DNA of 64,000 bases, taken from assembly GCA_965208105.1 (NCBI GenBank), contig OZ242318.1:2848001-2912000 (forward strand), in the 5' to 3' direction. The stretch comes from Candidatus Latescibacterota bacterium (GTDB taxonomy: Bacteria; Latescibacterota; UBA2968; UBA8231). A program made the position numbers and the translations under genes. Under the pieces are notes generated by a model, which ran no database searches, was not told the origin of the DNA, and was given only the letters and a program-made list of their open reading frames with translations. The first letter of the stretch is position 1. Every line of letters begins with the position of its first letter. Shown piece after piece: positions 1-64,000 of this stretch.

Positions 1-210
1 TTTGGCGTCGGCCACGTTGGGGGTGTAAACGTGCGCATCCGCGTCCGGGCCGACAATGGTTGTCACCTCGGCTAAATCGCCGGTGACCTGGCGTACCATA
101 TCGCCGAGGATGGAGAAGCTGGCGACGACCTTGATCTTGTCCTGGCCGGCCGCTGGGATTCCGGCCAGGACCAGGCCCGCTAGCAGCAGTGCGCTGAAGA
201 GTCTTTGCAT
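1..210 (-). CDS. Zn/Mn ABC transporter substrate-binding protein (AztC/ZnuA family), N-terminal part, runs off the window
   Basis: Manual translation MQRLFSALLLAGLVLAGIPAAGQDKIKVVASFSILGDMVRQVTG...IVGPDADAHVYTP shows a signal peptide and the cluster A-I SBP motif; follows ATPase and permease. Confidence 0.9.
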   Translation of the reverse strand, partial: MQRLFSALLLAGLVLAGIPAAGQDKIKVVASFSILGDMVRQVTGDLAEVTTIVGPDADAHVYTPNVADAK

Positions 211-223
211 GCGCTTCTTGCTC

Positions 224-1102
224 CTACATTGAGTTTTGATCGATGGTCAGGGGTTGGCGGCGGTACGGGTTGAGGCGCGCGCCGGCATGAAATCCCTGCG
301 GGGCGAAGATCAGGCTCAAGAAGAAAAAGACCGCCGCAACCAGCACGATTGCAGGACCTGAAGGCACGTCCTGCAAATAGAACGAAGTGATCAGCCCGAT
401 CCAGCAGCTCAGCAGCGCGAATATGAAGGTCACGACCACATAGCCGGTGATTGTCGAGACCCAGTAGCGTGCCGCCGTCGCTGGCAGGATCATCAACCCG
501 ACCGCCATCAGCGTGCCGAGCGCCTTGAAGGCCCCCAACAGATTGAGCACCACCAGAAACATGAACCAGTGAGCCACGATGCCCGGGTGCTTGGACTGGC
601 TCTCATGGAAGACTGGATCGATTGTATTGATGATAAGCGGCCTGAGGATCAGCGCGAAGCTCACCAATGTGACTGTGGCCGTCGTCCCGATCAGAATGAG
701 GCTTTCGTCGTCAATACCGAGGATAGAACCGAACAGGAAACTCTTCAGCGGCACCGCCGAGCCGGCGGCGGACAGGATGAAGATGCCGAGAGCAAGGGCG
801 ATCAGGTAGAGCGATGCCAGACTCGCATCCTCGCGGATGATTGTCATACGGGCGAGCAGGCTGGTCAGCGCGGCGACGGTGATCCCGGCGGTCAACCCGC
901 CAACGATCATGGATCCCACCGACAGACCGGCAATCACGAAAGCGATGACGATTCCCGGCACGATAGCGTGAGCCATCGCCTCGCCGGCGAGCGACAGGCG
1001 CCTGAGCACCAGGAATGCTCCGACCGGGGCGACGGAGAAACTCAGCACCGTCGTGGCGGTCAGTGCCCGGACCATGAACGCGTAGTCGAGCCACTCAAAC
1101 AT
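224..1102 (-). CDS. Metal ABC transporter permease (AztB/ZnuB, ABC-3 family)
   Basis: LRRLSLAGEAMAHAIVPG, FLFGSIL and PSGPAIV motifs; hydrophobic. Confidence 0.92.
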   Translation of the reverse strand: MFEWLDYAFMVRALTATTVLSFSVAPVGAFLVLRRLSLAGEAMAHAIVPGIVIAFVIAGLSVGSMIVGGLTAGITVAALTSLLARMTIIREDASLASLYLIALALGIFILSAAGSAVPLKSFLFGSILGIDDESLILIGTTATVTLVSFALILRPLIINTIDPVFHESQSKHPGIVAHWFMFLVVLNLLGAFKALGTLMAVGLMILPATAARYWVSTITGYVVVTFIFALLSCWIGLITSFYLQDVPSGPAIVLVAAVFFFLSLIFAPQGFHAGARLNPYRRQPLTIDQNSM

Positions 1103-1856
1103 CGTCTGCTTTCCATTGCGAGTACATGTCTTCGATCCAGGCGGCCTGACTTTGCGACAGGTACCGGTGAACGACTAGATTGTCGGGTGTAAGCGTATCT
1201 TTCGGGGCGCCGAAAAGCGCGCGGCCGTCTCCCAGGAGAAGCGCTGAGCTGCAATGTTGTAGAACGGTGGAAAGGTCGTGCAGAACGAGGATGATGGTGC
1301 GCCCTTCCGCGGCCCAGTGATCGATCAGCGTCAGCAGAGCCGCTTCCGTTGTCTGGTCGACGGCCGTAAACGGCTCATCCAACAGGATCAGCGGCGCATC
1401 CTGAACCATGGTCCGGGCAAATAGCGCCCGTTGCAGCTGACCCGCGGATAGTTTGTGCACGGGCATGTCGGCGATCTCGGCGGTGCCTGTGCGCTCGAGC
1501 GCGCACCCGATCCGGGCCCGGCACTCACTATCGATGCGGCCGAGAAACCCCAAGTTGGGCCAAGCACCCATTGCCGCCAGGTCGCGGACCCGGATGGGAA
1601 AGCGGCTGTCGAACTCGGTCCTCTGCCCCAGATAAGCAATTGTCGGTGGCCGCCCGATGGGCCAGTTGAGCGTGCCGGCAAGCGGCGGCAAGGCGCCCAA
1701 CAGTGTTTTGATCAGGGTCGATTTCCCCGATCCGTTGTGACCGACAACAGCAAGCACATCGCCGATGGCAAGGTTGAACGCGACGTCCTCAGCGACTGTC
1801 TCGGTCCCATAGCCGAGCGAGAGTCCAGTTGCCGAAAGGAGCATTGGATTCGCCAT
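1095..1856 (-). CDS. Metal ABC transporter ATPase (AztA/ZnuC)
   Basis: GHNGSGKST, LSAGQLQR, LLDEPF; overlaps the permease start. Confidence 0.92.
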   Translation of the reverse strand: MANPMLLSATGLSLGYGTETVAEDVAFNLAIGDVLAVVGHNGSGKSTLIKTLLGALPPLAGTLNWPIGRPPTIAYLGQRTEFDSRFPIRVRDLAAMGAWPNLGFLGRIDSECRARIGCALERTGTAEIADMPVHKLSAGQLQRALFARTMVQDAPLILLDEPFTAVDQTTEAALLTLIDHWAAEGRTIILVLHDLSTVLQHCSSALLLGDGRALFGAPKDTLTPDNLVVHRYLSQSQAAWIEDMYSQWKADDV

Positions 1857-1871
1857 CGGCCTCTGTCGGAC

Positions 1872-2009
1872 TCAGATGCCGAGGGTCGCGATGATGATGA
1901 CCCAGAGTCCCGCGCAGGCAACGCTGACTGCAATCAGATAATGGAGCGTACTGGCAACTGTAAGATCGAATCTCGCCAAGCTTTGAGTCAGTAAATCCAG
2001 CGAGCTCAT
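1872..2009 (-). CDS. 45-aa single-pass membrane protein heading the azt-like operon
   Basis: ATG after purine-rich RBS; C-terminal hydrophobic segment; lies between the operator and the ATPase. Confidence 0.5.
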   Translation of the reverse strand: MSSLDLLTQSLARFDLTVASTLHYLIAVSVACAGLWVIIIATLGI

Positions 2010-2131
2010 AATTCTCTCTTTCAGGGGTATGGCCACTGGGTCCCTGTTATGCATTCCGCCTTCGGCCTCAGGACACCAGGCTACTGCCCCCAGCAACCCT
2101 CTCCCCCATCGCTCAACCCGAATAAGACTTC

Positions 2132-2153
2132 TAATGATAATCTATTGTCATTA
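2132..2153. promoter_or_regulatory. Fur-family (Zur-like) operator A
   Basis: TAATGATAA-TCTA-TTGTCATTA, 9-4-9 palindrome with 1 mismatch, upstream of a zinc ABC operon. Confidence 0.7.
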
Positions 2154-2209
2154 AGCAGTCAACCTAACTCGGGCGGATAGGGTCCGGTCTCATGGGTTTG
2201 AACGCTGCC

Positions 2210-3286
2210 TCAATTGGAAAATGCCGCGTTCAGATTCTTCCGGTGCAGAATAAACCAAATCACAATGGGAGCGCCCAGAATCGAAGTCACGGCATTGAGC
2301 GGCAGCGCTATTTGACTGCCCGGCAAGCGGCCAATGAGGTCTGCAAACAAGGCCAGCGTTGCGCCCATGCACGTCACTGCAGGCATCAGCGCCCTGTGAT
2401 CAGAGGTGTGCAGCAGGCTCCGGCAAAGATGGGGAACAGCCAGGCCCAGAAAGGCGATGGGACCGCAGAACGCCGTTGTTGCCCCGGCCAACATCGAGGC
2501 GCTGATCAGGATATAGATGCGTACGCGTTTTACATTCAAGCCCATGCTTCGGGCGTAATCTTCGCCCAGCAACAGGGCATTGAGCGGCTTGATGCACAAA
2601 AAACCCACCAGAAGCCCCAGGGAGATCACAGACCCCAGAACGGGTATTTGTTTCCATGACACCCCTCCGAAACTGCCGAACGTCCATATGATGTAGGATT
2701 GAATCTGTTCGGGAATGCTGAAATAAATCAGAATGCTCACAAAAGCGCCCGTGGCATACCCGAACATCAGGCCCAGGATGAGCAGCGTCATGGCGCTTTG
2801 CACTTTTCGGGAAACCAGCAAAACGCAACCCAGCACCGTGCCCGCGCCCAGGCTGGCCGCTGCCGCAAGACTCAAATCGCCCAAAATTCCCAGCCCTACG
2901 ATGAGCGCGCCGCCCGCAGAACCCACCGCCAGCACCACGATGGCCACGCCCAGGCTCGCGCCTGCATTGATGCCCAGCACAAAGGGATCCGCCAGCGGGT
3001 TGCGAAACAGCGTCTGCATTTGCAACCCGCCGACGGAAAGCGCCGCACCCGCCAGTACCGCGGTGATGGTTCTTGGCAGGCGGATGGTGTGAACGATGGT
3101 GGGCCAGGCCGGGGTGGCGGTTTCTTTCCCCGTCAGGATCGCCAGGATATCCAGAAAGGGAATATGCACCGACCCCAGCGACAGGCTCAAAACAAAGGCT
3201 AAACACAGCAGTGGAAATAATCCCAGCATCATGATGGCCTGACGGGAGATTGCCGTTGGGGAGTTATGTGCTGTGATGACAGACAT
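2210..3286 (-). CDS. FecCD/BtuC-family ABC permease
   Basis: IRLPR, FRNPLADPFVLG, GPIAFLGLAVPH; start MSVITAH follows a GGAG RBS. Confidence 0.92.
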   Translation of the reverse strand: MSVITAHNSPTAISRQAIMMLGLFPLLCLAFVLSLSLGSVHIPFLDILAILTGKETATPAWPTIVHTIRLPRTITAVLAGAALSVGGLQMQTLFRNPLADPFVLGINAGASLGVAIVVLAVGSAGGALIVGLGILGDLSLAAAASLGAGTVLGCVLLVSRKVQSAMTLLILGLMFGYATGAFVSILIYFSIPEQIQSYIIWTFGSFGGVSWKQIPVLGSVISLGLLVGFLCIKPLNALLLGEDYARSMGLNVKRVRIYILISASMLAGATTAFCGPIAFLGLAVPHLCRSLLHTSDHRALMPAVTCMGATLALFADLIGRLPGSQIALPLNAVTSILGAPIVIWFILHRKNLNAAFSN

Positions 3287-3581
3287 CGGAATCCGTCTCC
3301 TGAAGAAAAGCACTATGTGCGCGATGCATGCCGCACATGCAATACTTTTCCAGATTGCCAGGCGCCTCTGCTCAATATCGAAAAAGCACAAATCCGGCGG
3401 CGAGAATGGCAAAACGAGACAAACCGGACAGGCAAAATTGCATGTTCCCCTCACATTGCCAGCACTTCCACCCTGCGGGTCTGGGGCATCTGCCATCCCA
3501 GGGCCAGCGCATCGCAAACCGCTTCCAGCGGATGTTCAGATCGCACCTCAATTTGCTGGTAGCACAAAACCAGGCATCGGA

Positions 3582-3700
3582 CCGTGCTGCTCGTATTGGC
3601 GCTTCCAGCAGTAGTACGCCTCACGGGAGATACCGAAATACCTACGGGTCTTGGAAACATTCCCAGTCTCCTTGGCGTGCTCCGGCACCCTAAGCTTTCG
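3582..3700 (-). pseudogene. Transposase N-terminal HTH remnant (IS481-like)
   Basis: RKLRVPEHAKETGNVSKTRRYFGISREAYYCWKRQYEQHG; no start codon or catalytic domain. Confidence 0.65.
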
Positions 3701-3708
3701 GCTAATGG

Positions 3709-4506
3709 TTACGCACTGCCCTGCGCCATCCATTCCTTGTTCCGGCGGATGCTCTCCTCTTGCGGAATAAGCGGGCAACTGGCACAATAATTCCCCTCCG
3801 GCATGAGATAGTACCGGCAGCAGGCGCTCCTGCGGTGGAAAACTTGCATACAGCCCTGATGCGATACGTCGTAAAACTGTGGACGCATCTGCTGGATCAC
3901 ATCATCGCCATCGAAAAAATGCTCTGCATCGGTCCATCCCGCATTTGGGGCATCCACATGTTGCATCACCTGTGCAAACTGGCTGCCCCAGGAAGACGTG
4001 ATCATGCCCCAGATTGCGCGAACGGAAAACCGCGACCATGCATGCAAAGCATCGACGACGGGCGTGGCCTGGTCCACCAGCGTTTGGCGCAAATACCGGC
4101 GAAGGTCATCCGTTTGGCGCTCGTTCGCACCGATTGCCCCTTCGGCCTGGTGCAGGGCCACGCGTTCGAACAGGCCGTTTTCGCCGAATTTGAGACTGAT
4201 ATTATCAAGCGACATATTGGGCACAGCCCGGCAGAGCAAAAAAGGCGCGATGGCCACCCCGGCAGACGAACCAAAACGCAACGCAAAAGAAGCAGCCAAT
4301 GACCGGCGGTCTTCGGCTTCTCGCCTCGCACCTAGTGCCTGAAGTAGGCTCCTGAAAGGAACGGCATCGGGAAAGAATAAATCCGATCCACGCAGCCACC
4401 CTCTTCCATTGGGCACCCCCAGAGCCACATCCCATTTAGGATGAAGGGTCTTGAGGTATGCATAGGCATTGGGAATAGATGAAACGGGTTGTATGGGAGC
4501 GTTCAA
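3709..4506 (-). CDS. FhuF-like ferric-siderophore reductase (2Fe-2S)
   Basis: C-terminal RRSACC-x10-CASCP motif. Confidence 0.85.
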   Translation of the reverse strand: MNAPIQPVSSIPNAYAYLKTLHPKWDVALGVPNGRGWLRGSDLFFPDAVPFRSLLQALGARREAEDRRSLAASFALRFGSSAGVAIAPFLLCRAVPNMSLDNISLKFGENGLFERVALHQAEGAIGANERQTDDLRRYLRQTLVDQATPVVDALHAWSRFSVRAIWGMITSSWGSQFAQVMQHVDAPNAGWTDAEHFFDGDDVIQQMRPQFYDVSHQGCMQVFHRRSACCRYYLMPEGNYCASCPLIPQEESIRRNKEWMAQGSA

Positions 4507-4537
4507 TGTAATCTCCTGATTGAGCAGAAAACGGGTA

Positions 4538-7500
4538 TTACCATGTTTTTCTGCGCTGTCTTAACCAGCCGAAAGCCACCAGGAGCGCACTGATGATGCC
4601 TATTGCGAAATATGTGGTTTTGTGCGTTGACAGATGATCGGCGACCGTGCGTACAACATCCGCCATTTCGTATCCCGTCATCGGCTCTGCAGGTGCAGGC
4701 GGCAGATCATAACGTGCCTGGCGTGCAATGTTGATCGCATCCTGATAGGGCTGCGCCAGTGCCTGAACACCTGGTGTTTTGTTGAGCAATTCGGTTACAA
4801 ACGTTTCAAGGGATGGGCTGTTGCAGATACCCGAATTACAAGCCGGGCCGTGATCAGAAACGGACTGCGCTAACTGCTGGGCAACATCCTGTAAAACCTC
4901 ATCGGTTGCCTGCCAGTAGCCTTTGTGCGCCGCTTCCAAAAGCGTGGCCATCATCGTCTGTTCGGCATAGGGGTTGTTCTCGGAAAAATAATCCTCTAAC
5001 CCCAGATCGTATTCGTCTTTCATGTAAACTTGATGAATGCGTTTCCAATCCTCGTCGGAAACCAGATCGGGTGACGTGACTTCCCACACCCACATGGTTT
5101 CTGTGAACTCGGTCATATACCGCGCGCCATCATAACCGTGATCCATCATGCCTCGAATCCATTTGGGATTGAAATAGCGAGATCGCAATTCGCGCGAATA
5201 AAAACGCTCCAACGTTTCGACGCGCTCCGATTGGGGATTGCGCAAATTGTGGATGTAAAGATCGATTTTGCGGTCCGTGGTGTTGCGCACGGCCATGTTC
5301 ATGCCGCCAAGATAGGCGGCGACCATGGGATGGTCGAGCACGCCATACACGTTTGATGTGCGTCCGAATGAAGCAATTTCAACGGTTTCAATGTTCTGGC
5401 GAAACAAATCCTGAACGTATTCTCCCACGGTATTTTCGCCATAAGCATGGCTCATGCGCGTCATATAGAGATCGGATATTTTGCCGTCGTCCTCCCAGGT
5501 ACCGCCTGCGTGTATGGCAAACTGAATGGAGGGGGAGTATGCGCCCACGTTTTCGGAAAACACGCGGATACTTGCAAGAGATTGGGCCGACTCGGGGGAT
5601 GGCCCAGCAGAGGCCAGTTTTTGATAGGCTGCTTCGGTGTGTATGCGTACGATGTTATCGGGTTCATCTAATTCCGAGACCAATTTGACGGCTTTGTGAA
5701 TCAGACGGATTTTGTCCATGAAATGGTCGCGGTACGTGCCGGACGTGGTGACGAAAACATCCACGCGGGGCCGCTTGAGTTCGTGCGGGGGAATCACTTC
5801 AATGTCCGCAACCCAGCCACGCTTATTCCACACCGGGCGCACGCCGAGCAAGTAAAAAACCTGCGCTTCCAGAATGCCTTTGTTCTTTGTGATTTCAGAG
5901 GACCAGAGCACATAACCCACCCGCCGTGGATACGCTCCGTGCTTTTCCACGTGCTGGTTGAGCATGTCATCGGCCAGGCGTCGGCCCACTTCCCAGGCTT
6001 CGCGGGTGGGCATGGATCGGTGGTCGAAGTGATAGGGATTTCGTCCCGAGGGCAGGGCGTCGGGGTTGCGAATGGCATCATCCATTTCCCCGGGTTCGAT
6101 GAACCGGCCTTCAAGAGCGGATAAAATGCGGGGCACTTCTTCCCGCGCCGCCTCAATGCGCGCTTTGTAATCCAGTGCGCGCTGCAAATAGATTTCGATA
6201 TCTTCCGATGCGGCTTTGAGCTGCGTGCGCTGAATATCCTGCGTGGTTTCACCGCTAAGCAGAAGATCTGTGAGAATGATTTTGGCCAGCGTATCGGGAG
6301 AAACGTCGGCCCTGTGTGCAACAAGCGCTTCGCGGAATTCACGTCCCAGCATTGAGCGCACCATGTCAACGAGAGGCCGTCCCTCTGGAGGCACGCCGAG
6401 GGTATGCGGTCCATAGGGGATATGCTCGCGGTTGATTTCTTCAAGGTAAGTGCGGGTGGCTGTGGCAAGCTGATCAAACGGCGCCCCTTGAATATCCAGT
6501 CCCAGGTCGCGTGCCAGATGGAGGCGTTCGCACTCCTGGCGAATGCCTGTTTCCAGTTCGGCGCGCACCGCCGGCGGCAGATTTTCCCCCAAGCGGGCGG
6601 TCTTGTTGCGCAACTCGTGCAGGTTTTCATACAGTTCGGATGCGACAATTGTGGGCATGAATCCAATGGTTAAGGCGCTGGCCCGGCGCTTGCTCCCAAT
6701 GCCCGCATTGCCCTGGAGGGGTGTGGGATAAATGTGGGGCATATTGCCGATGAGCCTGCCCACCCAGTCGGTTCTGGCCGGCCCTTCCATTTTGCCCGGC
6801 ATGAGTGAAAGCTGGGTGAACATGGTGAGCATGGCATGGGGATTGTACACCTGCTGGAGCCACTCGAAAAAGGCGAAATACTGGTGGTGCGGCGGCAACT
6901 GGTCTTTGGAATACAAAACGTCCTCATCCTGTTTATAACCCCAGTCGGGGTGCGGCACCAGCAGCACGTTTCCAAACTGAATTTTGGGAATTGAGATCAT
7001 GCGCTGGCCGTCGCGCGCCGTATGCACCATGATACTGCCCGGCGGCGCCCCCCAGTTGTCGATCATTTCTCTTTGCTTTTTCTCAGGAAGTTCTCCAAAC
7101 CAGTTCAGATAGGTGTTTTCGGGAATGGTGATGGCATGTCCCTGCCCCACGCGCTTGCCCATTTCACCGGGCGCCCAGTTGCCCACGTTGGAACCCTGTT
7201 CGGCCATCATCCGGCTCAGTGTTTCCACGTCGGGCAGCGGCTTTTCTCCCACGTTATATCCCGCTTCTTTCAGGGCCTTCAGAATGTTCACCAGGCTGGC
7301 CTGGACATTTAAATAGAAATCGGGATCGCTGCCGATATTCGCCTTGCCTGCACCCTCGCTGTAATAGGGAATGACGAGCCGCTTCTCGCGATTGGACATG
7401 CGCCGCAGTTGCGCCCAGGCCAGCGCGCGTTCCACACGCCAGTCGAGCTGGTCTGGCATAATTTGATTTTTCGGCTGGCCGGTTTCATCCGCAACGCGCC

Positions 7501-8524
7501 CGGATATGACGATGGGTTCAATGATACCGTCGGTTTCGCTGTAAACGGCCTGAGGGGTCATATCGGGCGATAGCCCGCCGATGTTGTCGCGCCACTGATC
7601 CGGCGTGCCGGGATAGAAATTGATACCCGATAAAATGGGCACATTGAGCGCATGGGCATGCTGTTGCCCTTTTCCGTAGTCGAACCAGTTGATTTTCGTG
7701 CCGCAAAAAATCAGCGCATCCACCAGGCTTTTCCCATCCTCGATGAGATACGGATCAAACAGAAAACCGCCTTTCCCCATCAAAGGAAAAACTCGGTGGC
7801 CCCGGAGCTCAACATTGCGAACCAGGGAATCGACATATGCGGTATTGCCTTTGATATAGTTATCCTGGTAGAAGACGATGCCGATGTTCAAAGGATTTTT
7901 AGAGGGGCGATGCCGCTTTTGTCTGGCCTGCTCGCGCCAGTCGCGATAGGCGCGATGGCTAACGAACAATTCCGGGGCATCAGGATGGTAAAAGGCATGT
8001 TCCGGATATGCGATGGGCGGCTGCGTCTCGATGGGCAGAGCCAGAAGGTTTGCTCCGAGGTAATGCATCAGCCGCCGCACGTTTTCCCGGCTGCTGTTGG
8101 TCCAGTACTGTTCCAGCCAAGGATGGTGGTCCAGAGATACATTTCCCTGTATGTACCGGGGCTTGACAACCACCACCTTTGTCGCTGTTTTGGCCGCGTC
8201 GAACTGGTCGATGTGAAACCCGAGTTTCGCACCAATGCCCTCGGCGAAAATCAGGTCATATCTCGTCAAGTCGATGCCTTCAAATGAGGGAAACGGCGGT
8301 TTCCCATGGCTGTAAATATCCACATCCATATAGGATTCGAGTTCCCTGGCCGCCTGTTCAAGCTCCCAGAAAGCATGCAGGCTGATGACGGCAACCGCTG
8401 ACTTTTTCCTTTTTTGCGCCACGTCTTCCGTAGCGGTTTGACAGGCGCTCAAAACCGCCAGGATCAGCAAAAGCAAAACACATCCGATCCTTTTTTTCAC
8501 GTCCTCATTCCTTTCACTGCACAT
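4538..8524 (-). CDS. CobN/Mg-chelatase H-like (HmuS/BtuS-type) protein, predicted lipoprotein with C-terminal TM anchor
   Basis: PPHHQY, PYGPHTLG, LPSGRN, RPRVDV, SGTYRD, RYFNPKWIRGMMDHGYDGA; lipobox LSAC; hydrophobic C-terminus. True start may be GTG near 8500. Confidence 0.9.
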   Translation of the reverse strand: MCSERNEDVKKRIGCVLLLLILAVLSACQTATEDVAQKRKKSAVAVISLHAFWELEQAARELESYMDVDIYSHGKPPFPSFEGIDLTRYDLIFAEGIGAKLGFHIDQFDAAKTATKVVVVKPRYIQGNVSLDHHPWLEQYWTNSSRENVRRLMHYLGANLLALPIETQPPIAYPEHAFYHPDAPELFVSHRAYRDWREQARQKRHRPSKNPLNIGIVFYQDNYIKGNTAYVDSLVRNVELRGHRVFPLMGKGGFLFDPYLIEDGKSLVDALIFCGTKINWFDYGKGQQHAHALNVPILSGINFYPGTPDQWRDNIGGLSPDMTPQAVYSETDGIIEPIVISGRVADETGQPKNQIMPDQLDWRVERALAWAQLRRMSNREKRLVIPYYSEGAGKANIGSDPDFYLNVQASLVNILKALKEAGYNVGEKPLPDVETLSRMMAEQGSNVGNWAPGEMGKRVGQGHAITIPENTYLNWFGELPEKKQREMIDNWGAPPGSIMVHTARDGQRMISIPKIQFGNVLLVPHPDWGYKQDEDVLYSKDQLPPHHQYFAFFEWLQQVYNPHAMLTMFTQLSLMPGKMEGPARTDWVGRLIGNMPHIYPTPLQGNAGIGSKRRASALTIGFMPTIVASELYENLHELRNKTARLGENLPPAVRAELETGIRQECERLHLARDLGLDIQGAPFDQLATATRTYLEEINREHIPYGPHTLGVPPEGRPLVDMVRSMLGREFREALVAHRADVSPDTLAKIILTDLLLSGETTQDIQRTQLKAASEDIEIYLQRALDYKARIEAAREEVPRILSALEGRFIEPGEMDDAIRNPDALPSGRNPYHFDHRSMPTREAWEVGRRLADDMLNQHVEKHGAYPRRVGYVLWSSEITKNKGILEAQVFYLLGVRPVWNKRGWVADIEVIPPHELKRPRVDVFVTTSGTYRDHFMDKIRLIHKAVKLVSELDEPDNIVRIHTEAAYQKLASAGPSPESAQSLASIRVFSENVGAYSPSIQFAIHAGGTWEDDGKISDLYMTRMSHAYGENTVGEYVQDLFRQNIETVEIASFGRTSNVYGVLDHPMVAAYLGGMNMAVRNTTDRKIDLYIHNLRNPQSERVETLERFYSRELRSRYFNPKWIRGMMDHGYDGARYMTEFTETMWVWEVTSPDLVSDEDWKRIHQVYMKDEYDLGLEDYFSENNPYAEQTMMATLLEAAHKGYWQATDEVLQDVAQQLAQSVSDHGPACNSGICNSPSLETFVTELLNKTPGVQALAQPYQDAINIARQARYDLPPAPAEPMTGYEMADVVRTVADHLSTHKTTYFAIGIISALLVAFGWLRQRRKTW

Positions 8525-8530
8525 GGAGAG

Positions 8531-8875
8531 CTACTCTTTTTCGGGCACGTAAATCACACGTCCATCTTCGAGTTGATAGGCAATGCCCAGCCGGGTGCCG
8601 TTCCCGGACAGGGAATTCCCCGTTACCTTCCGGACTTTGATTTCGCGGTCTTTGCGCGGAATGACCTCGGTTTCACCCTGTGGCGTGGTTCGCACCAGGG
8701 TCCATTCCGCATCTGGGCGCAACAGCTCGTGCATGGGCAACAGCGCAAAAAGCGCCATGATGACGGCGACCACGAAGGCCATGCTGACATCGAATAAATT
8801 GGTTACGCCGGCCATCGGATCATGGCTGTTCTGACGCAACGCCTCCGAATGGTTGATTTTGTTCACAAAACGCAT
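8531..8875 (-). CDS. DUF2149 family protein (HmuV-like)
   Basis: DPMAGVTNLFDVSMAF...GTRLGIAYQLEDGRVIYVPE signature; between ExbB-like and CobN-like genes. Confidence 0.9.
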   Translation of the reverse strand: MRFVNKINHSEALRQNSHDPMAGVTNLFDVSMAFVVAVIMALFALLPMHELLRPDAEWTLVRTTPQGETEVIPRKDREIKVRKVTGNSLSGNGTRLGIAYQLEDGRVIYVPEKE

Positions 8876-8887
8876 GATGCCTCCCTC

Positions 8888-9451
8888 TCAAAAGACCTGT
8901 TCCGGGATAGATCTCACCTGGTCATTCCGCCTTTCAACGTGAAAGGCAAGGGCCTGAATATCTTCCCGAACCCACTTTTCCTTGACCAGCGCCAGCACAT
9001 AGGCCACCGTGCCGACCGCCAAACCGAGTACTGTCGTGGAAAAGGCGGTGACCATATTTCCAGACAGCGCGGGCAGATCGCCCTGCGACAATCCCTGAAG
9101 CGCGCCCGCCATGGGAATCAGGGTGCCGATCAGTCCGAGGGAAGGCCCCACGCGAATGGCGAACCGGACGCTATCCAGGGCGCGTGTGCTTTGCTGGTCA
9201 GCATCGTGAATTACTTCCTCCAGGTCGATTTCCAGGTGTGCGCCTGATTGGGCTTCGATCAGGGCATCGCATTGGGCCGTATATTTGGCACGCACATGAA
9301 ATCGCTTCTTGCGGCGTTGCAGACTTTCGCGAGCAAATTCACCCAGGCAGACCAACATCCAGCACGCGAGAAGCAACAGGGCGATTATGACCGGATAAAA
9401 CAGCAGGGAAGAGAGCATGTAAATAACCTGGGTGATTTGCAGGATTTCCAT
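8888..9451 (-). CDS. MotA/TolQ/ExbB proton channel family protein (HmuU-like)
   Basis: GPSLGLIGTLIPM...AFSTTVLGL. Confidence 0.9.
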   Translation of the reverse strand: MEILQITQVIYMLSSLLFYPVIIALLLLACWMLVCLGEFARESLQRRKKRFHVRAKYTAQCDALIEAQSGAHLEIDLEEVIHDADQQSTRALDSVRFAIRVGPSLGLIGTLIPMAGALQGLSQGDLPALSGNMVTAFSTTVLGLAVGTVAYVLALVKEKWVREDIQALAFHVERRNDQVRSIPEQVF

Positions 9452-9474
9452 GAACGCCTCGGTCCTTATGGGAA

Positions 9475-10635
9475 TCAGGGAGCGATCTTGCGATAGTATT
9501 TCAACGTGTGGTTCGGCAGGATATGCGGATGAAAAATGTGGATCAGATCGGCCAGAATGAGATGCGGCTCCACAACGCCGGATTCCCAGTAATCATTGGC
9601 TCCCGAAGCGTTGACCCTGGCATTGAAATTGTATATTTGACCGTTTTGGAACGCTTTGAAGGCGCTGTAGCGCGCATCTTCCAGCAGCATATCGGATCGG
9701 GCATGCCATTTGTTGCGCCCGGTGATCCAGAAGTCCGCGGTGGCCGCCTTTTCATAAACCGCCTCAAAATCCAGGGGCAAACTGCCCTGAGTTTCATCTT
9801 GTGCCCACACATATCTTGCGCCTGCAGTTTTGAGCAACTGCGCGACATAGCTTTTCCCTCCGGCGACATACCACGTGCCGCGAACCAGCGCCCCGCCAAA
9901 AACCAGGGGTTTTGCCGTCTCCGCCAACCCGTTCATCAAATCGGCATAACGCGCATACTGCGCGGCAATATCATCGAACATCTGTTCGGCCAGCGCCTCC
10001 TGACTGAAAAACGCCGCCGTGAATTTCAGCCATTCGGTTCTGCCCAGAAGGGTGGGTTCGACATATTCGGCATTGATCATCACGGGCACGCCGGCCTCTT
10101 GCAGGGCCGGATGGGAAATGTACCGACCATTGGCAGGGGCCACGGCCATTACCAGATCCGGGTTGAGTTGCAGCACCCTTTCCAGATCGATCTGACTGCC
10201 TCTGCCAATGCCGGGCAAATGGCCGGCCTCCACTTTCCGGCGCAGGTCGGAATCGTAAATGCCGTCTGGATTGCCGACCGCAACAAGAGACTCGTATTGA
10301 CCGAGCAATTTAAGATGCGGCAAATGCGTGGTTGACAGCACGGCGATCGTCTGGATAGGCACGCGAATGATGCGTTCTTTTTTATACGCCTTTGGGACCG
10401 GCGTGCCTTTGGGTATCAGCACATAGCGAAAGGATTCGGAAGCGTCCGGCCAGGGTTGGGTCACATCGACAATCTTGACATCCCCCTCATAGGTGATCGC
10501 AAAGCATTGGGCATAGCGCACGTGCGCTTTGTCCTGAACGGGATTGGGCCGCGTGGTTGAAAATTCATCGGCCTTGAGGTCCGCCCCCCAAAAGCCCATC
10601 GCACAAAACCAAACTGAAAGCATGCGCAGGTTCAT
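9475..10635 (-). CDS. Class III periplasmic binding protein (BtuF/FepB-like)
   Basis: Signal peptide, DLERVLQLNPDL, LGRTEWLKF, NDYWESG...ILADL. Confidence 0.88.
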   Translation of the reverse strand: MNLRMLSVWFCAMGFWGADLKADEFSTTRPNPVQDKAHVRYAQCFAITYEGDVKIVDVTQPWPDASESFRYVLIPKGTPVPKAYKKERIIRVPIQTIAVLSTTHLPHLKLLGQYESLVAVGNPDGIYDSDLRRKVEAGHLPGIGRGSQIDLERVLQLNPDLVMAVAPANGRYISHPALQEAGVPVMINAEYVEPTLLGRTEWLKFTAAFFSQEALAEQMFDDIAAQYARYADLMNGLAETAKPLVFGGALVRGTWYVAGGKSYVAQLLKTAGARYVWAQDETQGSLPLDFEAVYEKAATADFWITGRNKWHARSDMLLEDARYSAFKAFQNGQIYNFNARVNASGANDYWESGVVEPHLILADLIHIFHPHILPNHTLKYYRKIAP

Positions 10636-10663
10636 CGTTTTCTCTTTCAATGGCAAAACGGGA

Positions 10664-11479
10664 TCACAACGGAATTTGTTGATAGGTTGGAGAAACAGGA
10701 CGCTGGGCGATGAGGTCCCAATCGAAAATCAGAACAGTTGACCGGGGCGATGTAAATGAGAGCAGGCGCTCGCTTTTTTTGATGACGGCGCTTTCGGCAT
10801 CGGTGAAATCGAGATGGACATCTTTGCCGGTTCGGTTGCACACCACAAGCGGCAGTCCCGTATCGCACGCACGCTGCTCCCATTCGCCGTTCGGGCCATA
10901 CAAACCCGGCGCCCACGCAGCCGGGGAAACGAGCAGTTGCGCACCCTGCGTTTTGAGCCTGTTTGCCCAGGTATCCGGATAGGCATCAGCGCAGATCAGC
11001 ACACCGGCTTTCAAAGGTGCAGTGGGAATGGGCACCGCGTTCACTCCTGGTGTCGCCCATGATTCGGAACCGGGGATCACGCTGATTTTTCGGTGTTTTC
11101 CAATACAGATGCCGCGATGGTCGAACACAGAAACCGCATTGTAACACCGCCCGTCCTGTGGATCGCGTTCGGGATGTGACAAAAAGACGACCAGATCGAA
11201 TTGGGCGCTGATGCGTTGAATTTTTTGCATCCAGGCATCCGGTTGCGGCGCAATCCAGTCCGTTCCAATGCGTTCCGCAAAGGCATAACCACAGGTGCAA
11301 AGCTCCGGTGTGAGCACCCAGTTGGCCTTGAAATGCGCCGCAACGGCCAGCCCCGTTTCCACCAGGCGTTGATTGTGCGCCAGATCACCGGGAATGGGTG
11401 CCACATGCAAACAGGCTATGCGCAATATTTCGGGCGGTCCTTTAATCAGCGCGCCAGGATTCTTTCTGCATTGCGGCAA
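10664..11479 (-). CDS. Carbon-nitrogen hydrolase (nitrilase superfamily)
   Basis: Intact E-K-C triad: TPEL, HRK, LICAD; overlaps the ATPase end. Confidence 0.88.
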   Translation of the reverse strand: MPQCRKNPGALIKGPPEILRIACLHVAPIPGDLAHNQRLVETGLAVAAHFKANWVLTPELCTCGYAFAERIGTDWIAPQPDAWMQKIQRISAQFDLVVFLSHPERDPQDGRCYNAVSVFDHRGICIGKHRKISVIPGSESWATPGVNAVPIPTAPLKAGVLICADAYPDTWANRLKTQGAQLLVSPAAWAPGLYGPNGEWEQRACDTGLPLVVCNRTGKDVHLDFTDAESAVIKKSERLLSFTSPRSTVLIFDWDLIAQRPVSPTYQQIPL

Positions 11480-12464
11480 TCAGATCATAAACGGAATGGT
11501 GCTCCCGAACGGAACCGTTGCGCCTGGTACACCAGGTTATGCGCTGGTCCTGGGAAAAAATCTCGATATGCAAATCCGCATGCGCACTGTTCACCTGAAA
11601 ACCAGCCCGTTCCAGTGCGCGCGCCGTCCAGAAAGCCGGTCGTCCATGCCCTGAAAGCCCAACCGCTTGGCCGATATGGGCATGGTTTTTAAATGCGCCG
11701 GTATCGGCGTCAAAACGCACGCCATCGCTGTCGAAAGCCGCTTCAAAAGCGCCATTCAGAATCAAATCTTCCGGCGCCCCAACATGGATCGGGCCACCCG
11801 CAGGCATGAGCCAGATGCAGTCGGCGCATCGCAGGGCGAGGTCGAGATCGTGGGTTGACAACAGGATGGCTTTCTGCGTGGTGTGCGCCAGATTTTTGAG
11901 CAAAGCCATGATTTCGACGCGGCGGGGCAGATCCAGAAAGGCCGTAGGCTCATCCAGCACCATCAATTCGGGTTCCTGGGCCAGCGCCCGCGCGATCATG
12001 GCTTTCTGGCGCTCGCCATCGCTGAGCTCGGCCACATTGCGGTGCGACAGGTGCTGTGCCCGTGCAGCCTGGATTGCCCAGGAAACCGCCTGCTCGTCCG
12101 GTTTGGAAAGCCGGCCTGTCCAATCCGTATGGGGATACCTCCCCAGCGCCACCAGGTCTCGCACCGCCAAAATGCCCACGCTGACGCGGTCTGTGAGCAC
12201 CACGCTGAGTTTGCGGGACAGGTCTCTGGCCGGCAAACGGGCCACATCCTGGCCGGACAGATAAACACATCCCTTTAATGGAGGCTGCATGCCGACCAAC
12301 GTGCGCATCAGCGTGGATTTGCCCGCGCCGTTGGGGCCGAGCAAACAGACGAATTCGCCGCGATGGAGTGAGACGGATACTGTGCCGGCCACAATGTGCG
12401 GAGCCTGCCGGGCTGGCGCGTAACCGATGGTGAGGTTTTCTGCTGTCAAGACGGGTTCCGTCAC
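11442..12464 (-). CDS. Iron-chelate/corrinoid ABC ATPase (FepC/BtuD-like) with C-terminal extension
   Basis: GPNGAGKST, LSDGERQK, LDEPT, STHD; likely GTG start. Confidence 0.92.
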   Translation of the reverse strand: MTEPVLTAENLTIGYAPARQAPHIVAGTVSVSLHRGEFVCLLGPNGAGKSTLMRTLVGMQPPLKGCVYLSGQDVARLPARDLSRKLSVVLTDRVSVGILAVRDLVALGRYPHTDWTGRLSKPDEQAVSWAIQAARAQHLSHRNVAELSDGERQKAMIARALAQEPELMVLDEPTAFLDLPRRVEIMALLKNLAHTTQKAILLSTHDLDLALRCADCIWLMPAGGPIHVGAPEDLILNGAFEAAFDSDGVRFDADTGAFKNHAHIGQAVGLSGHGRPAFWTARALERAGFQVNSAHADLHIEIFSQDQRITWCTRRNGSVREHHSVYDLIAAMQKESWRAD

Positions 12465-12589
12465 AAGAGTTCCAGTCTCTTTAGAGACGCTGCACAAACA
12501 GACAGGAGTGCTGCAGGAGGCAGGAGAGCAAAGGAGCGAGGCTTTCTCCCTTGCCTCTTTCTCGGTATTTCCTGCGCTCCTGCAGCAGT

Positions 12590-13159
12590 TTATCCGTGGT
12601 GGAATTTCCGGGCCTGCTGATCGAACGGATCGGGAGCAAGCCCCAGGTGCGTTTTGCGAAGCGCGTTCCACATCCCCAGGCGCGGCCAGTCCGGCGGATC
12701 GAGCTTTTTGAATTCCGGCACGCTCACAAAAAACGGACTGGGGAAAAACACTGTCATTTGCTGTTCGCCTTTGCCGTTGAACATGTGGAAACCCCAGCTC
12801 GAGGGGTGGCCATCGGGATTGAGGAGGCGGTAAAACTCCGCGCGCGATGTCCTACGCCGCCGAGCCAGTTCGGGCGATGCGCCCTTAAATTCGCCGATGC
12901 ACAGGTGAAAATGCCAGGGGCCAAAATCCACGGTAAGGTAGCCGTTGTTCAACGTGATGCGTTTGGGCGCATTGGGGGCGCCCACTTCCCAGGCCGCGCC
13001 CTGAATGAGCGGGCCAAAGTGAATGTCCTGCCAGTAATTTTGAAAAACATCCTCCAGAATGGTTTTGAGATTGTCTGCGGACAGATCGACCGGAAACACC
13101 TCCATCTTACCCCCGCCTTCGGCTTCTATGATTTTCCCTCTTGGAGTTGTAAGGTCCAT
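12590..13159 (-). CDS. Conserved hypothetical protein, possible HutX/ChuX/HemS-like fold
   Basis: RBS and operon position; WHFHLCIG and SWGFHMFNGKGEQQMTVFF resemble the HutX C-terminal strand pattern (fold is inference). Confidence 0.6.
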   Translation of the reverse strand: MDLTTPRGKIIEAEGGGKMEVFPVDLSADNLKTILEDVFQNYWQDIHFGPLIQGAAWEVGAPNAPKRITLNNGYLTVDFGPWHFHLCIGEFKGASPELARRRRTSRAEFYRLLNPDGHPSSWGFHMFNGKGEQQMTVFFPSPFFVSVPEFKKLDPPDWPRLGMWNALRKTHLGLAPDPFDQQARKFHHG

Positions 13160-13180
13160 GACAGCCTCCTTTATAGTGGA

Positions 13181-15559
13181 TTAGAAACGCACCGCATATT
13201 GCATGCGCGCGGAGCGGCCCGGCAGGTTATAGCCGCGCTTTTCGTAATAGTTTTCGTCGGTTAGATTGTTCAAATAAAGCGACACGGTATAGCGTTCGCC
13301 GATTTTGAAAGACGATACCAGATCTGCGACCATAAATGCCGGATATTGTACCTCCGGACGTTTGGCGTCGGTCCAATCCGTATCTTTGCGGTTGCCCACA
13401 TAGCGTCCGGTCAGGCGCGTGTTGAAAAAATGTCCGTCGTCATATTCCGCGCCCCAGGACAGGCTGGTATTTGCCACATTGTGAATGTCCCGGCGCGTTT
13501 CGGCACCCGTGGCCGGGGTTACCGTCACATCTTCGGCATTGAGCGTGTGGGTGGCATTGGCGAAAAAGCGAAAGGTATACGCATAATTGCGACGGGCGCC
13601 CAGGTCATAAGAGGCTTTCCACTCGATGCCATGCATGTTGGATCGGTTGGCATTGACAAAGGTCGTGCGGGAGGCAATCGTGTCGCCGGATGCCGTAACC
13701 TGTCCAACCGGGTTGGTGGTTTGTCGCGTGATGCGGTCGTTGACGCGGGTGCGGAAAAACGTGATGTCGATATCCAATCCCATATCCGGCCTCGTAAGTC
13801 CTGCACCCAGATCAAACGTGATGCTGTTTTCAGGATCTAGATCGGCATTGCCTTCAGTAATGGCCACGTCCCCGGTGCCGGTGCCGGTTTCGGAAAAACC
13901 GGCCACATTGAAGGCATCAGGGGTAACAAAAGCTCGGCCTATAGTGCTATGCACATGCAAGCCCGATGATTCTGTGCGATATTTGAAACCCGCGCTTGGA
14001 TTGAATGTGGTAAAGGTTTCTTCGCCCGGATTAAAGGATGTGAGCAGGGGCGTTTGCTTGCCGTCGAAGGTAATGCGATCTAGCCGTCCTCCGGCCGTGG
14101 TCGTGAGGTGCTCATTCAGGAAATTGAAACTTCCTTCGATGAAAAGCGCTTGCGTATAGATGCCGTAATTGGGACTAAATGGGGCACGAGGCGTCTCGGC
14201 TGCGCTCCAGCTTTTCCCCTCGGTATTGGACGAGTTCCAATCTGCGCCAAGCGTGAGTAAGTGCGGCCCCAAAGCGAAGGCGTCCTGTATTTGAGCGCCA
14301 AACCAGGTGTTGCGCCGGGTAAAGGATATGAATGGTATGCCGCTTAGATTGTAGGACTCGGAGACTTCTTCTGACCCATATGTCTTGAACTGGAGGGCGT
14401 GGTTGCCCACCAGCCCCGAAAACTGGACGTCGCCTGATATATTCTCGGCATTTTTCCGGCCGGCTCGTTCGGTGCCGTAAAAAATATCTCCGGGGGTTTC
14501 TACATTGCGCGCGATAAAGCGGCTGACCGAACTGTCCAGCCGCCAGATCTCTTCTATCTGATAACCCAGCCGGAGACGACCCTGGTTTTTGCTGAATTTG
14601 GTGTTGGGGCGCACCTCGCCGTCTCCCAGTTCGGTTTTGGTGTCTGTGGTGCCATCGGCATAGGTGACATCGGCCTCGTCGCTGCCGACCATGCCCTGGA
14701 ACACATTGCCTTTTCCAATGCGATAGTCCTTGTTCTGGTCGGAAACGTTGATGCCCAGATCAAAATCGAACCCGTTGCTGATGCGTCCGCCAGCAGACAG
14801 GGATGCGCCGAATGTCTCAAAAGATCCGTACGATGCAGAGAGGTCAATGCGCGGCAAATAAGTGGATTTCCGGCTGATGATATTGACCACGCCTCCCATG
14901 GCCTGAGTGCCGTACAGCGCCGATCCCGGCCCTTTCATCACTTCGATTCGTTCGATATTGTTGAGATCGATGGTCGCTAGATTCGAGGCCCCGGCATGCC
15001 GCCCGTCGATCAATAGCAGGCTGCGCTGATTCAGGCCGGAAAACTGCGGGCGAAACCCGCGAATGCCCACGCCGGACAGTAGGCCGGGATATTGAATAAT
15101 ATCAATGGCCGTTTGTTTTTTGAGCGCATCGGTCAGATCATCGGCCACGGTGCGATCCAGATCCGTTCTCGATATGACATCTATTTTTTGAGGCACCTTT
15201 TCAAGATGCTGCGCACTGCGCCTGGCCGTAACCACCACATCCTCCAGTTGCACTGCAATGGGCGTCATGGCGATAACTCTTTCTTTTTGTAGAAATTCTC
15301 TGGAAACAATGCGCGTGAGATAGCCCGTGTGGGAAATTGCAATGCGTTGATTTGTCTCAACAGCCAAAGAGAAAGCACCCTTAGCATCGGTTGTGGTCCC
15401 CGTGCTGGTCCCCTCAATTCTGACATTGGCTCCCACCAGGATTTGGCGGGTCTGGGAATCGATTACTGTGCCTTGACGCTGGGCAAATGCATTGCCGTGA
15501 ACAAGGCAGAACAAAAGCCCCAAAATTAAAGGGAATGAAAACGGCCTGATGTCTTTCAT
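13181..15559 (-). CDS. TonB-dependent receptor with N-terminal carboxypeptidase-regulatory-like domain
   Basis: GANVRIEGT..GTTTD..G.F, LEDVVVTA, IERIEVMKGPGSALYG..AMGGVVNII, NNLTD.NY, terminal F. Confidence 0.95.
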   Translation of the reverse strand: MKDIRPFSFPLILGLLFCLVHGNAFAQRQGTVIDSQTRQILVGANVRIEGTSTGTTTDAKGAFSLAVETNQRIAISHTGYLTRIVSREFLQKERVIAMTPIAVQLEDVVVTARRSAQHLEKVPQKIDVISRTDLDRTVADDLTDALKKQTAIDIIQYPGLLSGVGIRGFRPQFSGLNQRSLLLIDGRHAGASNLATIDLNNIERIEVMKGPGSALYGTQAMGGVVNIISRKSTYLPRIDLSASYGSFETFGASLSAGGRISNGFDFDLGINVSDQNKDYRIGKGNVFQGMVGSDEADVTYADGTTDTKTELGDGEVRPNTKFSKNQGRLRLGYQIEEIWRLDSSVSRFIARNVETPGDIFYGTERAGRKNAENISGDVQFSGLVGNHALQFKTYGSEEVSESYNLSGIPFISFTRRNTWFGAQIQDAFALGPHLLTLGADWNSSNTEGKSWSAAETPRAPFSPNYGIYTQALFIEGSFNFLNEHLTTTAGGRLDRITFDGKQTPLLTSFNPGEETFTTFNPSAGFKYRTESSGLHVHSTIGRAFVTPDAFNVAGFSETGTGTGDVAITEGNADLDPENSITFDLGAGLTRPDMGLDIDITFFRTRVNDRITRQTTNPVGQVTASGDTIASRTTFVNANRSNMHGIEWKASYDLGARRNYAYTFRFFANATHTLNAEDVTVTPATGAETRRDIHNVANTSLSWGAEYDDGHFFNTRLTGRYVGNRKDTDWTDAKRPEVQYPAFMVADLVSSFKIGERYTVSLYLNNLTDENYYEKRGYNLPGRSARMQYAVRF

Positions 15560-15794
15560 AATGATTCCTCCTGAAATCAATGGGATGACGTGAACGGTAT
15601 GGCCTTGATCGGGCCTGCGGTCACCACTACCTGTCGTTGCCTTCTCTTCCTTCCTTTTTGAACCCAGGATCAGGTTTGCCTGTCATCTGCCGCCATGTTG
15701 CACTCCTTCTTTTTTCTCTTGATTTGCTGTAAGCAAGTGGCAACCCATAGCTGATGTTCATTTCCAGTCCGGCCTGCCGCTCGATCTCGGTTGG

Positions 15795-16265
15795 TCAGAG
15801 CTGGGTGAGACCGGGGGCGTCACCATAGACCTTCCGGGGATCAAATACCTTCTGCGTCTCCGTGAATCCCAGTGGCTGGCCGGCCTGGTCGCCGAAGGGC
15901 ACGGCGCGGTAGAAACAGGAGCGATACCCTACATGGCAACTGGCCCCGCCCTGGACGTCCACGCGCAGCCAGATACAATCCTGGTCGTCATCGATCCGGA
16001 TTTTGCGGACTCGCTGCACCAGGCCGCTCGTTGCGCCCTTGTGCCAGAGGCATTTTCGGCTCCGGCTCCAATAGACGGCCTCGCCCAGAGTGATCGTTTG
16101 AGTGAGCGCCTCGGCGTTCATGTAGGCATGCATGAGCACTTCGCCGGATGTGAAGTCCGTGGTAACTACGGGGATCAGCCCGTGCTCATCGAACTTGGGG
16201 GCCAGATCGACTCTTTCCTCGACCTGCTCGACGCTCTGTCTATCCGAGAAGGGCGAAATGCTCAT
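15795..16265 (-). CDS. hisI: Phosphoribosyl-AMP cyclohydrolase paralog
   Basis: [24 protein letters not shown]; DDDQD in place of DCDxD. Confidence 0.9.
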
Positions 16266-16291
16266 TTGTTCTCCTGCCTCTCCAGCCTTGA

Positions 16292-16669
16292 CTAAAGGGT
16301 GATAACCTGATCAGGCAGGTTGCCACTCAAGGCGCCATAGAGCTGAGGGAAGCAGCCTGCGGACACCCCCTCAACGGTTCCCTTCGCCGTGACTTCACCC
16401 TTGCCACACTGTTCAAGCGTGCCTTCGGCCAAGTTGCGGCGCACGGCGCACTGGTCACACATCATCAACAGGATGCCGCGTTTTCGTGCGACCTTCGACA
16501 AACGCTCTCCTACCGGGTCACCCGAGCGCAGGACGAAGGTGTTGTCATCGAAGAAAAACATCCCGACGACCTCGGCGCCGTGATAGCCGCCTTCGAGTTG
16601 GGGCAGGATCATTGTTGCCAGCTGAAAGGTTGAAGCCATGTTGGAGCGGAAGATGTAGGCGACCTTCAT
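16292..16669 (-). CDS. DsrE-related protein (SaoD-like)
   Basis: [42 protein letters not shown]. Confidence 0.75.
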
Positions 16670-16786
16670 GTTCTGTTCTCCTGTTGGTTGTGCGTCTCAG
16701 CATTGCATAGGTGAAAGCTCAGGTTTGTTTGGCAGCGAGACACCACCGCAAATTGACCGTGGATCAAGCGAGGGCAGCAATTCGTG

Positions 16787-16814
16787 AAATGATAATAATA
16801 ACTCATTATCATTT
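16787..16814. promoter_or_regulatory. Fur-family (Zur-like) operator B, double site
   Basis: AAATGATAAT-N8-ATTATCATTT perfect inverted repeat containing TAATAATAA-CTCA-TTATCATTT. Confidence 0.72.
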
Positions 16815-16938
16815 TTGAGCAATCAAATACCGAACTTTTTTTTACAAGTCGATGAGACCGCCGAGCCCCTTATGCCTGCCCGCGACCAACTTGCAACTCG
16901 CCTGCCTCAAGCTGACGCTAACGGCCCCTCATCCTTTT

Positions 16939-18126
16939 CTAAGCACGTGCCCTTGCTGCCTCGACCAACCGGTCGCCGGCTCGTCTCGCTCCGGCAATGT
17001 TTCGGGAAGCGGGCCCCAGTTCGAGCTCTGCGAGAGGGCCCGAGACGTGAATGCGCGGATGCCAGCGAAGCGCGGAGTCCACGATGGGGTAGCCGCAGCG
17101 CGCGCACGGCAATGAGACCGAGGCGATCAACGCATCGACCATCGATCCGCCAGGGCGAGTCGATGCGAACCCAGTCGCGAGCAGAACGCGCTCCGCTTCT
17201 AGCTCTGCCTGGTTAGCGAGCCGCAACAGGAGACCATCACGGCGCGCATCGAACTCTTCAACCTCGCCATCGTGCCAGCGGAGCAGGTCCCTTCCGATGG
17301 CCCGGCGAAGCGCTCGCCGGACGTCGGGGGGCACCGAACCTTTGTGGCGCGCTTCAGCGATCAGGGTCCGACGACGATCGAAGCTCCGTTCGCGGCGGAA
17401 GCCCGTCATGAACTTCGGACCGAGCCAGCCCGGATCGCTGTCGAATTGATGCTGACGCAGGGTGTGGCGCGAGACGAGATGGACGCTATGGCCTTCTTCC
17501 ACAAGGCGGAGCGCTACCTGGCCCGCCGAGATACCGCCGCCGATGACCGCGACGGTCTCGCTTGACGACGGCCAGCCGTCGAACCCCTGCTCGAAAACAT
17601 GGTGTACCCGAGCGTGACTCCGCGGCGCCCAATCCGGCCACTCGGGCTGTTCGCTCCCGCCGATGGCCAACACGAGGTTCTGCGCTGCGATCTCGCGCCC
17701 GCTCGAGAGCTGAACACCGATACCCTCACGGTCGACCGAGCACCTCGTGGCCCGATCCTGGATGTGGAGGTTTGCGAGCCCGAAGGTCTCCACCACCTGG
17801 TCGCAGTGCGCATTGAAGAGTGCCAGGGCGGGCCGGTCGAAGGGGGGTGCGAACAGCCCGGTCTTTCGGCGCTTGCGTTTCTTGCGTTTCCCCGCGAAGC
17901 GCAGAAGCGAGTAGGGGTCGAGGTCAAGGTGATGGACCCCCGGTGAGCGCAGGTGGGTCATCCCGGTCGTGTCGGCGCAGCTGCGCCAGCGCGCCAGCAG
18001 CTGGTTGCTTGGATCCACGATGCGGAGTCGTTCGGGGGCGACACCGGATTCTCCAAGCAGACGCGCGGCTATGTGAACGCCGTGGATCCCGCCCCCGATG
18101 ATCAGCCAATCCAGTGCCCCCGACAT
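16939..18126 (-). CDS. FAD/NAD(P)-binding oxidoreductase
   Basis: IIGGGIHG, second VIGGGISAG, LRSP.VHHLD, LATGF, LAELELGPASRNIAGAR. Confidence 0.85.
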   Translation of the reverse strand: MSGALDWLIIGGGIHGVHIAARLLGESGVAPERLRIVDPSNQLLARWRSCADTTGMTHLRSPGVHHLDLDPYSLLRFAGKRKKRKRRKTGLFAPPFDRPALALFNAHCDQVVETFGLANLHIQDRATRCSVDREGIGVQLSSGREIAAQNLVLAIGGSEQPEWPDWAPRSHARVHHVFEQGFDGWPSSSETVAVIGGGISAGQVALRLVEEGHSVHLVSRHTLRQHQFDSDPGWLGPKFMTGFRRERSFDRRRTLIAEARHKGSVPPDVRRALRRAIGRDLLRWHDGEVEEFDARRDGLLLRLANQAELEAERVLLATGFASTRPGGSMVDALIASVSLPCARCGYPIVDSALRWHPRIHVSGPLAELELGPASRNIAGARRAGDRLVEAARARA

Positions 18127-18131
18127 CTCAG

Positions 18132-18299
18132 TCAGCTTCCGCAGCCACAAGCGCTGCGATGTTGGCCAGCAACCACGCGGACGCAGCAAACAACTGCAAC
18201 CTCGTTGAGCAGGGCGGTCTTTCCGGCTCCCAAGAATCCGGACAATACCGTGACGGGCAGGCGGGGATCGTAGGGGGGGGGTGTTTCTTCGCGCTTCAT
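18132..18299 (-). pseudogene. Truncated COG0523/CobW GTPase (P-loop only)
   Basis: DPRLPVTVLSGFLGAGKTALLN, then unrelated sequence and stop. Confidence 0.8.
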
Positions 18300-18398
18300 C
18301 GGGGTTTCGTCCAGATTTGCAGCAGAAAGCTCCGGTTTGCTTGGCCGCGAGACATCGCCGCGGATTGGCGGTGAATCAAGGGAGGGTAGCAATTCTTG

Positions 18399-18426
18399 AT
18401 TTGATAAAGATATTTCATTATCATTA
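18399..18426. promoter_or_regulatory. Fur-family (Zur-like) operator C, double site
   Basis: ATTTGATAAAGATATTTCATTATCATTA; same architecture as site B; upstream of the COG0523 remnant. Confidence 0.68.
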
Positions 18427-18434
18427 AACAAGCA

Positions 18435-18509
18435 AATCGAATACCGAATATTCGATACCCCCAGCTGATCCATCTCGGTCCCCTGCTCGTCGGGGATATC
18501 CTTCAGCAT
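18435..18509 (-). pseudogene. Possible N-terminal remnant of GTP cyclohydrolase IB (FolE2)
   Basis: MLKDIPDEQGTEMDQLGVSNIRYSI resembles FolE2 N-termini (M.D.Q...I.QVG...RYPI). Confidence 0.4.
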
Positions 18510-18568
18510 GGATCAGGTAATCCGGCAACGACGCATTCCATCCAAACACTCGATGCAGGTCAACCACA

Positions 18569-19381
18569 TTGCCTCAATCTGACGCGATCATCTGGAATGT
18601 CGACCCAGTCCTTTTCCAGATCGGTCCGCTCACGATCAGATACTACGGTATCCTCTTTGCGCTCTCGTTCTTCATCGGATACAACATCATCCGTTCCGTC
18701 TTCAAGCGAGAGGGGAAGCCTGAATCCGATCTCGCAACGCTCCTGACGTACATGATGGTCGGCACAATCGCGGGTGCGCGCCTGGGGCATTGCCTCTTCT
18801 ACGACCCGGGATACTACCTCGGCAATCCGCACAAGATGCTGATGCTGTGGGAAGGCGGGCTCGCCAGCCACGGCGGCGCGATAGGCATTTTGACAGCCCT
18901 GTTCATCTACGCCCGGCGCCACCCCGATCAACCGTATCTGTGGCTGCTCGATCGGATGGTCATTGTCGTCGCCCTCGCCGGACTGCTTATCCGACTCGGG
19001 AACTTCTTCAACTCGGAGATCCTCGGAACCCCCACCGATGTCCTCTGGGCCGTCATCTTCGACCGAATCGACGATACACCGAGACATCCCGCACAGCTCT
19101 ACGAGTCGATCGCCTACGGAACGATCTTCGTGGGGTTGTATCGACTCTACATCCAGCTCGAAGCCCGATCGCCGGGCGGTTTTTTGTTCGGCCTCTTCCT
19201 CGTCTCCGCCTTCGGGTTTCGGTTTCTGATCGAATTCGTCAAAGAACGACAGGCGGCGTATGTCGCCGACCTTGCCCTCGGGGTCGGCCAGATCCTCAGC
19301 ATACCCCTGCTCATCCTCGGGATCGTATTCCTGGCAAGGGCGCTGCGCAACGGTTTCTCCGAGACCGATTTGGCCGAATAG
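18569..19381 (+). CDS. lgt: Prolipoprotein diacylglyceryl transferase
   Basis: YYG, GARLGHCLFY, GGLASHG, RLGNFFNSEI.G, RHPAQLYE, RF.IEF. Confidence 0.95.
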   Translation: MPQSDAIIWNVDPVLFQIGPLTIRYYGILFALSFFIGYNIIRSVFKREGKPESDLATLLTYMMVGTIAGARLGHCLFYDPGYYLGNPHKMLMLWEGGLASHGGAIGILTALFIYARRHPDQPYLWLLDRMVIVVALAGLLIRLGNFFNSEILGTPTDVLWAVIFDRIDDTPRHPAQLYESIAYGTIFVGLYRLYIQLEARSPGGFLFGLFLVSAFGFRFLIEFVKERQAAYVADLALGVGQILSIPLLILGIVFLARALRNGFSETDLAE

Positions 19382-19506
19382 GCGGCCTCAGCCGGAGAGG
19401 CCCTGCGGGCCTGCGTTACCCATCGGGGTTGGTTCAAGCGAGAATTTCGAGCGCTACCTTGCCCGTGGAGACACGAATCCTTGCATTGGGCATGCTGGCA
19501 AAACCC

Positions 19507-20604
19507 CTATTTCTCTGTAAGCTGCCGAAACAATTCAAAAGCCGCATCCGACGCGCTATCCTGATGAGTGTCATTTTCCGTTTGGCACGCATCAAAGCGC
19601 GATTGCAACTCGCAGTCGTCTATTCCACCTTCCTCACCGATAAAAACCAACTGTGTCCCCGGTTTCTCGTCGCCCCACGGCTCACCAGTGATCAGACGCG
19701 CCCGTTGGCCGGCAACATGGACGATTCCCTTCTGACCGGGAATGTCGGAAAGGTAAACAAACCCTTTGGCGCGGTAGATAGTCGCAGGTAGAGTTTTCAC
19801 CGCATCAAGCACGGCCCCACGTGACAGAGGTTTGTCCGTCGTATAGCACCACGTGTTGAAAACAAGCGTATGGTCGGTATGGGGTCCGTGATGATTCTCG
19901 TGAGGGTGGTCGTGTTCATGCGCCTCGCCCTCCGCATGAACGTGAACGTCCAGGCCTGACTTCCCCGAAAAGCGGTGGAGGTCGTATGCCCCGACACCGA
20001 GTACCAGATCGAGCGGAACCTTGCCATATGCAGCTTCGAGGATACGCGCTCTCGGAACGAGATCTGTGACAAAGTCCGCCAATTCCTCCCGCTTTTCATC
20101 ATTGACCAGGTCAAGCTTGTTCAACACCACAATGTCTGCCATGGCGATTTGGTCTACCGCGAGTCTACGATGCTTCTCGTTCACCTTGTAAATCTGCTCC
20201 GCGTCAACCACGGTCAGCACACTGTCCACTCGCGTCCTAGACTGCAATTCGACAGCCATGAAGGTCAATGAAACCGCCGTCGGGTCAGATACGCCGCTCG
20301 TTTCAACGACGATATACTCCGGCGGGTTCGGGTCCTGAATCAACTGAACCGTTGCTTCGAGCAGGTCATCGCGGATCGAGCAACAGATACACCCGTTGGA
20401 AAGGTTGATGGTGGACTCCCCGGAGACCCCGGAGACCAACTCGGCGTCAATGTTGATCTCTCCAAAGTCGTTGACCAGCACTGCCACCCGCAATCCGTGG
20501 TCGGCGTTGAGAATGTGGTTGAGCAGGGAGGTTTTGCCCGCGCCTAAAAAGCCGCTGATAATTGTTACTGGAACAGGTTCTTTCAAGTTTTGATCTTCAG
20601 CCAT
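19507..20604 (-). CDS. COG0523/CobW-family G3E zinc metallochaperone GTPase
   Basis: GFLGAGKT, GCICC, ETSG, NKLD, His-rich linker, RAKG. Confidence 0.95.
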   Translation of the reverse strand: MAEDQNLKEPVPVTIISGFLGAGKTSLLNHILNADHGLRVAVLVNDFGEINIDAELVSGVSGESTINLSNGCICCSIRDDLLEATVQLIQDPNPPEYIVVETSGVSDPTAVSLTFMAVELQSRTRVDSVLTVVDAEQIYKVNEKHRRLAVDQIAMADIVVLNKLDLVNDEKREELADFVTDLVPRARILEAAYGKVPLDLVLGVGAYDLHRFSGKSGLDVHVHAEGEAHEHDHPHENHHGPHTDHTLVFNTWCYTTDKPLSRGAVLDAVKTLPATIYRAKGFVYLSDIPGQKGIVHVAGQRARLITGEPWGDEKPGTQLVFIGEEGGIDDCELQSRFDACQTENDTHQDSASDAAFELFRQLTEK

Positions 20605-20634
20605 TGATTCGCTCCCAGGGTACCGCTCACCGAG

Positions 20635-21186
20635 CTACCGCCGCCTGTAGGGCTCGATCGACTCGACGTCCATCGAGTAGCCAAAACTCACATTGGTGAT
20701 GGAGTCGTAACCGTCCTCGCCAAGCTTGCTGGTAGCGTGACCAGTCTTCAGGCGGCCGGAGATCCAGACCGGGCGCCACATCTCCAGCAGGTCATGGGCT
20801 TGCTCGAGGCTGCCGCGGATGATCTGGTTGGCCGGCGGTGGCGGGGTGTGGAGACAGGCGCCAAGATAGGGCACCAACAGGAATTCGCGGATCCGTGTCC
20901 CTTTGTATTCCAGGGGCAATACGAAACCCGGAATCCTGACCGTTTGTCCATCGAGCTCCTTCACCACCGGCGCTTTGGCGACCATTTCTTGGGCCTTCTC
21001 CTGCAACGCGAAATACTCTTCGTCGCTGAGTGCGGCGTACTCCTCGTCGCTGAGTTCATCGAACACGGCGTAGGGGTTCCAGCCCTCGGGAACGAGCTGG
21101 TCCCACAGGATCTCGCGCGGTGAGTCCGAGGCGGCTGCGCTCGTGACGAGCAGCAACAAGAGCAATCTTTGGCGAAACATGGCCAT
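20635..21186 (-). CDS. DUF3299 family protein (ZrgD-like)
   Basis: IPGFVLPLE, FLLVPYLGACLH.PPPPANQ. Confidence 0.88.
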   Translation of the reverse strand: MAMFRQRLLLLLLVTSAAASDSPREILWDQLVPEGWNPYAVFDELSDEEYAALSDEEYFALQEKAQEMVAKAPVVKELDGQTVRIPGFVLPLEYKGTRIREFLLVPYLGACLHTPPPPANQIIRGSLEQAHDLLEMWRPVWISGRLKTGHATSKLGEDGYDSITNVSFGYSMDVESIEPYRRR

Positions 21187-21221
21187 GGTCCTCCTGATCT
21201 TCGACTGAGAGTCTCTCGCGC

Positions 21222-22463
21222 TCACAGTCGCGTCGACAGTCCGTCGGCGAGCGAGTTCCGGTAACAGCGCCAAGCCGGCACCAGGCCAACGATCAGGCCG
21301 GCAGTCATCAGACCGCCGAGCAGCCGCCATTCGCCCGCCGTGGGCAAGGCGATCGGCAGAAGCAGGCCGAAACGCTCGACGATCCAGGGCTGCAAGGCCC
21401 GCAGCGTCAGGTTCTGCATCGCTACTCCCATTGCGATACCGAGCAGTGTCAGCAGCGCTGACTCTGCAATGAGCAACTCCATGACGTGGCGATAGCCGGC
21501 GCCGACCGAGCGCAGCACTGCCATTTCACGCCGGCGTTCGTTGAGTCCCGCCAGTGAGACCGCCAGCAGACCCGCCAGCGCCGCGGCAGCGACAAGGATC
21601 GAGACGGCCCGCAGCGCCTGTTCGCCAACGCGCATCAGGTCCCAGAGTTCCTGCAGCGCCACGCCCGGAAAGATGGCGAGCAAGGGTTCGGCGCCATACT
21701 GATTGATGTCGCGCTGCAGCTTGAAGGCGGCGAGTCGGTTGTCGAGGCCGAGCAGGAAGGCGGTGATCTGGCGCGGGGTCAGGTCCTGACCCCGCGCGCT
21801 CCGGAGATCGGCCTCGACGCGGTTCCAGTTCATATGCATGGCCTCGATCCCCGCGAGGCCGACGTGAACGGTGCGATCGACGGGCGTGCCCGTCGGAGCC
21901 AGGATGCCGGTGACCTTGAACGGGTGGTTGTCGTGGTCGCCGAAGCCCTCTGTCCCGATGCCGTGGGTAACGACCAGTTCGTCGCCCAGCCGGTAGCCGA
22001 GCTTGCGCGCCACTTCCGCGCCGAGGACGGCATCCAGCGTCTCGGCGAAGGGTCTGCCCTCCGAAAAGCCGAGACGACGCTTGTCGGCGTAGCGGAAGTG
22101 CTCGAAGTAGCCGGTAGACGTACCCATGACGCGGTAACCGCGGTGCGAATCGCCGAGCGAGATCGGGATGGCCCAGCGGACGCCTGGCCAGGTCGAGATG
22201 TCCGAATAGCTGGACCAGGCGACATTGCTGGTGGCGTTGCCGATGCGAAACACCGAATAGAGCAACAGCTGCACCGAACCGCTGCGCGCGCCGACGATCA
22301 GGTCGGTACCGGACACGGTGTTGGCGAAGCTCAGGCGCGCGTGCGAACGGACCTTTTCAACACCAAGCAGCAGCGCCACACTGACCGCGATCGTCAGGAC
22401 GGTCAGCGACGCGGTATCGCGCCGGTTCAGCAGACTCTTCCAGGCCAGGCGCAGCACGTTCAC
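21222..22463 (-). CDS. MacB/FtsX-type ABC permease (ZrgC-like)
   Basis: DLIVGARSG..QLLLYSVF, PISLGDSHRGYRV, ERRREMAVLRSVGA. Confidence 0.9.
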   Translation of the reverse strand: MNVLRLAWKSLLNRRDTASLTVLTIAVSVALLLGVEKVRSHARLSFANTVSGTDLIVGARSGSVQLLLYSVFRIGNATSNVAWSSYSDISTWPGVRWAIPISLGDSHRGYRVMGTSTGYFEHFRYADKRRLGFSEGRPFAETLDAVLGAEVARKLGYRLGDELVVTHGIGTEGFGDHDNHPFKVTGILAPTGTPVDRTVHVGLAGIEAMHMNWNRVEADLRSARGQDLTPRQITAFLLGLDNRLAAFKLQRDINQYGAEPLLAIFPGVALQELWDLMRVGEQALRAVSILVAAAALAGLLAVSLAGLNERRREMAVLRSVGAGYRHVMELLIAESALLTLLGIAMGVAMQNLTLRALQPWIVERFGLLLPIALPTAGEWRLLGGLMTAGLIVGLVPAWRCYRNSLADGLSTRL

Positions 22464-23161
22464 GGGCGGGCCTCCGCTCGGAAGTCGTCCATGTCGACTG
22501 TACGGTCGAAGCGCGCCGCGAGGGTTGGATCGTGACTGGCGAAGACCAGCGTCGCTCGCGACGCCTGAACCTGCTCAAACAGCAGCTCTATGAAGCGTGC
22601 CCGTGCATCGAAGTCGAGTGCCGAGGTCGGTTCGTCCGCGATCACGATCTCGGGATCGCCAATCAGGGCTCGCGCCGCGGCCACGCGCTGCTGCTGGCCG
22701 ACGGAGAGCCTGGATACGGGTGCCGTCGGGTCCAGCTCCTCCTCGACGAACAGGCGCTGCAGCAGCAACCGCGCGGCAGCGGTCACGCCACCGTGCGCCT
22801 CGGCCGCGCGCGCGGCTCGGCGCCGGGAGAAGTGGCAGGGCAGGACGGCGTTCTCGGCAAGGTTGAGGTAGGGGACCAGGTTGAATTGCTGAAAGATGAA
22901 CCCGATGTGGTCGGCGCGAAGCCGGTCGCGTGCGGCCGCGGCCAGCGAGACCGTATCCTGCCCCATCAGCGACAGGCGGCCCGAATCCGGCGTCAGTACT
23001 CCCGCCAACAGGTTCAGCAGCGTCGACTTGCCGCTGCCTGAAGGGCCGCGGATATACAATTGTTCGCCGCGTCGCAGGAGGAAGCTGTCGCAACTGAGCA
23101 GAGGCGCAGCACCGGGCCAACCGAAGCGCAGGTCCTCGATCTCGATGAGCTCTTCGTTCAC
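22460..23161 (-). CDS. ABC ATPase (ZrgB-like)
   Basis: GPSGSGKST, FQQFNL.PYL, LSVGQQQRVAAARAL. Confidence 0.9.
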   Translation of the reverse strand: MNEELIEIEDLRFGWPGAAPLLSCDSFLLRRGEQLYIRGPSGSGKSTLLNLLAGVLTPDSGRLSLMGQDTVSLAAAARDRLRADHIGFIFQQFNLVPYLNLAENAVLPCHFSRRRAARAAEAHGGVTAAARLLLQRLFVEEELDPTAPVSRLSVGQQQRVAAARALIGDPEIVIADEPTSALDFDARARFIELLFEQVQASRATLVFASHDPTLAARFDRTVDMDDFRAEARP

Positions 23162-23182
23162 GTCGGGCGTCGGCTCGCGTAG

Positions 23183-23773
23183 CTATTTCAACCTGATCAC
23201 CGGGTCATCTGCCTTGGCAGCGCCTCCGAACTGGCCGTCCGGCGTCAGTGCCTGCACGCGGATCTCCTTGATGCGCGGCCAGTAGTCGAAGAGACGAACC
23301 TCGATCATCCCGATGGCTGATCCATTGCACTCGTAGTGATAGTGTGCATGGAACTCGGAGTGCGTGCCGTCCTCTTCCTCTTCAGCGTGTCCGTGCTCGT
23401 CGTGGTCGGCGTGTTCAGCGTCGTGTCCATGACCATCTTCGCGCTCTTCTTCTTCTCCGTGGCCGTGCTCCACTTCCGCGACATGCAAACTGCAGCTGGC
23501 CGCAAGTGGCAGGTCGAACAGCTCGTTGCCCTTCCTCAGCTGTTCGATCGCATCTCGGATCGCTCGACGCTCGGCTGCAGTGACGGCTTCGTGCTCGAAG
23601 CCGACGATATTACCGGACGGTGACACGAACTCGATCTCAAGTTTGTTCCCTTCCATTGCCAGATTCAGGGTTGCGATCCCGTGAACGTGTGCGGGTTGTT
23701 GAGTTGCCGTCACGCTGGTCAGCATCAACAGGGAGGCCACAACTGGCAGAGATCTACGGCTCATACGGCTCAT
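23183..23773 (-). CDS. DUF2796 zinc-binding periplasmic protein (ZrgA-like)
   Basis: AHVHG, GFEH, His/Glu-rich tract, HSEFHAHY.Y.C. Confidence 0.9.
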   Translation of the reverse strand: MSRMSRRSLPVVASLLMLTSVTATQQPAHVHGIATLNLAMEGNKLEIEFVSPSGNIVGFEHEAVTAAERRAIRDAIEQLRKGNELFDLPLAASCSLHVAEVEHGHGEEEEREDGHGHDAEHADHDEHGHAEEEEDGTHSEFHAHYHYECNGSAIGMIEVRLFDYWPRIKEIRVQALTPDGQFGGAAKADDPVIRLK

Positions 23774-24192
23774 CCCCCGAGCGGGCCGCAGTCACGTCGG
23801 CTTGCGCGGCACAGGCGGTAGTTGCGGAGGTGGGCGGAGATCAGGACGACGGCCGCCGCCAGCGTCGCTGCGCGCTCACCGGACTCGCCCATGACATCAT
23901 GCAACACCGTGGCGGCCAACAGAATCCCAAGCATGCCGATGGCACCCAGGGCCAGCACCCAGGCATCGCGGTGCTCACGGCAACCCAGGCTGAACGCCAC
24001 GATTCCGGCCGGGAGAACCAGGCACAGCAGGCCGAGATGGAAGATCTCCTCGCCCATCAGCGTGAGAGGCAAGGTGGTGCCCAGCACCAGGCTCAGGGGG
24101 AGGATGGCGCAGTGCAGGGCGCACAGTGACGATCCGACGGCGCCCACAACGTCGGCGCCGAGCTGTAGGGCTGGCGACTTGGATTTCAGCAT
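23770..24192 (-). CDS. MerC-domain membrane protein
   Basis: SSLCALHC, FH, H.RNYRLC. Confidence 0.85.
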   Translation of the reverse strand: MLKSKSPALQLGADVVGAVGSSLCALHCAILPLSLVLGTTLPLTLMGEEIFHLGLLCLVLPAGIVAFSLGCREHRDAWVLALGAIGMLGILLAATVLHDVMGESGERAATLAAAVVLISAHLRNYRLCRASRRDCGPLGG

Positions 24193-24376
24193 TTATCCTC
24201 GCTGGTATTTGGCGTCTCGGCCCCTGACCGATTCTCTGTAGTCAGGAAGCCCGCTGGCTGCATATTTGGCGTGTGGACGACAGGGGAGTTGCCTGCAGCC
24301 CGCGCGTCCGGCCCTGCCGGTTCTCCGCGTTCCGGCCGAGGCCCAGGGACGAAACTGCCGAGCTGAGAACAAGCCT

Positions 24377-24398
24377 TAATGATAACTAAAAATCGATT
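24377..24398. promoter_or_regulatory. Degenerate Zur-like operator D (one perfect half-site)
   Basis: TAATGATAA in an AT-rich patch upstream of the merC-zrg operon; right half poor. Confidence 0.4.
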
Positions 24399-24447
24399 GC
24401 CATGCAATTCATGCAGAGAGCGAAGCAGCAGATGACCGTCTTGCGAG

Positions 24448-24488
24448 CCCCTGGCGAGGCGGACGGCCCCTGTCCGCCTCGCCAGGGG
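24448..24488. repeat. 17-bp perfect inverted repeat (REP-like hairpin)
   Basis: CCCCTGGCGAGGCGGAC-N7-GTCCGCCTCGCCAGGGG. Confidence 0.8.
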
Positions 24489-24610
24489 ACTGGGGAGCGC
24501 CTGAGCGGAACCGCGTTCGCTACGGCCGGCCAGGACAGCCGAGTCTTGATCTGGAGTGCCGCCGAAGGTCACCTGAGCACGACTTCAGCCGCGAGGCGAG
24601 CGCTCTGATT

Positions 24611-24697
24611 GATGGCCACGACCATGCGCATGGCCGCGGGGATGAACACCATCACGAGCACCGCCACGAGCACGACCACACGCTGGTCTTTGTCTGA
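24611..24697 (+). pseudogene. His-rich remnant of a further COG0523 gene
   Basis: DGHDHAHGRGDEHHHEHRHEHDHTLVFV*; DHTLVF matches the end of the His linker of the intact gene at 19507-20604. Confidence 0.6.
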
Positions 24698-24737
24698 TGC
24701 CGTGATTCGCGCCGTCCGCGCCTTGCCGGAAGGACAA

Positions 24738-26624
24738 CTAAGCGAACCTGCAACCCTTCAACTCTCTGGTGGATATGCGAATGCCGCCGGCTCTCAAACC
24801 GCGCACCGGGTAATCTGCAATGGAAAACTCCTGCCGCAGCACCCGCAGGCGCGGCTTGGGTTTGTAGTCGAGAACGACCTTGCGGTCCAAGCGGGTTGTA
24901 AGCTTCAAAACCTTACAACCTTCGGGAACGAGCCCATAGGTCCGGTTGAGGATAAACTTGTCGATGCGGCAGCGCTTGATGAAGGTATAGCCGTTTCTTT
25001 CTTTGAAGAGCACGGTGAACACCAGATCCTTGTCGACAAAGCCACAGTGGAGCAACTCCTTGCCCACAAAGAGCCTCCCGGGCGCGTCGGTCACCGAGTA
25101 GGTGCCGTCCTTGCGAATGACCAGAACCCTGTCGTATTGGGAAACCTCAAATAGAACTCTGCCCTCCACCTCACAGCCCAGATATCCTGTTTTTCTGTCG
25201 TAGCGCAGCTCGAGTTCGCGGTTGGCTGCCTCGCGCACATCTACCTTCGCAAATGAAACCACCTCCGTCTTGCGAGGGAACTCTGACCCGTACTTCTCTA
25301 CGAGTCTCTCGAGAAATGCAATAGTGTAGGGGATAATTGCTGCGAGGGTGGTCTCGATCTCCCTTAGACGTTTGCGGATCTCCTGCATCTCCTTTTCGGC
25401 CTTGCCGAGATCGTAAAGGGAAATGCGGCGGATGGGGATTGTCAGGAGAGCATCGACATCCTCGCGCGTGACCTCGCGGTCGATCTCGGCAGCGAATGGC
25501 TCCAGGCCCTCCAGCACGACCACGGGTATCCCGGGTGCATCGGATACTTCCTCGATAGCCTTGTAAATCCTGTTGGCTATGAAGATTTGCTCCAGGGTTT
25601 TGGCGTGAAGCCTGTCCTGCAGCCGCCTTGCCTCATTCTGCAATTCAACCTTGAGGATGTCGACCAGGCGGTCGACATTGTGCTGCAGAACTGAGGTTAC
25701 GCTCCTGATATCGGGTTTGTCAGCGTCGATGAGCATCATGCTCGTCGATATCGACACCTCGCAATCCGTAAAAGCGTAAAGCGCGTCGATTACTTCTCCG
25801 GCATATACCCCCCGTGCCAGCTTGAGTTCAATTTCGACCTCTTCGGCGGTATAGTCGTATATACTGGAAATCTTGACCTTGTTTTTCCTGGCGGCCTCTT
25901 CTATGGAGGCAATCAAACTCTCGGTGGTTGTGCCATAGGGGATTTCGCGGATGACGATTCGCTTGGATTCTCTGCTGTCCAAACGAGCTCGCACCCGCAC
26001 CTTGCCGTTGCCGTCGTCGTATTCGGAAACGTCGACCTGGCCCCCCGTGGGAAAATCGGGGTAGAGCTGAAACGGCTTATCCTCCAGGTAGGCCACCTGG
26101 GCTTGAAGCAGCTCGACCAGGTTGTGGGGCAAGATCCTCGTAGCCATGCCTACTGCTATTCCTTCCGCACCCTGCGCCAGAAGTACCGGAATTTTGGCGG
26201 GAAAGACCAGGGGTTCCTCGTTGCGGCCATCGTAGGAATCCAGGTACTGGGTGAGTTCCGGGTTGTAAAGCACCTCCCGTGCAAGAGGAGTCAGGCGGCA
26301 CTCGATATAACGCGCTGCCGAGGCCATGTCACCAGTGTAGATATTTCCGAAATTACCCTGTCTTTCGATAAACATATTTTTGTTGGCCAGAATCACCAGC
26401 GCCGCGCAGATGGCAGCATCCCCGTGCGGATGGTACTTCATGGCCTGGCCCACGACGTTGGCAACCTTGTGGAACTTGCCGTCGTCCATTTCAAACAGGG
26501 CATGGAGAATTCTGCGCTGCACCGGCTTGAGACCATCGTCGATGTGGGGGATAGCCCGGTCCTTGACGACGTAGGAAGCGTATTCGATGAAGTTATTCTG
26601 ATACAGGGTATCCAGATATGGCAT
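24738..26624 (-). CDS. parC: DNA topoisomerase IV subunit A (short CTD)
   Basis: DGLKPVQRR, YHPHGD, AARYIE, GIAVGMAT. Confidence 0.88.
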   Translation of the reverse strand: MPYLDTLYQNNFIEYASYVVKDRAIPHIDDGLKPVQRRILHALFEMDDGKFHKVANVVGQAMKYHPHGDAAICAALVILANKNMFIERQGNFGNIYTGDMASAARYIECRLTPLAREVLYNPELTQYLDSYDGRNEEPLVFPAKIPVLLAQGAEGIAVGMATRILPHNLVELLQAQVAYLEDKPFQLYPDFPTGGQVDVSEYDDGNGKVRVRARLDSRESKRIVIREIPYGTTTESLIASIEEAARKNKVKISSIYDYTAEEVEIELKLARGVYAGEVIDALYAFTDCEVSISTSMMLIDADKPDIRSVTSVLQHNVDRLVDILKVELQNEARRLQDRLHAKTLEQIFIANRIYKAIEEVSDAPGIPVVVLEGLEPFAAEIDREVTREDVDALLTIPIRRISLYDLGKAEKEMQEIRKRLREIETTLAAIIPYTIAFLERLVEKYGSEFPRKTEVVSFAKVDVREAANRELELRYDRKTGYLGCEVEGRVLFEVSQYDRVLVIRKDGTYSVTDAPGRLFVGKELLHCGFVDKDLVFTVLFKERNGYTFIKRCRIDKFILNRTYGLVPEGCKVLKLTTRLDRKVVLDYKPKPRLRVLRQEFSIADYPVRGLRAGGIRISTRELKGCRFA

Positions 26625-28453
26625 CAGACCAGATTCTCCATGATATAGGCGCGGCGTTCAGGAGTGTTCTTGCCCATGTAGAACTCGAGGGTCTGGGGAA
26701 CGGTGGACATGGAGCGGACATTGACTTTTACGAGCCTCATTCGGGATCCGATAAAGGGCCCGAACTCCCTGGGGGAGATCTCGCCTAAACCCTTGAACCG
26801 GGTGATTTCCGCGCGGTCAATTTTTTTCAGGGCGTTCTGGCGCTCGCGCTCGCTGTAACAGTACAGGGTCTCCTTTTTGTTCCGCACCCTGAAGAGTGGG
26901 GTCTCGAGAATGTATACGTGGCCCGCGCTTACCAGTTCCTCGAAGTAATTGAGAAAGAAGGTCATCAGCAGGTTGCGAATGTGAAAACCGTCGACATCCG
27001 CATCTGTGGCGATTACCACCCGGTTGTAGCGCAGATTTTCGACATCGTCCTCTACTCCCAGGGCCATCATCAAGTTGTATAGCTCTTCGTTCTTGTAGAC
27101 GGCAGCTTTGTTCCGGCCGAATACGTTTTGCGGCTTGCCTTTCAGGGTGAAAATTGCCTGGGTATTGGGATCGCGCGCCGAGACAATGGAGCCGGCTGCC
27201 GACTGGCCTTCGGCGATGAAGATGGTGGATTCTTCGCCGTGTTTCTTGTCGTATAGATGGTACTTGCAGTCCCTGAGATGGGGAATCTTGATTTCGATGC
27301 GGCGCGCCGCCTCTTTGGCCTCTTTTTTCACCAGGTTGAGCTCTTTGCGCAACTTTTCGTTCTGGATGATTTTTTCTTCGAGTTTTTGGGCAGTTCGGGG
27401 ATTTTTGTGGAAATAGTCAACCACCGCCTCCCTGACCTGGGCAACCATCCAGGGCCGAATATCGGTATTGCCCAGTTTGTTCTTGGTTTGGGACTCGAAA
27501 ACAGGTTCCTTGATCTTCACGGCAACGGCTCCGACCATGCCCTCCCGCGCATCGACGCCGTTGTAGTGCTTCTTGAAGAACTCGTTGGCGCCCTTGAGCA
27601 GACCCTCGCGAAAGGCACTCTGGTGAGTGCCCCCGTCGCTGGTGCACTGCCCGTTGACAAAGGAAAAGTAGGTCTCGCCGTAATTTGAAGTATGAGTAAA
27701 GGCAAATTCGAGGTAACGGGATCTGAAATAAACAGGTTCATAAATCACATTTTCTCCCACCTCGCCCTGCAACAGATCCAGCAAACCATTTTTTGATTCG
27801 AACTTTTTTCCGTTGAAAACAAGGCGCAGCCCGCTGTTGAGGCAGGCATAGTTCCACATGCGTTGCTCGACGTATTCGCGGTTGAATTCATAATCTTCAA
27901 AAATGGCCCCATCGGGCACGAACTCCACGAATGTCCCGTCTTTCTGGTCGTGCCTCTCACCTCTTTTCTTTCCCTGGAGAACGCCCCGCGTAAAAACTGC
28001 TTCACTGAATTTCCCACCCCGATAAGCCACTACCTTGAAATGGGTCGAAAGAGCATTCACTGCCTTGGTGCCCACGCCGTTCAGGCCGACGCTGAACTGG
28101 AAAATATCATCGTTGTACTTGGCGCCCGTATTGATTACGGACACACAGTCCACCACCTTGCCAAGAGGAATCCCGCGCCCGTAGTCCCGCACAATAACCG
28201 CGCCCGAGTCGATACTTACATCGATGCGCCTGCCATGTCCCATTACGAACTCGTCTACCGAGTTGTCCACGATCTCCTTGAGCAGAACATAGATGCCATC
28301 GTCGGGGTCCGAACCGTCACCCATACGGCCGATATACATTCCGGTTCGCAGGCGGATGTGCTCCAGTGAACTGAGGGTCTTGATCTGGCTCTCGTCGTAG
28401 GCCACCTTCCCGGCGGCTTTTGCACCGTTTCTTGCACTGCCATTCGCGTTCAT
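26624..28453 (-). CDS. parE: DNA topoisomerase IV subunit B
   Basis: EIVDNSVDE, D.GRGIP, EGQSA, DADVDG, TRFKGLGE. Confidence 0.88.
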   Translation of the reverse strand: MNANGSARNGAKAAGKVAYDESQIKTLSSLEHIRLRTGMYIGRMGDGSDPDDGIYVLLKEIVDNSVDEFVMGHGRRIDVSIDSGAVIVRDYGRGIPLGKVVDCVSVINTGAKYNDDIFQFSVGLNGVGTKAVNALSTHFKVVAYRGGKFSEAVFTRGVLQGKKRGERHDQKDGTFVEFVPDGAIFEDYEFNREYVEQRMWNYACLNSGLRLVFNGKKFESKNGLLDLLQGEVGENVIYEPVYFRSRYLEFAFTHTSNYGETYFSFVNGQCTSDGGTHQSAFREGLLKGANEFFKKHYNGVDAREGMVGAVAVKIKEPVFESQTKNKLGNTDIRPWMVAQVREAVVDYFHKNPRTAQKLEEKIIQNEKLRKELNLVKKEAKEAARRIEIKIPHLRDCKYHLYDKKHGEESTIFIAEGQSAAGSIVSARDPNTQAIFTLKGKPQNVFGRNKAAVYKNEELYNLMMALGVEDDVENLRYNRVVIATDADVDGFHIRNLLMTFFLNYFEELVSAGHVYILETPLFRVRNKKETLYCYSERERQNALKKIDRAEITRFKGLGEISPREFGPFIGSRMRLVKVNVRSMSTVPQTLEFYMGKNTPERRAYIMENLV

Positions 28454-28831
28454 TGGTAGCTCCGCTTTACAGGGAGATCTTGGTGCCGCGCCGTTGAATC
28501 ACGGCAGTAAACAGGAAAACAAGGGGAGATTTCTGAGAAGGAAGTGTTCCGAAAGGGGGGATCGAGAACGGTGCAACACAAAGAACCATGTAGAATCAAC
28601 CGTCCTCGGAATTAATTTCAAATACTCCTCTCAGTGTAGTCGGTTTAGCAAGTATACTGAACAAATATTCAGCAGTCAAGCCCTGCCTGGGCCGGGGAAC
28701 TGCCAAACCTGTTGAACAATTCGCCAATCAGGGGAGGGGAAGAGGGTGTAAAGGAAAGATCCGGAACAGGCAGCCGCCCAACTTGCCGCCCGGTTGCTCT
28801 ATCCGAAGAAAGGGACCCCTTGTCCAGGAGC

Positions 28832-30064
28832 TCATGCCGTGGCGACTTGCCGCCGGCTGATGGACTCTCCCTTCCTGTTTCGGCGCCGGGACCTTCTCTT
28901 TTGGGGAGGCCTTTTTCTGCCTTTCCGGCGGTGGCTTCCCGAAGGTCTTGATAGTTCGGGCTTTTCTCCCCGCCACACCGGATCGATGTGGTTGAGCCGC
29001 AGCAAGTCCGCAAGGCTGCCCAAGTCCCGTCCAGCCACAAAGGTCATGGCGGTGCCGAGACGCCCCATGCGCCCGGTGCGGCCGGTGCGGTGGGTGTAGA
29101 TCTCGGGAGTGCGCGGAAAGTCGTAATTGATAACGTGGCTCACGTGGGTGAAATCGAGTCCGCGACCGGCCACATCGGTGGCCACCATCATCCTGATCTT
29201 CTTGCTGCGAAAACGGTTGAATATGGAGATTCTGCGGTCCTGGTCGAGACCTCCGTGGATGTACTCCATGGACTTGAATCGCTTCTGTAGTTCCTTGAAA
29301 AGATTCGAACCGCTGTCGCGGGAGTTGCAGAAGATGATTGCCTGGGTTGATTGCTCTGCGCTCAGGTAGTCGACCAGGTCCCGGAGACGATTGTTGCCGA
29401 CGTGCTGGAAGTGGTGCGCCAGCGACTGGGGGGCCTTTTGATCCTTGTTCAATTCTATGCGCACGGGATTTTCGAGGTAGGAGCGGGCAAGGTTGTCGAC
29501 CCCGGCCGGCATGGTGGCTGAAAAAAGCAGAGTCTCGTGTTCATGGATCAAGCAGGACATGATGAAATCGATGTCCTCGATGAATCCCATCTTCAGCATC
29601 TCGTCGGCCTCATCGAGAACAACCGTATGCACCTGGGAAAGGTCGACGAGGTCCGTGTTCCACAAAAAATCGATGAGACGGCCAGGTGTAGCCACCAGGA
29701 TATGCACCCCGTGTCTCAGCTTGGCCCTCTGGATACTCATATCGAAGCCGCCGAATACCGCAAAGGGAGCGATGTCCGTAAACCGCGCAATCGTGTCGAT
29801 CTCTTGAACGTATTGCAGGGCAAGTTCGCGGGTGGGAACAAGAATGAGAACCTGGATGGCCTTCAGACTGGAATTCGTTCGCTGCACCAGAGGGATGCCG
29901 CAGGCACTGGTTTTTCCCGAGCCTGTTTCAGCCAGGCCCAGGACATCTTTTCCATTGAGAATATGGGGGATGGATTCTTCCTGGATGGGAGTCATTTCCT
30001 CGTAGCCCATCTCTTCCAGGGCCTGAAGGATTTCGGACGTCAGATTCAAAGCAGAAAATTTCAT
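28832..30064 (-). CDS. DEAD-box RNA helicase
   Basis: Q motif, AETGSGKT, PTRELA, DEAD, SAT, HRTGRTGR. Confidence 0.95.
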   Translation of the reverse strand: MKFSALNLTSEILQALEEMGYEEMTPIQEESIPHILNGKDVLGLAETGSGKTSACGIPLVQRTNSSLKAIQVLILVPTRELALQYVQEIDTIARFTDIAPFAVFGGFDMSIQRAKLRHGVHILVATPGRLIDFLWNTDLVDLSQVHTVVLDEADEMLKMGFIEDIDFIMSCLIHEHETLLFSATMPAGVDNLARSYLENPVRIELNKDQKAPQSLAHHFQHVGNNRLRDLVDYLSAEQSTQAIIFCNSRDSGSNLFKELQKRFKSMEYIHGGLDQDRRISIFNRFRSKKIRMMVATDVAGRGLDFTHVSHVINYDFPRTPEIYTHRTGRTGRMGRLGTAMTFVAGRDLGSLADLLRLNHIDPVWRGEKPELSRPSGSHRRKGRKRPPQKRRSRRRNRKGESISRRQVATA

Positions 30065-30263
30065 GTATCTCCTTTTTGTATTGGAAATCCGGCTACCAGC
30101 TAATGTGAGGTAATTCGGGAAGTTTGGCAAATTGAAGACGGCGCCGGGGCGCGTTGCAGAATTGGGTGAAGATCGTATCTTAAGTCCACCCGGATCTTCA
30201 ACTGCGTCCGTCAACCGGGGTCAGTTGGAAAGATCAAAACCGCCTTCCACCACGGAATCCCTC

Positions 30264-31751
30264 ATGTCTGACGTTCGGGTGCGCCTTGCGCCTTCGCCGA
30301 CAGGGCCGCCCCATCTGGGCACTGCCTATACCGCGCTGTTCAACCTGGCCTTTGCCCGCAAGCACGGCGGGCGCATGGTCCTGCGCATCGAAGACACCGA
30401 CCGGAGGCGCTCGCGCCGGGAGTACGAAGACCGGCTCATCGAGGCGCTGCGCTGGCTGGGGCTGGAATGGGACGAAGGTCCTGACGCAGGGGGTAATTTT
30501 GGCCCATATCGGCAAAGCGAGCGCATCGAGATTTACCAAAAGCATGCGCGGCAGTTGGTCGACGCAGGACACGCCTATTACTGCTATTGCACTCCGGAGC
30601 GCCTGGACGCACTGCGGTCGGAGCAAAAAAGGCAGAAGCAGAAATTAGGTTACGATGGCCACTGTCGCGGTCTGGGCAGCGATGCTGCAGGAAGGGACCA
30701 GCCAAGAGATTCACCATTTGTCATCCGCATGAAAGTCCCCGAGCAAGGCACCATGGTGATCAAAGACAGCCTGCGAGGCGAGATCGGGTTCGATTTCGCC
30801 AATCTGGACGACCAGGTCATTCTCAAATCCGACGGATTCCCGACCTATCACCTGGCCGTGGTGGTGGACGATCACCTCATGGACATAACCCACGTGATCC
30901 GCGGCGAGGACTGGATCAACTCGAGCCCCAAGCACTGGTTGCTGTACAGGTACTTTGGCTGGGAGCCCCCCGAGCACACCCATTTGCCCCTGCTGCTCAA
31001 TCCGGACGGCTCGAAAATGTCCAAGCGCCGAAACCCCACCTCGGTCGAATATTATCGCAAAGCCGGCTACTGGGGCCCGGCTCTCCGCAACTATCTGGGG
31101 CTGATGAATTGCGCGTCGCCTGGAGAGGAGGAGAAATTTTCCTTTGCAGAAATGGTCGAAAAATTCAGTATCGGCCGCATTCGTCTGGGTGGTGCAATCT
31201 TTGATCTGCAAAAGCTGGACTGGCTGAACGGCCGCTACCTGCGCGAGGACATGGCGCCAGATTCCCTGCTTCAGGGAATGAAGAATTGGCTGCTCAATGA
31301 CGATTATCTCGGCCGCATAGTTCCCCTGATGCAACCGCGCATGGATACTTTTGGCGACTTCATGGCCCGCTGTGCGTTTTTCTTCGCTCGCCAAGTCACC
31401 TTCGAAGCGCAAGACCTGGTGCCGAAAAAGCGAACGCCCGAGGAAGTAATTCAGGTTTTGCAGACGGTTTTGTGGTCCTTGGAAGACCTCGATTCCTGGG
31501 AAAGAGACCTGGTCGAATCGGCAATAAGGAGAGTGGCGGAGTTCTGGGGCTGGCCCATCCGCGATATCACCTCTCCCCTGTTCACGGCGGTTATGGGCCA
31601 ACGGGTCGGGCCGCCTCTCTACGAGTCTACCGCCCTGCTGGGCGTTGATTTGACCCGGGCACGGTTGCTGCAGGCGATCGAAGCACTGGGGGGAATTTCA
31701 AAGAAGAAAGCCGCCAAGCTGGAAAAAGAATGGAACAGCTCTCGGAGATGA
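30264..31751 (+). CDS. gltX: Glutamate-tRNA ligase
   Basis: APSPTG..HLG, RIEDTD, RGEDW, KMSKR. Confidence 0.95.
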   Translation: MSDVRVRLAPSPTGPPHLGTAYTALFNLAFARKHGGRMVLRIEDTDRRRSRREYEDRLIEALRWLGLEWDEGPDAGGNFGPYRQSERIEIYQKHARQLVDAGHAYYCYCTPERLDALRSEQKRQKQKLGYDGHCRGLGSDAAGRDQPRDSPFVIRMKVPEQGTMVIKDSLRGEIGFDFANLDDQVILKSDGFPTYHLAVVVDDHLMDITHVIRGEDWINSSPKHWLLYRYFGWEPPEHTHLPLLLNPDGSKMSKRRNPTSVEYYRKAGYWGPALRNYLGLMNCASPGEEEKFSFAEMVEKFSIGRIRLGGAIFDLQKLDWLNGRYLREDMAPDSLLQGMKNWLLNDDYLGRIVPLMQPRMDTFGDFMARCAFFFARQVTFEAQDLVPKKRTPEEVIQVLQTVLWSLEDLDSWERDLVESAIRRVAEFWGWPIRDITSPLFTAVMGQRVGPPLYESTALLGVDLTRARLLQAIEALGGISKKKAAKLEKEWNSSRR

Positions 31752-31764
31752 TCGTTTTGCGGAT

Positions 31765-33489
31765 TTATTTCTGTGCCGTTCTCCCTTGAGCCCTCTCGAT
31801 TTTTGTCCATGAGTCGCGCAATGCGACGGTGCGGTTGAATACCAGCTTGCCTGGGGACGAATCGACGCTGTCCAGGCAGAAGTATCCAAGACGCTCAAAC
31901 TGGTAGGGACTCTCCAGTGTCGCGCCTGCAAGACTGGGCTCGACACGGCATTCACCAAGAACCTCGAGGGACCCGGGGTTGAGTTGGTCCTCGAGGTTGG
32001 AACCCTTGGGATCTTCTACGGCGAAGAGACGATCATAGAGGCGCACTTCGGCCTTGAGGGCATGGGGAGCCGAAACCCAGTGGATCGTTCCCCTGACCTT
32101 GCGGCCGTCCGGAGAGGAACCGCCGCGGGTCTCCGGGTCATAGGTGCAGCGCAGCTCGGAAACTTCGCCCGTTCTGCCGTCTTTCACCACATCCACGCAG
32201 GTAATGTAGTAACCGTATCTGAGGCGCACCTCGCGGCCGGGTGCAAGACGGTGGAACCTTTTTGGCGGATCCTCGCGGAAGTCGTCCCGCTCGATGTAGA
32301 TTTCCCGCGAGAATGGAACCTGGCGCGTACCCGCGCTCTCGTCTTCGGGGTTATTCACCGCTTCCAGGTGCTCCACCCGGCCTTCCGGGTAGTTGACCAC
32401 AATGACCTTGAGAGGACGCAGAACCCCCATGACTCTTTGAGCTGTCTCGTTGAGCCCGGTGCGCACGATATGTTCAAAAAGGGCTATATCGACCAGGTTT
32501 TCCCGCTTTGCGACGCCGATCTCCCTGACGAATCTGCGGATCGCCGCGGGAGTGTAGCCGCGCCGGCGCATACCCGACAGCGTCGGCATGCGCGGATCAT
32601 CCCAGCCGCTGACATGGCCATCCTCAACAAGCGGCTTCAAAAAACGCTTGCTCAAAATGGTGTAGCTCAGGTTCAGGCGGGCGAATTCGTACTGCCTGGG
32701 CGGATCCTCGATTTCCAATTCGCGCAGGATCCAGTCGTAGAGTACTCGATTGTTTTCAAACCCGGTGTCGCAGAGGGAGTGGGTAACTCCTTCAATGGCA
32801 TCGGCCAAACACTCGACAAAGTCGTACATCGGGTAGATGCACCACGAATCGCCTGCCCGGAAATGAACCTGATGGCGTATGCGGTAGAGGGTGGGGTCGC
32901 GCATCAGGAGATTGGGCGCTGCCATGTCGATCTTGGCGCGCAGGACGTGCGCTCCGTCCTCGAAATCTCCGGCGCGCATGCGCTCGAACAGATTGAGATT
33001 TTCTTCGATTGAACGGCTGCGGAAAGGACTGTCCTTACCTGGTTCGGTCAAGGTGCCCCGGAATTCCCTGATCTCCTCGCTGCTGAGGCTGTCTACGTAG
33101 GCCTTGCCTTTTTCAATCAGCTTTACCGCATACCGGTAGAGCCGCTCGAAGTAATCCGAGACGAAAAATTCGCGGTCGCCCCAATCGAAGCCCATCCACC
33201 TGACGTCTCTTTTGATGGCTTTGACATATTCAATGTCTTCGTCCTTGGGATCGGTGTCCTCGAAGCGCAGATTGCACTTGCCGCCGAATTCCTCGGCAAT
33301 ACTGAAGTTGAGGGAAAATGCCTTGGCGTGGCCAATATGCAGGTAGCCGTTGGGTTCCGGGGGAAAGCGGGTGGCGATGCGGCCTCCATGCTTGTTATCT
33401 TCGATATCGGCGGAAACGATTGCGCGAATGAAGTCGGGAGCATGTACCGAGTTCTTCTCCCCCTTCTTTTCACTGTCTTGCAAGACCAT
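31765..33489 (-). CDS. glnS: Glutamine-tRNA ligase with atypical active-site residues
   Basis: [38 protein letters not shown]. Confidence 0.85.
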
Positions 33490-33682
33490 ATATGCCTTCT
33501 TGCGTTTGATTCGGTGCAAAAATCATGGCCGGGCACGGAAACGGACTCGGTAAGTTAAAGGATTTAACCCAGCTTCGCCACGTGAACGTTGAGACAGGGT
33601 TCATTCCTCTGTTGCACCTGCGCGCCACTTTTCTGAATATTGGCTCTAGCGGGCACCACTTCTAACCAGGAACGGATCGGGA

Positions 33683-34909
33683 ATGGCACAAATCAACGAG
33701 AACTACCTCAAGCTCCAAGCCGGCTATCTCTTCCCCGAAATCGAACGCCGAGTCGACGTCTTTGCCGAGGCCAACCCCTCGGCCCGGATTATCCGCCTCG
33801 GGATCGGCGACGTGGTCCGGGGGATCCCCCGGCCTATCGTCGACGCCATCAAGGAGGCGGCTGAAGAATTGGCCCACGACGAGAGCCTCCAGGGATATCC
33901 TCCGAACCAGGGATACGATTTCCTGCGCACCGCCATAGTCGAACACGACTTCGCGGCGCGCCAAATCGAGGTCGGCGCCGATGAAATTTTCATCTCCGAC
34001 GGCTCTAAATGCGACTCGGCAAATATCCAGGAAATCTTCGGCACCGAAAACGTGGTTGCCCTCACCGATCCCGTTTACCCGGTATACTGCGACAGCAACG
34101 TCATGGCGGGCCGCACCGGCGCATGTGCCGAGAGCGGCCGCTACGAGGGCCTTGTCTATCTTCCTTGTACAGCGGGAAACGGCTTCATGCCGCCTTTGCC
34201 GGATAGGCACGTGGATCTCATCTACCTGTGCGCACCCAACAACCCCACCGGCGCGGTGATGACCCGCGAAGCCTTGAGCGAATGGGTGAACTATGCCAGG
34301 GAGGAAAAGGCCGTTATTCTCTTCGACGCTGCCTACGAGGGGTATATCACCGACCCCGAGATCCCCCATTCCATCTACGAGGTGGAGGGAGCGCGGCAGG
34401 TCGCCATCGAATTCCGCAGCTTTTCCAAGAATGCCGGCTTCACCGGGGTCCGCTGCGCTTTCACCGTGGTTCCCCGAGAGCTCAAGTGCTATACCGCCAG
34501 CGGAGAAGCAGTGGACCTGCACGGCGTCTGGCACAGGCGCCACTCCACCAAGTTCAACGGAGTCGCTTATCCGGTGCAGCGCGGCGCCGCAGCCGCATAT
34601 TCCCATCAAGGGCGCAGAGCCATAAACGAGCTCATCGAGTTCTACCTTGGCAATGCCGCCTATATGCGCGAGAGACTGTCGGCCAGCGGCATCACCTTGT
34701 TCGGCGGGGTCAATGCCCCCTATCTCTGGCTCAAAACCCCTACGGGTCAGACCAGCTGGTCCTTCTTCGACGATTTACTGGAAAAAGCACATGTTGTCGG
34801 CACACCTGGCTCCGGCTTCGGGTCGGCGGGAGAAGGCTACTTCCGTCTCTCGGCATTCAACCACCGCGGCCAGATCGAAGAGGCCATGGACCGCATCGCG
34901 AAAATCTGA
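33683..34909 (+). CDS. dapL: LL-diaminopimelate aminotransferase
   Basis: [37 protein letters not shown]. Confidence 0.95.
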
Positions 34910-34952
34910 TCAGGCCGATCAAGCCCCAGCAGAGAGCATGATTCCAAAGGAG

Positions 34953-34981
34953 TTGACAAATTAATAATTATTGGATAGCTT
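34953..34981 (+). promoter_or_regulatory. Sigma70-like promoter
   Basis: TTGACA-N17-TAGCTT in a very AT-rich spacer. Confidence 0.6.
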
Positions 34982-35040
34982 ATATACATAGCATATTTAA
35001 ATATTAAACATATTTTATATAAACTTCAAAGAAAGATCTT

Positions 35041-35259
35041 GTGGCGCCTACAAAATCAAAAAAAGGTGTTCGCGCCAAAGTTCGCACCTTTTCGGCTACG
35101 GAAAGAGATCAGGAGATGCTGGATGCCATTGCGCGCTATCACGGCACCAGCAAGAGCGCCATGCTCACCGGGCTCGTGCGCAAAGAGTTCTGGCGAATCT
35201 TCCCGAATGGCACGGAGACCGTACCTCCTGACCAAGGAGTTAGAATGAGCGATGAGTGA
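35041..35259 (+). CDS. Ribbon-helix-helix DNA-binding protein
   Basis: VRTFSA strand, helix TERDQEMLDAIARYHG, helix TSKSAML..LVR; overlaps the nadA start. Confidence 0.7.
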   Translation: MAPTKSKKGVRAKVRTFSATERDQEMLDAIARYHGTSKSAMLTGLVRKEFWRIFPNGTETVPPDQGVRMSDE

Positions 35260-36244
35260 GATTCAGACCCCCGCCAGGATGGCCCTTCCTTCCTACCATC
35301 ACTACGACCTTCCCCGGGAAGAACTGGCCCATCGGATAGAACACCTGCGCCGGGAAAAGAACGCGGTCATTCTTGCCCACAACTACCAGGTCCCCGAGAT
35401 TCAGGACATTGCCGATTTCACCGGCGATTCCCTCGGGCTCTCACTCGAGGCTGCCCGCACCGACGCAGAAATCATTGTCTTTTGCGGCGTTCACTTCATG
35501 GCCGAGTCGGCCAAGATTCTCAACCCGGAGAAGAAGGTCTTTCTGCCGCATCTGGGTGCGGGCTGTGCCCTGGCCGACGCGATAACTCCCGAGAGTCTGG
35601 ACGACTGGAAGGAAATGTACCCCGGCCATACGGTGGTGACCTACATCAACTCCTCTGCCGAGGTCAAGGCCGAGTCCTACATTTGCTGTACTTCGGCCAA
35701 CGCGGTCTCCGTTGTCCGCAGCCTGGACGGCGACAAGATTCTCTTCACTCCGGACCGCAATCTCGGCCGCTGGGTCGCCGCTCAGGTAGAGGAAAAAAAG
35801 GTGGCAATATACGATGGAGTCTGCCCCACGCACGACGTCTTGCGCAACGCCAGCGTGGAGCGCACCCGCGAAGAGTATCCTCACGCGGTAGTCATTGCTC
35901 ACCCCGAGTGTCGCCAGGACGTGGTGGAGGCTGCTCACGAGGTCTGTTCTACGACCGGAATGCTGAAGGCGATAGAAAAGTATCCACAGGTAGAGACCTT
36001 TATCATTGCGACCGAGAACGGGATCATTCACCAGATGAAGAAACGCTTCCCCGGCAAGGAATTCGTGCCGGCCGACGGCTGCATCGGCTGTCGACTCCAC
36101 TGTCCCTACATGAAGGTGACAAGCTTGCAGGATGTCTACCATTCCTTGAACGATGAACAATTCGAAATCACTCTGGATGACGAGGTGATTGCCGGAGCTC
36201 GCTTGGCCCTGGAGCGAATGATGGCCGTCCCTCGAGACAATTGA
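35252..36244 (+). CDS. nadA: Quinolinate synthase
   Basis: LAHNYQ, GDSL, CGVHFMAE, YINSSA, AHPEC, CPYM. Confidence 0.96.
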   Translation: MSEIQTPARMALPSYHHYDLPREELAHRIEHLRREKNAVILAHNYQVPEIQDIADFTGDSLGLSLEAARTDAEIIVFCGVHFMAESAKILNPEKKVFLPHLGAGCALADAITPESLDDWKEMYPGHTVVTYINSSAEVKAESYICCTSANAVSVVRSLDGDKILFTPDRNLGRWVAAQVEEKKVAIYDGVCPTHDVLRNASVERTREEYPHAVVIAHPECRQDVVEAAHEVCSTTGMLKAIEKYPQVETFIIATENGIIHQMKKRFPGKEFVPADGCIGCRLHCPYMKVTSLQDVYHSLNDEQFEITLDDEVIAGARLALERMMAVPRDN

Positions 36245-36261
36245 TGTAGTCGCTGCTCGGC

Positions 36262-36307
36262 AAGAAAGTCCGCCTGGAAGTTTCGCTGTTCCGGGCGGAC
36301 TTTTGTT
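36262..36307 (+). terminator. Rho-independent terminator
   Basis: AAGTCCGCCTGGAA-loop-TTCCGGGCGGACTTTTGTT after nadA. Confidence 0.75.
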
Positions 36308-36377
36308 CGCTGGCCCCGCGGTGAATCCCTGGCTGCCAGCACCGAATGCGCCTTCCCACCACTTGTGAAGGGAAATT

Positions 36378-38201
36378 ATGCTGAAATCATGTTTTCGGGT
36401 TGCTGTCCTTTCAGTTGCCCTGGCCGGCAGCACTCATGCGGACAAGGCCGCCTACCGCAGCCATGCTCTGTCCATGTTCGACGACGTCAAATACGGAGCC
36501 GGCTTTGAACACTTCGACTACGTCAATCCCAACGCCCCAAAAGGCGGAGAGCTGCGCCTGGCCACAGTAGGCACCTTCGACAGCCTCAATCCTTTTACCC
36601 TGAAGGGAGTGGCCGCAGCCGGAACCTTGCTCATATACAACAGGCTTCTCACCAAGTCGCTGGATGAGCCTTTTACCGAGTACGGCCAGCTGGCCGAAAG
36701 CATCGAGTGTCCCGACGATCGGTCCTGGGTGATCTTTACCCTTCGCCGCGAGGCGCGCTGGCACGACGGCAAATCCGTTACCCCTGAGGATGTAATCTTT
36801 TCATTCGAAACTCTGACCACCAGGGGGCTGCCCTTCTTCCGCACCTTCTACGCCGATGTGACCGCGGTCGAGAAGATCGGCAACCACCAGGTAAAGTTCT
36901 CCTTCAGAAGCGGGACCAACCGCGAGTTGCCCTTGATCATCGGGCAGATGCGGGTGCTGCCCAAACACTACTGGGAAAACCGCGACTTCGGCGAGACCAC
37001 CTTGGAGCCTCCCCTTGGAAGTGGTCCCTACAGGATCGAGGCGGTAGACCCGGGCCGGTCCATCACCTACAGGCGGGTGGACGGAAACTGGGACCAGGAT
37101 ATGGCGGTGCAGTCGGGACAAAACAATTTCGATCTCATCCGCTATGACTACTACCGCGACGACACCGTTGCCATCGAGGCACTGAAGGCGGGTGAATATG
37201 ACTTCCGCGTAGTGGGCAACGCCACGGAGTGGTCCACCGCCTACAATTTTCCCCCGGTGGACGCGGGCTGGCTGGTGAAGGAAATGATCCCCCACGAGGT
37301 TATCAGGGGGATGCAGGGCTTCTGTTTCAATACCCGGCGGAGCAAATTCGCCGATCCGAAAGTCCGGCAGGCCCTGGCCTACGCGTTCGACTTTGAATGG
37401 ACCAATGCCCGGTTGCTCCACGAATTCTTTGTGCGCAGCAAGAGCTACTGGAACAACTCCGAACTGGCCTCTTCAGGATTTCCGGAGGGATTGGAACTGG
37501 AAATTCTCGAGGGATACAGAGGCCGAATCCCCGACGAAATCTTTACCTCCGCCTTCATTCCCCCGGCGACCGATGGATCGGGTGATATCCGCGGCAACCT
37601 GCGCAAGGCGCAGCGCCTGCTGGCTGCAGCCGGATGGAGGGTGGCGGACAACAAGCTCACCCAAACCGCAACCGGGGCGGTGATGACCATCGAATTCCTG
37701 TTGGTCTCGCCTGTTTACGAGCGCATCATAGGCCCCCTGCAGAAAAACCTGGAACGGCTGGGCATCGAGTCTCGCCTGCGCACCGTGGACTCGTCCCAGT
37801 ACCAGAACAGGTTGCAGGAATTCGACTACGATGTGATCGTGGCCAGCTGGCGCCAGACCCTGAGCCCGGGCAACGAGCAGCGCAATTTCTGGAGTTCGGA
37901 GACGGCCGAATTCAACGGGAGCAGAAACTATGCCGGAATCGCGGACGAGGTAGTGGATGAATTGGTGGAACGCGTCATAGCGGCGGAGAGCCGGCAGGTG
38001 CAGGTGGCACTGACGCGTGCGCTAGACCGCGTGTTGCTGTGGGGGCACTACGTGATTCCGGGATGGTACAGCCGCGACTATCGCCTGGTCTATTGGGACA
38101 AATTCGGGAAGCCCGCGGAACCCCCAAAGAACGGACTGGGATTCCCCCGTACCTGGTGGTACGACGCCGACCGGGCTGCCGAACTGCGGCAGCAGAGGTA
38201 G
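36378..38201 (+). CDS. yejA: Peptide ABC transporter substrate-binding protein
   Basis: HFDYVNPNAPKGG, FDSLNPF, PGNEQRNFW; yej gene order. Confidence 0.9.
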   Translation: MLKSCFRVAVLSVALAGSTHADKAAYRSHALSMFDDVKYGAGFEHFDYVNPNAPKGGELRLATVGTFDSLNPFTLKGVAAAGTLLIYNRLLTKSLDEPFTEYGQLAESIECPDDRSWVIFTLRREARWHDGKSVTPEDVIFSFETLTTRGLPFFRTFYADVTAVEKIGNHQVKFSFRSGTNRELPLIIGQMRVLPKHYWENRDFGETTLEPPLGSGPYRIEAVDPGRSITYRRVDGNWDQDMAVQSGQNNFDLIRYDYYRDDTVAIEALKAGEYDFRVVGNATEWSTAYNFPPVDAGWLVKEMIPHEVIRGMQGFCFNTRRSKFADPKVRQALAYAFDFEWTNARLLHEFFVRSKSYWNNSELASSGFPEGLELEILEGYRGRIPDEIFTSAFIPPATDGSGDIRGNLRKAQRLLAAAGWRVADNKLTQTATGAVMTIEFLLVSPVYERIIGPLQKNLERLGIESRLRTVDSSQYQNRLQEFDYDVIVASWRQTLSPGNEQRNFWSSETAEFNGSRNYAGIADEVVDELVERVIAAESRQVQVALTRALDRVLLWGHYVIPGWYSRDYRLVYWDKFGKPAEPPKNGLGFPRTWWYDADRAAELRQQR

Positions 38202-38222
38202 GAAAGCACAGAAACCCCGCCA

Positions 38223-39329
38223 ATGCTCGCCTACATAGTACGCCGCCTGCTGCTCATGGTCCCGACCCTGTTCGGGATTATGCTCATCAATTTCGTCATC
38301 GTCCAGGTCGCCCCGGGCGGGCCGGTGGAACGCATGATCGCCTCGATCCAGGGCCACTCCACGGATGCCACAGTCCGCGTCAGTGGTGGCGGAGAAATGG
38401 AGGATTTGGACCTTACCCGGTGGTCCGGAAGCCATCCTGTCTCCAGCAAGTACCGGGGCGCTCAGGGCATAGACCCCGATCTCATCCTCGAACTCGAGCG
38501 CATGTACGGTTTCGACAAACCTCCCCATACCCGGTTCCTGCAAATGCTGGACAGCTATTTGCGTTTCGACTTCGGGAACAGCTTCTACCGCGACCGGAGC
38601 GTTGTCGATCTGGTCCGCGACAAAATGCCCGTATCGATCTCCCTGGGACTCTGGAGTACCCTTTTCATCTACTGCATATCCATCCCCCTGGGCATTGCCA
38701 AGGCCGTGCGCGACGGCTCGCGTTTCGACGTGTGGTCCTCCGGTGCGGTTATTGTCGGCAATGCCGTCCCCGGGTTCCTTTTCGCCGTCCTGCTCATAGT
38801 GGTCTTTGCCGGGGGACACTACCTGGACTGGTTCCCACTGCGCGGACTGACCTCGCCAAACTGGCAGGAACTGAGTCTCTTCGGCAAAATTGTCGACTAC
38901 TTCTGGCACCTCGTCCTGCCTGTTGCGGCTCTGGTCATCGGCGGATTTGCCGGTCTCACTCTTCTGACCAAGAACTCCTTCCTCGACGAGATCAACAAGC
39001 AGTACGTGACCACGGCCTACGCAAAGGGGCTGAGCGACCGCCGCGTGCTCTACGGCCATGTCTTCCGCAATGCCATGATCATCGTCATCGCCGACTTTCC
39101 CCGCGCCTTCGTGCACATTTTCTTCACCGGATCTTTGCTTACCGAGATAATCTTCTCCCTCGACGGCCTTGGTCTTCTGGGGTACGAAGCAGCCATCGGC
39201 CGCGATTACCCGGTTATGTTCGCCACGCTTTACTTCTTCACCCTTCTGGGTCTCGTGGTACAGCTGATTGGCGACCTGACCTATACTCTCGTCGACCGGC
39301 GCATCGACTTCGAAAGCCGGGAAGTATGA
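38223..39329 (+). CDS. yejB: Peptide ABC transporter permease
   Basis: [35 protein letters not shown]. Confidence 0.92.
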
Positions 39330-39330
39330 A

Positions 39331-40422
39331 ATGAGCAATGCCAGGAACGACCTTCCGCCATCCGCAGACGGCCGCTTTCTCGGTTTTGGCATCTCGCGTC
39401 TCAATTACCGCCGGCTGTCGAACTTCAAGAGCAACCGGCGCGGTTACTGGAGCCTCTGGATATTTCTGGTACTCTTCGGACTCAGCCTGCCGGCCGAATT
39501 CATCGCCAACGACAAACCTATCCTGGTCCGCTACGGAGGCGAGTTCTATTTCCCGGTGTTTTCGGTATATCCCGAGAGCACCTTCGGCGGAGATTTCGAG
39601 ACCGAGGCCGAATACCGCGATGCCTTTGTCATGGAGCTGATCGAAGCACAGGGCTGGATGCTGTGGCCTCCCATCCGCTATGCATACAGAACCATCAACT
39701 ACGATCTGGAGATGCCCGCTCCGGCGCCGCCATCGAGGGAGAACTGGCTGGGCACGGACGACCAGGCTCGAGACGTGGTTGCACGCCTGATCTACGGGTT
39801 CAGGATCTCGGTGCTCTTCGGGCTGGTCCTGACCCTGTTCAGTTCGATCATCGGAATCGCCGCCGGCGCCGTTCAGGGTTACTTCGGCGGCTGGCTCGAT
39901 CTATTTCTGCAGCGGTTTACCGAGATATGGTCCGGCCTGCCGACTCTCTACTTGCTGATTATTCTGGCGAGCGTGGTGGAACCCAGCTTCTTGTGGCTCC
40001 TGGGCCTTATGCTGCTCTTCAGCTGGATGAACCTCGTAGGTTTGGTGCGGGCCGAATTTCTGCGCGCACGCAACTTCGAATTCGTGCGCGCCGCCCGAGC
40101 CCTGGGGGTGGCCGACGCCAAGATCATCATGCGTCACGTTCTTCCCAACGCCATGGTCTCCACATTGACCTTTTTACCCTTCATCCTCACGGGATCTGTC
40201 ACCGTGCTTACATCCCTGGACTTTCTGGGCTTTGGCCTTCCTCCCGGCTCTCCTTCCCTGGGGGAACTTCTCAACCAGGGCAAGCGCAACCTGCAGGCAC
40301 CGTGGCTCGGCCTGACGGCGTTTTTCGTGATATCCGTCATGCTCTCCCTGCTGGTCTTCATCGGAGAAGCCGTGCGCGACGCCTTTGACCCGCGCAGGAG
40401 CCTGGCGCCGGAGGAGGTGTGA
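39331..40422 (+). CDS. yejE: Peptide ABC transporter permease
   Basis: NRRGYWSL, LGTDDQARDV, GEAVRDAFDPR. Confidence 0.92.
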   Translation: MSNARNDLPPSADGRFLGFGISRLNYRRLSNFKSNRRGYWSLWIFLVLFGLSLPAEFIANDKPILVRYGGEFYFPVFSVYPESTFGGDFETEAEYRDAFVMELIEAQGWMLWPPIRYAYRTINYDLEMPAPAPPSRENWLGTDDQARDVVARLIYGFRISVLFGLVLTLFSSIIGIAAGAVQGYFGGWLDLFLQRFTEIWSGLPTLYLLIILASVVEPSFLWLLGLMLLFSWMNLVGLVRAEFLRARNFEFVRAARALGVADAKIIMRHVLPNAMVSTLTFLPFILTGSVTVLTSLDFLGFGLPPGSPSLGELLNQGKRNLQAPWLGLTAFFVISVMLSLLVFIGEAVRDAFDPRRSLAPEEV

Positions 40423-42029
40423 TGAGCCTGCTCGAACTCGACAATCTCGGAGTGACCTTTCACCTGGAGAGCGGCAACATAGCCGCCGTGAACAAAGCCT
40501 GCCTCCGGGTCGAACGGGGCGAAACCGTTGCCCTCGTGGGAGAATCAGGGTCGGGAAAGTCGGTGACGGCACTCTCGGTGCTTCAGCTTCTGCCCTACCC
40601 CCGGGCCTCGCATCCCCACGGACAAATCCGATTCGCCGGCGAGGACCTGCTCGGATTGCCCCGCAAACGGCTGCGCGAAATTCGCGGCGACCGCATCTCC
40701 ATGATCTTCCAGGAACCCATGACATCGCTCAACCCGCTGCACACCATCGAGAGACAGATCAGCGAGACGCTGATCCTGCACAAGGGCTTGACCCGCGGGC
40801 AAGCCAGGAGACGAAGCGTAGAGTTGCTTGACATGGTGCAGCTGCCCGGCGCCGCGGCCCGCCTCGACGCCTGGCCGCACCAGCTTTCGGGAGGACAGCG
40901 GCAGCGGGTTATGATCGCCATGGCCCTCGCCAACGAGCCCGATCTTCTCATCGCCGACGAACCCACCACCGCCCTGGACGTGACCGTTCAAGCGCAAATC
41001 CTTGCATTGTTGCGCGAACTTCAGCGCAAGTTGGGCATGGCTATTCTGCTGATCACCCATGACTTGAGCATGGTCCGCCACATGGCCGACCACGTGTCGG
41101 TCATGTGGTCCGGAGAAACGGTCGAATCCGGTCCCACCGAACGAATCTTCGATGCTCCGCAACACCCATACACGAAAAAGCTACTCTCCTCCGACCCACC
41201 GGATCCGCCCGCACCTGCCGACGAGGATGCGCCCGTGATCGCCAGGGCGAAAAACCTCAAAGTCTGGTTCCCGATCAAACGCGGAATCCTGCGCCGCACC
41301 TCGGGGCATGTCAAGGCAGTCGACGGAATCAGCATAAACCTGCGCGCCGGTCATACCATCGGCGTGGTGGGCGAGTCCGGGTCAGGCAAAACCACGCTGG
41401 GGCTGGCGCTTCTGCGGCTGGTCGCCAGCCATGGGCCCATCCATTTCAGGGGAGTGGAGACCCAGGGGTTGCGCGCCAGGGAGTTGCGGCCTCTGAGGAG
41501 GGATATGCAGATCGTTTTCCAGGACCCCTTCAGCTCTCTGAGCCCCAGGCTTTCGGCCTTCCAGGCCATAGAGGAAGGGCTTGTAGCACACCGAATGGGA
41601 GGCGGCTACGAGGAACGCCGACGCCTGGTGGCCGCCACCCTTGACGAGGTCGGGGTCGATCCGGGGACAATGGACCGTTTTCCGCACGAGTTCTCCGGAG
41701 GCCAGCGCCAGCGCATCGCGATCGCGCGCGCCATGGTGCTCAGGCCTCAATTCGTGGTGCTGGACGAACCAACCAGCGCACTGGACAGAACCACCCAGGC
41801 CGGGATCGTCGAACTATTGCGCGATCTGCAAAAACGCTATAATCTGGCCTATCTTTTCATCAGCCACGATCTGCGCATCGTACGCGCCATGGCAAGCGAA
41901 CTCATCGTGGTGAAAGACGGATTGGTGGTAGAAGAAGGAGCGGCCGAAAAAATCTTTTCCGCACCGCGGTCCAGGTACACGCGCGAATTGATGGCTGCCG
42001 CTTTTGGCCCGGGTCCGGCGACAGGTTGA
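40419..42029 (+). CDS. yejF: Peptide ABC transporter ATPase with duplicated NBD
   Basis: Two GESGSGK motifs and two SGGQRQR signatures. Confidence 0.92.
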   Translation: MMSLLELDNLGVTFHLESGNIAAVNKACLRVERGETVALVGESGSGKSVTALSVLQLLPYPRASHPHGQIRFAGEDLLGLPRKRLREIRGDRISMIFQEPMTSLNPLHTIERQISETLILHKGLTRGQARRRSVELLDMVQLPGAAARLDAWPHQLSGGQRQRVMIAMALANEPDLLIADEPTTALDVTVQAQILALLRELQRKLGMAILLITHDLSMVRHMADHVSVMWSGETVESGPTERIFDAPQHPYTKKLLSSDPPDPPAPADEDAPVIARAKNLKVWFPIKRGILRRTSGHVKAVDGISINLRAGHTIGVVGESGSGKTTLGLALLRLVASHGPIHFRGVETQGLRARELRPLRRDMQIVFQDPFSSLSPRLSAFQAIEEGLVAHRMGGGYEERRRLVAATLDEVGVDPGTMDRFPHEFSGGQRQRIAIARAMVLRPQFVVLDEPTSALDRTTQAGIVELLRDLQKRYNLAYLFISHDLRIVRAMASELIVVKDGLVVEEGAAEKIFSAPRSRYTRELMAAAFGPGPATG

Positions 42030-42165
42030 CCTGAATGTATTCTTCTTTCCCGATGCCTTCCCGCCCGAATCCGGGTTCCCAGCCGGGGAGACCGGGTCTC
42101 CGCTCCCCCGGTCTGGAGCAGGGGAATACATCGTGAATGAATTTTGAGGATTGGAGAAAAGCACG

Positions 42166-43104
42166 ATGCCACAGCGTATGGTCTATATGAATGGAGCCTT
42201 CGTCCCCGAGTTGGAAGCGCGGATTTCGCTCTTCGACAGCGCCTTCATGTACGGCGACATGGTGTTTGAGTTGACCCGTTCCTTCAAGCAAAAGCCCTAC
42301 CGCCTGCGCGACCACATGGAGCGGCTGTACGGCTCACTGCGATACGCCGAAATCGACTGCGGCTTCGGTATTGCGGAGATGGAGGAGATCACCCGGGAAA
42401 CCGTAGCGCACAACCTGCCCGCCCTTGAAGGATTGGAATTCCATATATTGCACAACGTGAGCCGCGGCGGCATGCCAATTTACGAGGAACTCATCAAAGA
42501 GAGGAGCAGACCGACCGTCATTATCCACACCTATCCGATCATTCGCACCCTCGGCAACATGGCCAAACGCTACAATCGCGGTGCCCACTTCGTGGTCACT
42601 CCGCAGCAGTCCGTGCCTTCGCGCTACATCGATCCCAAGGCCAAAAACCGCAGTCGCATCTACTACAAGATTGCTGACCTCCAGGCCTCGCGCATGGGAG
42701 AGGATGCAAACGCCCTGCTGACGGACGAACGCGGCTTTATTACGGAAGGCACCGGCAACAACATCTTCGTCGTCCACGAAGGCCGGATCTCGACCCCCAG
42801 ACCCCACAACATTCTCCGGGGCGTGGGCCGCCACTGCTGCATGGAACTTGCCGACAAGCTTGGGATGCCCGTTCGCGAGACGGATATCGAACCCTATGAC
42901 CTGCGCACCGCCGACGAAGCATGGTATACGAGCACCACGATCTGCATGATTCCCATCACCCGGTTTAACTTCCAGACCATCGGAGATGGCAAACCGGGTC
43001 CAGTTTACCGGAAGATCCTAAACGCCTGGTGCGCGGAGGTGGGTGTGGACATTCCCGCCCAGGCGCGAGAGTACGCCGGATTGGTCGAAACCTGGCACCC
43101 CTGA
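42166..43104 (+). CDS. Class IV PLP aminotransferase (IlvE/Dat-like)
   Basis: YGD.VFE, TEGTGNN, IL.GV.R, G.GKPGPV. Confidence 0.88.
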   Translation: MPQRMVYMNGAFVPELEARISLFDSAFMYGDMVFELTRSFKQKPYRLRDHMERLYGSLRYAEIDCGFGIAEMEEITRETVAHNLPALEGLEFHILHNVSRGGMPIYEELIKERSRPTVIIHTYPIIRTLGNMAKRYNRGAHFVVTPQQSVPSRYIDPKAKNRSRIYYKIADLQASRMGEDANALLTDERGFITEGTGNNIFVVHEGRISTPRPHNILRGVGRHCCMELADKLGMPVRETDIEPYDLRTADEAWYTSTTICMIPITRFNFQTIGDGKPGPVYRKILNAWCAEVGVDIPAQAREYAGLVETWHP

Positions 43105-43204
43105 TCGGTTGGTGCCGATTTGTAAGGAGGACCGCCGCCCGCACACCTGAATATCTCGAAGCTCCGTGCCGGTTCCAGCGAAAAATTTCCGCCCCCGGCG
43201 CTGG

Positions 43205-43525
43205 CTATTCGGACTTGAACATGCCGAATGCGAAAGCTTCCGGCAGCTCATCGAATATGATGTTTCCCTTTTCGTCACTGGCGAGCAGCCGGGACATGTA
43301 GGTGCTCCACCGCTCCAGCACTTCCCCTTTTCTGCTCTCATTCCAGTCTTCTTCGGTAGGTGCAACCGCGTGCAGAAAGAGCCGGTCTTCCCAGCGGTAA
43401 ATTGCCATGCTCACGTTGTTGACCTCCATGGTCTCGGCCAGATCGGGCCAGAGGTTGTCATGGGCTTCCTTGTATTCATCGTAGCAACCTGGCCTTATCC
43501 GCATTGACATACCTATCGAAAACAT
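43205..43525 (-). CDS. L-rhamnose mutarotase family protein
   Basis: M.IRPG..DEYK.AHD.LWP; strong AAGGAGG RBS. Confidence 0.8.
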   Translation of the reverse strand: MFSIGMSMRIRPGCYDEYKEAHDNLWPDLAETMEVNNVSMAIYRWEDRLFLHAVAPTEEDWNESRKGEVLERWSTYMSRLLASDEKGNIIFDELPEAFAFGMFKSE

Positions 43526-43565
43526 GATGCCCCTCCTTTCGATTGTAGGGATTGGAGCCTGCGGA

Positions 43566-44531
43566 TCACTTTTTCTGAAGAGAATCCTCCAGCCCCATGA
43601 GCGCCGCGTAGAGAGCGCGAGTCCCGGCAAGGGGGACCGAAAGCCTTTCTGCCTCCTCGATCATGGGACCTACGCAGGCGCGGAACTCCGTAGGATGGCC
43701 TCGGAGTATATCCACCAGGGCGGAATGGGCGGTTTGGCCCTTGCCCAGAGGTGAGGCCAGCACGTCCTCGACCGCTTCCTCGACACTTCCCCGGCACCAG
43801 GTCTCAACGTGGTAGAGACTGAAGTCGATCAGGGGAATCCCCTTTGCCGCGGCCAGAGCGCTGAGCTCGCGAACTACATCCACCAGTTGGGCGGCGAGCA
43901 TCCTGTTGGTGACGATGCCCGCGTTGTACTGCCTCGAAAGAGTGGCGAGCAATCCAAGGGGTGTCCAACCAATCATTTTTGCCCAGGTAATGGGCAAGAT
44001 GGAGTCGGAGGCCTGCACCTTGAGCCCGGCTCGCCGCAAAAGAGCCGCGAACGATTCGACCCGCTCCGATCTCGAGCCATCAAGCTCACCCAGATAGTTT
44101 CCCCCGTCAAAGGTCCACTCGATAAGCCCGGGGGCCGTGCGCGTCGCGGAGATGACCGTCAGGGCTCCAACCACCTTTTCCCTTCCAAACGCAGCGCTCA
44201 GGATTTCGTCTTTGACAACTCCATTTTGCAACGAGGCGACAAAGTCGCGCACCCGCAGGTGCTGCGTAGCCCTCAGGGCCTCTTCGGTGTGCTGGGCTTT
44301 TGTCGCAATGATAAGGACATCGCATTCCCGCAATGCGCCGCCATGGTCGACCGCCTCGATCTCAACGGTGAATTCGCGAAGTCCTCTCATTTGGAGACCG
44401 CTTCTTCCCATGGCTTCCACATGGGCGCCGGGCCTGCCCACTACCGTGACCGCACATTCGCCTTTATGGGCAAGAAGGGCGGCAACGGTGCCGCCAACTC
44501 CACCGGGTCCGACAACGACGATCCTTTTCAC
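43566..44531 (-). CDS. Ketopantoate reductase (PanE/ApbA) family protein
   Basis: GPGGVGG, TKA, LQNG, WAK, D..RG.PTE. Confidence 0.85.
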   Translation of the reverse strand: MKRIVVVGPGGVGGTVAALLAHKGECAVTVVGRPGAHVEAMGRSGLQMRGLREFTVEIEAVDHGGALRECDVLIIATKAQHTEEALRATQHLRVRDFVASLQNGVVKDEILSAAFGREKVVGALTVISATRTAPGLIEWTFDGGNYLGELDGSRSERVESFAALLRRAGLKVQASDSILPITWAKMIGWTPLGLLATLSRQYNAGIVTNRMLAAQLVDVVRELSALAAAKGIPLIDFSLYHVETWCRGSVEEAVEDVLASPLGKGQTAHSALVDILRGHPTEFRACVGPMIEEAERLSVPLAGTRALYAALMGLEDSLQKK

Positions 44532-45607
44532 GGTGCTCCTCGATCCCCCGTCCTGCTGCGGAATGATCGGCCTTTTTCCCAAGGGACATGGTGGTTCCTC
44601 TTGCCCGCCCGCCCTGCTCCAACCTGCCCGCTCGGGAGCTCGCCTGATTCGGGACGTTGACGCAGCGCCTCGAGAAGGCGGGAAAAGTCCGCAGGCAACT
44701 CAGCCGTAAATTCCATCGGCACACTGCTGCGAGGATGCTCGAACCGCAAGGTCCGGGCGTGCAGCGCCTGCCTGTGGATCATCTCCTGCAATTCTTTTGC
44801 CCGGCGGCGAAACTCCCCTTTTATCCCGCGAATTCTGTTTACTCCTCCATAGAGAGGGTCGCCAAAGACGGGATGGCCTTCGTGCTGCAAGTGCACGCGG
44901 ATCTGGTGGGTCCTCCCCGTCTCCAGACGCAGATCCAGCAGGCACAAAAATGCATATCGCTCCACCACCTCGAAGTGGGTCACGGCGGCGCGCCCTTCCT
45001 CGACTACCGCCATCTTCTTCCGGTCCCGGGGGTTCCGCCCGATCGCCGCATCGATCCGTCCCCGGTCCTGGCGCGGATGCCCCCAGGCCAAGGCCGCGTA
45101 GCACCGCTCGACCGAACGGCTCTCGAGTTGGGCGGCCAGACCGCGGTGGGCCCCGTCGTTTTTTGCTACCACCATCAAGCCGGTGGTGTCTTTATCAAGG
45201 CGATGTACGATCCCGGGACGCAACAACCCATTTATGCCCGACAAGTCGCTGCAATGGTACAACAATGCGTTCACCAGTGTGCCTTCCCACGAACCGGGAG
45301 CTGGATGCACCGCCATGCCGGCACCTTTGTCCAGCACCAGCAAATCGTCATCCTGGTAGAGAATGTCGATCGGAATGTTCTCGGGTTCCACCGAAAGCCG
45401 TTGCGGCGGCGGAGGGTCCAGCCGGATTCTGTCACCCGCGCTAACCGGGTAGCTGGGCCGCGTCTTCGCGTCGTTTACCAGGACATGGCCGTCCTTGATG
45501 AGCACCTGAATCCGCCGACGCGAAAAGAGGGGGCAGCTTCTGCTCAGAAACAGATCCAGCCGCTGCCCTTCTTCGTGGAAGGAGACATCGAACCACATAC
45601 TGTGCAC
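44528..45607 (-). CDS. rluD: RluA/RluD-family pseudouridine synthase
   Basis: S4 domain, VHRLDKDTTG, TGRTHQIRVH. Confidence 0.9.
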   Translation of the reverse strand: MHSMWFDVSFHEEGQRLDLFLSRSCPLFSRRRIQVLIKDGHVLVNDAKTRPSYPVSAGDRIRLDPPPPQRLSVEPENIPIDILYQDDDLLVLDKGAGMAVHPAPGSWEGTLVNALLYHCSDLSGINGLLRPGIVHRLDKDTTGLMVVAKNDGAHRGLAAQLESRSVERCYAALAWGHPRQDRGRIDAAIGRNPRDRKKMAVVEEGRAAVTHFEVVERYAFLCLLDLRLETGRTHQIRVHLQHEGHPVFGDPLYGGVNRIRGIKGEFRRRAKELQEMIHRQALHARTLRFEHPRSSVPMEFTAELPADFSRLLEALRQRPESGELPSGQVGAGRAGKRNHHVPWEKGRSFRSRTGDRGAP

Positions 45608-45614
45608 AAAGTGC

Positions 45615-46115
45615 TCACCCCTCCAGCACCTGGTCGCCAGGACGTTTCCGGCCGGGGCTGGTTTTATCTTTTTCTCTTTGCACCAGGTAGCCGGTCGCCA
45701 GTAGGAATATCCCCGCGGTGACGAATGAGTCCGCCACATTGAATACCGGCCAGCGCAAAGCTCCGAAACCAAAGTCGAAGAAGTCGACCACCGCCCCCAG
45801 GTACAGTCGGTCGACAATATTCCCCAGCGCACCCCCCACGACCATGCTCAATCCCAAACGCAGACACCGGCTTTCCCGGGGAGTAGTAAAAAAAAGCCAT
45901 CCTACGAAAAGCAGGGCAGCGATGGAGATCAGTGTATGCAGAAGGGAACTGCCCAGATCGAGGCCGAATGCCGCTCCCGGGTTGTGGATGTAGGTCAGCC
46001 GGAAATAATCTCCCAGCACCGGAATCGATTCCCGCCTGACCATCGTTTGCTGAACAACAATCTTGGAGCTTTGATCAAAGACCAGAATTACCGGGACCGC
46101 CCAGAGTACCTTCAC
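45615..46115 (-). CDS. lspA: Lipoprotein signal peptidase II
   Basis: DQ.SK, NPGAAFG, GNIVDR, VVDF, FNVADS. Confidence 0.93.
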   Translation of the reverse strand: MKVLWAVPVILVFDQSSKIVVQQTMVRRESIPVLGDYFRLTYIHNPGAAFGLDLGSSLLHTLISIAALLFVGWLFFTTPRESRCLRLGLSMVVGGALGNIVDRLYLGAVVDFFDFGFGALRWPVFNVADSFVTAGIFLLATGYLVQREKDKTSPGRKRPGDQVLEG

Positions 46116-46489
46116 TACGCCCCGGTTGCCTGTCTGGACTTGCAATCGATGCACTGAGTCGCCGTGGGAACGGCCTCCAGGCGCGCGCGCCCAACCTGGC
46201 CGCCGCAAACCCGGCATATGCCGAAAGTTCCGTTCTCGATGCGCTCGATCGCCTCGTTGAGGAGTTCCAGATAGTCGCCTTCGCGCTGGGCAAAAAGCAG
46301 GGACTTTTCCCGCTCCATGGCATCGGTACCTCGATCGGCCATGTGCAAGGAATAGGCGGAACGATCTTCCGTAGATTCCCGCCCCGCTTCATCGCGCGCG
46401 ACACGCTCGATTTCCTCCAGCCCGGCAGCAGCCTGGCTGCGCTTTTCCAGGATCAGGTTTCTGAAGAATTTCAGCTCTTCTTTGGTCAT
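46115..46489 (-). CDS. TraR/DksA C4-type zinc finger protein
   Basis: HMAD.GTD, GTFGICRVCG, ARLEAVP...QCIDC. Confidence 0.9.
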   Translation of the reverse strand: MTKEELKFFRNLILEKRSQAAAGLEEIERVARDEAGRESTEDRSAYSLHMADRGTDAMEREKSLLFAQREGDYLELLNEAIERIENGTFGICRVCGGQVGRARLEAVPTATQCIDCKSRQATGA

Positions 46490-46563
46490 TCCAGGTTCTC
46501 CGATTATGGAATTTCAACCCCTTTCGATCATCCCCGGGTGGTCGAGGGGATAACCCTGCAAAC

Positions 46564-49500
46564 TTAAATCCGGGCAATACCAATTTTACAAAAGTGCCCG
46601 TTGACCTGCCACTCCTGCGCAAAAAGAGAATCTTCGGTCAATTCTCCAAATTGCAAAGTTAGTGCCAAAGTCTCAGCCGCTACATAATCCTTGTGCCGGT
46701 GCACTGCCCGCTCCAGTTCAACTTCGCCCTGGATCCTCAAGCGAATGCGGTCCGCCACCTCCAAACCGGCCTCCTTGCGCATGGTCTGCACCCGGCTCAC
46801 CAGCTCGCGCGCCGCGCATTCGGCGATCAACTCATCGTTCAGTTGGACATTCAGTCCTACTCCCAGATTATCGTCGAAGGCCACGACCAAGCCATCCTTC
46901 TCCTGACGCAAAACCTCAACATCGTCGAGGTGGATCTCACCACCTCCCATTTCTATCCCCTCTCCAGCCCTCAGGCGCAGGACCTCCTGCGGCTCCAATT
47001 TCTGAATGCGGGCTGTCACTTCCTTCATTCGATTGCCGAACCGTGGTCCGAGAACCCGAAAATTGGGCCGATAGGTGATGTGGCTGAATTCGGTTTCGTC
47101 TTCGACCAGTACGACCTCTTTGATATTGAGCTCGTCGGAGATCAACCCGACCATTTCCTTCAAACTCCTGCGGCTGCCTTCGTCCGGAGGCAGCAGATAG
47201 AGATGTTGGAGAGGCTGCCGTGTCTTGAGCTTGTGCTTATTGCGCAACGAGCGTCCCAGCACAACGGCTCTGATTGCCAGATTCATCTGTTCTTCGAGCG
47301 CCGTACTGCACCGCGACTCGTCAGCCTGGGGCATGTCGCACAAGTGTACGCTTTCCGGAACATCCGCCGCGCGGGAGCGAACCAGGTCCTGATAGATGGC
47401 CTCGGTTATAAATGGCAGGACCGGGGCCAGGCCTTTGACGAGATTCACCAGGACCTGATAGAGAGTGGAATAGGCCGACGCCTTGTCGGAATCGTCTTCG
47501 GATTTCCAGAAACGCCGCCGGCTGCGCCTGATGTACCAGTTGGTCAGCTTCTGGGTAAATGACACCATGGCCGGCACTGTCTTGTAAAGGCGGTATGATT
47601 CCATTTCGGTGTTGATTTCCCGGATCAGGCTTTGAAGCTCGGAAACGATCCACCGGTCCAGCTGATGGTCGGATTCAGCGTCCGCCCATCCCTGGGGTTC
47701 CCACCCGTCGATGTTGGCGTAGGTGACAAAGAAGCTGTAGGAATTCCAAAGAGGGATGATCACGGACCGCAGACTTTCTTTAATCCCTTTCTCGGTCAGG
47801 CGCATTTCCTCTGCCTTGAGCACCGCCGAATTCAGCAGGTAAAGCCTGAGTGCGTCCGCCCCGTAGAGGTCCATCATCTCCGTCGGTTCCGGATAGTTCT
47901 TGAGCCGTTTGCTCATCTTGCGGCCATCCTCGGCCAGGAGCATGCCGGAGACGATGCAGTTTTTAAACGCCGGTTTGTCGAAGAGAGCCGCCCCCAGGAT
48001 GGTGAGGGTATAGAACCAACCGCGCGTCATGTCCAGTCCCTCGGAGATGAAATCGGCCGGGAAGTTGCGCTCGAAGTGGTCCCTGTTTTCAAAGGGGTAG
48101 TGGCTTTGAGCGTAAGGCATGGAACCTGACTCGAACCAGCAATCGAGAACCTCGGGAATGCGCCTGAGTGTGCCCGACCCGTTCGAAGAGGGGATCTCGA
48201 TTGCGTCGATGATGTGTTTGTGCAAATCTCCAACAGGATGCTTGCACAGCTCCTCCAGTTCAGCGCGGCTCCCGATGCAGACAGTCTCGCCACTCTCTTC
48301 GTTTCGCCAGATGGGCAAGGGCGTGCCCCAATACCGGTTACGGCTTATTGCCCAATCGCGTGCGCCTTCAAGCCACATGCCGAATCGCCCATCCTTGATA
48401 TGCTCGGGAATCCACCAGATTTCCTGGTTGGCTGCCAGCATCCGCTCCTTGATCTTTTCGACCTTGACAAACCAGGTGGAGACCGCCCTGTAGATGAGCG
48501 GTGAATCGCAGCGCCAGCAAAAGGGATAGCTGTGGACAATGGAACTTTTGGAGAAGAGATGTCCGCCGGCGCGCAGCGCGTCTACGATTTGCGGGTCTGT
48601 GTCCTTGACGAACTCGCCCTGGTAGTCGCCGACTTCCACGGTGAAACGACAATCCTCATCAATTGGACAGGGAGCGGGCAATCCCTCTCTTTTGCCCAAA
48701 TGGTAGTCATCCTCTCCGAATCCTGGAGCAATATGCACGATGCCACTGCCGTCTTCAGTGGATACGAAATCGGCTGCCACCACCCGGAAGGCACCGTGCT
48801 CGCGCTGGGCCGCAAAGTAGTCAAACAGGGGCTCATAAGTGAGCCCCAGCAAAGCCTCGGCGGGCTGGTCTTCGACCTGGGTGATCTCCTCCTGGTGCTC
48901 GCTGAAAACCTGCTCCCGAAGCGCCCCGGCAACAATGAGCTGTTCGCCGCTGCGCATGGTCACCCGTACATATGGAATTTCCCGACCTATGGCCAAACCC
49001 GTATTCGAGGGCAATGTCCACGGGGTAGTAGTCCATGCGAGCAGGGATGTATTTTTCTCTTCTCGAACCTTGAAGCGCACCGTAATGGAGGGGTCCCGGG
49101 TTTCTCTATACCCCTGGTTCACCTCGAAATTCGACAGCGGCGTAGCGCAGCGCGGGCAATAAGCCAGGGATTTGTACCCCTCGTAGATCAGCCCCTGGTC
49201 CCATAGCGATCTGAACACCCACCACACCGACTCCATGAACTCCGTATCCATGGTGCGGTACTGGTTGGACCAGTCGACCCAGCGACCGACGCGCTGGATG
49301 ACCTCCTTCCACTCACCGGTATATCTCAGCACAAGATTTCGGCAATACTCGTTGAACTCGGCTACGCCGTAGTCGAGAACGTCAGTCCGGGACTTGAGAC
49401 CGAGTTGCTGCTCGGCCTCGTTTTCGACCGGCAGACCGTGACAATCCCAGCCGAACCGGCGTCCGACCCTGAAGCCTCGCATGGTCCAGTAGCGCGGCAC

Positions 49501-49731
49501 CACGTCTTTGATGATCGAAGCCAGAAGATGCCCGTAGTGGGGCAAACCACTGGCAAACGGCGGCCCGTCGAAAAAGATAAAGGCCTTGGATGCAGGCCGG
49601 CCCGCCACCGACTTTTCGAATATCCTCTCTTCCTCCCACAGCTTGAGGATATTCTTTTCCAGCTCGGGAAAGTCGACCTTGCTCGAAACCCCGGCAGAGT
49701 CAGGCCGGGGAGATTTCTCAGCGAATTCCAT
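46564..49731 (-). CDS. ileS: Isoleucine-tRNA ligase, type 2
   Basis: GPPFASGLPHYGH, WTTTPWTLP, KMSKR; long C-terminus without the type-1 zinc finger. Confidence 0.96.
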   Translation of the reverse strand: MEFAEKSPRPDSAGVSSKVDFPELEKNILKLWEEERIFEKSVAGRPASKAFIFFDGPPFASGLPHYGHLLASIIKDVVPRYWTMRGFRVGRRFGWDCHGLPVENEAEQQLGLKSRTDVLDYGVAEFNEYCRNLVLRYTGEWKEVIQRVGRWVDWSNQYRTMDTEFMESVWWVFRSLWDQGLIYEGYKSLAYCPRCATPLSNFEVNQGYRETRDPSITVRFKVREEKNTSLLAWTTTPWTLPSNTGLAIGREIPYVRVTMRSGEQLIVAGALREQVFSEHQEEITQVEDQPAEALLGLTYEPLFDYFAAQREHGAFRVVAADFVSTEDGSGIVHIAPGFGEDDYHLGKREGLPAPCPIDEDCRFTVEVGDYQGEFVKDTDPQIVDALRAGGHLFSKSSIVHSYPFCWRCDSPLIYRAVSTWFVKVEKIKERMLAANQEIWWIPEHIKDGRFGMWLEGARDWAISRNRYWGTPLPIWRNEESGETVCIGSRAELEELCKHPVGDLHKHIIDAIEIPSSNGSGTLRRIPEVLDCWFESGSMPYAQSHYPFENRDHFERNFPADFISEGLDMTRGWFYTLTILGAALFDKPAFKNCIVSGMLLAEDGRKMSKRLKNYPEPTEMMDLYGADALRLYLLNSAVLKAEEMRLTEKGIKESLRSVIIPLWNSYSFFVTYANIDGWEPQGWADAESDHQLDRWIVSELQSLIREINTEMESYRLYKTVPAMVSFTQKLTNWYIRRSRRRFWKSEDDSDKASAYSTLYQVLVNLVKGLAPVLPFITEAIYQDLVRSRAADVPESVHLCDMPQADESRCSTALEEQMNLAIRAVVLGRSLRNKHKLKTRQPLQHLYLLPPDEGSRRSLKEMVGLISDELNIKEVVLVEDETEFSHITYRPNFRVLGPRFGNRMKEVTARIQKLEPQEVLRLRAGEGIEMGGGEIHLDDVEVLRQEKDGLVVAFDDNLGVGLNVQLNDELIAECAARELVSRVQTMRKEAGLEVADRIRLRIQGEVELERAVHRHKDYVAAETLALTLQFGELTEDSLFAQEWQVNGHFCKIGIARI

Positions 49732-49742
49732 GAGTTCCAGGA

Positions 49743-50048
49743 TCAGAGGCGAAAGTTGGAGAGAAACAAAATGACCACTTGTATTACAATGATTAGAATC
49801 AGCGGGGTGAAGTCCAGGCCGGTTCTGTAAAGGAAGTTAGGTACGAAGCGGCGCATTGACTCGATTGCCGGATCCGTCACCGCCCGGAGGAATTGGACGA
49901 TAGGGTTGTAGGGATCGGGATTTATCCACGAAATCAGTACCCGGATGATGACGACCCATTTGTAGATCTCCAACAAGGAGGTGATTATTCCTATCACTCC
50001 TGACGTAAAATTACTATAGTCAAACACTTCGCTGGCTGCTCCCACCAA
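49743..50048 (-). CDS. yggT: YggT family membrane protein
   Basis: LISWINPDPYNPIVQFL, LDFTP. Confidence 0.9.
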   Translation of the reverse strand: MVGAASEVFDYSNFTSGVIGIITSLLEIYKWVVIIRVLISWINPDPYNPIVQFLRAVTDPAIESMRRFVPNFLYRTGLDFTPLILIIVIQVVILFLSNFRL

Positions 50049-50741
50049 TTAGCCCGGCCGCCGGCCAAAGAGGGCCGACCCCAGGCGCACCATATTTGAA
50101 CCCTCGGTTATGGCCAACTCGAAGTCTCCACTCATGCCCATGGACAGGTATTTCAACTCCACCCCTTCGATGCGGGCAGCGACGAGGCGGTCGCGCAACT
50201 CCCTGAGCAGGGAAAAACAGGAGCGCACAACCTCGGCGTCAGCACTCAGGGCTCCTATGGTCATGAGTCCTCGAATCCGCAGGTTGGGCAACTCGGCGAG
50301 CTTTCGGGCCAAGGCCTGAAGACACTGCGGTGCCACGCCTGATTTCCTCTCTTCGCCGGAGGTGTTGACCTGCACCAGAATGTCCAGGACGCGACAGACC
50401 TTCCCCGCCTGTGCATCAAGGGCCGCAGCCACGCGCAGACTGTCCACCGATTGCACCAGATCGAATAGAGCCACGGCCTTCCTTGCCTTGTTGGTCTGCA
50501 AATGGCCTACGAGATGCCACCGGGCAGGAGTATCCACTTCGGCCTTCTTTGCCTCGGCCTCCTGGACCCGGTTCTCGCCTATTGTGCCGATCCCACAACC
50601 CAGAGCGGCCTCGACCTCTGCGGCAGTGCGGCCCTTCGTGACGGCGACCACGGCAATTTCTCCCGCGTCACGACCGGATCGGAAAGCGGACTTCGCGATG
50701 CGCTCTCGTACTTTTTCCCAGTTCTTTCGAATATCTTCCAT
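50049..50741 (-). CDS. yggS: PLP homeostasis protein
   Basis: AVTK, GENRVQE, GHLQTNK, SMGMSGD. Confidence 0.94.
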   Translation of the reverse strand: MEDIRKNWEKVRERIAKSAFRSGRDAGEIAVVAVTKGRTAAEVEAALGCGIGTIGENRVQEAEAKKAEVDTPARWHLVGHLQTNKARKAVALFDLVQSVDSLRVAAALDAQAGKVCRVLDILVQVNTSGEERKSGVAPQCLQALARKLAELPNLRIRGLMTIGALSADAEVVRSCFSLLRELRDRLVAARIEGVELKYLSMGMSGDFELAITEGSNMVRLGSALFGRRPG

Positions 50742-50816
50742 AAAATTTTGGAAAGAAACTTTGAATATACCCTCTCGATCAACAATACACAATTGCGCAA
50801 ACCCCTCTTGCCGAGG

Positions 50817-52133
50817 TCATTGCCCGGGTACTCCCTCGACCTCGCCTGAGGCTTCGGATTGAGCAGGAAGTTGCATCAGACGCAAGATCACCAGCGCGAG
50901 GGTTGAAAAAACCAGAATGTGCAGCAGCAAATCCACCAAAACCACCTGGAAGAAGAGCCTGGCCCAGGGTTCTGGAATTGCTTCCACCAGGCTCCTCCCA
51001 CGAGGACTCACAATCAACTCGAAGAGGAGGGCGCCTTTTGCACAAAGGACCCAGCCGTCGTGCTTTCCCATATTCAATGGCGCGAGAAACCTGGATTCCA
51101 TGGTCAGCATTCCCAGGCCGCGAACCGCGAGGGGAGCGAGGACCAGAACCAGGATGACCTGAAAGATTCCGCCGGCCAACGGCCATAACATCGACAGGTC
51201 AATAGTAGCTCCAAGCAGGGGGAAGAATACCATGAAAGCCAGGGGACCCATCGGGCCAATAATACTGCGCACACTTCTGGTTCGAGGCTCATGGTAGCTC
51301 AGAGTGAGGCCTGCGCCCAGACCGAGTGGAAGGGAGTAAAGCCCGATAAAACCCACGGCCAGGGCAGCCAGGACAAGACTGCCCCAGAAACCGGCAAGCA
51401 AGGTGGAGGTTTTGGCGGAGAAAAGCCCCAGGCGCCGAAGGATTTCCATGCCCGATGCCCCGGCCAGAAGCGCCAGCCAGATCCTTGCCGCTGCATGCGG
51501 CGCTTCCACGGGAAGAACTCCCTGCAAGTGCAATGCGAGCAAAACGACGCTCATGATTCCCAGGCTGAAACCTGAGCCAACAAGGCTCAGAAGCCGAGCA
51601 CTTTTATGCGAGGACAGGGCCGAAACGACCACGGGCCCCCACAGACTCGCTATAGACCCCAGAAGGAGAGCCATCCAGGCAGGCAGTTGACCAAGGGCCA
51701 TGGCGCCGCCGGCTGCAAGCGCGAAGGTGGCCAGTGTCGAAAGGCCGACGAAGGCGGAAACGGGCAAGCTCGTTGCCCGCGCCCAGGACAGGCCGGTCCC
51801 CACCTGGAATCCCACCCAAACGGTGGCGAGAGAGAAGAGGAATTCAACGGGGACCTGCTCTTCAGGCCGGACTATCCGGAGTCCGCTCATTCCCATGATC
51901 AGGCCTGCGGCCATCAACCCAACCAGTTGCGGAAGGCGAAAGTAGGCAGCGACCTGATGGCACACGAAGCTCATAATGGCCAAGGCTCCCAGTGCCCACA
52001 AGGAATCAAATGGGCTGTCCATACCTTGCTGAGGGCCCAGGGTGCCGAGGGTAAGGACAATGCCGCAGACCACCAGGTATTTCAAAGACAGCTCCGATCT
52101 ATACAGGTCCCCGGACTCTGGGGACCTCTTCAA
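50817..52133 (-). CDS. Cation:proton antiporter-like membrane protein
   Basis: About 12 hydrophobic segments, LPQLVG...AGL.MG, VFF...GA.I; divergent. Confidence 0.6.
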   Translation of the reverse strand: MKRSPESGDLYRSELSLKYLVVCGIVLTLGTLGPQQGMDSPFDSLWALGALAIMSFVCHQVAAYFRLPQLVGLMAAGLIMGMSGLRIVRPEEQVPVEFLFSLATVWVGFQVGTGLSWARATSLPVSAFVGLSTLATFALAAGGAMALGQLPAWMALLLGSIASLWGPVVVSALSSHKSARLLSLVGSGFSLGIMSVVLLALHLQGVLPVEAPHAAARIWLALLAGASGMEILRRLGLFSAKTSTLLAGFWGSLVLAALAVGFIGLYSLPLGLGAGLTLSYHEPRTRSVRSIIGPMGPLAFMVFFPLLGATIDLSMLWPLAGGIFQVILVLVLAPLAVRGLGMLTMESRFLAPLNMGKHDGWVLCAKGALLFELIVSPRGRSLVEAIPEPWARLFFQVVLVDLLLHILVFSTLALVILRLMQLPAQSEASGEVEGVPGQ

Positions 52134-52153
52134 CCAGTGGATGACTCCGCACA

Positions 52154-52315
52154 GTGTCCCGTCGCAGAGATAGGTTGACGCAATTGGGCCGCCGAGGCGC
52201 CAGGCTCACAAGGCGCCTGAGCGAGTCGTACCAGTGGTGTACGGCGAGTGAAGGCAACGCCGTGAGCCGGGATGGATCGGTGAAATAATGGCGACATATT
52301 TCTGCGACGGGACAC
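52154..52315. mobile_element. 162-bp MITE, copy 1
   Basis: 19-bp TIRs GTGTCCCGTCGCAGA(G/A)ATA...TATTTCTGCGACGGGACAC; near-identical copy at 58454. Confidence 0.85.
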
Positions 52316-52337
52316 CAGATCCTTCACGACGGGAATC

Positions 52338-52379
52338 AAAAAATACCCTGCCGGCCTTCCCCTGCAGGGGAAGGCCGGC
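52338..52379 (-). terminator. Rho-independent terminator of secDF
   Basis: 30-bp palindrome GCCGGCCTTCCCCTGCAGGGGAAGGCCGGC followed by a T-run on the minus strand. Confidence 0.75.
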
Positions 52380-52428
52380 GCAGGATTCGGACAGTGCCCC
52401 TCACTGTGAAGTCAATAGGTGCCAGGAG

Positions 52429-54990
52429 CTACTTGTTCTGCTTCTTTTTCTCGGTGTATTCCTGGCCGATATAGAGTGCCGGGCTGGCAATGAAGATGGA
52501 AGAATAGGTTCCGACCAGGATGCCGATGAGAAGGGTGATGGTGAAGTCGCGAATTACTTCACCCCCCCAGGTCATCAGAATAAGGACAGCCATCAGGGTA
52601 GTCATCGAGGTGACGAGGGTGCGGCTCAGACATTCATTGATGCTTATGTCCAAAATACCGGCAAAGGCGCCCTTGCGAACCGAATGCAGGTTTTCACGGA
52701 CCCGGTCGAATACGACGATCGTATCATTCAACGAATACCCTACGATCGCCAGCAGGCCTGCAACCACGGCCAGGGTAATCTCGACATTGAGAAGTGATAG
52801 CAACCCCATGGTGACGAGCACATCGTGAAAGAGGGCAATCACTGCGGCGATGCCGTAGAGGAATCGATGAAAACGCCAAGCCATATAGATCAAAATCAGA
52901 ACCAGAGCAACCAACACGGCATTCACCGCTGCTCCGCTCAGCTCGCTGCCGATCTTGGGTCCTACCTTCTCCTGGCGCCGAATCCACTCCAGTTCGTTGG
53001 GAATGTGGCTTCCAAATCCTGACTTGAGCACCTGTTTGATACCGTCAGCCACATCTGTCCCCGTTTCACTTTCGACAATGCGGATCAGGATGTCATTGGG
53101 GGACCCGAATTGCTTGATCTCACTGGAGCTGAGGTCCAGAACCTTGTCCTCGACGGGCACCGCATCCATCTTGGCGCGGATGTCCTTTACCTCTACCGCC
53201 GGTTCGAAATGCACCTCCAGCAAGGTGCCTCCGGCGAAATCGATGCCAAGAGGAATCCCATTGATTCCAACCACCGAAACCACCCCTACGCCCAGGACTA
53301 CGGCGGAGGTAGCAAAAGCGTGCTTGTAGCGCGAAAGAAATGGTATGCGCGAATTTGACAGCACTCGCACAGGACCCAGGCTCAGAGTCCGCACCCTGCT
53401 GCTCCTGGTAATCAGATCGAATACGGACCGGGTGACAAAGAAGGCGGTGAACAGACTGGAGATAATTCCAATACAAAGGGTCAAGGCGAAACCGCGTATG
53501 GGGCCCGTGCCGAACTGGTACAGCACGATCCCCACCATCAGGGTAGTAAGGTTGGCGTCGATGATTGCGGACAGAGCATTGCTGTAGCCGCTGTCAACGG
53601 CAGCCCGCAAGGTCTTTCCCGAGCGCAACTCTTCACGGATGCGCTCGAAGATCAGCACATTGGCGTCCACGGCCATGCCGATGGTCAGAATGATGCCAGC
53701 TATGCCCGGAAGAGTCAGGGTTGCGTGAAAACCGGAAAGCACGGCCATCACAAAGACAATATTGAGCCCGAGAGCAAGGTCGGCAATCAATCCCGCCGCC
53801 CGGTAGTAGAGAATCATGAAAAGCGCCACTACGACAGTACAGTAGAGGGCGGCAACCCGGCCCTGCTCGATGGAATCGCGACCCAGGGAAGGACCTACCG
53901 TGCGGTCTTCGATGATCTCCACTCTGGCCGGCAGCGCACCGGCGCGCAGCACAATGGCCAGATCCTTTGCCTCTGCCTCGTCGGCGCTCCCGGTAATGAT
54001 GGCGCGGCCATAGGGGATCCTGGTCTGGATTTCTGGAGCAGAGTAGACCGCCCCATCGAGGACGACGGCCAGACGCTCGCCCACGTGGGCCCCGGTCGTG
54101 CGCGCGAAAATCCGCGTGCCCTCGTCGGTGGTAGTGAGGTTGACGATAGGCTGCCCCAGGTTTTCGACGCTTTGTCCAAATGAGACAAAGGCGTCCTCGA
54201 CGGCGTTACCGGTCATTTCCGGTCTTTGGCGGACAAGGTAAAGAAGATAGTACTGGTTGCCCTGGGGCCCTTGGGGTTTACTGCTGAATACAAACTCCAT
54301 GTCGCCCGGCACCGCGTCCAGGACGCCGGGATCCTGCAGCATGGCTCTAACCCTGCTCAGGTTCTTTACCGAAAAGGCAAGATCATCCCCTACCGGAGCC
54401 AACAGGGCTGAAAGGGTCCTGGCCCTGGCTGACTCATCTTCTTCCGCCCCTTCAAAGAGACCCTTTTCCCCTTGTTCTCCTTCTTCGAGGTCTTCCCCGG
54501 AGTCTTTTTCCTTGTCCAGAATCGCGTCGATTCGCTGGATGATGCGGTCGCGCTCCACATAGGGTTCGAGAAGCTGGAACTCGAGGAGGGCGGTCTGGCC
54601 TACAAGACCCTTGGCGCGCTGCACGTCCTGGACGCCTGGCAGCTCCACAACGATGCGGTTGGCCCCCTGGCGCTGGATGGTAGGCTCGGCCACCCCGAAC
54701 TGATCGATGCGATTCCGGATGACCTCTTGTGCCCGGTCCACGGCATCCCTGGCTTCCTCATCCGGCAATTCAGTAAGATCGACCTCCAGAACCAGATGAA
54801 TCCCGCCCTGAAGATCCAATCCCAGGTTGATCGATCGCCGGTGCAAATCTTCCAGTCGTTCCGGTGCGTTTTGCTCCATGGCCGCCTTGTCCTCAACGGA
54901 GAGACCATAGAACGCGATGCTGGGGTACAGGTAGTAAACAGCGACCGCAATCAGCGCCAGAATGAGCAGCGGTTTCCAATTCCTTTTCAT
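52429..54990 (-). CDS. secDF: Fused protein translocase subunit SecDF
   Basis: LGLDLQGG, GMAVDANVLIFERIRE, GIDFAGG, GYSLNDTIVVFDR. Confidence 0.96.
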   Translation of the reverse strand: MKRNWKPLLILALIAVAVYYLYPSIAFYGLSVEDKAAMEQNAPERLEDLHRRSINLGLDLQGGIHLVLEVDLTELPDEEARDAVDRAQEVIRNRIDQFGVAEPTIQRQGANRIVVELPGVQDVQRAKGLVGQTALLEFQLLEPYVERDRIIQRIDAILDKEKDSGEDLEEGEQGEKGLFEGAEEDESARARTLSALLAPVGDDLAFSVKNLSRVRAMLQDPGVLDAVPGDMEFVFSSKPQGPQGNQYYLLYLVRQRPEMTGNAVEDAFVSFGQSVENLGQPIVNLTTTDEGTRIFARTTGAHVGERLAVVLDGAVYSAPEIQTRIPYGRAIITGSADEAEAKDLAIVLRAGALPARVEIIEDRTVGPSLGRDSIEQGRVAALYCTVVVALFMILYYRAAGLIADLALGLNIVFVMAVLSGFHATLTLPGIAGIILTIGMAVDANVLIFERIREELRSGKTLRAAVDSGYSNALSAIIDANLTTLMVGIVLYQFGTGPIRGFALTLCIGIISSLFTAFFVTRSVFDLITRSSRVRTLSLGPVRVLSNSRIPFLSRYKHAFATSAVVLGVGVVSVVGINGIPLGIDFAGGTLLEVHFEPAVEVKDIRAKMDAVPVEDKVLDLSSSEIKQFGSPNDILIRIVESETGTDVADGIKQVLKSGFGSHIPNELEWIRRQEKVGPKIGSELSGAAVNAVLVALVLILIYMAWRFHRFLYGIAAVIALFHDVLVTMGLLSLLNVEITLAVVAGLLAIVGYSLNDTIVVFDRVRENLHSVRKGAFAGILDISINECLSRTLVTSMTTLMAVLILMTWGGEVIRDFTITLLIGILVGTYSSIFIASPALYIGQEYTEKKKQNK

Positions 54991-55152
54991 TTGACCTGCC
55001 TTAATCGAGACTTGGATGCTGACATGGCTGCGATTTCAGCTGCGAGGCTGCAACTGCTCCGGGAGAAGCACCGCAACCCCTCATGCCGCAATTGATATGG
55101 CATCCTGTTTATGTCCGTCGTGAAATTGATCCGCTAAAGTGCGCAATTAAAG

Positions 55153-56160
55153 TCACTCCTTCACAAAGCGAATTCGATTTTGTACTCCGCTCGAGGTTCG
55201 GTACTCGGTATTTCCCTCGCGGTCAAAAAATATCAAGGCCTCGGCCTGGGGCAATGACTCGATCCATTTGATACCCTGGTCCGGCCCCAATATAAAAAGC
55301 GCTGTCGAAAGAATGTCCGCATCCAGGGCGGTTGAAGCCCACGCCGTTGCACTGATTGCCCTTCGCGATGGATAGCCCGTGGCCGGATCGAGAATGTGAT
55401 GAAACCGCCTGCCTTCGAATTCTATGAACTGTTCATAATCTCCTGAGGTCGCCACGGCGTTCAACCCCAGGTCTTCAACCGCGATGAATTGCTCCGGATC
55501 CCGGGGATGCTGCACCCCGAATCGCCAGGGCCGTCCGTCAGGTTTTCGACCCCAGTAGCGAATGTCTCCTCCTGCTTCGACCATGCCACCGGAAATTCCG
55601 GCTGCCAGAAGCGATTCAACGGCCTGGTCCACCGCATAGCCCTTGGCTGCTGCCCCCAGGTCCAGGCGAACGCCATCGAGGACCAGCCTCACCTGCCTGC
55701 CCCTCACCTGCAGGTTATCGAAGCCTACAAGAGTTAGAGCCGAATCAATCTGCTCGGCAGAAGGAGGGGCCCGGAGATTGGGAAAATCCCACAACCGCGT
55801 AAGAGCACCGACCGTTACGTCAAAAGCACCGGCGGAACTTCGGGCGAAATGCTGCGACCGCTGAAGCACCTGGGCAAGTTCCGGCGAGCAGGTCGCCTCC
55901 TCGTCTGCGCTCAGACTCTCGATCAGATTCAACTCGCTAGCCTGGGAATAACGACTCATTAACGAGTCAATGCGGTCGATCCGGTCGAAAGCCAGGCGAA
56001 CCAGGGAGTCGACTTTCTCTTCTTCCGTGTAGAGCTTGAATGTTACCAAGGTGCCCATTGCAAAATGGGCATGCTCGCTGGGGACTGCGTCCTCTTCCGG
56101 GCGCAGGAAGAACAAAATCGACAGGAGAGCCACTGCACCAAGGATTATCCGGACCTTCAT
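55153..56160 (-). CDS. apbE: FAD:protein FMN transferase
   Basis: AMGT, DLGAAAKGYAVD, ATSGDYE, HHILDP.TG, AD..ST. Confidence 0.93.
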   Translation of the reverse strand: MKVRIILGAVALLSILFFLRPEEDAVPSEHAHFAMGTLVTFKLYTEEEKVDSLVRLAFDRIDRIDSLMSRYSQASELNLIESLSADEEATCSPELAQVLQRSQHFARSSAGAFDVTVGALTRLWDFPNLRAPPSAEQIDSALTLVGFDNLQVRGRQVRLVLDGVRLDLGAAAKGYAVDQAVESLLAAGISGGMVEAGGDIRYWGRKPDGRPWRFGVQHPRDPEQFIAVEDLGLNAVATSGDYEQFIEFEGRRFHHILDPATGYPSRRAISATAWASTALDADILSTALFILGPDQGIKWIESLPQAEALIFFDREGNTEYRTSSGVQNRIRFVKE

Positions 56161-56167
56161 CCCCCAG

Positions 56168-57136
56168 TCAATTTTCCCGCTCCACCACCAACCGTACGGC
56201 CATTTCCAGGACTTCTCGAGCTTGTGAAGGCGCCAGGACTTGCAGGCATTTCAGGGCGCGCTCGCCGCAGTTCCGCGCGGTATCGCGGGCGAAGTGCACA
56301 CCATTAAAGGTCTCGACGAATGCGACGATTCTCTCCCAATCTTTTTCGCTTTTCTCTTTTTGCCGCAGCAGAACCTGCATGGCGGCGCGTTCGTCCTTCG
56401 AGGCCATGGTCAGGGCTCGAATCAATGGCAATGTAATCTTGCCATCGCGCAGATCGTGGCCTACCGGTTTGCCCAGGACGGAAACATCGCCGGTAAAGTC
56501 GAGGATGTCGTCGGCAATTTGAAAAGCCAGTCCCAACGATTCTCCGTACTTCCCCATGGCATCGACGATTTCAGGGGAAGCCCCTGTCAGAATGGGACCG
56601 AGCTTGCACGAAGCCCCGATCAGCGAGGCCGTCTTGTCGGCAACCATGGAAAAATAAGAGGCCTCCCGGGTATCGGCCTGCTGCCCTATGTGAATCTCCA
56701 ATATCTCTCCCTGGCTCAGGCGTTCGGTTGCCCGCGCCACGGTTTGCAGGGCTCCGAGGTTTCCCAGGCTGACCAGGATGCACAATGCCCTCGCGAGCAG
56801 GAAATCTCCCATGAGCACTGCTACCTGCCCACTCCAAACAGAATTAACGGAAGCCCGGCCACGCCTCATGGCCGCAGAGTCAACCACGTCATCGTGGATC
56901 ATCGTGGCTGCGTGAATCATTTCAATCGCTACGGCCGCGTCGATAATGCGTTCGTCCCACGCCTTTGTAGCCTTGGCACTAAGCAGCACGAGCGCCGGCC
57001 TGAGACGCTTCCCCTTCAGGGTAGCCATATAGCGTGCGACTTCGTGCGCCAATTCTACGTCGGACTGAAGAGCGGCATCCAGACCTTCTTCGACGCGTTC
57101 CATTTCATTTTGAATCGGGGATAGAAATGGATCCAT
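56168..57136 (-). CDS. Long-chain polyprenyl diphosphate synthase (IspB-like)
   Basis: GKRLRP, HDDVVD...RRG, KTA, FQIADD.LD. Confidence 0.93.
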   Translation of the reverse strand: MDPFLSPIQNEMERVEEGLDAALQSDVELAHEVARYMATLKGKRLRPALVLLSAKATKAWDERIIDAAVAIEMIHAATMIHDDVVDSAAMRRGRASVNSVWSGQVAVLMGDFLLARALCILVSLGNLGALQTVARATERLSQGEILEIHIGQQADTREASYFSMVADKTASLIGASCKLGPILTGASPEIVDAMGKYGESLGLAFQIADDILDFTGDVSVLGKPVGHDLRDGKITLPLIRALTMASKDERAAMQVLLRQKEKSEKDWERIVAFVETFNGVHFARDTARNCGERALKCLQVLAPSQAREVLEMAVRLVVEREN

Positions 57137-57287
57137 GGGAGGCTGGCTATGGATGAATCAGGGTTTCCTGAAGGGGGCTTAACTACCAGAATTTACGAAA
57201 AATTAAGTAATAGAACAGGGCCTGTCAAACTCGCTCCGGAGACACTCGCGCTCTCGTCCAAAAATGGAATTTCGACTCCTGATCCTT

Positions 57288-58439
57288 CTAAATTTTCGAG
57301 GGGTTGAAAATCCGCTTCGGATCGAAGGCTTCCTTGAGGATTCGATTCATTCGCGCTTCCCCGGCCGACAAAGGCGTAAATGCGGCATCGTTGCAATCTT
57401 GTTCGTCGCTGGCAAAGCGCCAGGCGACGCCGCCGTGGCGGATAGCGTTCTGGTGCAGGAGGGACGCTTCTACGTCTTGTGGCATGAGGACGAAGAGCAA
57501 CCCACCTCCCCAGTCGAATCCAAATCGCCGGGCACCGTGGAGCCGAAGGATATCAAGGAGCCCTGCCGCCTTGGAAGGCGGCAGGGAGAATCGCCACAGC
57601 TGCTCGTTCCCGGTCGGCCGAAAGAACTCCAGCTCCCTCAGTTTCTTCCAGTATTCCATGGATTCACCTTCCTCGAGGATCAGCATTTCCCTTTCGATGC
57701 TCCCGCCTAGCTTTTTCAATTGGAGGACAAGGGATGGGGCCGATCCTTCGAGGCGGGCAAAAGTCTGCGCTGGTTGTCCATCGCATTTGGGTAGATAGGA
57801 CAAGCCTGTTATTTCACATGGGCTTGCGGCAAATTCTAGCATCGACTCAAGTGCTGCAGCCGGATCTTGATCGTAGACGACAAGGGTCTTCTGAGTTTCG
57901 GACCGGGGCCAGACTCTGAGGCAAATTTCGGTCATGATCCCCAGGGTTCCAAAAGACCCGCTGATGATCTTGGAAAGATCGTATCCGGTAACATTCTTTA
58001 CCACCTTGCCCCCGGACCGCACGCGCTCTCCGTGCCCATTGACCAATTCTACTCCCAGGAGATGATCGCGAAGAGCTCCTGCCTTGAATCGACGCGGCCC
58101 GGAGAGGTTGCATGCCACCGTTCCACCCACGGTCGCGTCCGGACCCCAGTGCGGAGGCTCGAAAGCCAATTGTTGGTTCTCATGGTCGAGAAGTTGCTCA
58201 ACGGCACTCAAACGCATACCCGGCTGCACTACCATGACCAATTCGCCAGGCTCGTAGCTGACGAGTTCGTTCAGTCCGGACATATCCACCTTGGATGGCC
58301 CGTCTATTCGCCGCCCAAGCCGGGATTTGGAGTTTCCGCCAAAAATGTGCAGGAATGAATTGTTTGAAAGGGATTGCCGGACCAGATCCTGAACAGCATC
58401 TGCACTACTAGGGCGCTGGAAATGAATTGGAGACTTCAT
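57288..58439 (-). CDS. glcE: Glycolate oxidase FAD-binding subunit
   Basis: LAFEPP, SGPRR, GGKVVKNVTGYDL, DWGGGL, FDP..IFNP. Confidence 0.88.
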   Translation of the reverse strand: MKSPIHFQRPSSADAVQDLVRQSLSNNSFLHIFGGNSKSRLGRRIDGPSKVDMSGLNELVSYEPGELVMVVQPGMRLSAVEQLLDHENQQLAFEPPHWGPDATVGGTVACNLSGPRRFKAGALRDHLLGVELVNGHGERVRSGGKVVKNVTGYDLSKIISGSFGTLGIMTEICLRVWPRSETQKTLVVYDQDPAAALESMLEFAASPCEITGLSYLPKCDGQPAQTFARLEGSAPSLVLQLKKLGGSIEREMLILEEGESMEYWKKLRELEFFRPTGNEQLWRFSLPPSKAAGLLDILRLHGARRFGFDWGGGLLFVLMPQDVEASLLHQNAIRHGGVAWRFASDEQDCNDAAFTPLSAGEARMNRILKEAFDPKRIFNPSKI

Positions 58440-58453
58440 GGGAGTGACTGCTG

Positions 58454-58615
58454 GTGTCCCGTCGCAGAAATAGGTTGACGCAATTGGGCCGCCGAGGCGC
58501 CAGGCTCACAAGGCGCCTGAGCGAGTCGTACCAGTGGTGTACGGCGAGTGAAGGCAACGCCGTGAGCCGGGATGGATCGGCGGAATAATGGCAACATATT
58601 TCTGCGACGGGACAC
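58454..58615. mobile_element. 162-bp MITE, copy 2
   Basis: Perfect 19-bp TIRs; differs from copy 1 at about 4 positions; between glcD and glcE. Confidence 0.85.
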
Positions 58616-60102
58616 TAAAACCGTTCTAATTCGGCAAAGCGCAACTCCCCCTTGTGAACGTGCATGCGTCCACCTTCGGCACATCGGCGCAGAACGGGAA
58701 ATACCTTCCCTGGATTGAGCAGATGGTGAGAGTCGAATCCCGACTTTATGCGCTCCTGAGTGTCCAGGTCGGCGTCGGTGAACATGCAGGGCATGAGGTC
58801 CCGTTTCTCTATGCCAATGCCGTGTTCTCCGCTCAGGACTCCACCTACCCGAACGCAGAGCCTGAGGATTTCGGCGCCCAATTCCTCGGCTCTTTCCAGT
58901 TCTCCGGAGGCACCGCTGTCATAGAGCACCAGGGGATGCAGATTTCCATCGCCAGCGTGGAAAACATTGGCCACTCGCAGTCCGTACTCTTCGGAGAGTT
59001 CCTGGATGCGGCGCAGTACTTCCGGCAACCTGCCGCGGGGAATGGTGCCGTCCATGCAGTAGTAGTCCGGACTGACCCTGCCCATGGCCGGGAATGCTGC
59101 CTTGCGTCCTGCCCACAGCTTCAGCCGCTCTGCCTCGTTCCGCGCTTTGCGCAGTTCCGTGGCGCCATTTTGCTGCAGCAAATCTTCCAGGAGACCGACC
59201 TGGTGTTCTACCTCACTGGCCGGTCCGTCCAACTCGACCAGAAGCAGAGCCTCTGCTCCACGCGGATAGCCCGCTCCCACAAAATCCTCCACCGCTTCGA
59301 TTGACAGGCGGTCCATGATCTCCATTCCCGCCGGGACCATTCCCGCGGCGATAATTTCCGCTACCGCCTGGCCGGCTGTTTCCACGCGGTCGAAGACAGC
59401 CATTATCGCACGTGCCAGTTCGGGCTTTGGCAAAATTCGCAGGGTGGCCTCTGTAATTATTCCCAAGAGGCCCTCCGAACCCGTCAACAGGCCCAGCAGA
59501 TCGTACCCGGCGCAGTCCATGCCCTGGCCGCCTATGCGAACTGCTTCGCCGTCGGCGACCACGACCTCCAATCCCAGGACATTATTGGTGGTAGTCCCGT
59601 ACTTCAGGCAGTGTACTCCACCAGAATTTTCGGCGATATTTCCGCCTATGGTACAAGCCAGTTGACTCGAGGGATCGGGCGCATAGTAGAAACCGAAATC
59701 GGCCACGGCATGAGTGACGCCCAAATTGGTGACACCTGGCTGAACCGTTGCGGTACGGTTCCTGCGATCGATGTCGAGGATTCGGTTCATCCTCGCCAGG
59801 CTGATGACTATCCCGTCCTCAAGCGGCAGCGCACCTCCCGACAGCCCCGTCCCCGCACCCCATGGAACGATCGGTATGCCCGTATCGCTGCAAGTACGCA
59901 GGACAGCGGAGACATCCTCGGTACAAGCAGGCAGGACCACTGCCATGGGGCACTGTCGATATACCGAAAGAGCATCGCACTCATACACCACCAGGTCCTC
60001 CGGGCGATGGATTACCTGATCCGGAGGCAGGACCTCTTGCAGGCGATTGATAACTTCCCCACGCCGTTGCAGGCGCTCGATCCTGGGCTGGGGCAGCTGC
60101 AT
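58615..60102 (-). CDS. glcD: Glycolate oxidase subunit
   Basis: GAGTGLSGG, APDPSSQ, GGVHCLKYG, HAGDGNLHP, GEHG.G.EKR. Confidence 0.92.
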   Translation of the reverse strand: MQLPQPRIERLQRRGEVINRLQEVLPPDQVIHRPEDLVVYECDALSVYRQCPMAVVLPACTEDVSAVLRTCSDTGIPIVPWGAGTGLSGGALPLEDGIVISLARMNRILDIDRRNRTATVQPGVTNLGVTHAVADFGFYYAPDPSSQLACTIGGNIAENSGGVHCLKYGTTTNNVLGLEVVVADGEAVRIGGQGMDCAGYDLLGLLTGSEGLLGIITEATLRILPKPELARAIMAVFDRVETAGQAVAEIIAAGMVPAGMEIMDRLSIEAVEDFVGAGYPRGAEALLLVELDGPASEVEHQVGLLEDLLQQNGATELRKARNEAERLKLWAGRKAAFPAMGRVSPDYYCMDGTIPRGRLPEVLRRIQELSEEYGLRVANVFHAGDGNLHPLVLYDSGASGELERAEELGAEILRLCVRVGGVLSGEHGIGIEKRDLMPCMFTDADLDTQERIKSGFDSHHLLNPGKVFPVLRRCAEGGRMHVHKGELRFAELERF

Positions 60103-60316
60103 GAAGCAATTTCCTCAAAGATTACGGCCAAATGAGGCGCGGGAAATCAGGCTCGTAAAGCCAAATTACCGAACGGGACAAATCGTGCAAAATTTGCAAC
60201 TCCATTTGCCCTTGAAATTGCAGGGGCTTAGATTAAAAATGAGATCTCCAATATAATGAATTTCTGCTAGGACGCGCTCCGAAAATGTTGAGGAGCCAAC
60301 CACGAGGAGGTAGTGG

Positions 60317-62611
60317 GTGGATTTGGTAGAGCCCATTCCAGAAGAATTGGTGCCTTATCTTCGCGAGGTTCTCCACGACGAACTCCTGCTCGTTCTCCTA
60401 GCCACGGACCTGTGCCCCGACGGCACTTATGGGAATTCCTGGTTTGCCCTTACGGATGAACGCCTCATAGTCATTCAACCGGACGGAACGGATAAGCCGA
60501 ACACTGATGTAGTCCTCTTGCGCGACATCCAGCGGATCCAGACAAAGAACTACGTGGGCAGCGGCGCCCTGGTCATCGATCTGGCGGACGAGACCGTCGA
60601 GCTGCTGCGCTTCTCTCAAAGTGCATTCTACAAATTTTCTGCCGTACCCCACATCGTCGAGGCCGCCTCGCTAGGTCTGGTGCCCGAGGTAGAGAAAGAT
60701 GAAGAAGACTTTGTGGCGACCCCCTCCGTCCAGCCGGTCGAGACATGCCCCAGTTGCGGGCGCGCCTTCAAACCCGGCACCAGGGTCTGCGCCCACTGCA
60801 TCCGCAAGACAGAAACCTTCTGGCGTCTCTTCTCATATGTCAAACCCTACAAGTGGATCGCCTTGTCCGGGTTGCTGCTGACCCTGGGATTCACCGCGAT
60901 CAACCTCCTTCCACCCTTGCTGAACAAGATCCTCATCGACGATGTGATCACGCCAGTGATCGCCGGATATGGCGAGATGGGGGAGAATGAACTGGATGCA
61001 GCTGCTCCACAACAGGATGTCGTGAACCTGCTGTTCTGGGTTGTCCTGGGTCTTATCGGCGTGTACGTAGGGCGGGCACTCATCAATGGAGTGAGGACAT
61101 ACTGCCTGGGCTGGCTGGGGCAGCACGTGGTCTACGATCTGCAGACCGAAATCTTCAGCCACCTGCAATTCCTGTCTCTGAGCTTTTACAACCAGTACAG
61201 CACGGGCCGTATCATGACCAGGGTAACCAGTGATACCGAGCGCATGCGGGGATTCATTACCACCGGGTTTCAGGATATGGTCGTGGCGATATTGACCCTG
61301 GTCGGGATCGGAGTAGCGCTCTTCGCGATGAACTGGTACCTGGCCATCCTGGCCTTGATTCCCATGCCGCTCATGGTTATCGGAACCCTTGTCTACACCC
61401 GGCGTATTCACTGGGTCTTCCATGGCATCTGGCGGCGCATCTCCGTTCTCAATGCCATGCTGGCCGATACCATTCCCGGCGTCAAGGTGGTCAAGGCCTT
61501 TGCTCAAGAGGGCAGAGAAAATCGCCGGTTCGACACCCGCAATTCCGACCTGCGCAGGAGCCAGATGCAAGCGATCAAAATGCGCGCCTATTTTTTGCCG
61601 AGCATCGCCTTCACTACCTCCGTCGGCTCCATCATCATCTGGTGGTTCGGCGGCAACCGGGTGCTCGGAGGGACCTTGTCGCTGGGGCAGCTGCAGGCCT
61701 TCATCAGCTACATGATGATGTTCTACCAGCCTGTACGCGAGCTGTGCATGCTGTCGGAACAGCTGGAGAGCGCCGCCACCACCGCAGAGAGGGTTTTCGA
61801 GATTCTGGACACGGAACCCGAAGTTGCCGATGCAGAGGACGCCGTCGACCCGGGCACGTTGATGGGAGCAGTGGAGTTTCAAGACGTCAGCTTCACCTAC
61901 GATGGTTTTACACGCATCCTCGACCGCATCAACTTTTCAGTGGAACCGGGAGAAATGGTCGGAATCGTCGGCCCAAGTGGATCCGGAAAGTCCACCTTGG
62001 TCAATCTGATATCGCGGTTTTACGACGCCACGGACGGAGAAATTCGGATCGATGGCAAGCCCATCCGAAGTATGCAGCAAAAGAAGCTGCGTGCGCAGAT
62101 GGGCGTGGTACTGCAAGAACCTCTTCTGTTCCAGGGCAGCATTGCCGAAAACATCGCATACGGTTCCCCTGACGCGACCCGGGAGGAAACCATCGATGCC
62201 GCCCGGGCAGCGAATGCCCACAAATTCATCATGAACTTCCCTGACGGATACGACACCGAAGTCGGGGAGCGCGGTGCCCGCCTCTCCGGCGGCGAACGGC
62301 AGCGCATCTCCATAGCCCGCGCCTTGATCGGCGACCCGCGAGTCCTCATCCTCGACGAAGCCACCAGCGCCGTGGACACTCAGACCGAATTCGAGATCCA
62401 GGAAGCACTTGACCGTCTCACCGCCGGCCGTACCACATTCGCCATTGCCCACCGCCTTTCTACCTTGAAAAACGCCGATCGTCTCCTGGTCCTCGAGAGA
62501 GGCCAGATCGCAGAAGTGGGCACCCATGAAGACCTCCTTGCCAGGGAGGATGGAGTATACCGCCGCCTGGTGGACATGCAGACCGAATTGGCAAAGGTGA
62601 AGGCTCTTTAG
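60317..62611 (+). CDS. ABC transporter (TMD+NBD) with N-terminal soluble domain and zinc ribbon
   Basis: CPSC-x10-CAHC; GPSGSGKST, LSGGERQR, LDEATS. Confidence 0.9.
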   Translation: MDLVEPIPEELVPYLREVLHDELLLVLLATDLCPDGTYGNSWFALTDERLIVIQPDGTDKPNTDVVLLRDIQRIQTKNYVGSGALVIDLADETVELLRFSQSAFYKFSAVPHIVEAASLGLVPEVEKDEEDFVATPSVQPVETCPSCGRAFKPGTRVCAHCIRKTETFWRLFSYVKPYKWIALSGLLLTLGFTAINLLPPLLNKILIDDVITPVIAGYGEMGENELDAAAPQQDVVNLLFWVVLGLIGVYVGRALINGVRTYCLGWLGQHVVYDLQTEIFSHLQFLSLSFYNQYSTGRIMTRVTSDTERMRGFITTGFQDMVVAILTLVGIGVALFAMNWYLAILALIPMPLMVIGTLVYTRRIHWVFHGIWRRISVLNAMLADTIPGVKVVKAFAQEGRENRRFDTRNSDLRRSQMQAIKMRAYFLPSIAFTTSVGSIIIWWFGGNRVLGGTLSLGQLQAFISYMMMFYQPVRELCMLSEQLESAATTAERVFEILDTEPEVADAEDAVDPGTLMGAVEFQDVSFTYDGFTRILDRINFSVEPGEMVGIVGPSGSGKSTLVNLISRFYDATDGEIRIDGKPIRSMQQKKLRAQMGVVLQEPLLFQGSIAENIAYGSPDATREETIDAARAANAHKFIMNFPDGYDTEVGERGARLSGGERQRISIARALIGDPRVLILDEATSAVDTQTEFEIQEALDRLTAGRTTFAIAHRLSTLKNADRLLVLERGQIAEVGTHEDLLAREDGVYRRLVDMQTELAKVKAL

Positions 62612-62616
62612 GACTT

Positions 62617-63114
62617 ATGGTCCAGGGACTCGACTACGAAAACGCCTTGCTGGACCCGGGCGAACTTCGATTCTATCGATCGGATAGAGGAAGTCTGGTG
62701 ATGTGCGTGGGGGAAGAGAAATACAGGGATCTCAACATTCGCCGCGCCTTTCCGTTAGAAGAAACCAACCGGTTCATCGGCTTTTTCCTGGCGGACGGCA
62801 CTGAACTGGGCCTGCTCGAAGACATCGAGTCGCTCGATGCCGGCAGCCGCATTATCCTGGAAAATGAATTGGAAAAGATTTACTTCCGCCCGGTCATCCT
62901 CCGCATTCACAGCATCGGCGAAGAATTCGGCGTGGTTTACATGGACACCGAAACCAGCAGTGGACCACGCCACATAGAAATTCGCCAGATTCGCAACAAG
63001 ATTCGCCTCCTCTCCAGCTACCGAGCCCTCATCGAGGATGTGGATGGGAACCGCTACGAACTCAGGGACTGGAATAGGCTGCCGAGAATGACTCGAGCGA
63101 TCTTGAGCTTGTGA
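62617..63114 (+). CDS. DUF1854 family protein
   Basis: RRAFPL, ELG, EL...YF.P.I..I, T..G, DVDGNRY; typical partner of this ABC type. Confidence 0.85.
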   Translation: MVQGLDYENALLDPGELRFYRSDRGSLVMCVGEEKYRDLNIRRAFPLEETNRFIGFFLADGTELGLLEDIESLDAGSRIILENELEKIYFRPVILRIHSIGEEFGVVYMDTETSSGPRHIEIRQIRNKIRLLSSYRALIEDVDGNRYELRDWNRLPRMTRAILSL

Positions 63115-63221
63115 ATCGCTGCCTGCTCCGGAAGCTATTCAGCAGCCGGCAATCTGTGCATGGCCATTGCCCGGTTCCAGGTCCGACCTCCTGATGACAT
63201 GGCCCCTCGAGCTTGCCGATC

Positions 63222-64000
63222 TCAACCGCTCAGCACTTCAGTTTCCCGGTCGGCGCCTTCTTGCAGGGGCAGCTCGACCCATGCTGCCTGGCGGGCATGT
63301 GATGCGTGGAAGGCTACAATGGCTTCCAGTGTACGGACCGCGTTCTCCGCCGGGTAAGGAAATGGACTGCCGCCGTCAAGGGAGGCGGCAATCTCAGCTA
63401 CAGCCAGATCCATTGAACCAATCTCGCCGCGCTCTAAATCCTCCTGCCGGCCGTCGCTGTACTCGATTGCTATTTCGGCACCCACCTCCGCCCTGCCTTC
63501 AGTGCCGAAGATGCTGATTCCCGGCGACACCATTCCGTAGTCAGGCGCATGCACCGTCGTCATCAATCCTCCTTCCATGCGCATGACCCCCCAACCGCCC
63601 GGGTCGCGGAATTGATCGCCGCGACAGTCGGGTCTTCCAGCGGGGTCCAGAGTCCCGGAAACGGCCTCGACCTCGAGTCCGGTCAACATGCGGATCGCAT
63701 CGAACGTGTGAGTACCCACGTTGCCCAGGCGCCCGCTGGTCCACTGCGCCGACACCGAGGTCAGCTTGCCAAGCCCGCCTGCGCCTATCAGGCCGCGCAG
63801 GCGGCGGTAGTTTTCCTCGTAGCGCCTGTTGTGGTTAATGGCCAACAGCGTTCCCGCTTTTTCACAGACCTCGACCATGCGCTCTCCGTCCTCGATCCGG
63901 GTTGCGATCGGCTTCTCACAGTAGATTGCGCGAACCCCCCTTTCGGCACATCCAATCGAAATTTCAGCATGCACCGGAGCGTATGTTGCCACGCTGACGA
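63222..64000 (-). CDS. Gfo/Idh/MocA oxidoreductase, N-terminus outside the window
   Basis: CEKPIA, NHNRR, G.LG, GTH.FD. Confidence 0.9.
   Translation of the reverse strand, partial: VSVATYAPVHAEISIGCAERGVRAIYCEKPIATRIEDGERMVEVCEKAGTLLAINHNRRYEENYRRLRGLIGAGGLGKLTSVSAQWTSGRLGNVGTHTFDAIRMLTGLEVEAVSGTLDPAGRPDCRGDQFRDPGGWGVMRMEGGLMTTVHAPDYGMVSPGISIFGTEGRAEVGAEIAIEYSDGRQEDLERGEIGSMDLAVAEIAASLDGGSPFPYPAENAVRTLEAIVAFHASHARQAAWVELPLQEGADRETEVLSG

Follow-up and report, generated by a model that had tools for sequence, protein, structure and literature searches.

The minus strand between positions 2210 and 15559 of the analyzed window, a DNA stretch of 64,000 nucleotides, carries ten co-oriented genes, as seen from open reading frame listing and Pfam searches. 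The block runs from the stop codon of a FecCD-family permease gene to the ATG of a TonB-dependent receptor gene, the same limits that the first-pass annotation had set; all ten genes received a Pfam assignment and all ten reading frames are intact. In transcription order they encode the TonB-dependent receptor (13181-15559; CarbopepD_reg, Plug and barrel domains), a DUF7676 protein (12590-13159), an ABC ATPase (ABC_tran; open reading frame 11442-12671, with the real start probably near 12470), a CN_hydrolase protein (10664-11479), a periplasmic Peripla_BP_2 binding protein with a signal peptide (9475-10635), a MotA/ExbB-like proton-channel subunit with hydrophobic segments (8888-9451), a single-pass DUF2149 membrane protein with one hydrophobic segment (8531-8875), a CobN-Mg_chel protein of 1328 aa (4538-8524), an FhuF-like protein (3709-4506; FhuF_C above and the FhuF domain below the Pfam cut-off) and the BtuC-like FecCD-family permease (2210-3286). 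Intergenic gaps are mostly 6-31 bp; the exceptions are the uncertain DUF7676/ATPase junction and 422 bp ahead of the permease gene, which contain a transposase helix-turn-helix remnant on the same strand (3551-3718; recognized by translation and by Pfam HTH_28 at E 5.7e-6). The earlier description of ten co-oriented and mostly tightly spaced genes was borne out. Its gene list is correct in content, but the order given was not the genomic order and its "ABC" entry stands for three separate genes that the CobN-like module splits. Pfam detected no ChlI/ChlD/CobST-type gene within the block and no Rfam family of any kind matched window positions 1-22000 at E<=1, confirming the reported lack of an AAA+ partner and of a cobalamin riboswitch. 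The whole genome encodes one CobN-family gene only.

Judged by sequence kinship, the importer half of the block is a Btu-type system of a known kind. Its receptor is 56% identical to the receptor of a B12 biosynthesis cluster in another locus (L010) and 45% identical to a receptor that directly follows a B12 riboswitch (L020), compared with only 31-35% identity (one case of 43%) to the receptors of CobN-like triads. Identities to the L010 set amount to 56, 55, 66 and 62% for receptor, binding protein, permease and ATPase, and the riboswitch-headed B12 salvage operon of the genome itself yields 52, 62 and 51% for binding protein, permease and ATPase. The permease shares 62-66% identity with permeases of B12 operons and has BtuC as its best NCBIfam family; the ATPase, extended by about 90 aa at its C-terminus, shares 45-62% identity with its counterparts in DUF7676/B12 loci and is closest to the family "corrinoid ABC transporter ATPase". 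Both family matches are below cut-off, and none of the ten proteins scored above the NCBIfam threshold of any Btu component. The best NCBIfam family of the receptor, also sub-threshold, is a haem receptor family. Because the closest relatives of the importer are systems behind B12 riboswitches or within B12 clusters, the ligand is more probably of the corrinoid type than haem or a siderophore, and the importer half is not a generic one.

The DUF7676 and FhuF-like proteins point in the same direction. The DUF7676 protein is predicted to be cytoplasmic and its alignment contains a conserved W-H-F-H-x-C motif. It had been described as HutX-like, which holds at the level of the predicted fold (model pLDDT 90; Z 9.5-10.7 against ChuX/HutX by Foldseek and VIA, with the next unrelated fold at 3.4) but not as a sequence family, and the protein is considered a candidate tetrapyrrole (corrinoid) chaperone with a modeled ChuX/HutX fold. 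Among 80 DUF7676 loci, an ABC ATPase gene was found nearby in 56, a FecCD gene in 52 and a binding protein gene in 39, while ExbB, DUF2149 and CN hydrolase genes were found in none. Rfam placed a cobalamin riboswitch upstream on the same strand at five of the seven loci tested; CobD and adenosyltransferase genes adjoin DUF7676 in the remaining two, one of them with CbiX as well, and a custom-built nhmmer riboswitch profile matched 48 of the 80 loci. The FhuF-like protein ends in a [2Fe-2S]-type C-C-x10-C-x2-C motif. It had been taken for a siderophore reductase, a role that its relatives do not suggest, as homologs with 32-33% identity lie in four loci between CobD and the adenosyltransferase gene, beside DUF7676, and thus in B12 clusters instead of siderophore loci. 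The supposed amidohydrolase is instead a cytoplasmic, amidase-like CN hydrolase of the nitrilase superfamily; its nearest solved relatives are amidases and its intact Glu-Lys-Cys triad aligns with that of a solved amidase.

The ExbB-like, DUF2149 and CobN-like proteins, as far as their sequences can tell, are a BtuS/Hmu-type triad with a periplasmic CobN-like component, again of a known kind, and the proposed kinship with hmu-type loci holds. Hydrophobic ends, with a lipoprotein-like signal at the N-terminus and a membrane helix at the C-terminus, predict that the CobN-like protein is exported, and the module may use proton-motive force in the periplasm. Among solved structures, the CobN-like protein is closest to HmuS (9d26, E 1e-136). 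Nevertheless, motif comparison showed that it lacks the catalytic H-x-G-x-H-G...E motif of HmuS, ChlH and CobN as well as the Glu of the L-E-F-M-P-G-K stretch of ChlH, and the positions of HmuS Met-79 and His-254 are not conserved, in a part of the alignment that is of low confidence. PMC12583661 reports the missing His to be invariant throughout the superfamily and indispensable to HmuS. At least 31 proteins, forming an entire clade, share the motif loss and have kept their ExbB/DUF2149 partners; it is not a local decay. Without the catalytic His and Glu, metal removal in the manner of HmuS, as had been envisaged, is not simply transferable; any dechelatase or chelatase activity would have to proceed by another mechanism, or binding of the ligand may be all that the protein does. 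In 72 metagenome loci with CobN-like genes, ExbB-like genes lie beside them in 43 and DUF2149 genes in 42, and of the 14 genome regions retrieved, 13 have both beside the CobN-like genes. Triads followed cobalamin riboswitches at all six loci tested, which had been picked because nhmmer had flagged them. Further triads lie beside COG0523, ZnuA or Fur-family genes (L141, L157, L158, L162 and L163). The closest metagenomic relative of the CobN-like protein (L147; 44% identity, same motif lost) is preceded by tandem cobalamin riboswitches and its operon continues with CbiK, CobB, CbiC and CbiD. DUF7676, FhuF-like and binding protein genes were found in none of the 72 loci. While such triads are elsewhere linked to Zur, B12 or haem, here the triad is located inside an importer operon, whose genes it splits, and both halves share the block's single TonB receptor, which is of the importer type.

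The block is embedded in a zinc island of about 36 kb with znuABC, Fur-family genes, a hisI paralog, a ZrgA system, four COG0523 genes or remnants and a ZnuD-like receptor. On the minus strand, it is followed by znuC (1095-1856) and znuB (224-1102), both assigned by Pfam, and left of the window by znuA, a gene of unknown function and a Fur-family (Zur-type) regulator gene. Upstream of the block lie the hisI paralog for phosphoribosyl-AMP cyclohydrolase (15795-16265; Pfam PRA-CH, NCBIfam NF000768 above cut-off), which is 35% identical to a second hisI copy elsewhere in the genome, and a SaoD/DsrE-family gene (16292-16669; weak Pfam DsrE match, NCBIfam NF040913 at 205 bits against a cut-off of 152). 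The latter is the first gene after operator B (16794-16813), a palindromic Fur-family (Zur-type) site between -35-like and -10-like hexamers, with the receptor gene 1.2 kb downstream. This site matches a 7-2-7 palindrome in 16 of 18 positions and the znuC box in 15 of 20 in both orientations. The znuC box itself (operator A, 2133-2152; 17/18) overlaps the promoter TTGACT-17-TATCAT, and operator C (18406-18425; 16/18) sits within 101 nt that duplicate the promoter and leader of operator B, at 81% identity to 16713-16813; all three are on the minus strand. Only four sites in the genome match the palindrome in at least 15 of 18 positions, all of them in the island before zinc-type operons, a count that is circular as the consensus was built from the sites being scored. 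A non-circular scan with the znuC box as the only probe gave a modest result, in that operators B and C were two of the seven other sites with at least 15 of 20 matches; operator D reached only 14. The zinc link suggested earlier is thus upheld.

Transcription most likely starts at the operator B promoter, ahead of the DsrE-like and hisI genes. In favor of zinc control, no terminator-like site was found on the minus strand from hisI to the receptor gene; counted against it, the 214 bp that immediately precede the receptor gene contain no operator or promoter-like site of their own, and co-transcription with hisI is putative. The island contains both Fur-family genes that the genome has, one of them after znuCBA; NCBIfam returned sub-threshold PerR/Fur matches for both, and the designation as putative Zur is judged from context. 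Three DtxR-family genes elsewhere in the genome could act as iron regulators. A simple zinc-sparing logic via MetH is unsupported, since no MetH activation domain was found in the genome and at least nine Meth_synt_2 paralogs are present.

The ten-gene combination was found only in this genome and in one genome of another family (G039), and in none of the 72 CobN-like and 80 DUF7676 loci. The two copies share 91-96% nucleotide identity. The block was acquired recently by horizontal transfer. In G039 it stands behind a DsrE-like gene (71% identical, same position) and a full COG0523 gene, with Fur-family genes on its flanks. Most of the ATPase gene is missing there and nine reading frames are intact, and about 390 bp of the gap before the permease gene have no G039 counterpart. 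Values of dN/dS between the copies, taken as a sign of selection, range from 0.09 (DUF2149) to 0.45 (binding protein) and 0.49 (DUF7676), with seven of nine genes at 0.09-0.31. Both copies are scarred, by the transposase remnant here and by the ATPase deletion in G039, which together with the two highest dN/dS values counts against the reading favored below.

The reading tentatively favored, to which we give somewhat less than an even chance, is that of a hybrid operon under Zur-type zinc-starvation control for the uptake and processing of a corrinoid-type metal-tetrapyrrole, and the substrate class proposed earlier is retained. A BtuS/Hmu-type periplasmic module would have been inserted within a Btu-type importer operon composed of TonB receptor, binding protein, FecCD permease, ATPase, DUF7676 and FhuF-like iron-sulfur protein. 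The single BtuB-like receptor, whose kinship is evident, would bring the chelate into the periplasm. There the CobN-like protein, anchored by a lipid and a helix, would bind the chelate and handle its metal together with a proton-channel pair of its own. By analogy to HmuS and FeoB, a freed divalent ion (Zn or Co) may enter via ZnuABC, encoded just downstream. The ABC importer would then move the macrocycle to the cytoplasm to be held by DUF7676 and, as fold, family and B12-cluster neighbours suggest, modified by the FhuF-like reductase and the amidase. The fusion suggests that both halves act on one imported metal-tetrapyrrole.

A first alternative is a corrinoid/cobalt economy, in which a second system for B12-type uptake and salvage just happens to be under zinc control. 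The triad would supply or exchange cobalt, as its relatives in B12 biosynthesis operons probably do, and no zinc would be gained from the ligand. The B12 lineage of the importer half and the operon of L147 speak for it, and in P. aeruginosa cobalt is raised in a znuA mutant, which the authors link to PA1922-25 in the accessible part of PMC4542158. It is nevertheless unlikely, as the block lacks a riboswitch, a salvage operon under riboswitch control is already present in the genome, znuCBA and hisI/COG0523-type genes with a common operator flank the block, and control of B12 supply by zinc status has no evident rationale. Uptake of a non-tetrapyrrole, zincophore-type zinc chelate through the receptor and the FecCD-type importer, with cytoplasmic metal release by the FhuF-like protein and amidase much as siderophore pathways do it, would fit the zinc surroundings, the FhuF_C motif, the intact amidase triad and the many chelates carried by FecCD/Peripla_BP_2 systems, among which the Zur-regulated PA2911-14 is of the same transporter type with a ligand given as unknown in the available text of PMC4542158. 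We regard it as quite unlikely given a DUF7676 protein of tetrapyrrole-carrier fold that travels with B12 riboswitches, FhuF-like relatives in B12 clusters, closest transporter relatives in B12 operons and a CobN-family domain that is a scaffold for tetrapyrrole handling.

Haem and iron acquisition of the hmu type would combine HmuR/HmuS/HmuTUV-like proteins with a ChuX/HutX-like haem carrier and an FhuF reductase. This is highly improbable: HmuS as best solved relative, the haem receptor family match, the DUF7676 fold and the FhuF_C motif are set against the missing HmuS His-538 motif, the unconserved Met-79 and His-254 (low-confidence alignment), the absence of an HmuY-type gene from the block, an operator shared with znuC and not with iron genes, and the B12 lineage of importer and DUF7676. 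A decaying mosaic of modules joined by chance in a mobile island, no longer expressed or working separately and without integrated function, likewise has little probability. The transposase remnant, the ATPase deletion, the lost catalytic motif, the occurrence in only two genomes, the duplicated promoter cassette and a nearby COG0523 remnant would be expected of it, but the intact reading frames (ten here, nine in G039), the low dN/dS of seven of nine genes and a motif loss shared by at least 31 proteins with retained ExbB/DUF2149 partners argue against it.

The favored hybrid operon is new as the exact ten-gene fusion, for which alone the earlier statement that the combination is undescribed holds; each half is already a known kind and both modules are in print, as the BtuS family and as the Zur-regulated PA1922-25 and PA2911-14, according to the accessible portions of PMC6460266 and PMC4542158. 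The latter reports Zur sites at both operons and induction in the znuA mutant of 44- to 147-fold for PA1922-25 and 8- to 9-fold for PA2911-14, and the available part of PMC8531726 states that Zur shifts both promoters.

The ten genes between positions 2210 and 15559 all lie on the minus strand, as verified by open reading frame listing and Pfam searches. In transcription order, the Pfam assignments are a TonB-dependent receptor (13181-15559), a DUF7676 protein (12590-13159), an ABC ATPase (open reading frame 11442-12671, with the start probably near 12470), a CN_hydrolase protein (10664-11479), a Peripla_BP_2 binding protein (9475-10635), a MotA/ExbB-like protein (8888-9451), a DUF2149 protein (8531-8875), a CobN-Mg_chel protein of 1328 aa (4538-8524; E 4.6e-292), a FhuF-like protein (3709-4506) and a FecCD permease (2210-3286). 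The gene content listed in the first-pass annotation was correct, but its order differs from the genomic order. The transporter genes summarized there as "ABC" are present, yet as three separate genes split around the CobN-like module, and the "amidohydrolase" is actually a nitrilase-superfamily enzyme (CN hydrolase) whose Glu, Lys and Cys align with those of a solved amidase. Pfam detected no AAA+ (I/S) or VWA (D/T) chelatase partner within the block, no Rfam family, the cobalamin riboswitch included, matched positions 1-22000 at E<=1, and an nhmmer riboswitch profile found nothing in the window, which bears out the reported absence of chelatase partners and riboswitch.

The receptor, Peripla_BP_2, FecCD and ABC ATPase proteins form a full Btu-type set by Pfam. 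Searches against solved structures matched the receptor to BtuB and Cir in the plug domain only and gave a single match for the binding protein (E 0.0028). The genome contains one CobN-family gene only, and its product is predicted to carry an export signal and a membrane anchor, with a hydrophobic segment at residues 13-31, closed by a lipobox-like L-S-A-C, and a second hydrophobic stretch, a helix at the C-terminus, at 1303-1321. One hydrophobic segment was found in the DUF2149 protein and two or three in the ExbB-like protein. The FhuF-like protein exceeds the Pfam cut-off for the FhuF_C domain (26.5 vs 20.5) but not for the N-domain (18.4 vs 25.2) and stays below the NCBIfam cut-off (45.7 vs 63.85); its match to FhuF in the PDB has an E value of 0.13. 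The C-C-x10-C-x2-C cluster motif pattern of E. coli FhuF was recognized by eye at its C-terminus.

The importer half of the block (receptor, DUF7676, ABC ATPase, binding protein, FecCD permease and FhuF-like protein) is akin to B12 operons. At E<=1e-3, DUF7676 yields 525 relatives spread over many phyla; they are 50-60% identical, and the family is marked by an invariant W-H-F-H-x-C stretch and by C-terminal His/Cys residues. Eighty genome loci around DUF7676, many of them ended early by contig ends, were searched by tblastn with the window proteins; the ATPase was found in 56, the FecCD permease in 52, the binding protein in 39, the receptor in five (at least 40% coverage), the FhuF-like protein in four and CobN in two, and the CN hydrolase, ExbB-like and DUF2149 proteins in none. 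Nine of these neighbourhoods were read by Pfam for B12 context. Two (L014 and L050) have CobD and an adenosyltransferase near DUF7676, L050 also CbiX; L017 has a BtuFCD-TonB-CbiZ set; and L020 has a full aerobic-type B12 set with a true CobN, ChlI/VWA, BluB, CobB and CobW. In four loci a FhuF-like homolog (32-33% identical, E about 1e-37) is encoded beside DUF7676, flanked by CobD and the adenosyltransferase gene. Riboswitches were surveyed with an nhmmer profile and Rfam spot checks: Rfam placed a cobalamin riboswitch upstream on the same strand in five of seven DUF7676 loci, and the profile, built from those hits, gave at least one match in 48 of the 80. DUF7676 is thus widespread in cobalamin-riboswitch operons of Chloroflexota, Actinomycetota, Pseudomonadota and Bacteroidota, and no mention of it was found in the literature searched.

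Further relatives are found within the phylum. The window's own genome has a native salvage operon with a riboswitch at its head (receptor, binding protein, permease, ATPase, CbiZ and CobD), whose binding protein, permease and ATPase are 52, 62 and 51% identical to those of the block. The receptor, binding protein, permease and ATPase of a B12 biosynthesis cluster in a genome of the same class are 56, 55, 66 and 62% identical. In NCBIfam, a corrinoid ATPase family ranks top for the ATPase (186 vs a cut-off of 537), BtuC for the permease (200 vs 334) and a haem family for the receptor (227 vs 317), and no block protein reaches the curated BtuB, BtuC or BtuD equivalog cut-offs. That these relatives belong to riboswitch operons and B12 clusters points to a corrinoid as the candidate ligand. 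Structure prediction provides a further clue: the DUF7676 model (pLDDT 90, pTM 0.87) matches HutX, ChuX and the half-domains of HemS/ChuS/PhuS in Foldseek (probability 1.00, TM 0.40-0.48) and VIA (Z 9.5-10.7, rmsd 3.1-3.5 Å over 119-131 residues; next unrelated fold Z 3.4). The label "HutX-like" is therefore right at the level of the predicted fold, while in sequence Pfam assigns the protein to DUF7676 only and to no ChuX/HutX family.

The second module is the triad of MotA/ExbB-like, DUF2149 and exported CobN-like proteins, and its relatives occur in other surroundings. No close relative of the CobN-like protein was detected in 24 genomes of the same family; CobN-family matches at E<=1e-20 were obtained in eight of the phylum's 168 genomes, the window's own counted, and the only close relative (94% aa identity) belongs to G039, a genome of another family. 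The next best relatives in a large protein collection are at most 48% identical. Among 72 metagenome loci with CobN-like relatives, 43 have an ExbB-like gene, 42 DUF2149, 15 a receptor, one a CN hydrolase and none DUF7676, a FhuF-like protein or the binding protein. A match at E<=1e-100 was found in 18 of 301 sampled Pseudomonadales genomes, and 13 of 14 regions fetched around CobN-like genes contain the triad, the exception being a 5.5-kb contig. Rfam verified a cobalamin riboswitch upstream of all six triad loci tested, each of which had been preselected by nhmmer. One of these (L147) holds the closest metagenomic relative (44% identical) in an operon with two riboswitches, a receptor, DUF2162, ExbB-like, DUF2149 and CobN-like proteins, CbiK, CobB, CbiC, a methylase and CbiD. 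Other triads have zinc-related neighbours, namely a ZIP transporter, two COG0523 genes and a Fur-family gene (L141), ZnuA, DUF1007 and NicO (L158), a Fur-family gene (L162) or COG0523 (L157 and L163). The literature on DUF2149, among the matches listed, concerns Bacteroidota, Pseudomonas or general surveys.

The first-pass annotation had referred to hmu-type loci, where HmuS is linked to the removal of metal from haem. In alignments to HmuS, ChlH and CobN, the H-F-G-(T/A)-H-G motif, which contains His-538 of HmuS, is missing and replaced by T-M-F-T-Q, two residues shorter. Ser is aligned with the Glu of the ChlH stretch L-E-F-M-P-G-K, which is catalytic in ChlH. The HmuS segment L-S-L-D-H-x-x-E-F-M-G-G (His-1209), compared outside the HmuS alignment, corresponds to V-L-D-H-P-M-V-A-A-Y-L-G-G, in which L-D-H is kept and the remainder differs, and the haem-site residues Met-79 and His-254-Gly-Arg are aligned with Ile and Thr in a low-confidence stretch. 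An anchored motif pattern was applied to 85 CobN-family segments from 84 loci, a set drawn up apart from the 80 DUF7676 loci, the G039 contig and the same-class B12 cluster. The catalytic motif is kept in 51 segments, lacking in 31 and unassigned in three; among the last, L162 was seen by eye to be without it. ExbB-like and DUF2149 proteins accompany 27 motif-less segments and a receptor 16; zinc-gene neighbours occur in three loci (four with L162) and a riboswitch in one. The canonical set has ExbB-like proteins in 25 cases, DUF2149 in 23, zinc-gene neighbours in one and riboswitches in six. As at least 31 segments lack the motif, 27 of them beside ExbB-like and DUF2149 genes, its loss is a clade trait and not local decay. 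Metal chemistry in this clade would have to use other residues, or the protein may only bind. The His is reported to be invariant in the superfamily and essential in HmuS, where the H538A exchange abolished haem turnover (PMC12583661); since an entire clade of periplasmic CobN-like proteins is devoid of it, the HmuS dechelatase mechanism cannot be extended to all such modules.

The block is embedded in a zinc island. On its left side, on the same strand, znuC and znuB are followed by znuA, a gene without assignment, a Fur-family regulator and an FMN dehydrogenase; beyond these come another Fur-family gene, a ZnuD-like receptor, two genes of COG0523 and a WD40 gene. On its right side are a hisI paralog (35% identical to the housekeeping copy elsewhere in the genome), a SaoD/DsrE-family gene and an FAD oxidoreductase gene that begins with a 35-residue COG0523 N-terminal remnant. 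The island continues with a third full COG0523 gene in a set with DUF3299, an FtsX-type permease, an ABC ATPase and a ZrgA-family protein (19507-24230, minus strand); upstream of this set a small Cys-rich membrane open reading frame and a half-operator-like site (13/18) near 24378 were observed. Both Fur-family genes of the genome lie within the island and received no NCBIfam assignment, and three DtxR-family genes lie outside it. Zinc sparing by a switch from MetE to MetH was considered as a motive for zinc-controlled B12 uptake and is not supported, because the MetH activation domain was not found in this genome and at least nine short Meth_synt_2 (MetE-core-like) paralogs of 340-400 aa are present (G000:C1).

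A 7-2-7 palindrome (core TGATAAT-nn-ATTATCA plus flanks) overlaps the -10 region of the promoter-like site of znuC. Similar sites precede the DsrE-like/hisI genes (operator B, 16794-16813, minus strand) and the COG0523 remnant (operator C, 18406-18425, minus strand), and a further one, operator D, separates the second Fur-family gene from the ZnuD-like receptor. Genome-wide, only these four reach at least 15 of the 18 specified positions of a consensus that was itself derived from them. The znuC box as a lone probe is a less circular test; in 4.85 Mb it matched seven other positions at 15/20 or better. Two of the seven correspond to operators B and C, both matched in either orientation, and operator D matches the probe at 14/20. 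A Fur-family operator is thus common to the znuC promoter and operator B, and a Fur-family regulator is encoded with znuABC. Operators B and C each lie within a copy of a 101-nt promoter/operator/leader cassette (16713-16813 and 18325-18425, minus strand, 81% identical) that has no other occurrence in the genome. The second of them, heading the COG0523 remnant fused into the FAD oxidoreductase gene, suggests a past rearrangement. Operator B lies 1.2 kb upstream of the receptor gene and precedes the DsrE-like/hisI genes, not the receptor directly. The 214 bp that separate hisI from the receptor gene show no operator, promoter-like or terminator-like site on the minus strand, and read-through into the block from the operator B promoter is plausible.

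The triad is inserted between the binding-protein and permease genes, with importer genes on both sides. The first-pass annotation asked whether this gene combination recurs, and it does in G039, whose 15-kb contig is collinear with window positions 2199-15581 at 91-96% nucleotide identity; no further genome in the collections searched has the exact ten-gene fusion. In G039 the block is preceded by a DsrE-like and a full COG0523 gene, compared with DsrE-like and hisI in the window, and has Fur-family genes at both ends, so a zinc context is common to both copies. The block has thus been transferred between genomes of different families. The best operator site there reaches only 14/18, and the nhmmer riboswitch profile found no match in its contig. 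Scars in both copies raise the possibility that the block is a decaying mosaic. In G039, deletions of 539 and 252 bp (contig C63, 9500-9900, against window 11583-12494) take away most of the ATPase gene, its start, Walker A and signature regions included, and the window alone carries an insertion of about 390 bp between the FhuF-like and permease genes, with a transposase helix-turn-helix remnant (HTH_28; 3551-3718, minus strand), which could decouple permease expression or supply its own promoter. Set against decay, most block genes are under purifying selection: between the two copies, dN/dS for nine genes, based on small counts, is 0.09 for DUF2149, 0.16 for the CN hydrolase, 0.18 for the FhuF-like protein, 0.20 for both the CobN-like protein and the permease, 0.27 for the ExbB-like protein, 0.31 for the receptor, 0.45 for the binding protein and 0.49 for DUF7676.

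Three other rival explanations were weighed. A pure cobalt or B12 role would fit the riboswitch operons of the type TBDR-DUF7676-BtuFCD(-CbiZ/CobD/adenosyltransferase) (L017, L020 and L041), which share the receptor type, DUF7676, the ATPase with its C-terminal extension, the binding protein and the permease at 45-63% identity; these, however, have a riboswitch and neither CobN-like triad nor CN hydrolase, whereas the window has a Fur-family operator and no riboswitch. Uptake of a non-tetrapyrrole zinc chelate would agree with the zinc island, and is set against the descent of importer, DUF7676 and FhuF-like protein from the B12 lineage, which narrows the candidate molecule to a corrinoid-type tetrapyrrole. 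For a haem system the model is HmuS of the Bacteroidota hmuYRSTUV loci, a haem dechelatase (PDB 9d26; PMC12583661). HmuS, too, is a CobN-family protein that is anchored in the membrane, works in the periplasm and occurs with a TonB receptor and partners of the ExbB-like and DUF2149 types; its metal is freed outside the cytoplasm and imported by a separate transporter. The window differs in the lost His motif, in having no HmuY-type domain in the block, in the operator shared with znuC and in its lack of iron context. The CobNST/ChlHID class I chelatases are cytoplasmic, have AAA+/VWA partners and rely on catalytic His/Glu, unlike the window protein with its predicted export signals, absent motif and lack of partners in the block.

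Each module is already known, and the novelty is confined to their fusion. BtuS, a third, btuB-linked CobN type named by Rodionov et al. 2003 as cited in PMC6460266, was predicted to be periplasmic and tied to TonB receptors and sometimes B12 elements, with a proposed role in metalloporphyrin salvage; it is described from comparative genomics only, and the available sections of that paper do not mention a fusion with an ABC importer, DUF7676, FhuF-like protein and amidase or a clade lacking the motif. PA1922-PA1925 of P. aeruginosa (TonB receptor, CobN-like, 'ExbD' and hypothetical protein) belong to the Zur regulon, with no role known in print (PMC4542158 and PMC8531726). As described there, they share with the block the combination of a receptor, an exported protein of CobN type and a small pair resembling a proton channel, without AAA+ partner and under zinc-starvation control, but the triad of the block lacks a dedicated receptor and is nested in a Btu-type importer operon. 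Pseudomonadales loci of the order receptor-CobN-ExbB-DUF2149 (L132-L141), with which PA1923 probably groups by gene order, keep the canonical His motif, which the window protein does not. PA2911-PA2914, also in the Zur regulon, encode a TonB receptor and a B12-type ABC importer (PMC4542158). By gene type as described, this is the same combination of receptor and FecCD/Peripla_BP_2/ATPase importer under Zur, but it forms a separate Pseudomonas operon for which the accessible text reports no DUF7676, FhuF-like or amidase gene, whereas the window importer is fused with a CobN-like module.

The best-supported reading is a hybrid under Zur-type control that would import a corrinoid-type metal-tetrapyrrole, handle its metal (Zn or Co) in the periplasm and process the ring in the cytoplasm. 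In this reading the CobN-like protein would be coupled to its proton-channel pair, and ZnuABC and DUF7676 would take over from it. The single receptor of the block is 45-56% identical to importer-type receptors and 31-35% (in one case 43%) to triad-type receptors; being the sole receptor and nearer the importer type, it argues for a CobN-like protein that works on the cargo of this receptor. One receptor and a presumed single transcript for both modules likewise argue that both act on the same imported molecule. A more specific proposal, which we regard as improbable, unites the fusion into a single pathway. Under zinc starvation, a corrinoid-like metal-macrocycle would enter through the BtuB-type receptor, and the periplasmic CobN-like protein, putatively coupled to the proton-motive force and belonging to a clade that would have replaced the 'universal' catalytic His/Glu by another solution, would strip or swap its metal. 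The ion (Zn, or Co standing in for Zn) would pass to ZnuABC, and the emptied ring would be imported, handed to the ChuX-fold carrier DUF7676 and recycled with a [2Fe-2S] reductase and the amidase. In that case the separately encoded, Zur-regulated Pseudomonas systems PA1922-25 and PA2911-14 would each stand for one half of such a pathway. A CobN-like operon and a B12-type importer, with ligands and roles unknown since the first reports, are members of the Zur regulon in several bacteria (PMC4542158 and PMC8531726), and the natural fusion reduces the ligand question to a binding assay, with the caveat that the operon is rare (two genomes) and scarred and that its proposed function is read from sequence.

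Two minor observations were made at related loci. L157, one of the triad loci beside COG0523 genes, carries two tandem motif-less CobN-like genes behind one receptor/ExbB-like/DUF2149 set (3966-11726). In the native B12 operon of the window's genome, a 469-aa FlgD_ig protein is encoded between the receptor and binding-protein genes (G000:C1:15443-16852, minus strand) and might bind corrinoids at the surface or in the periplasm.
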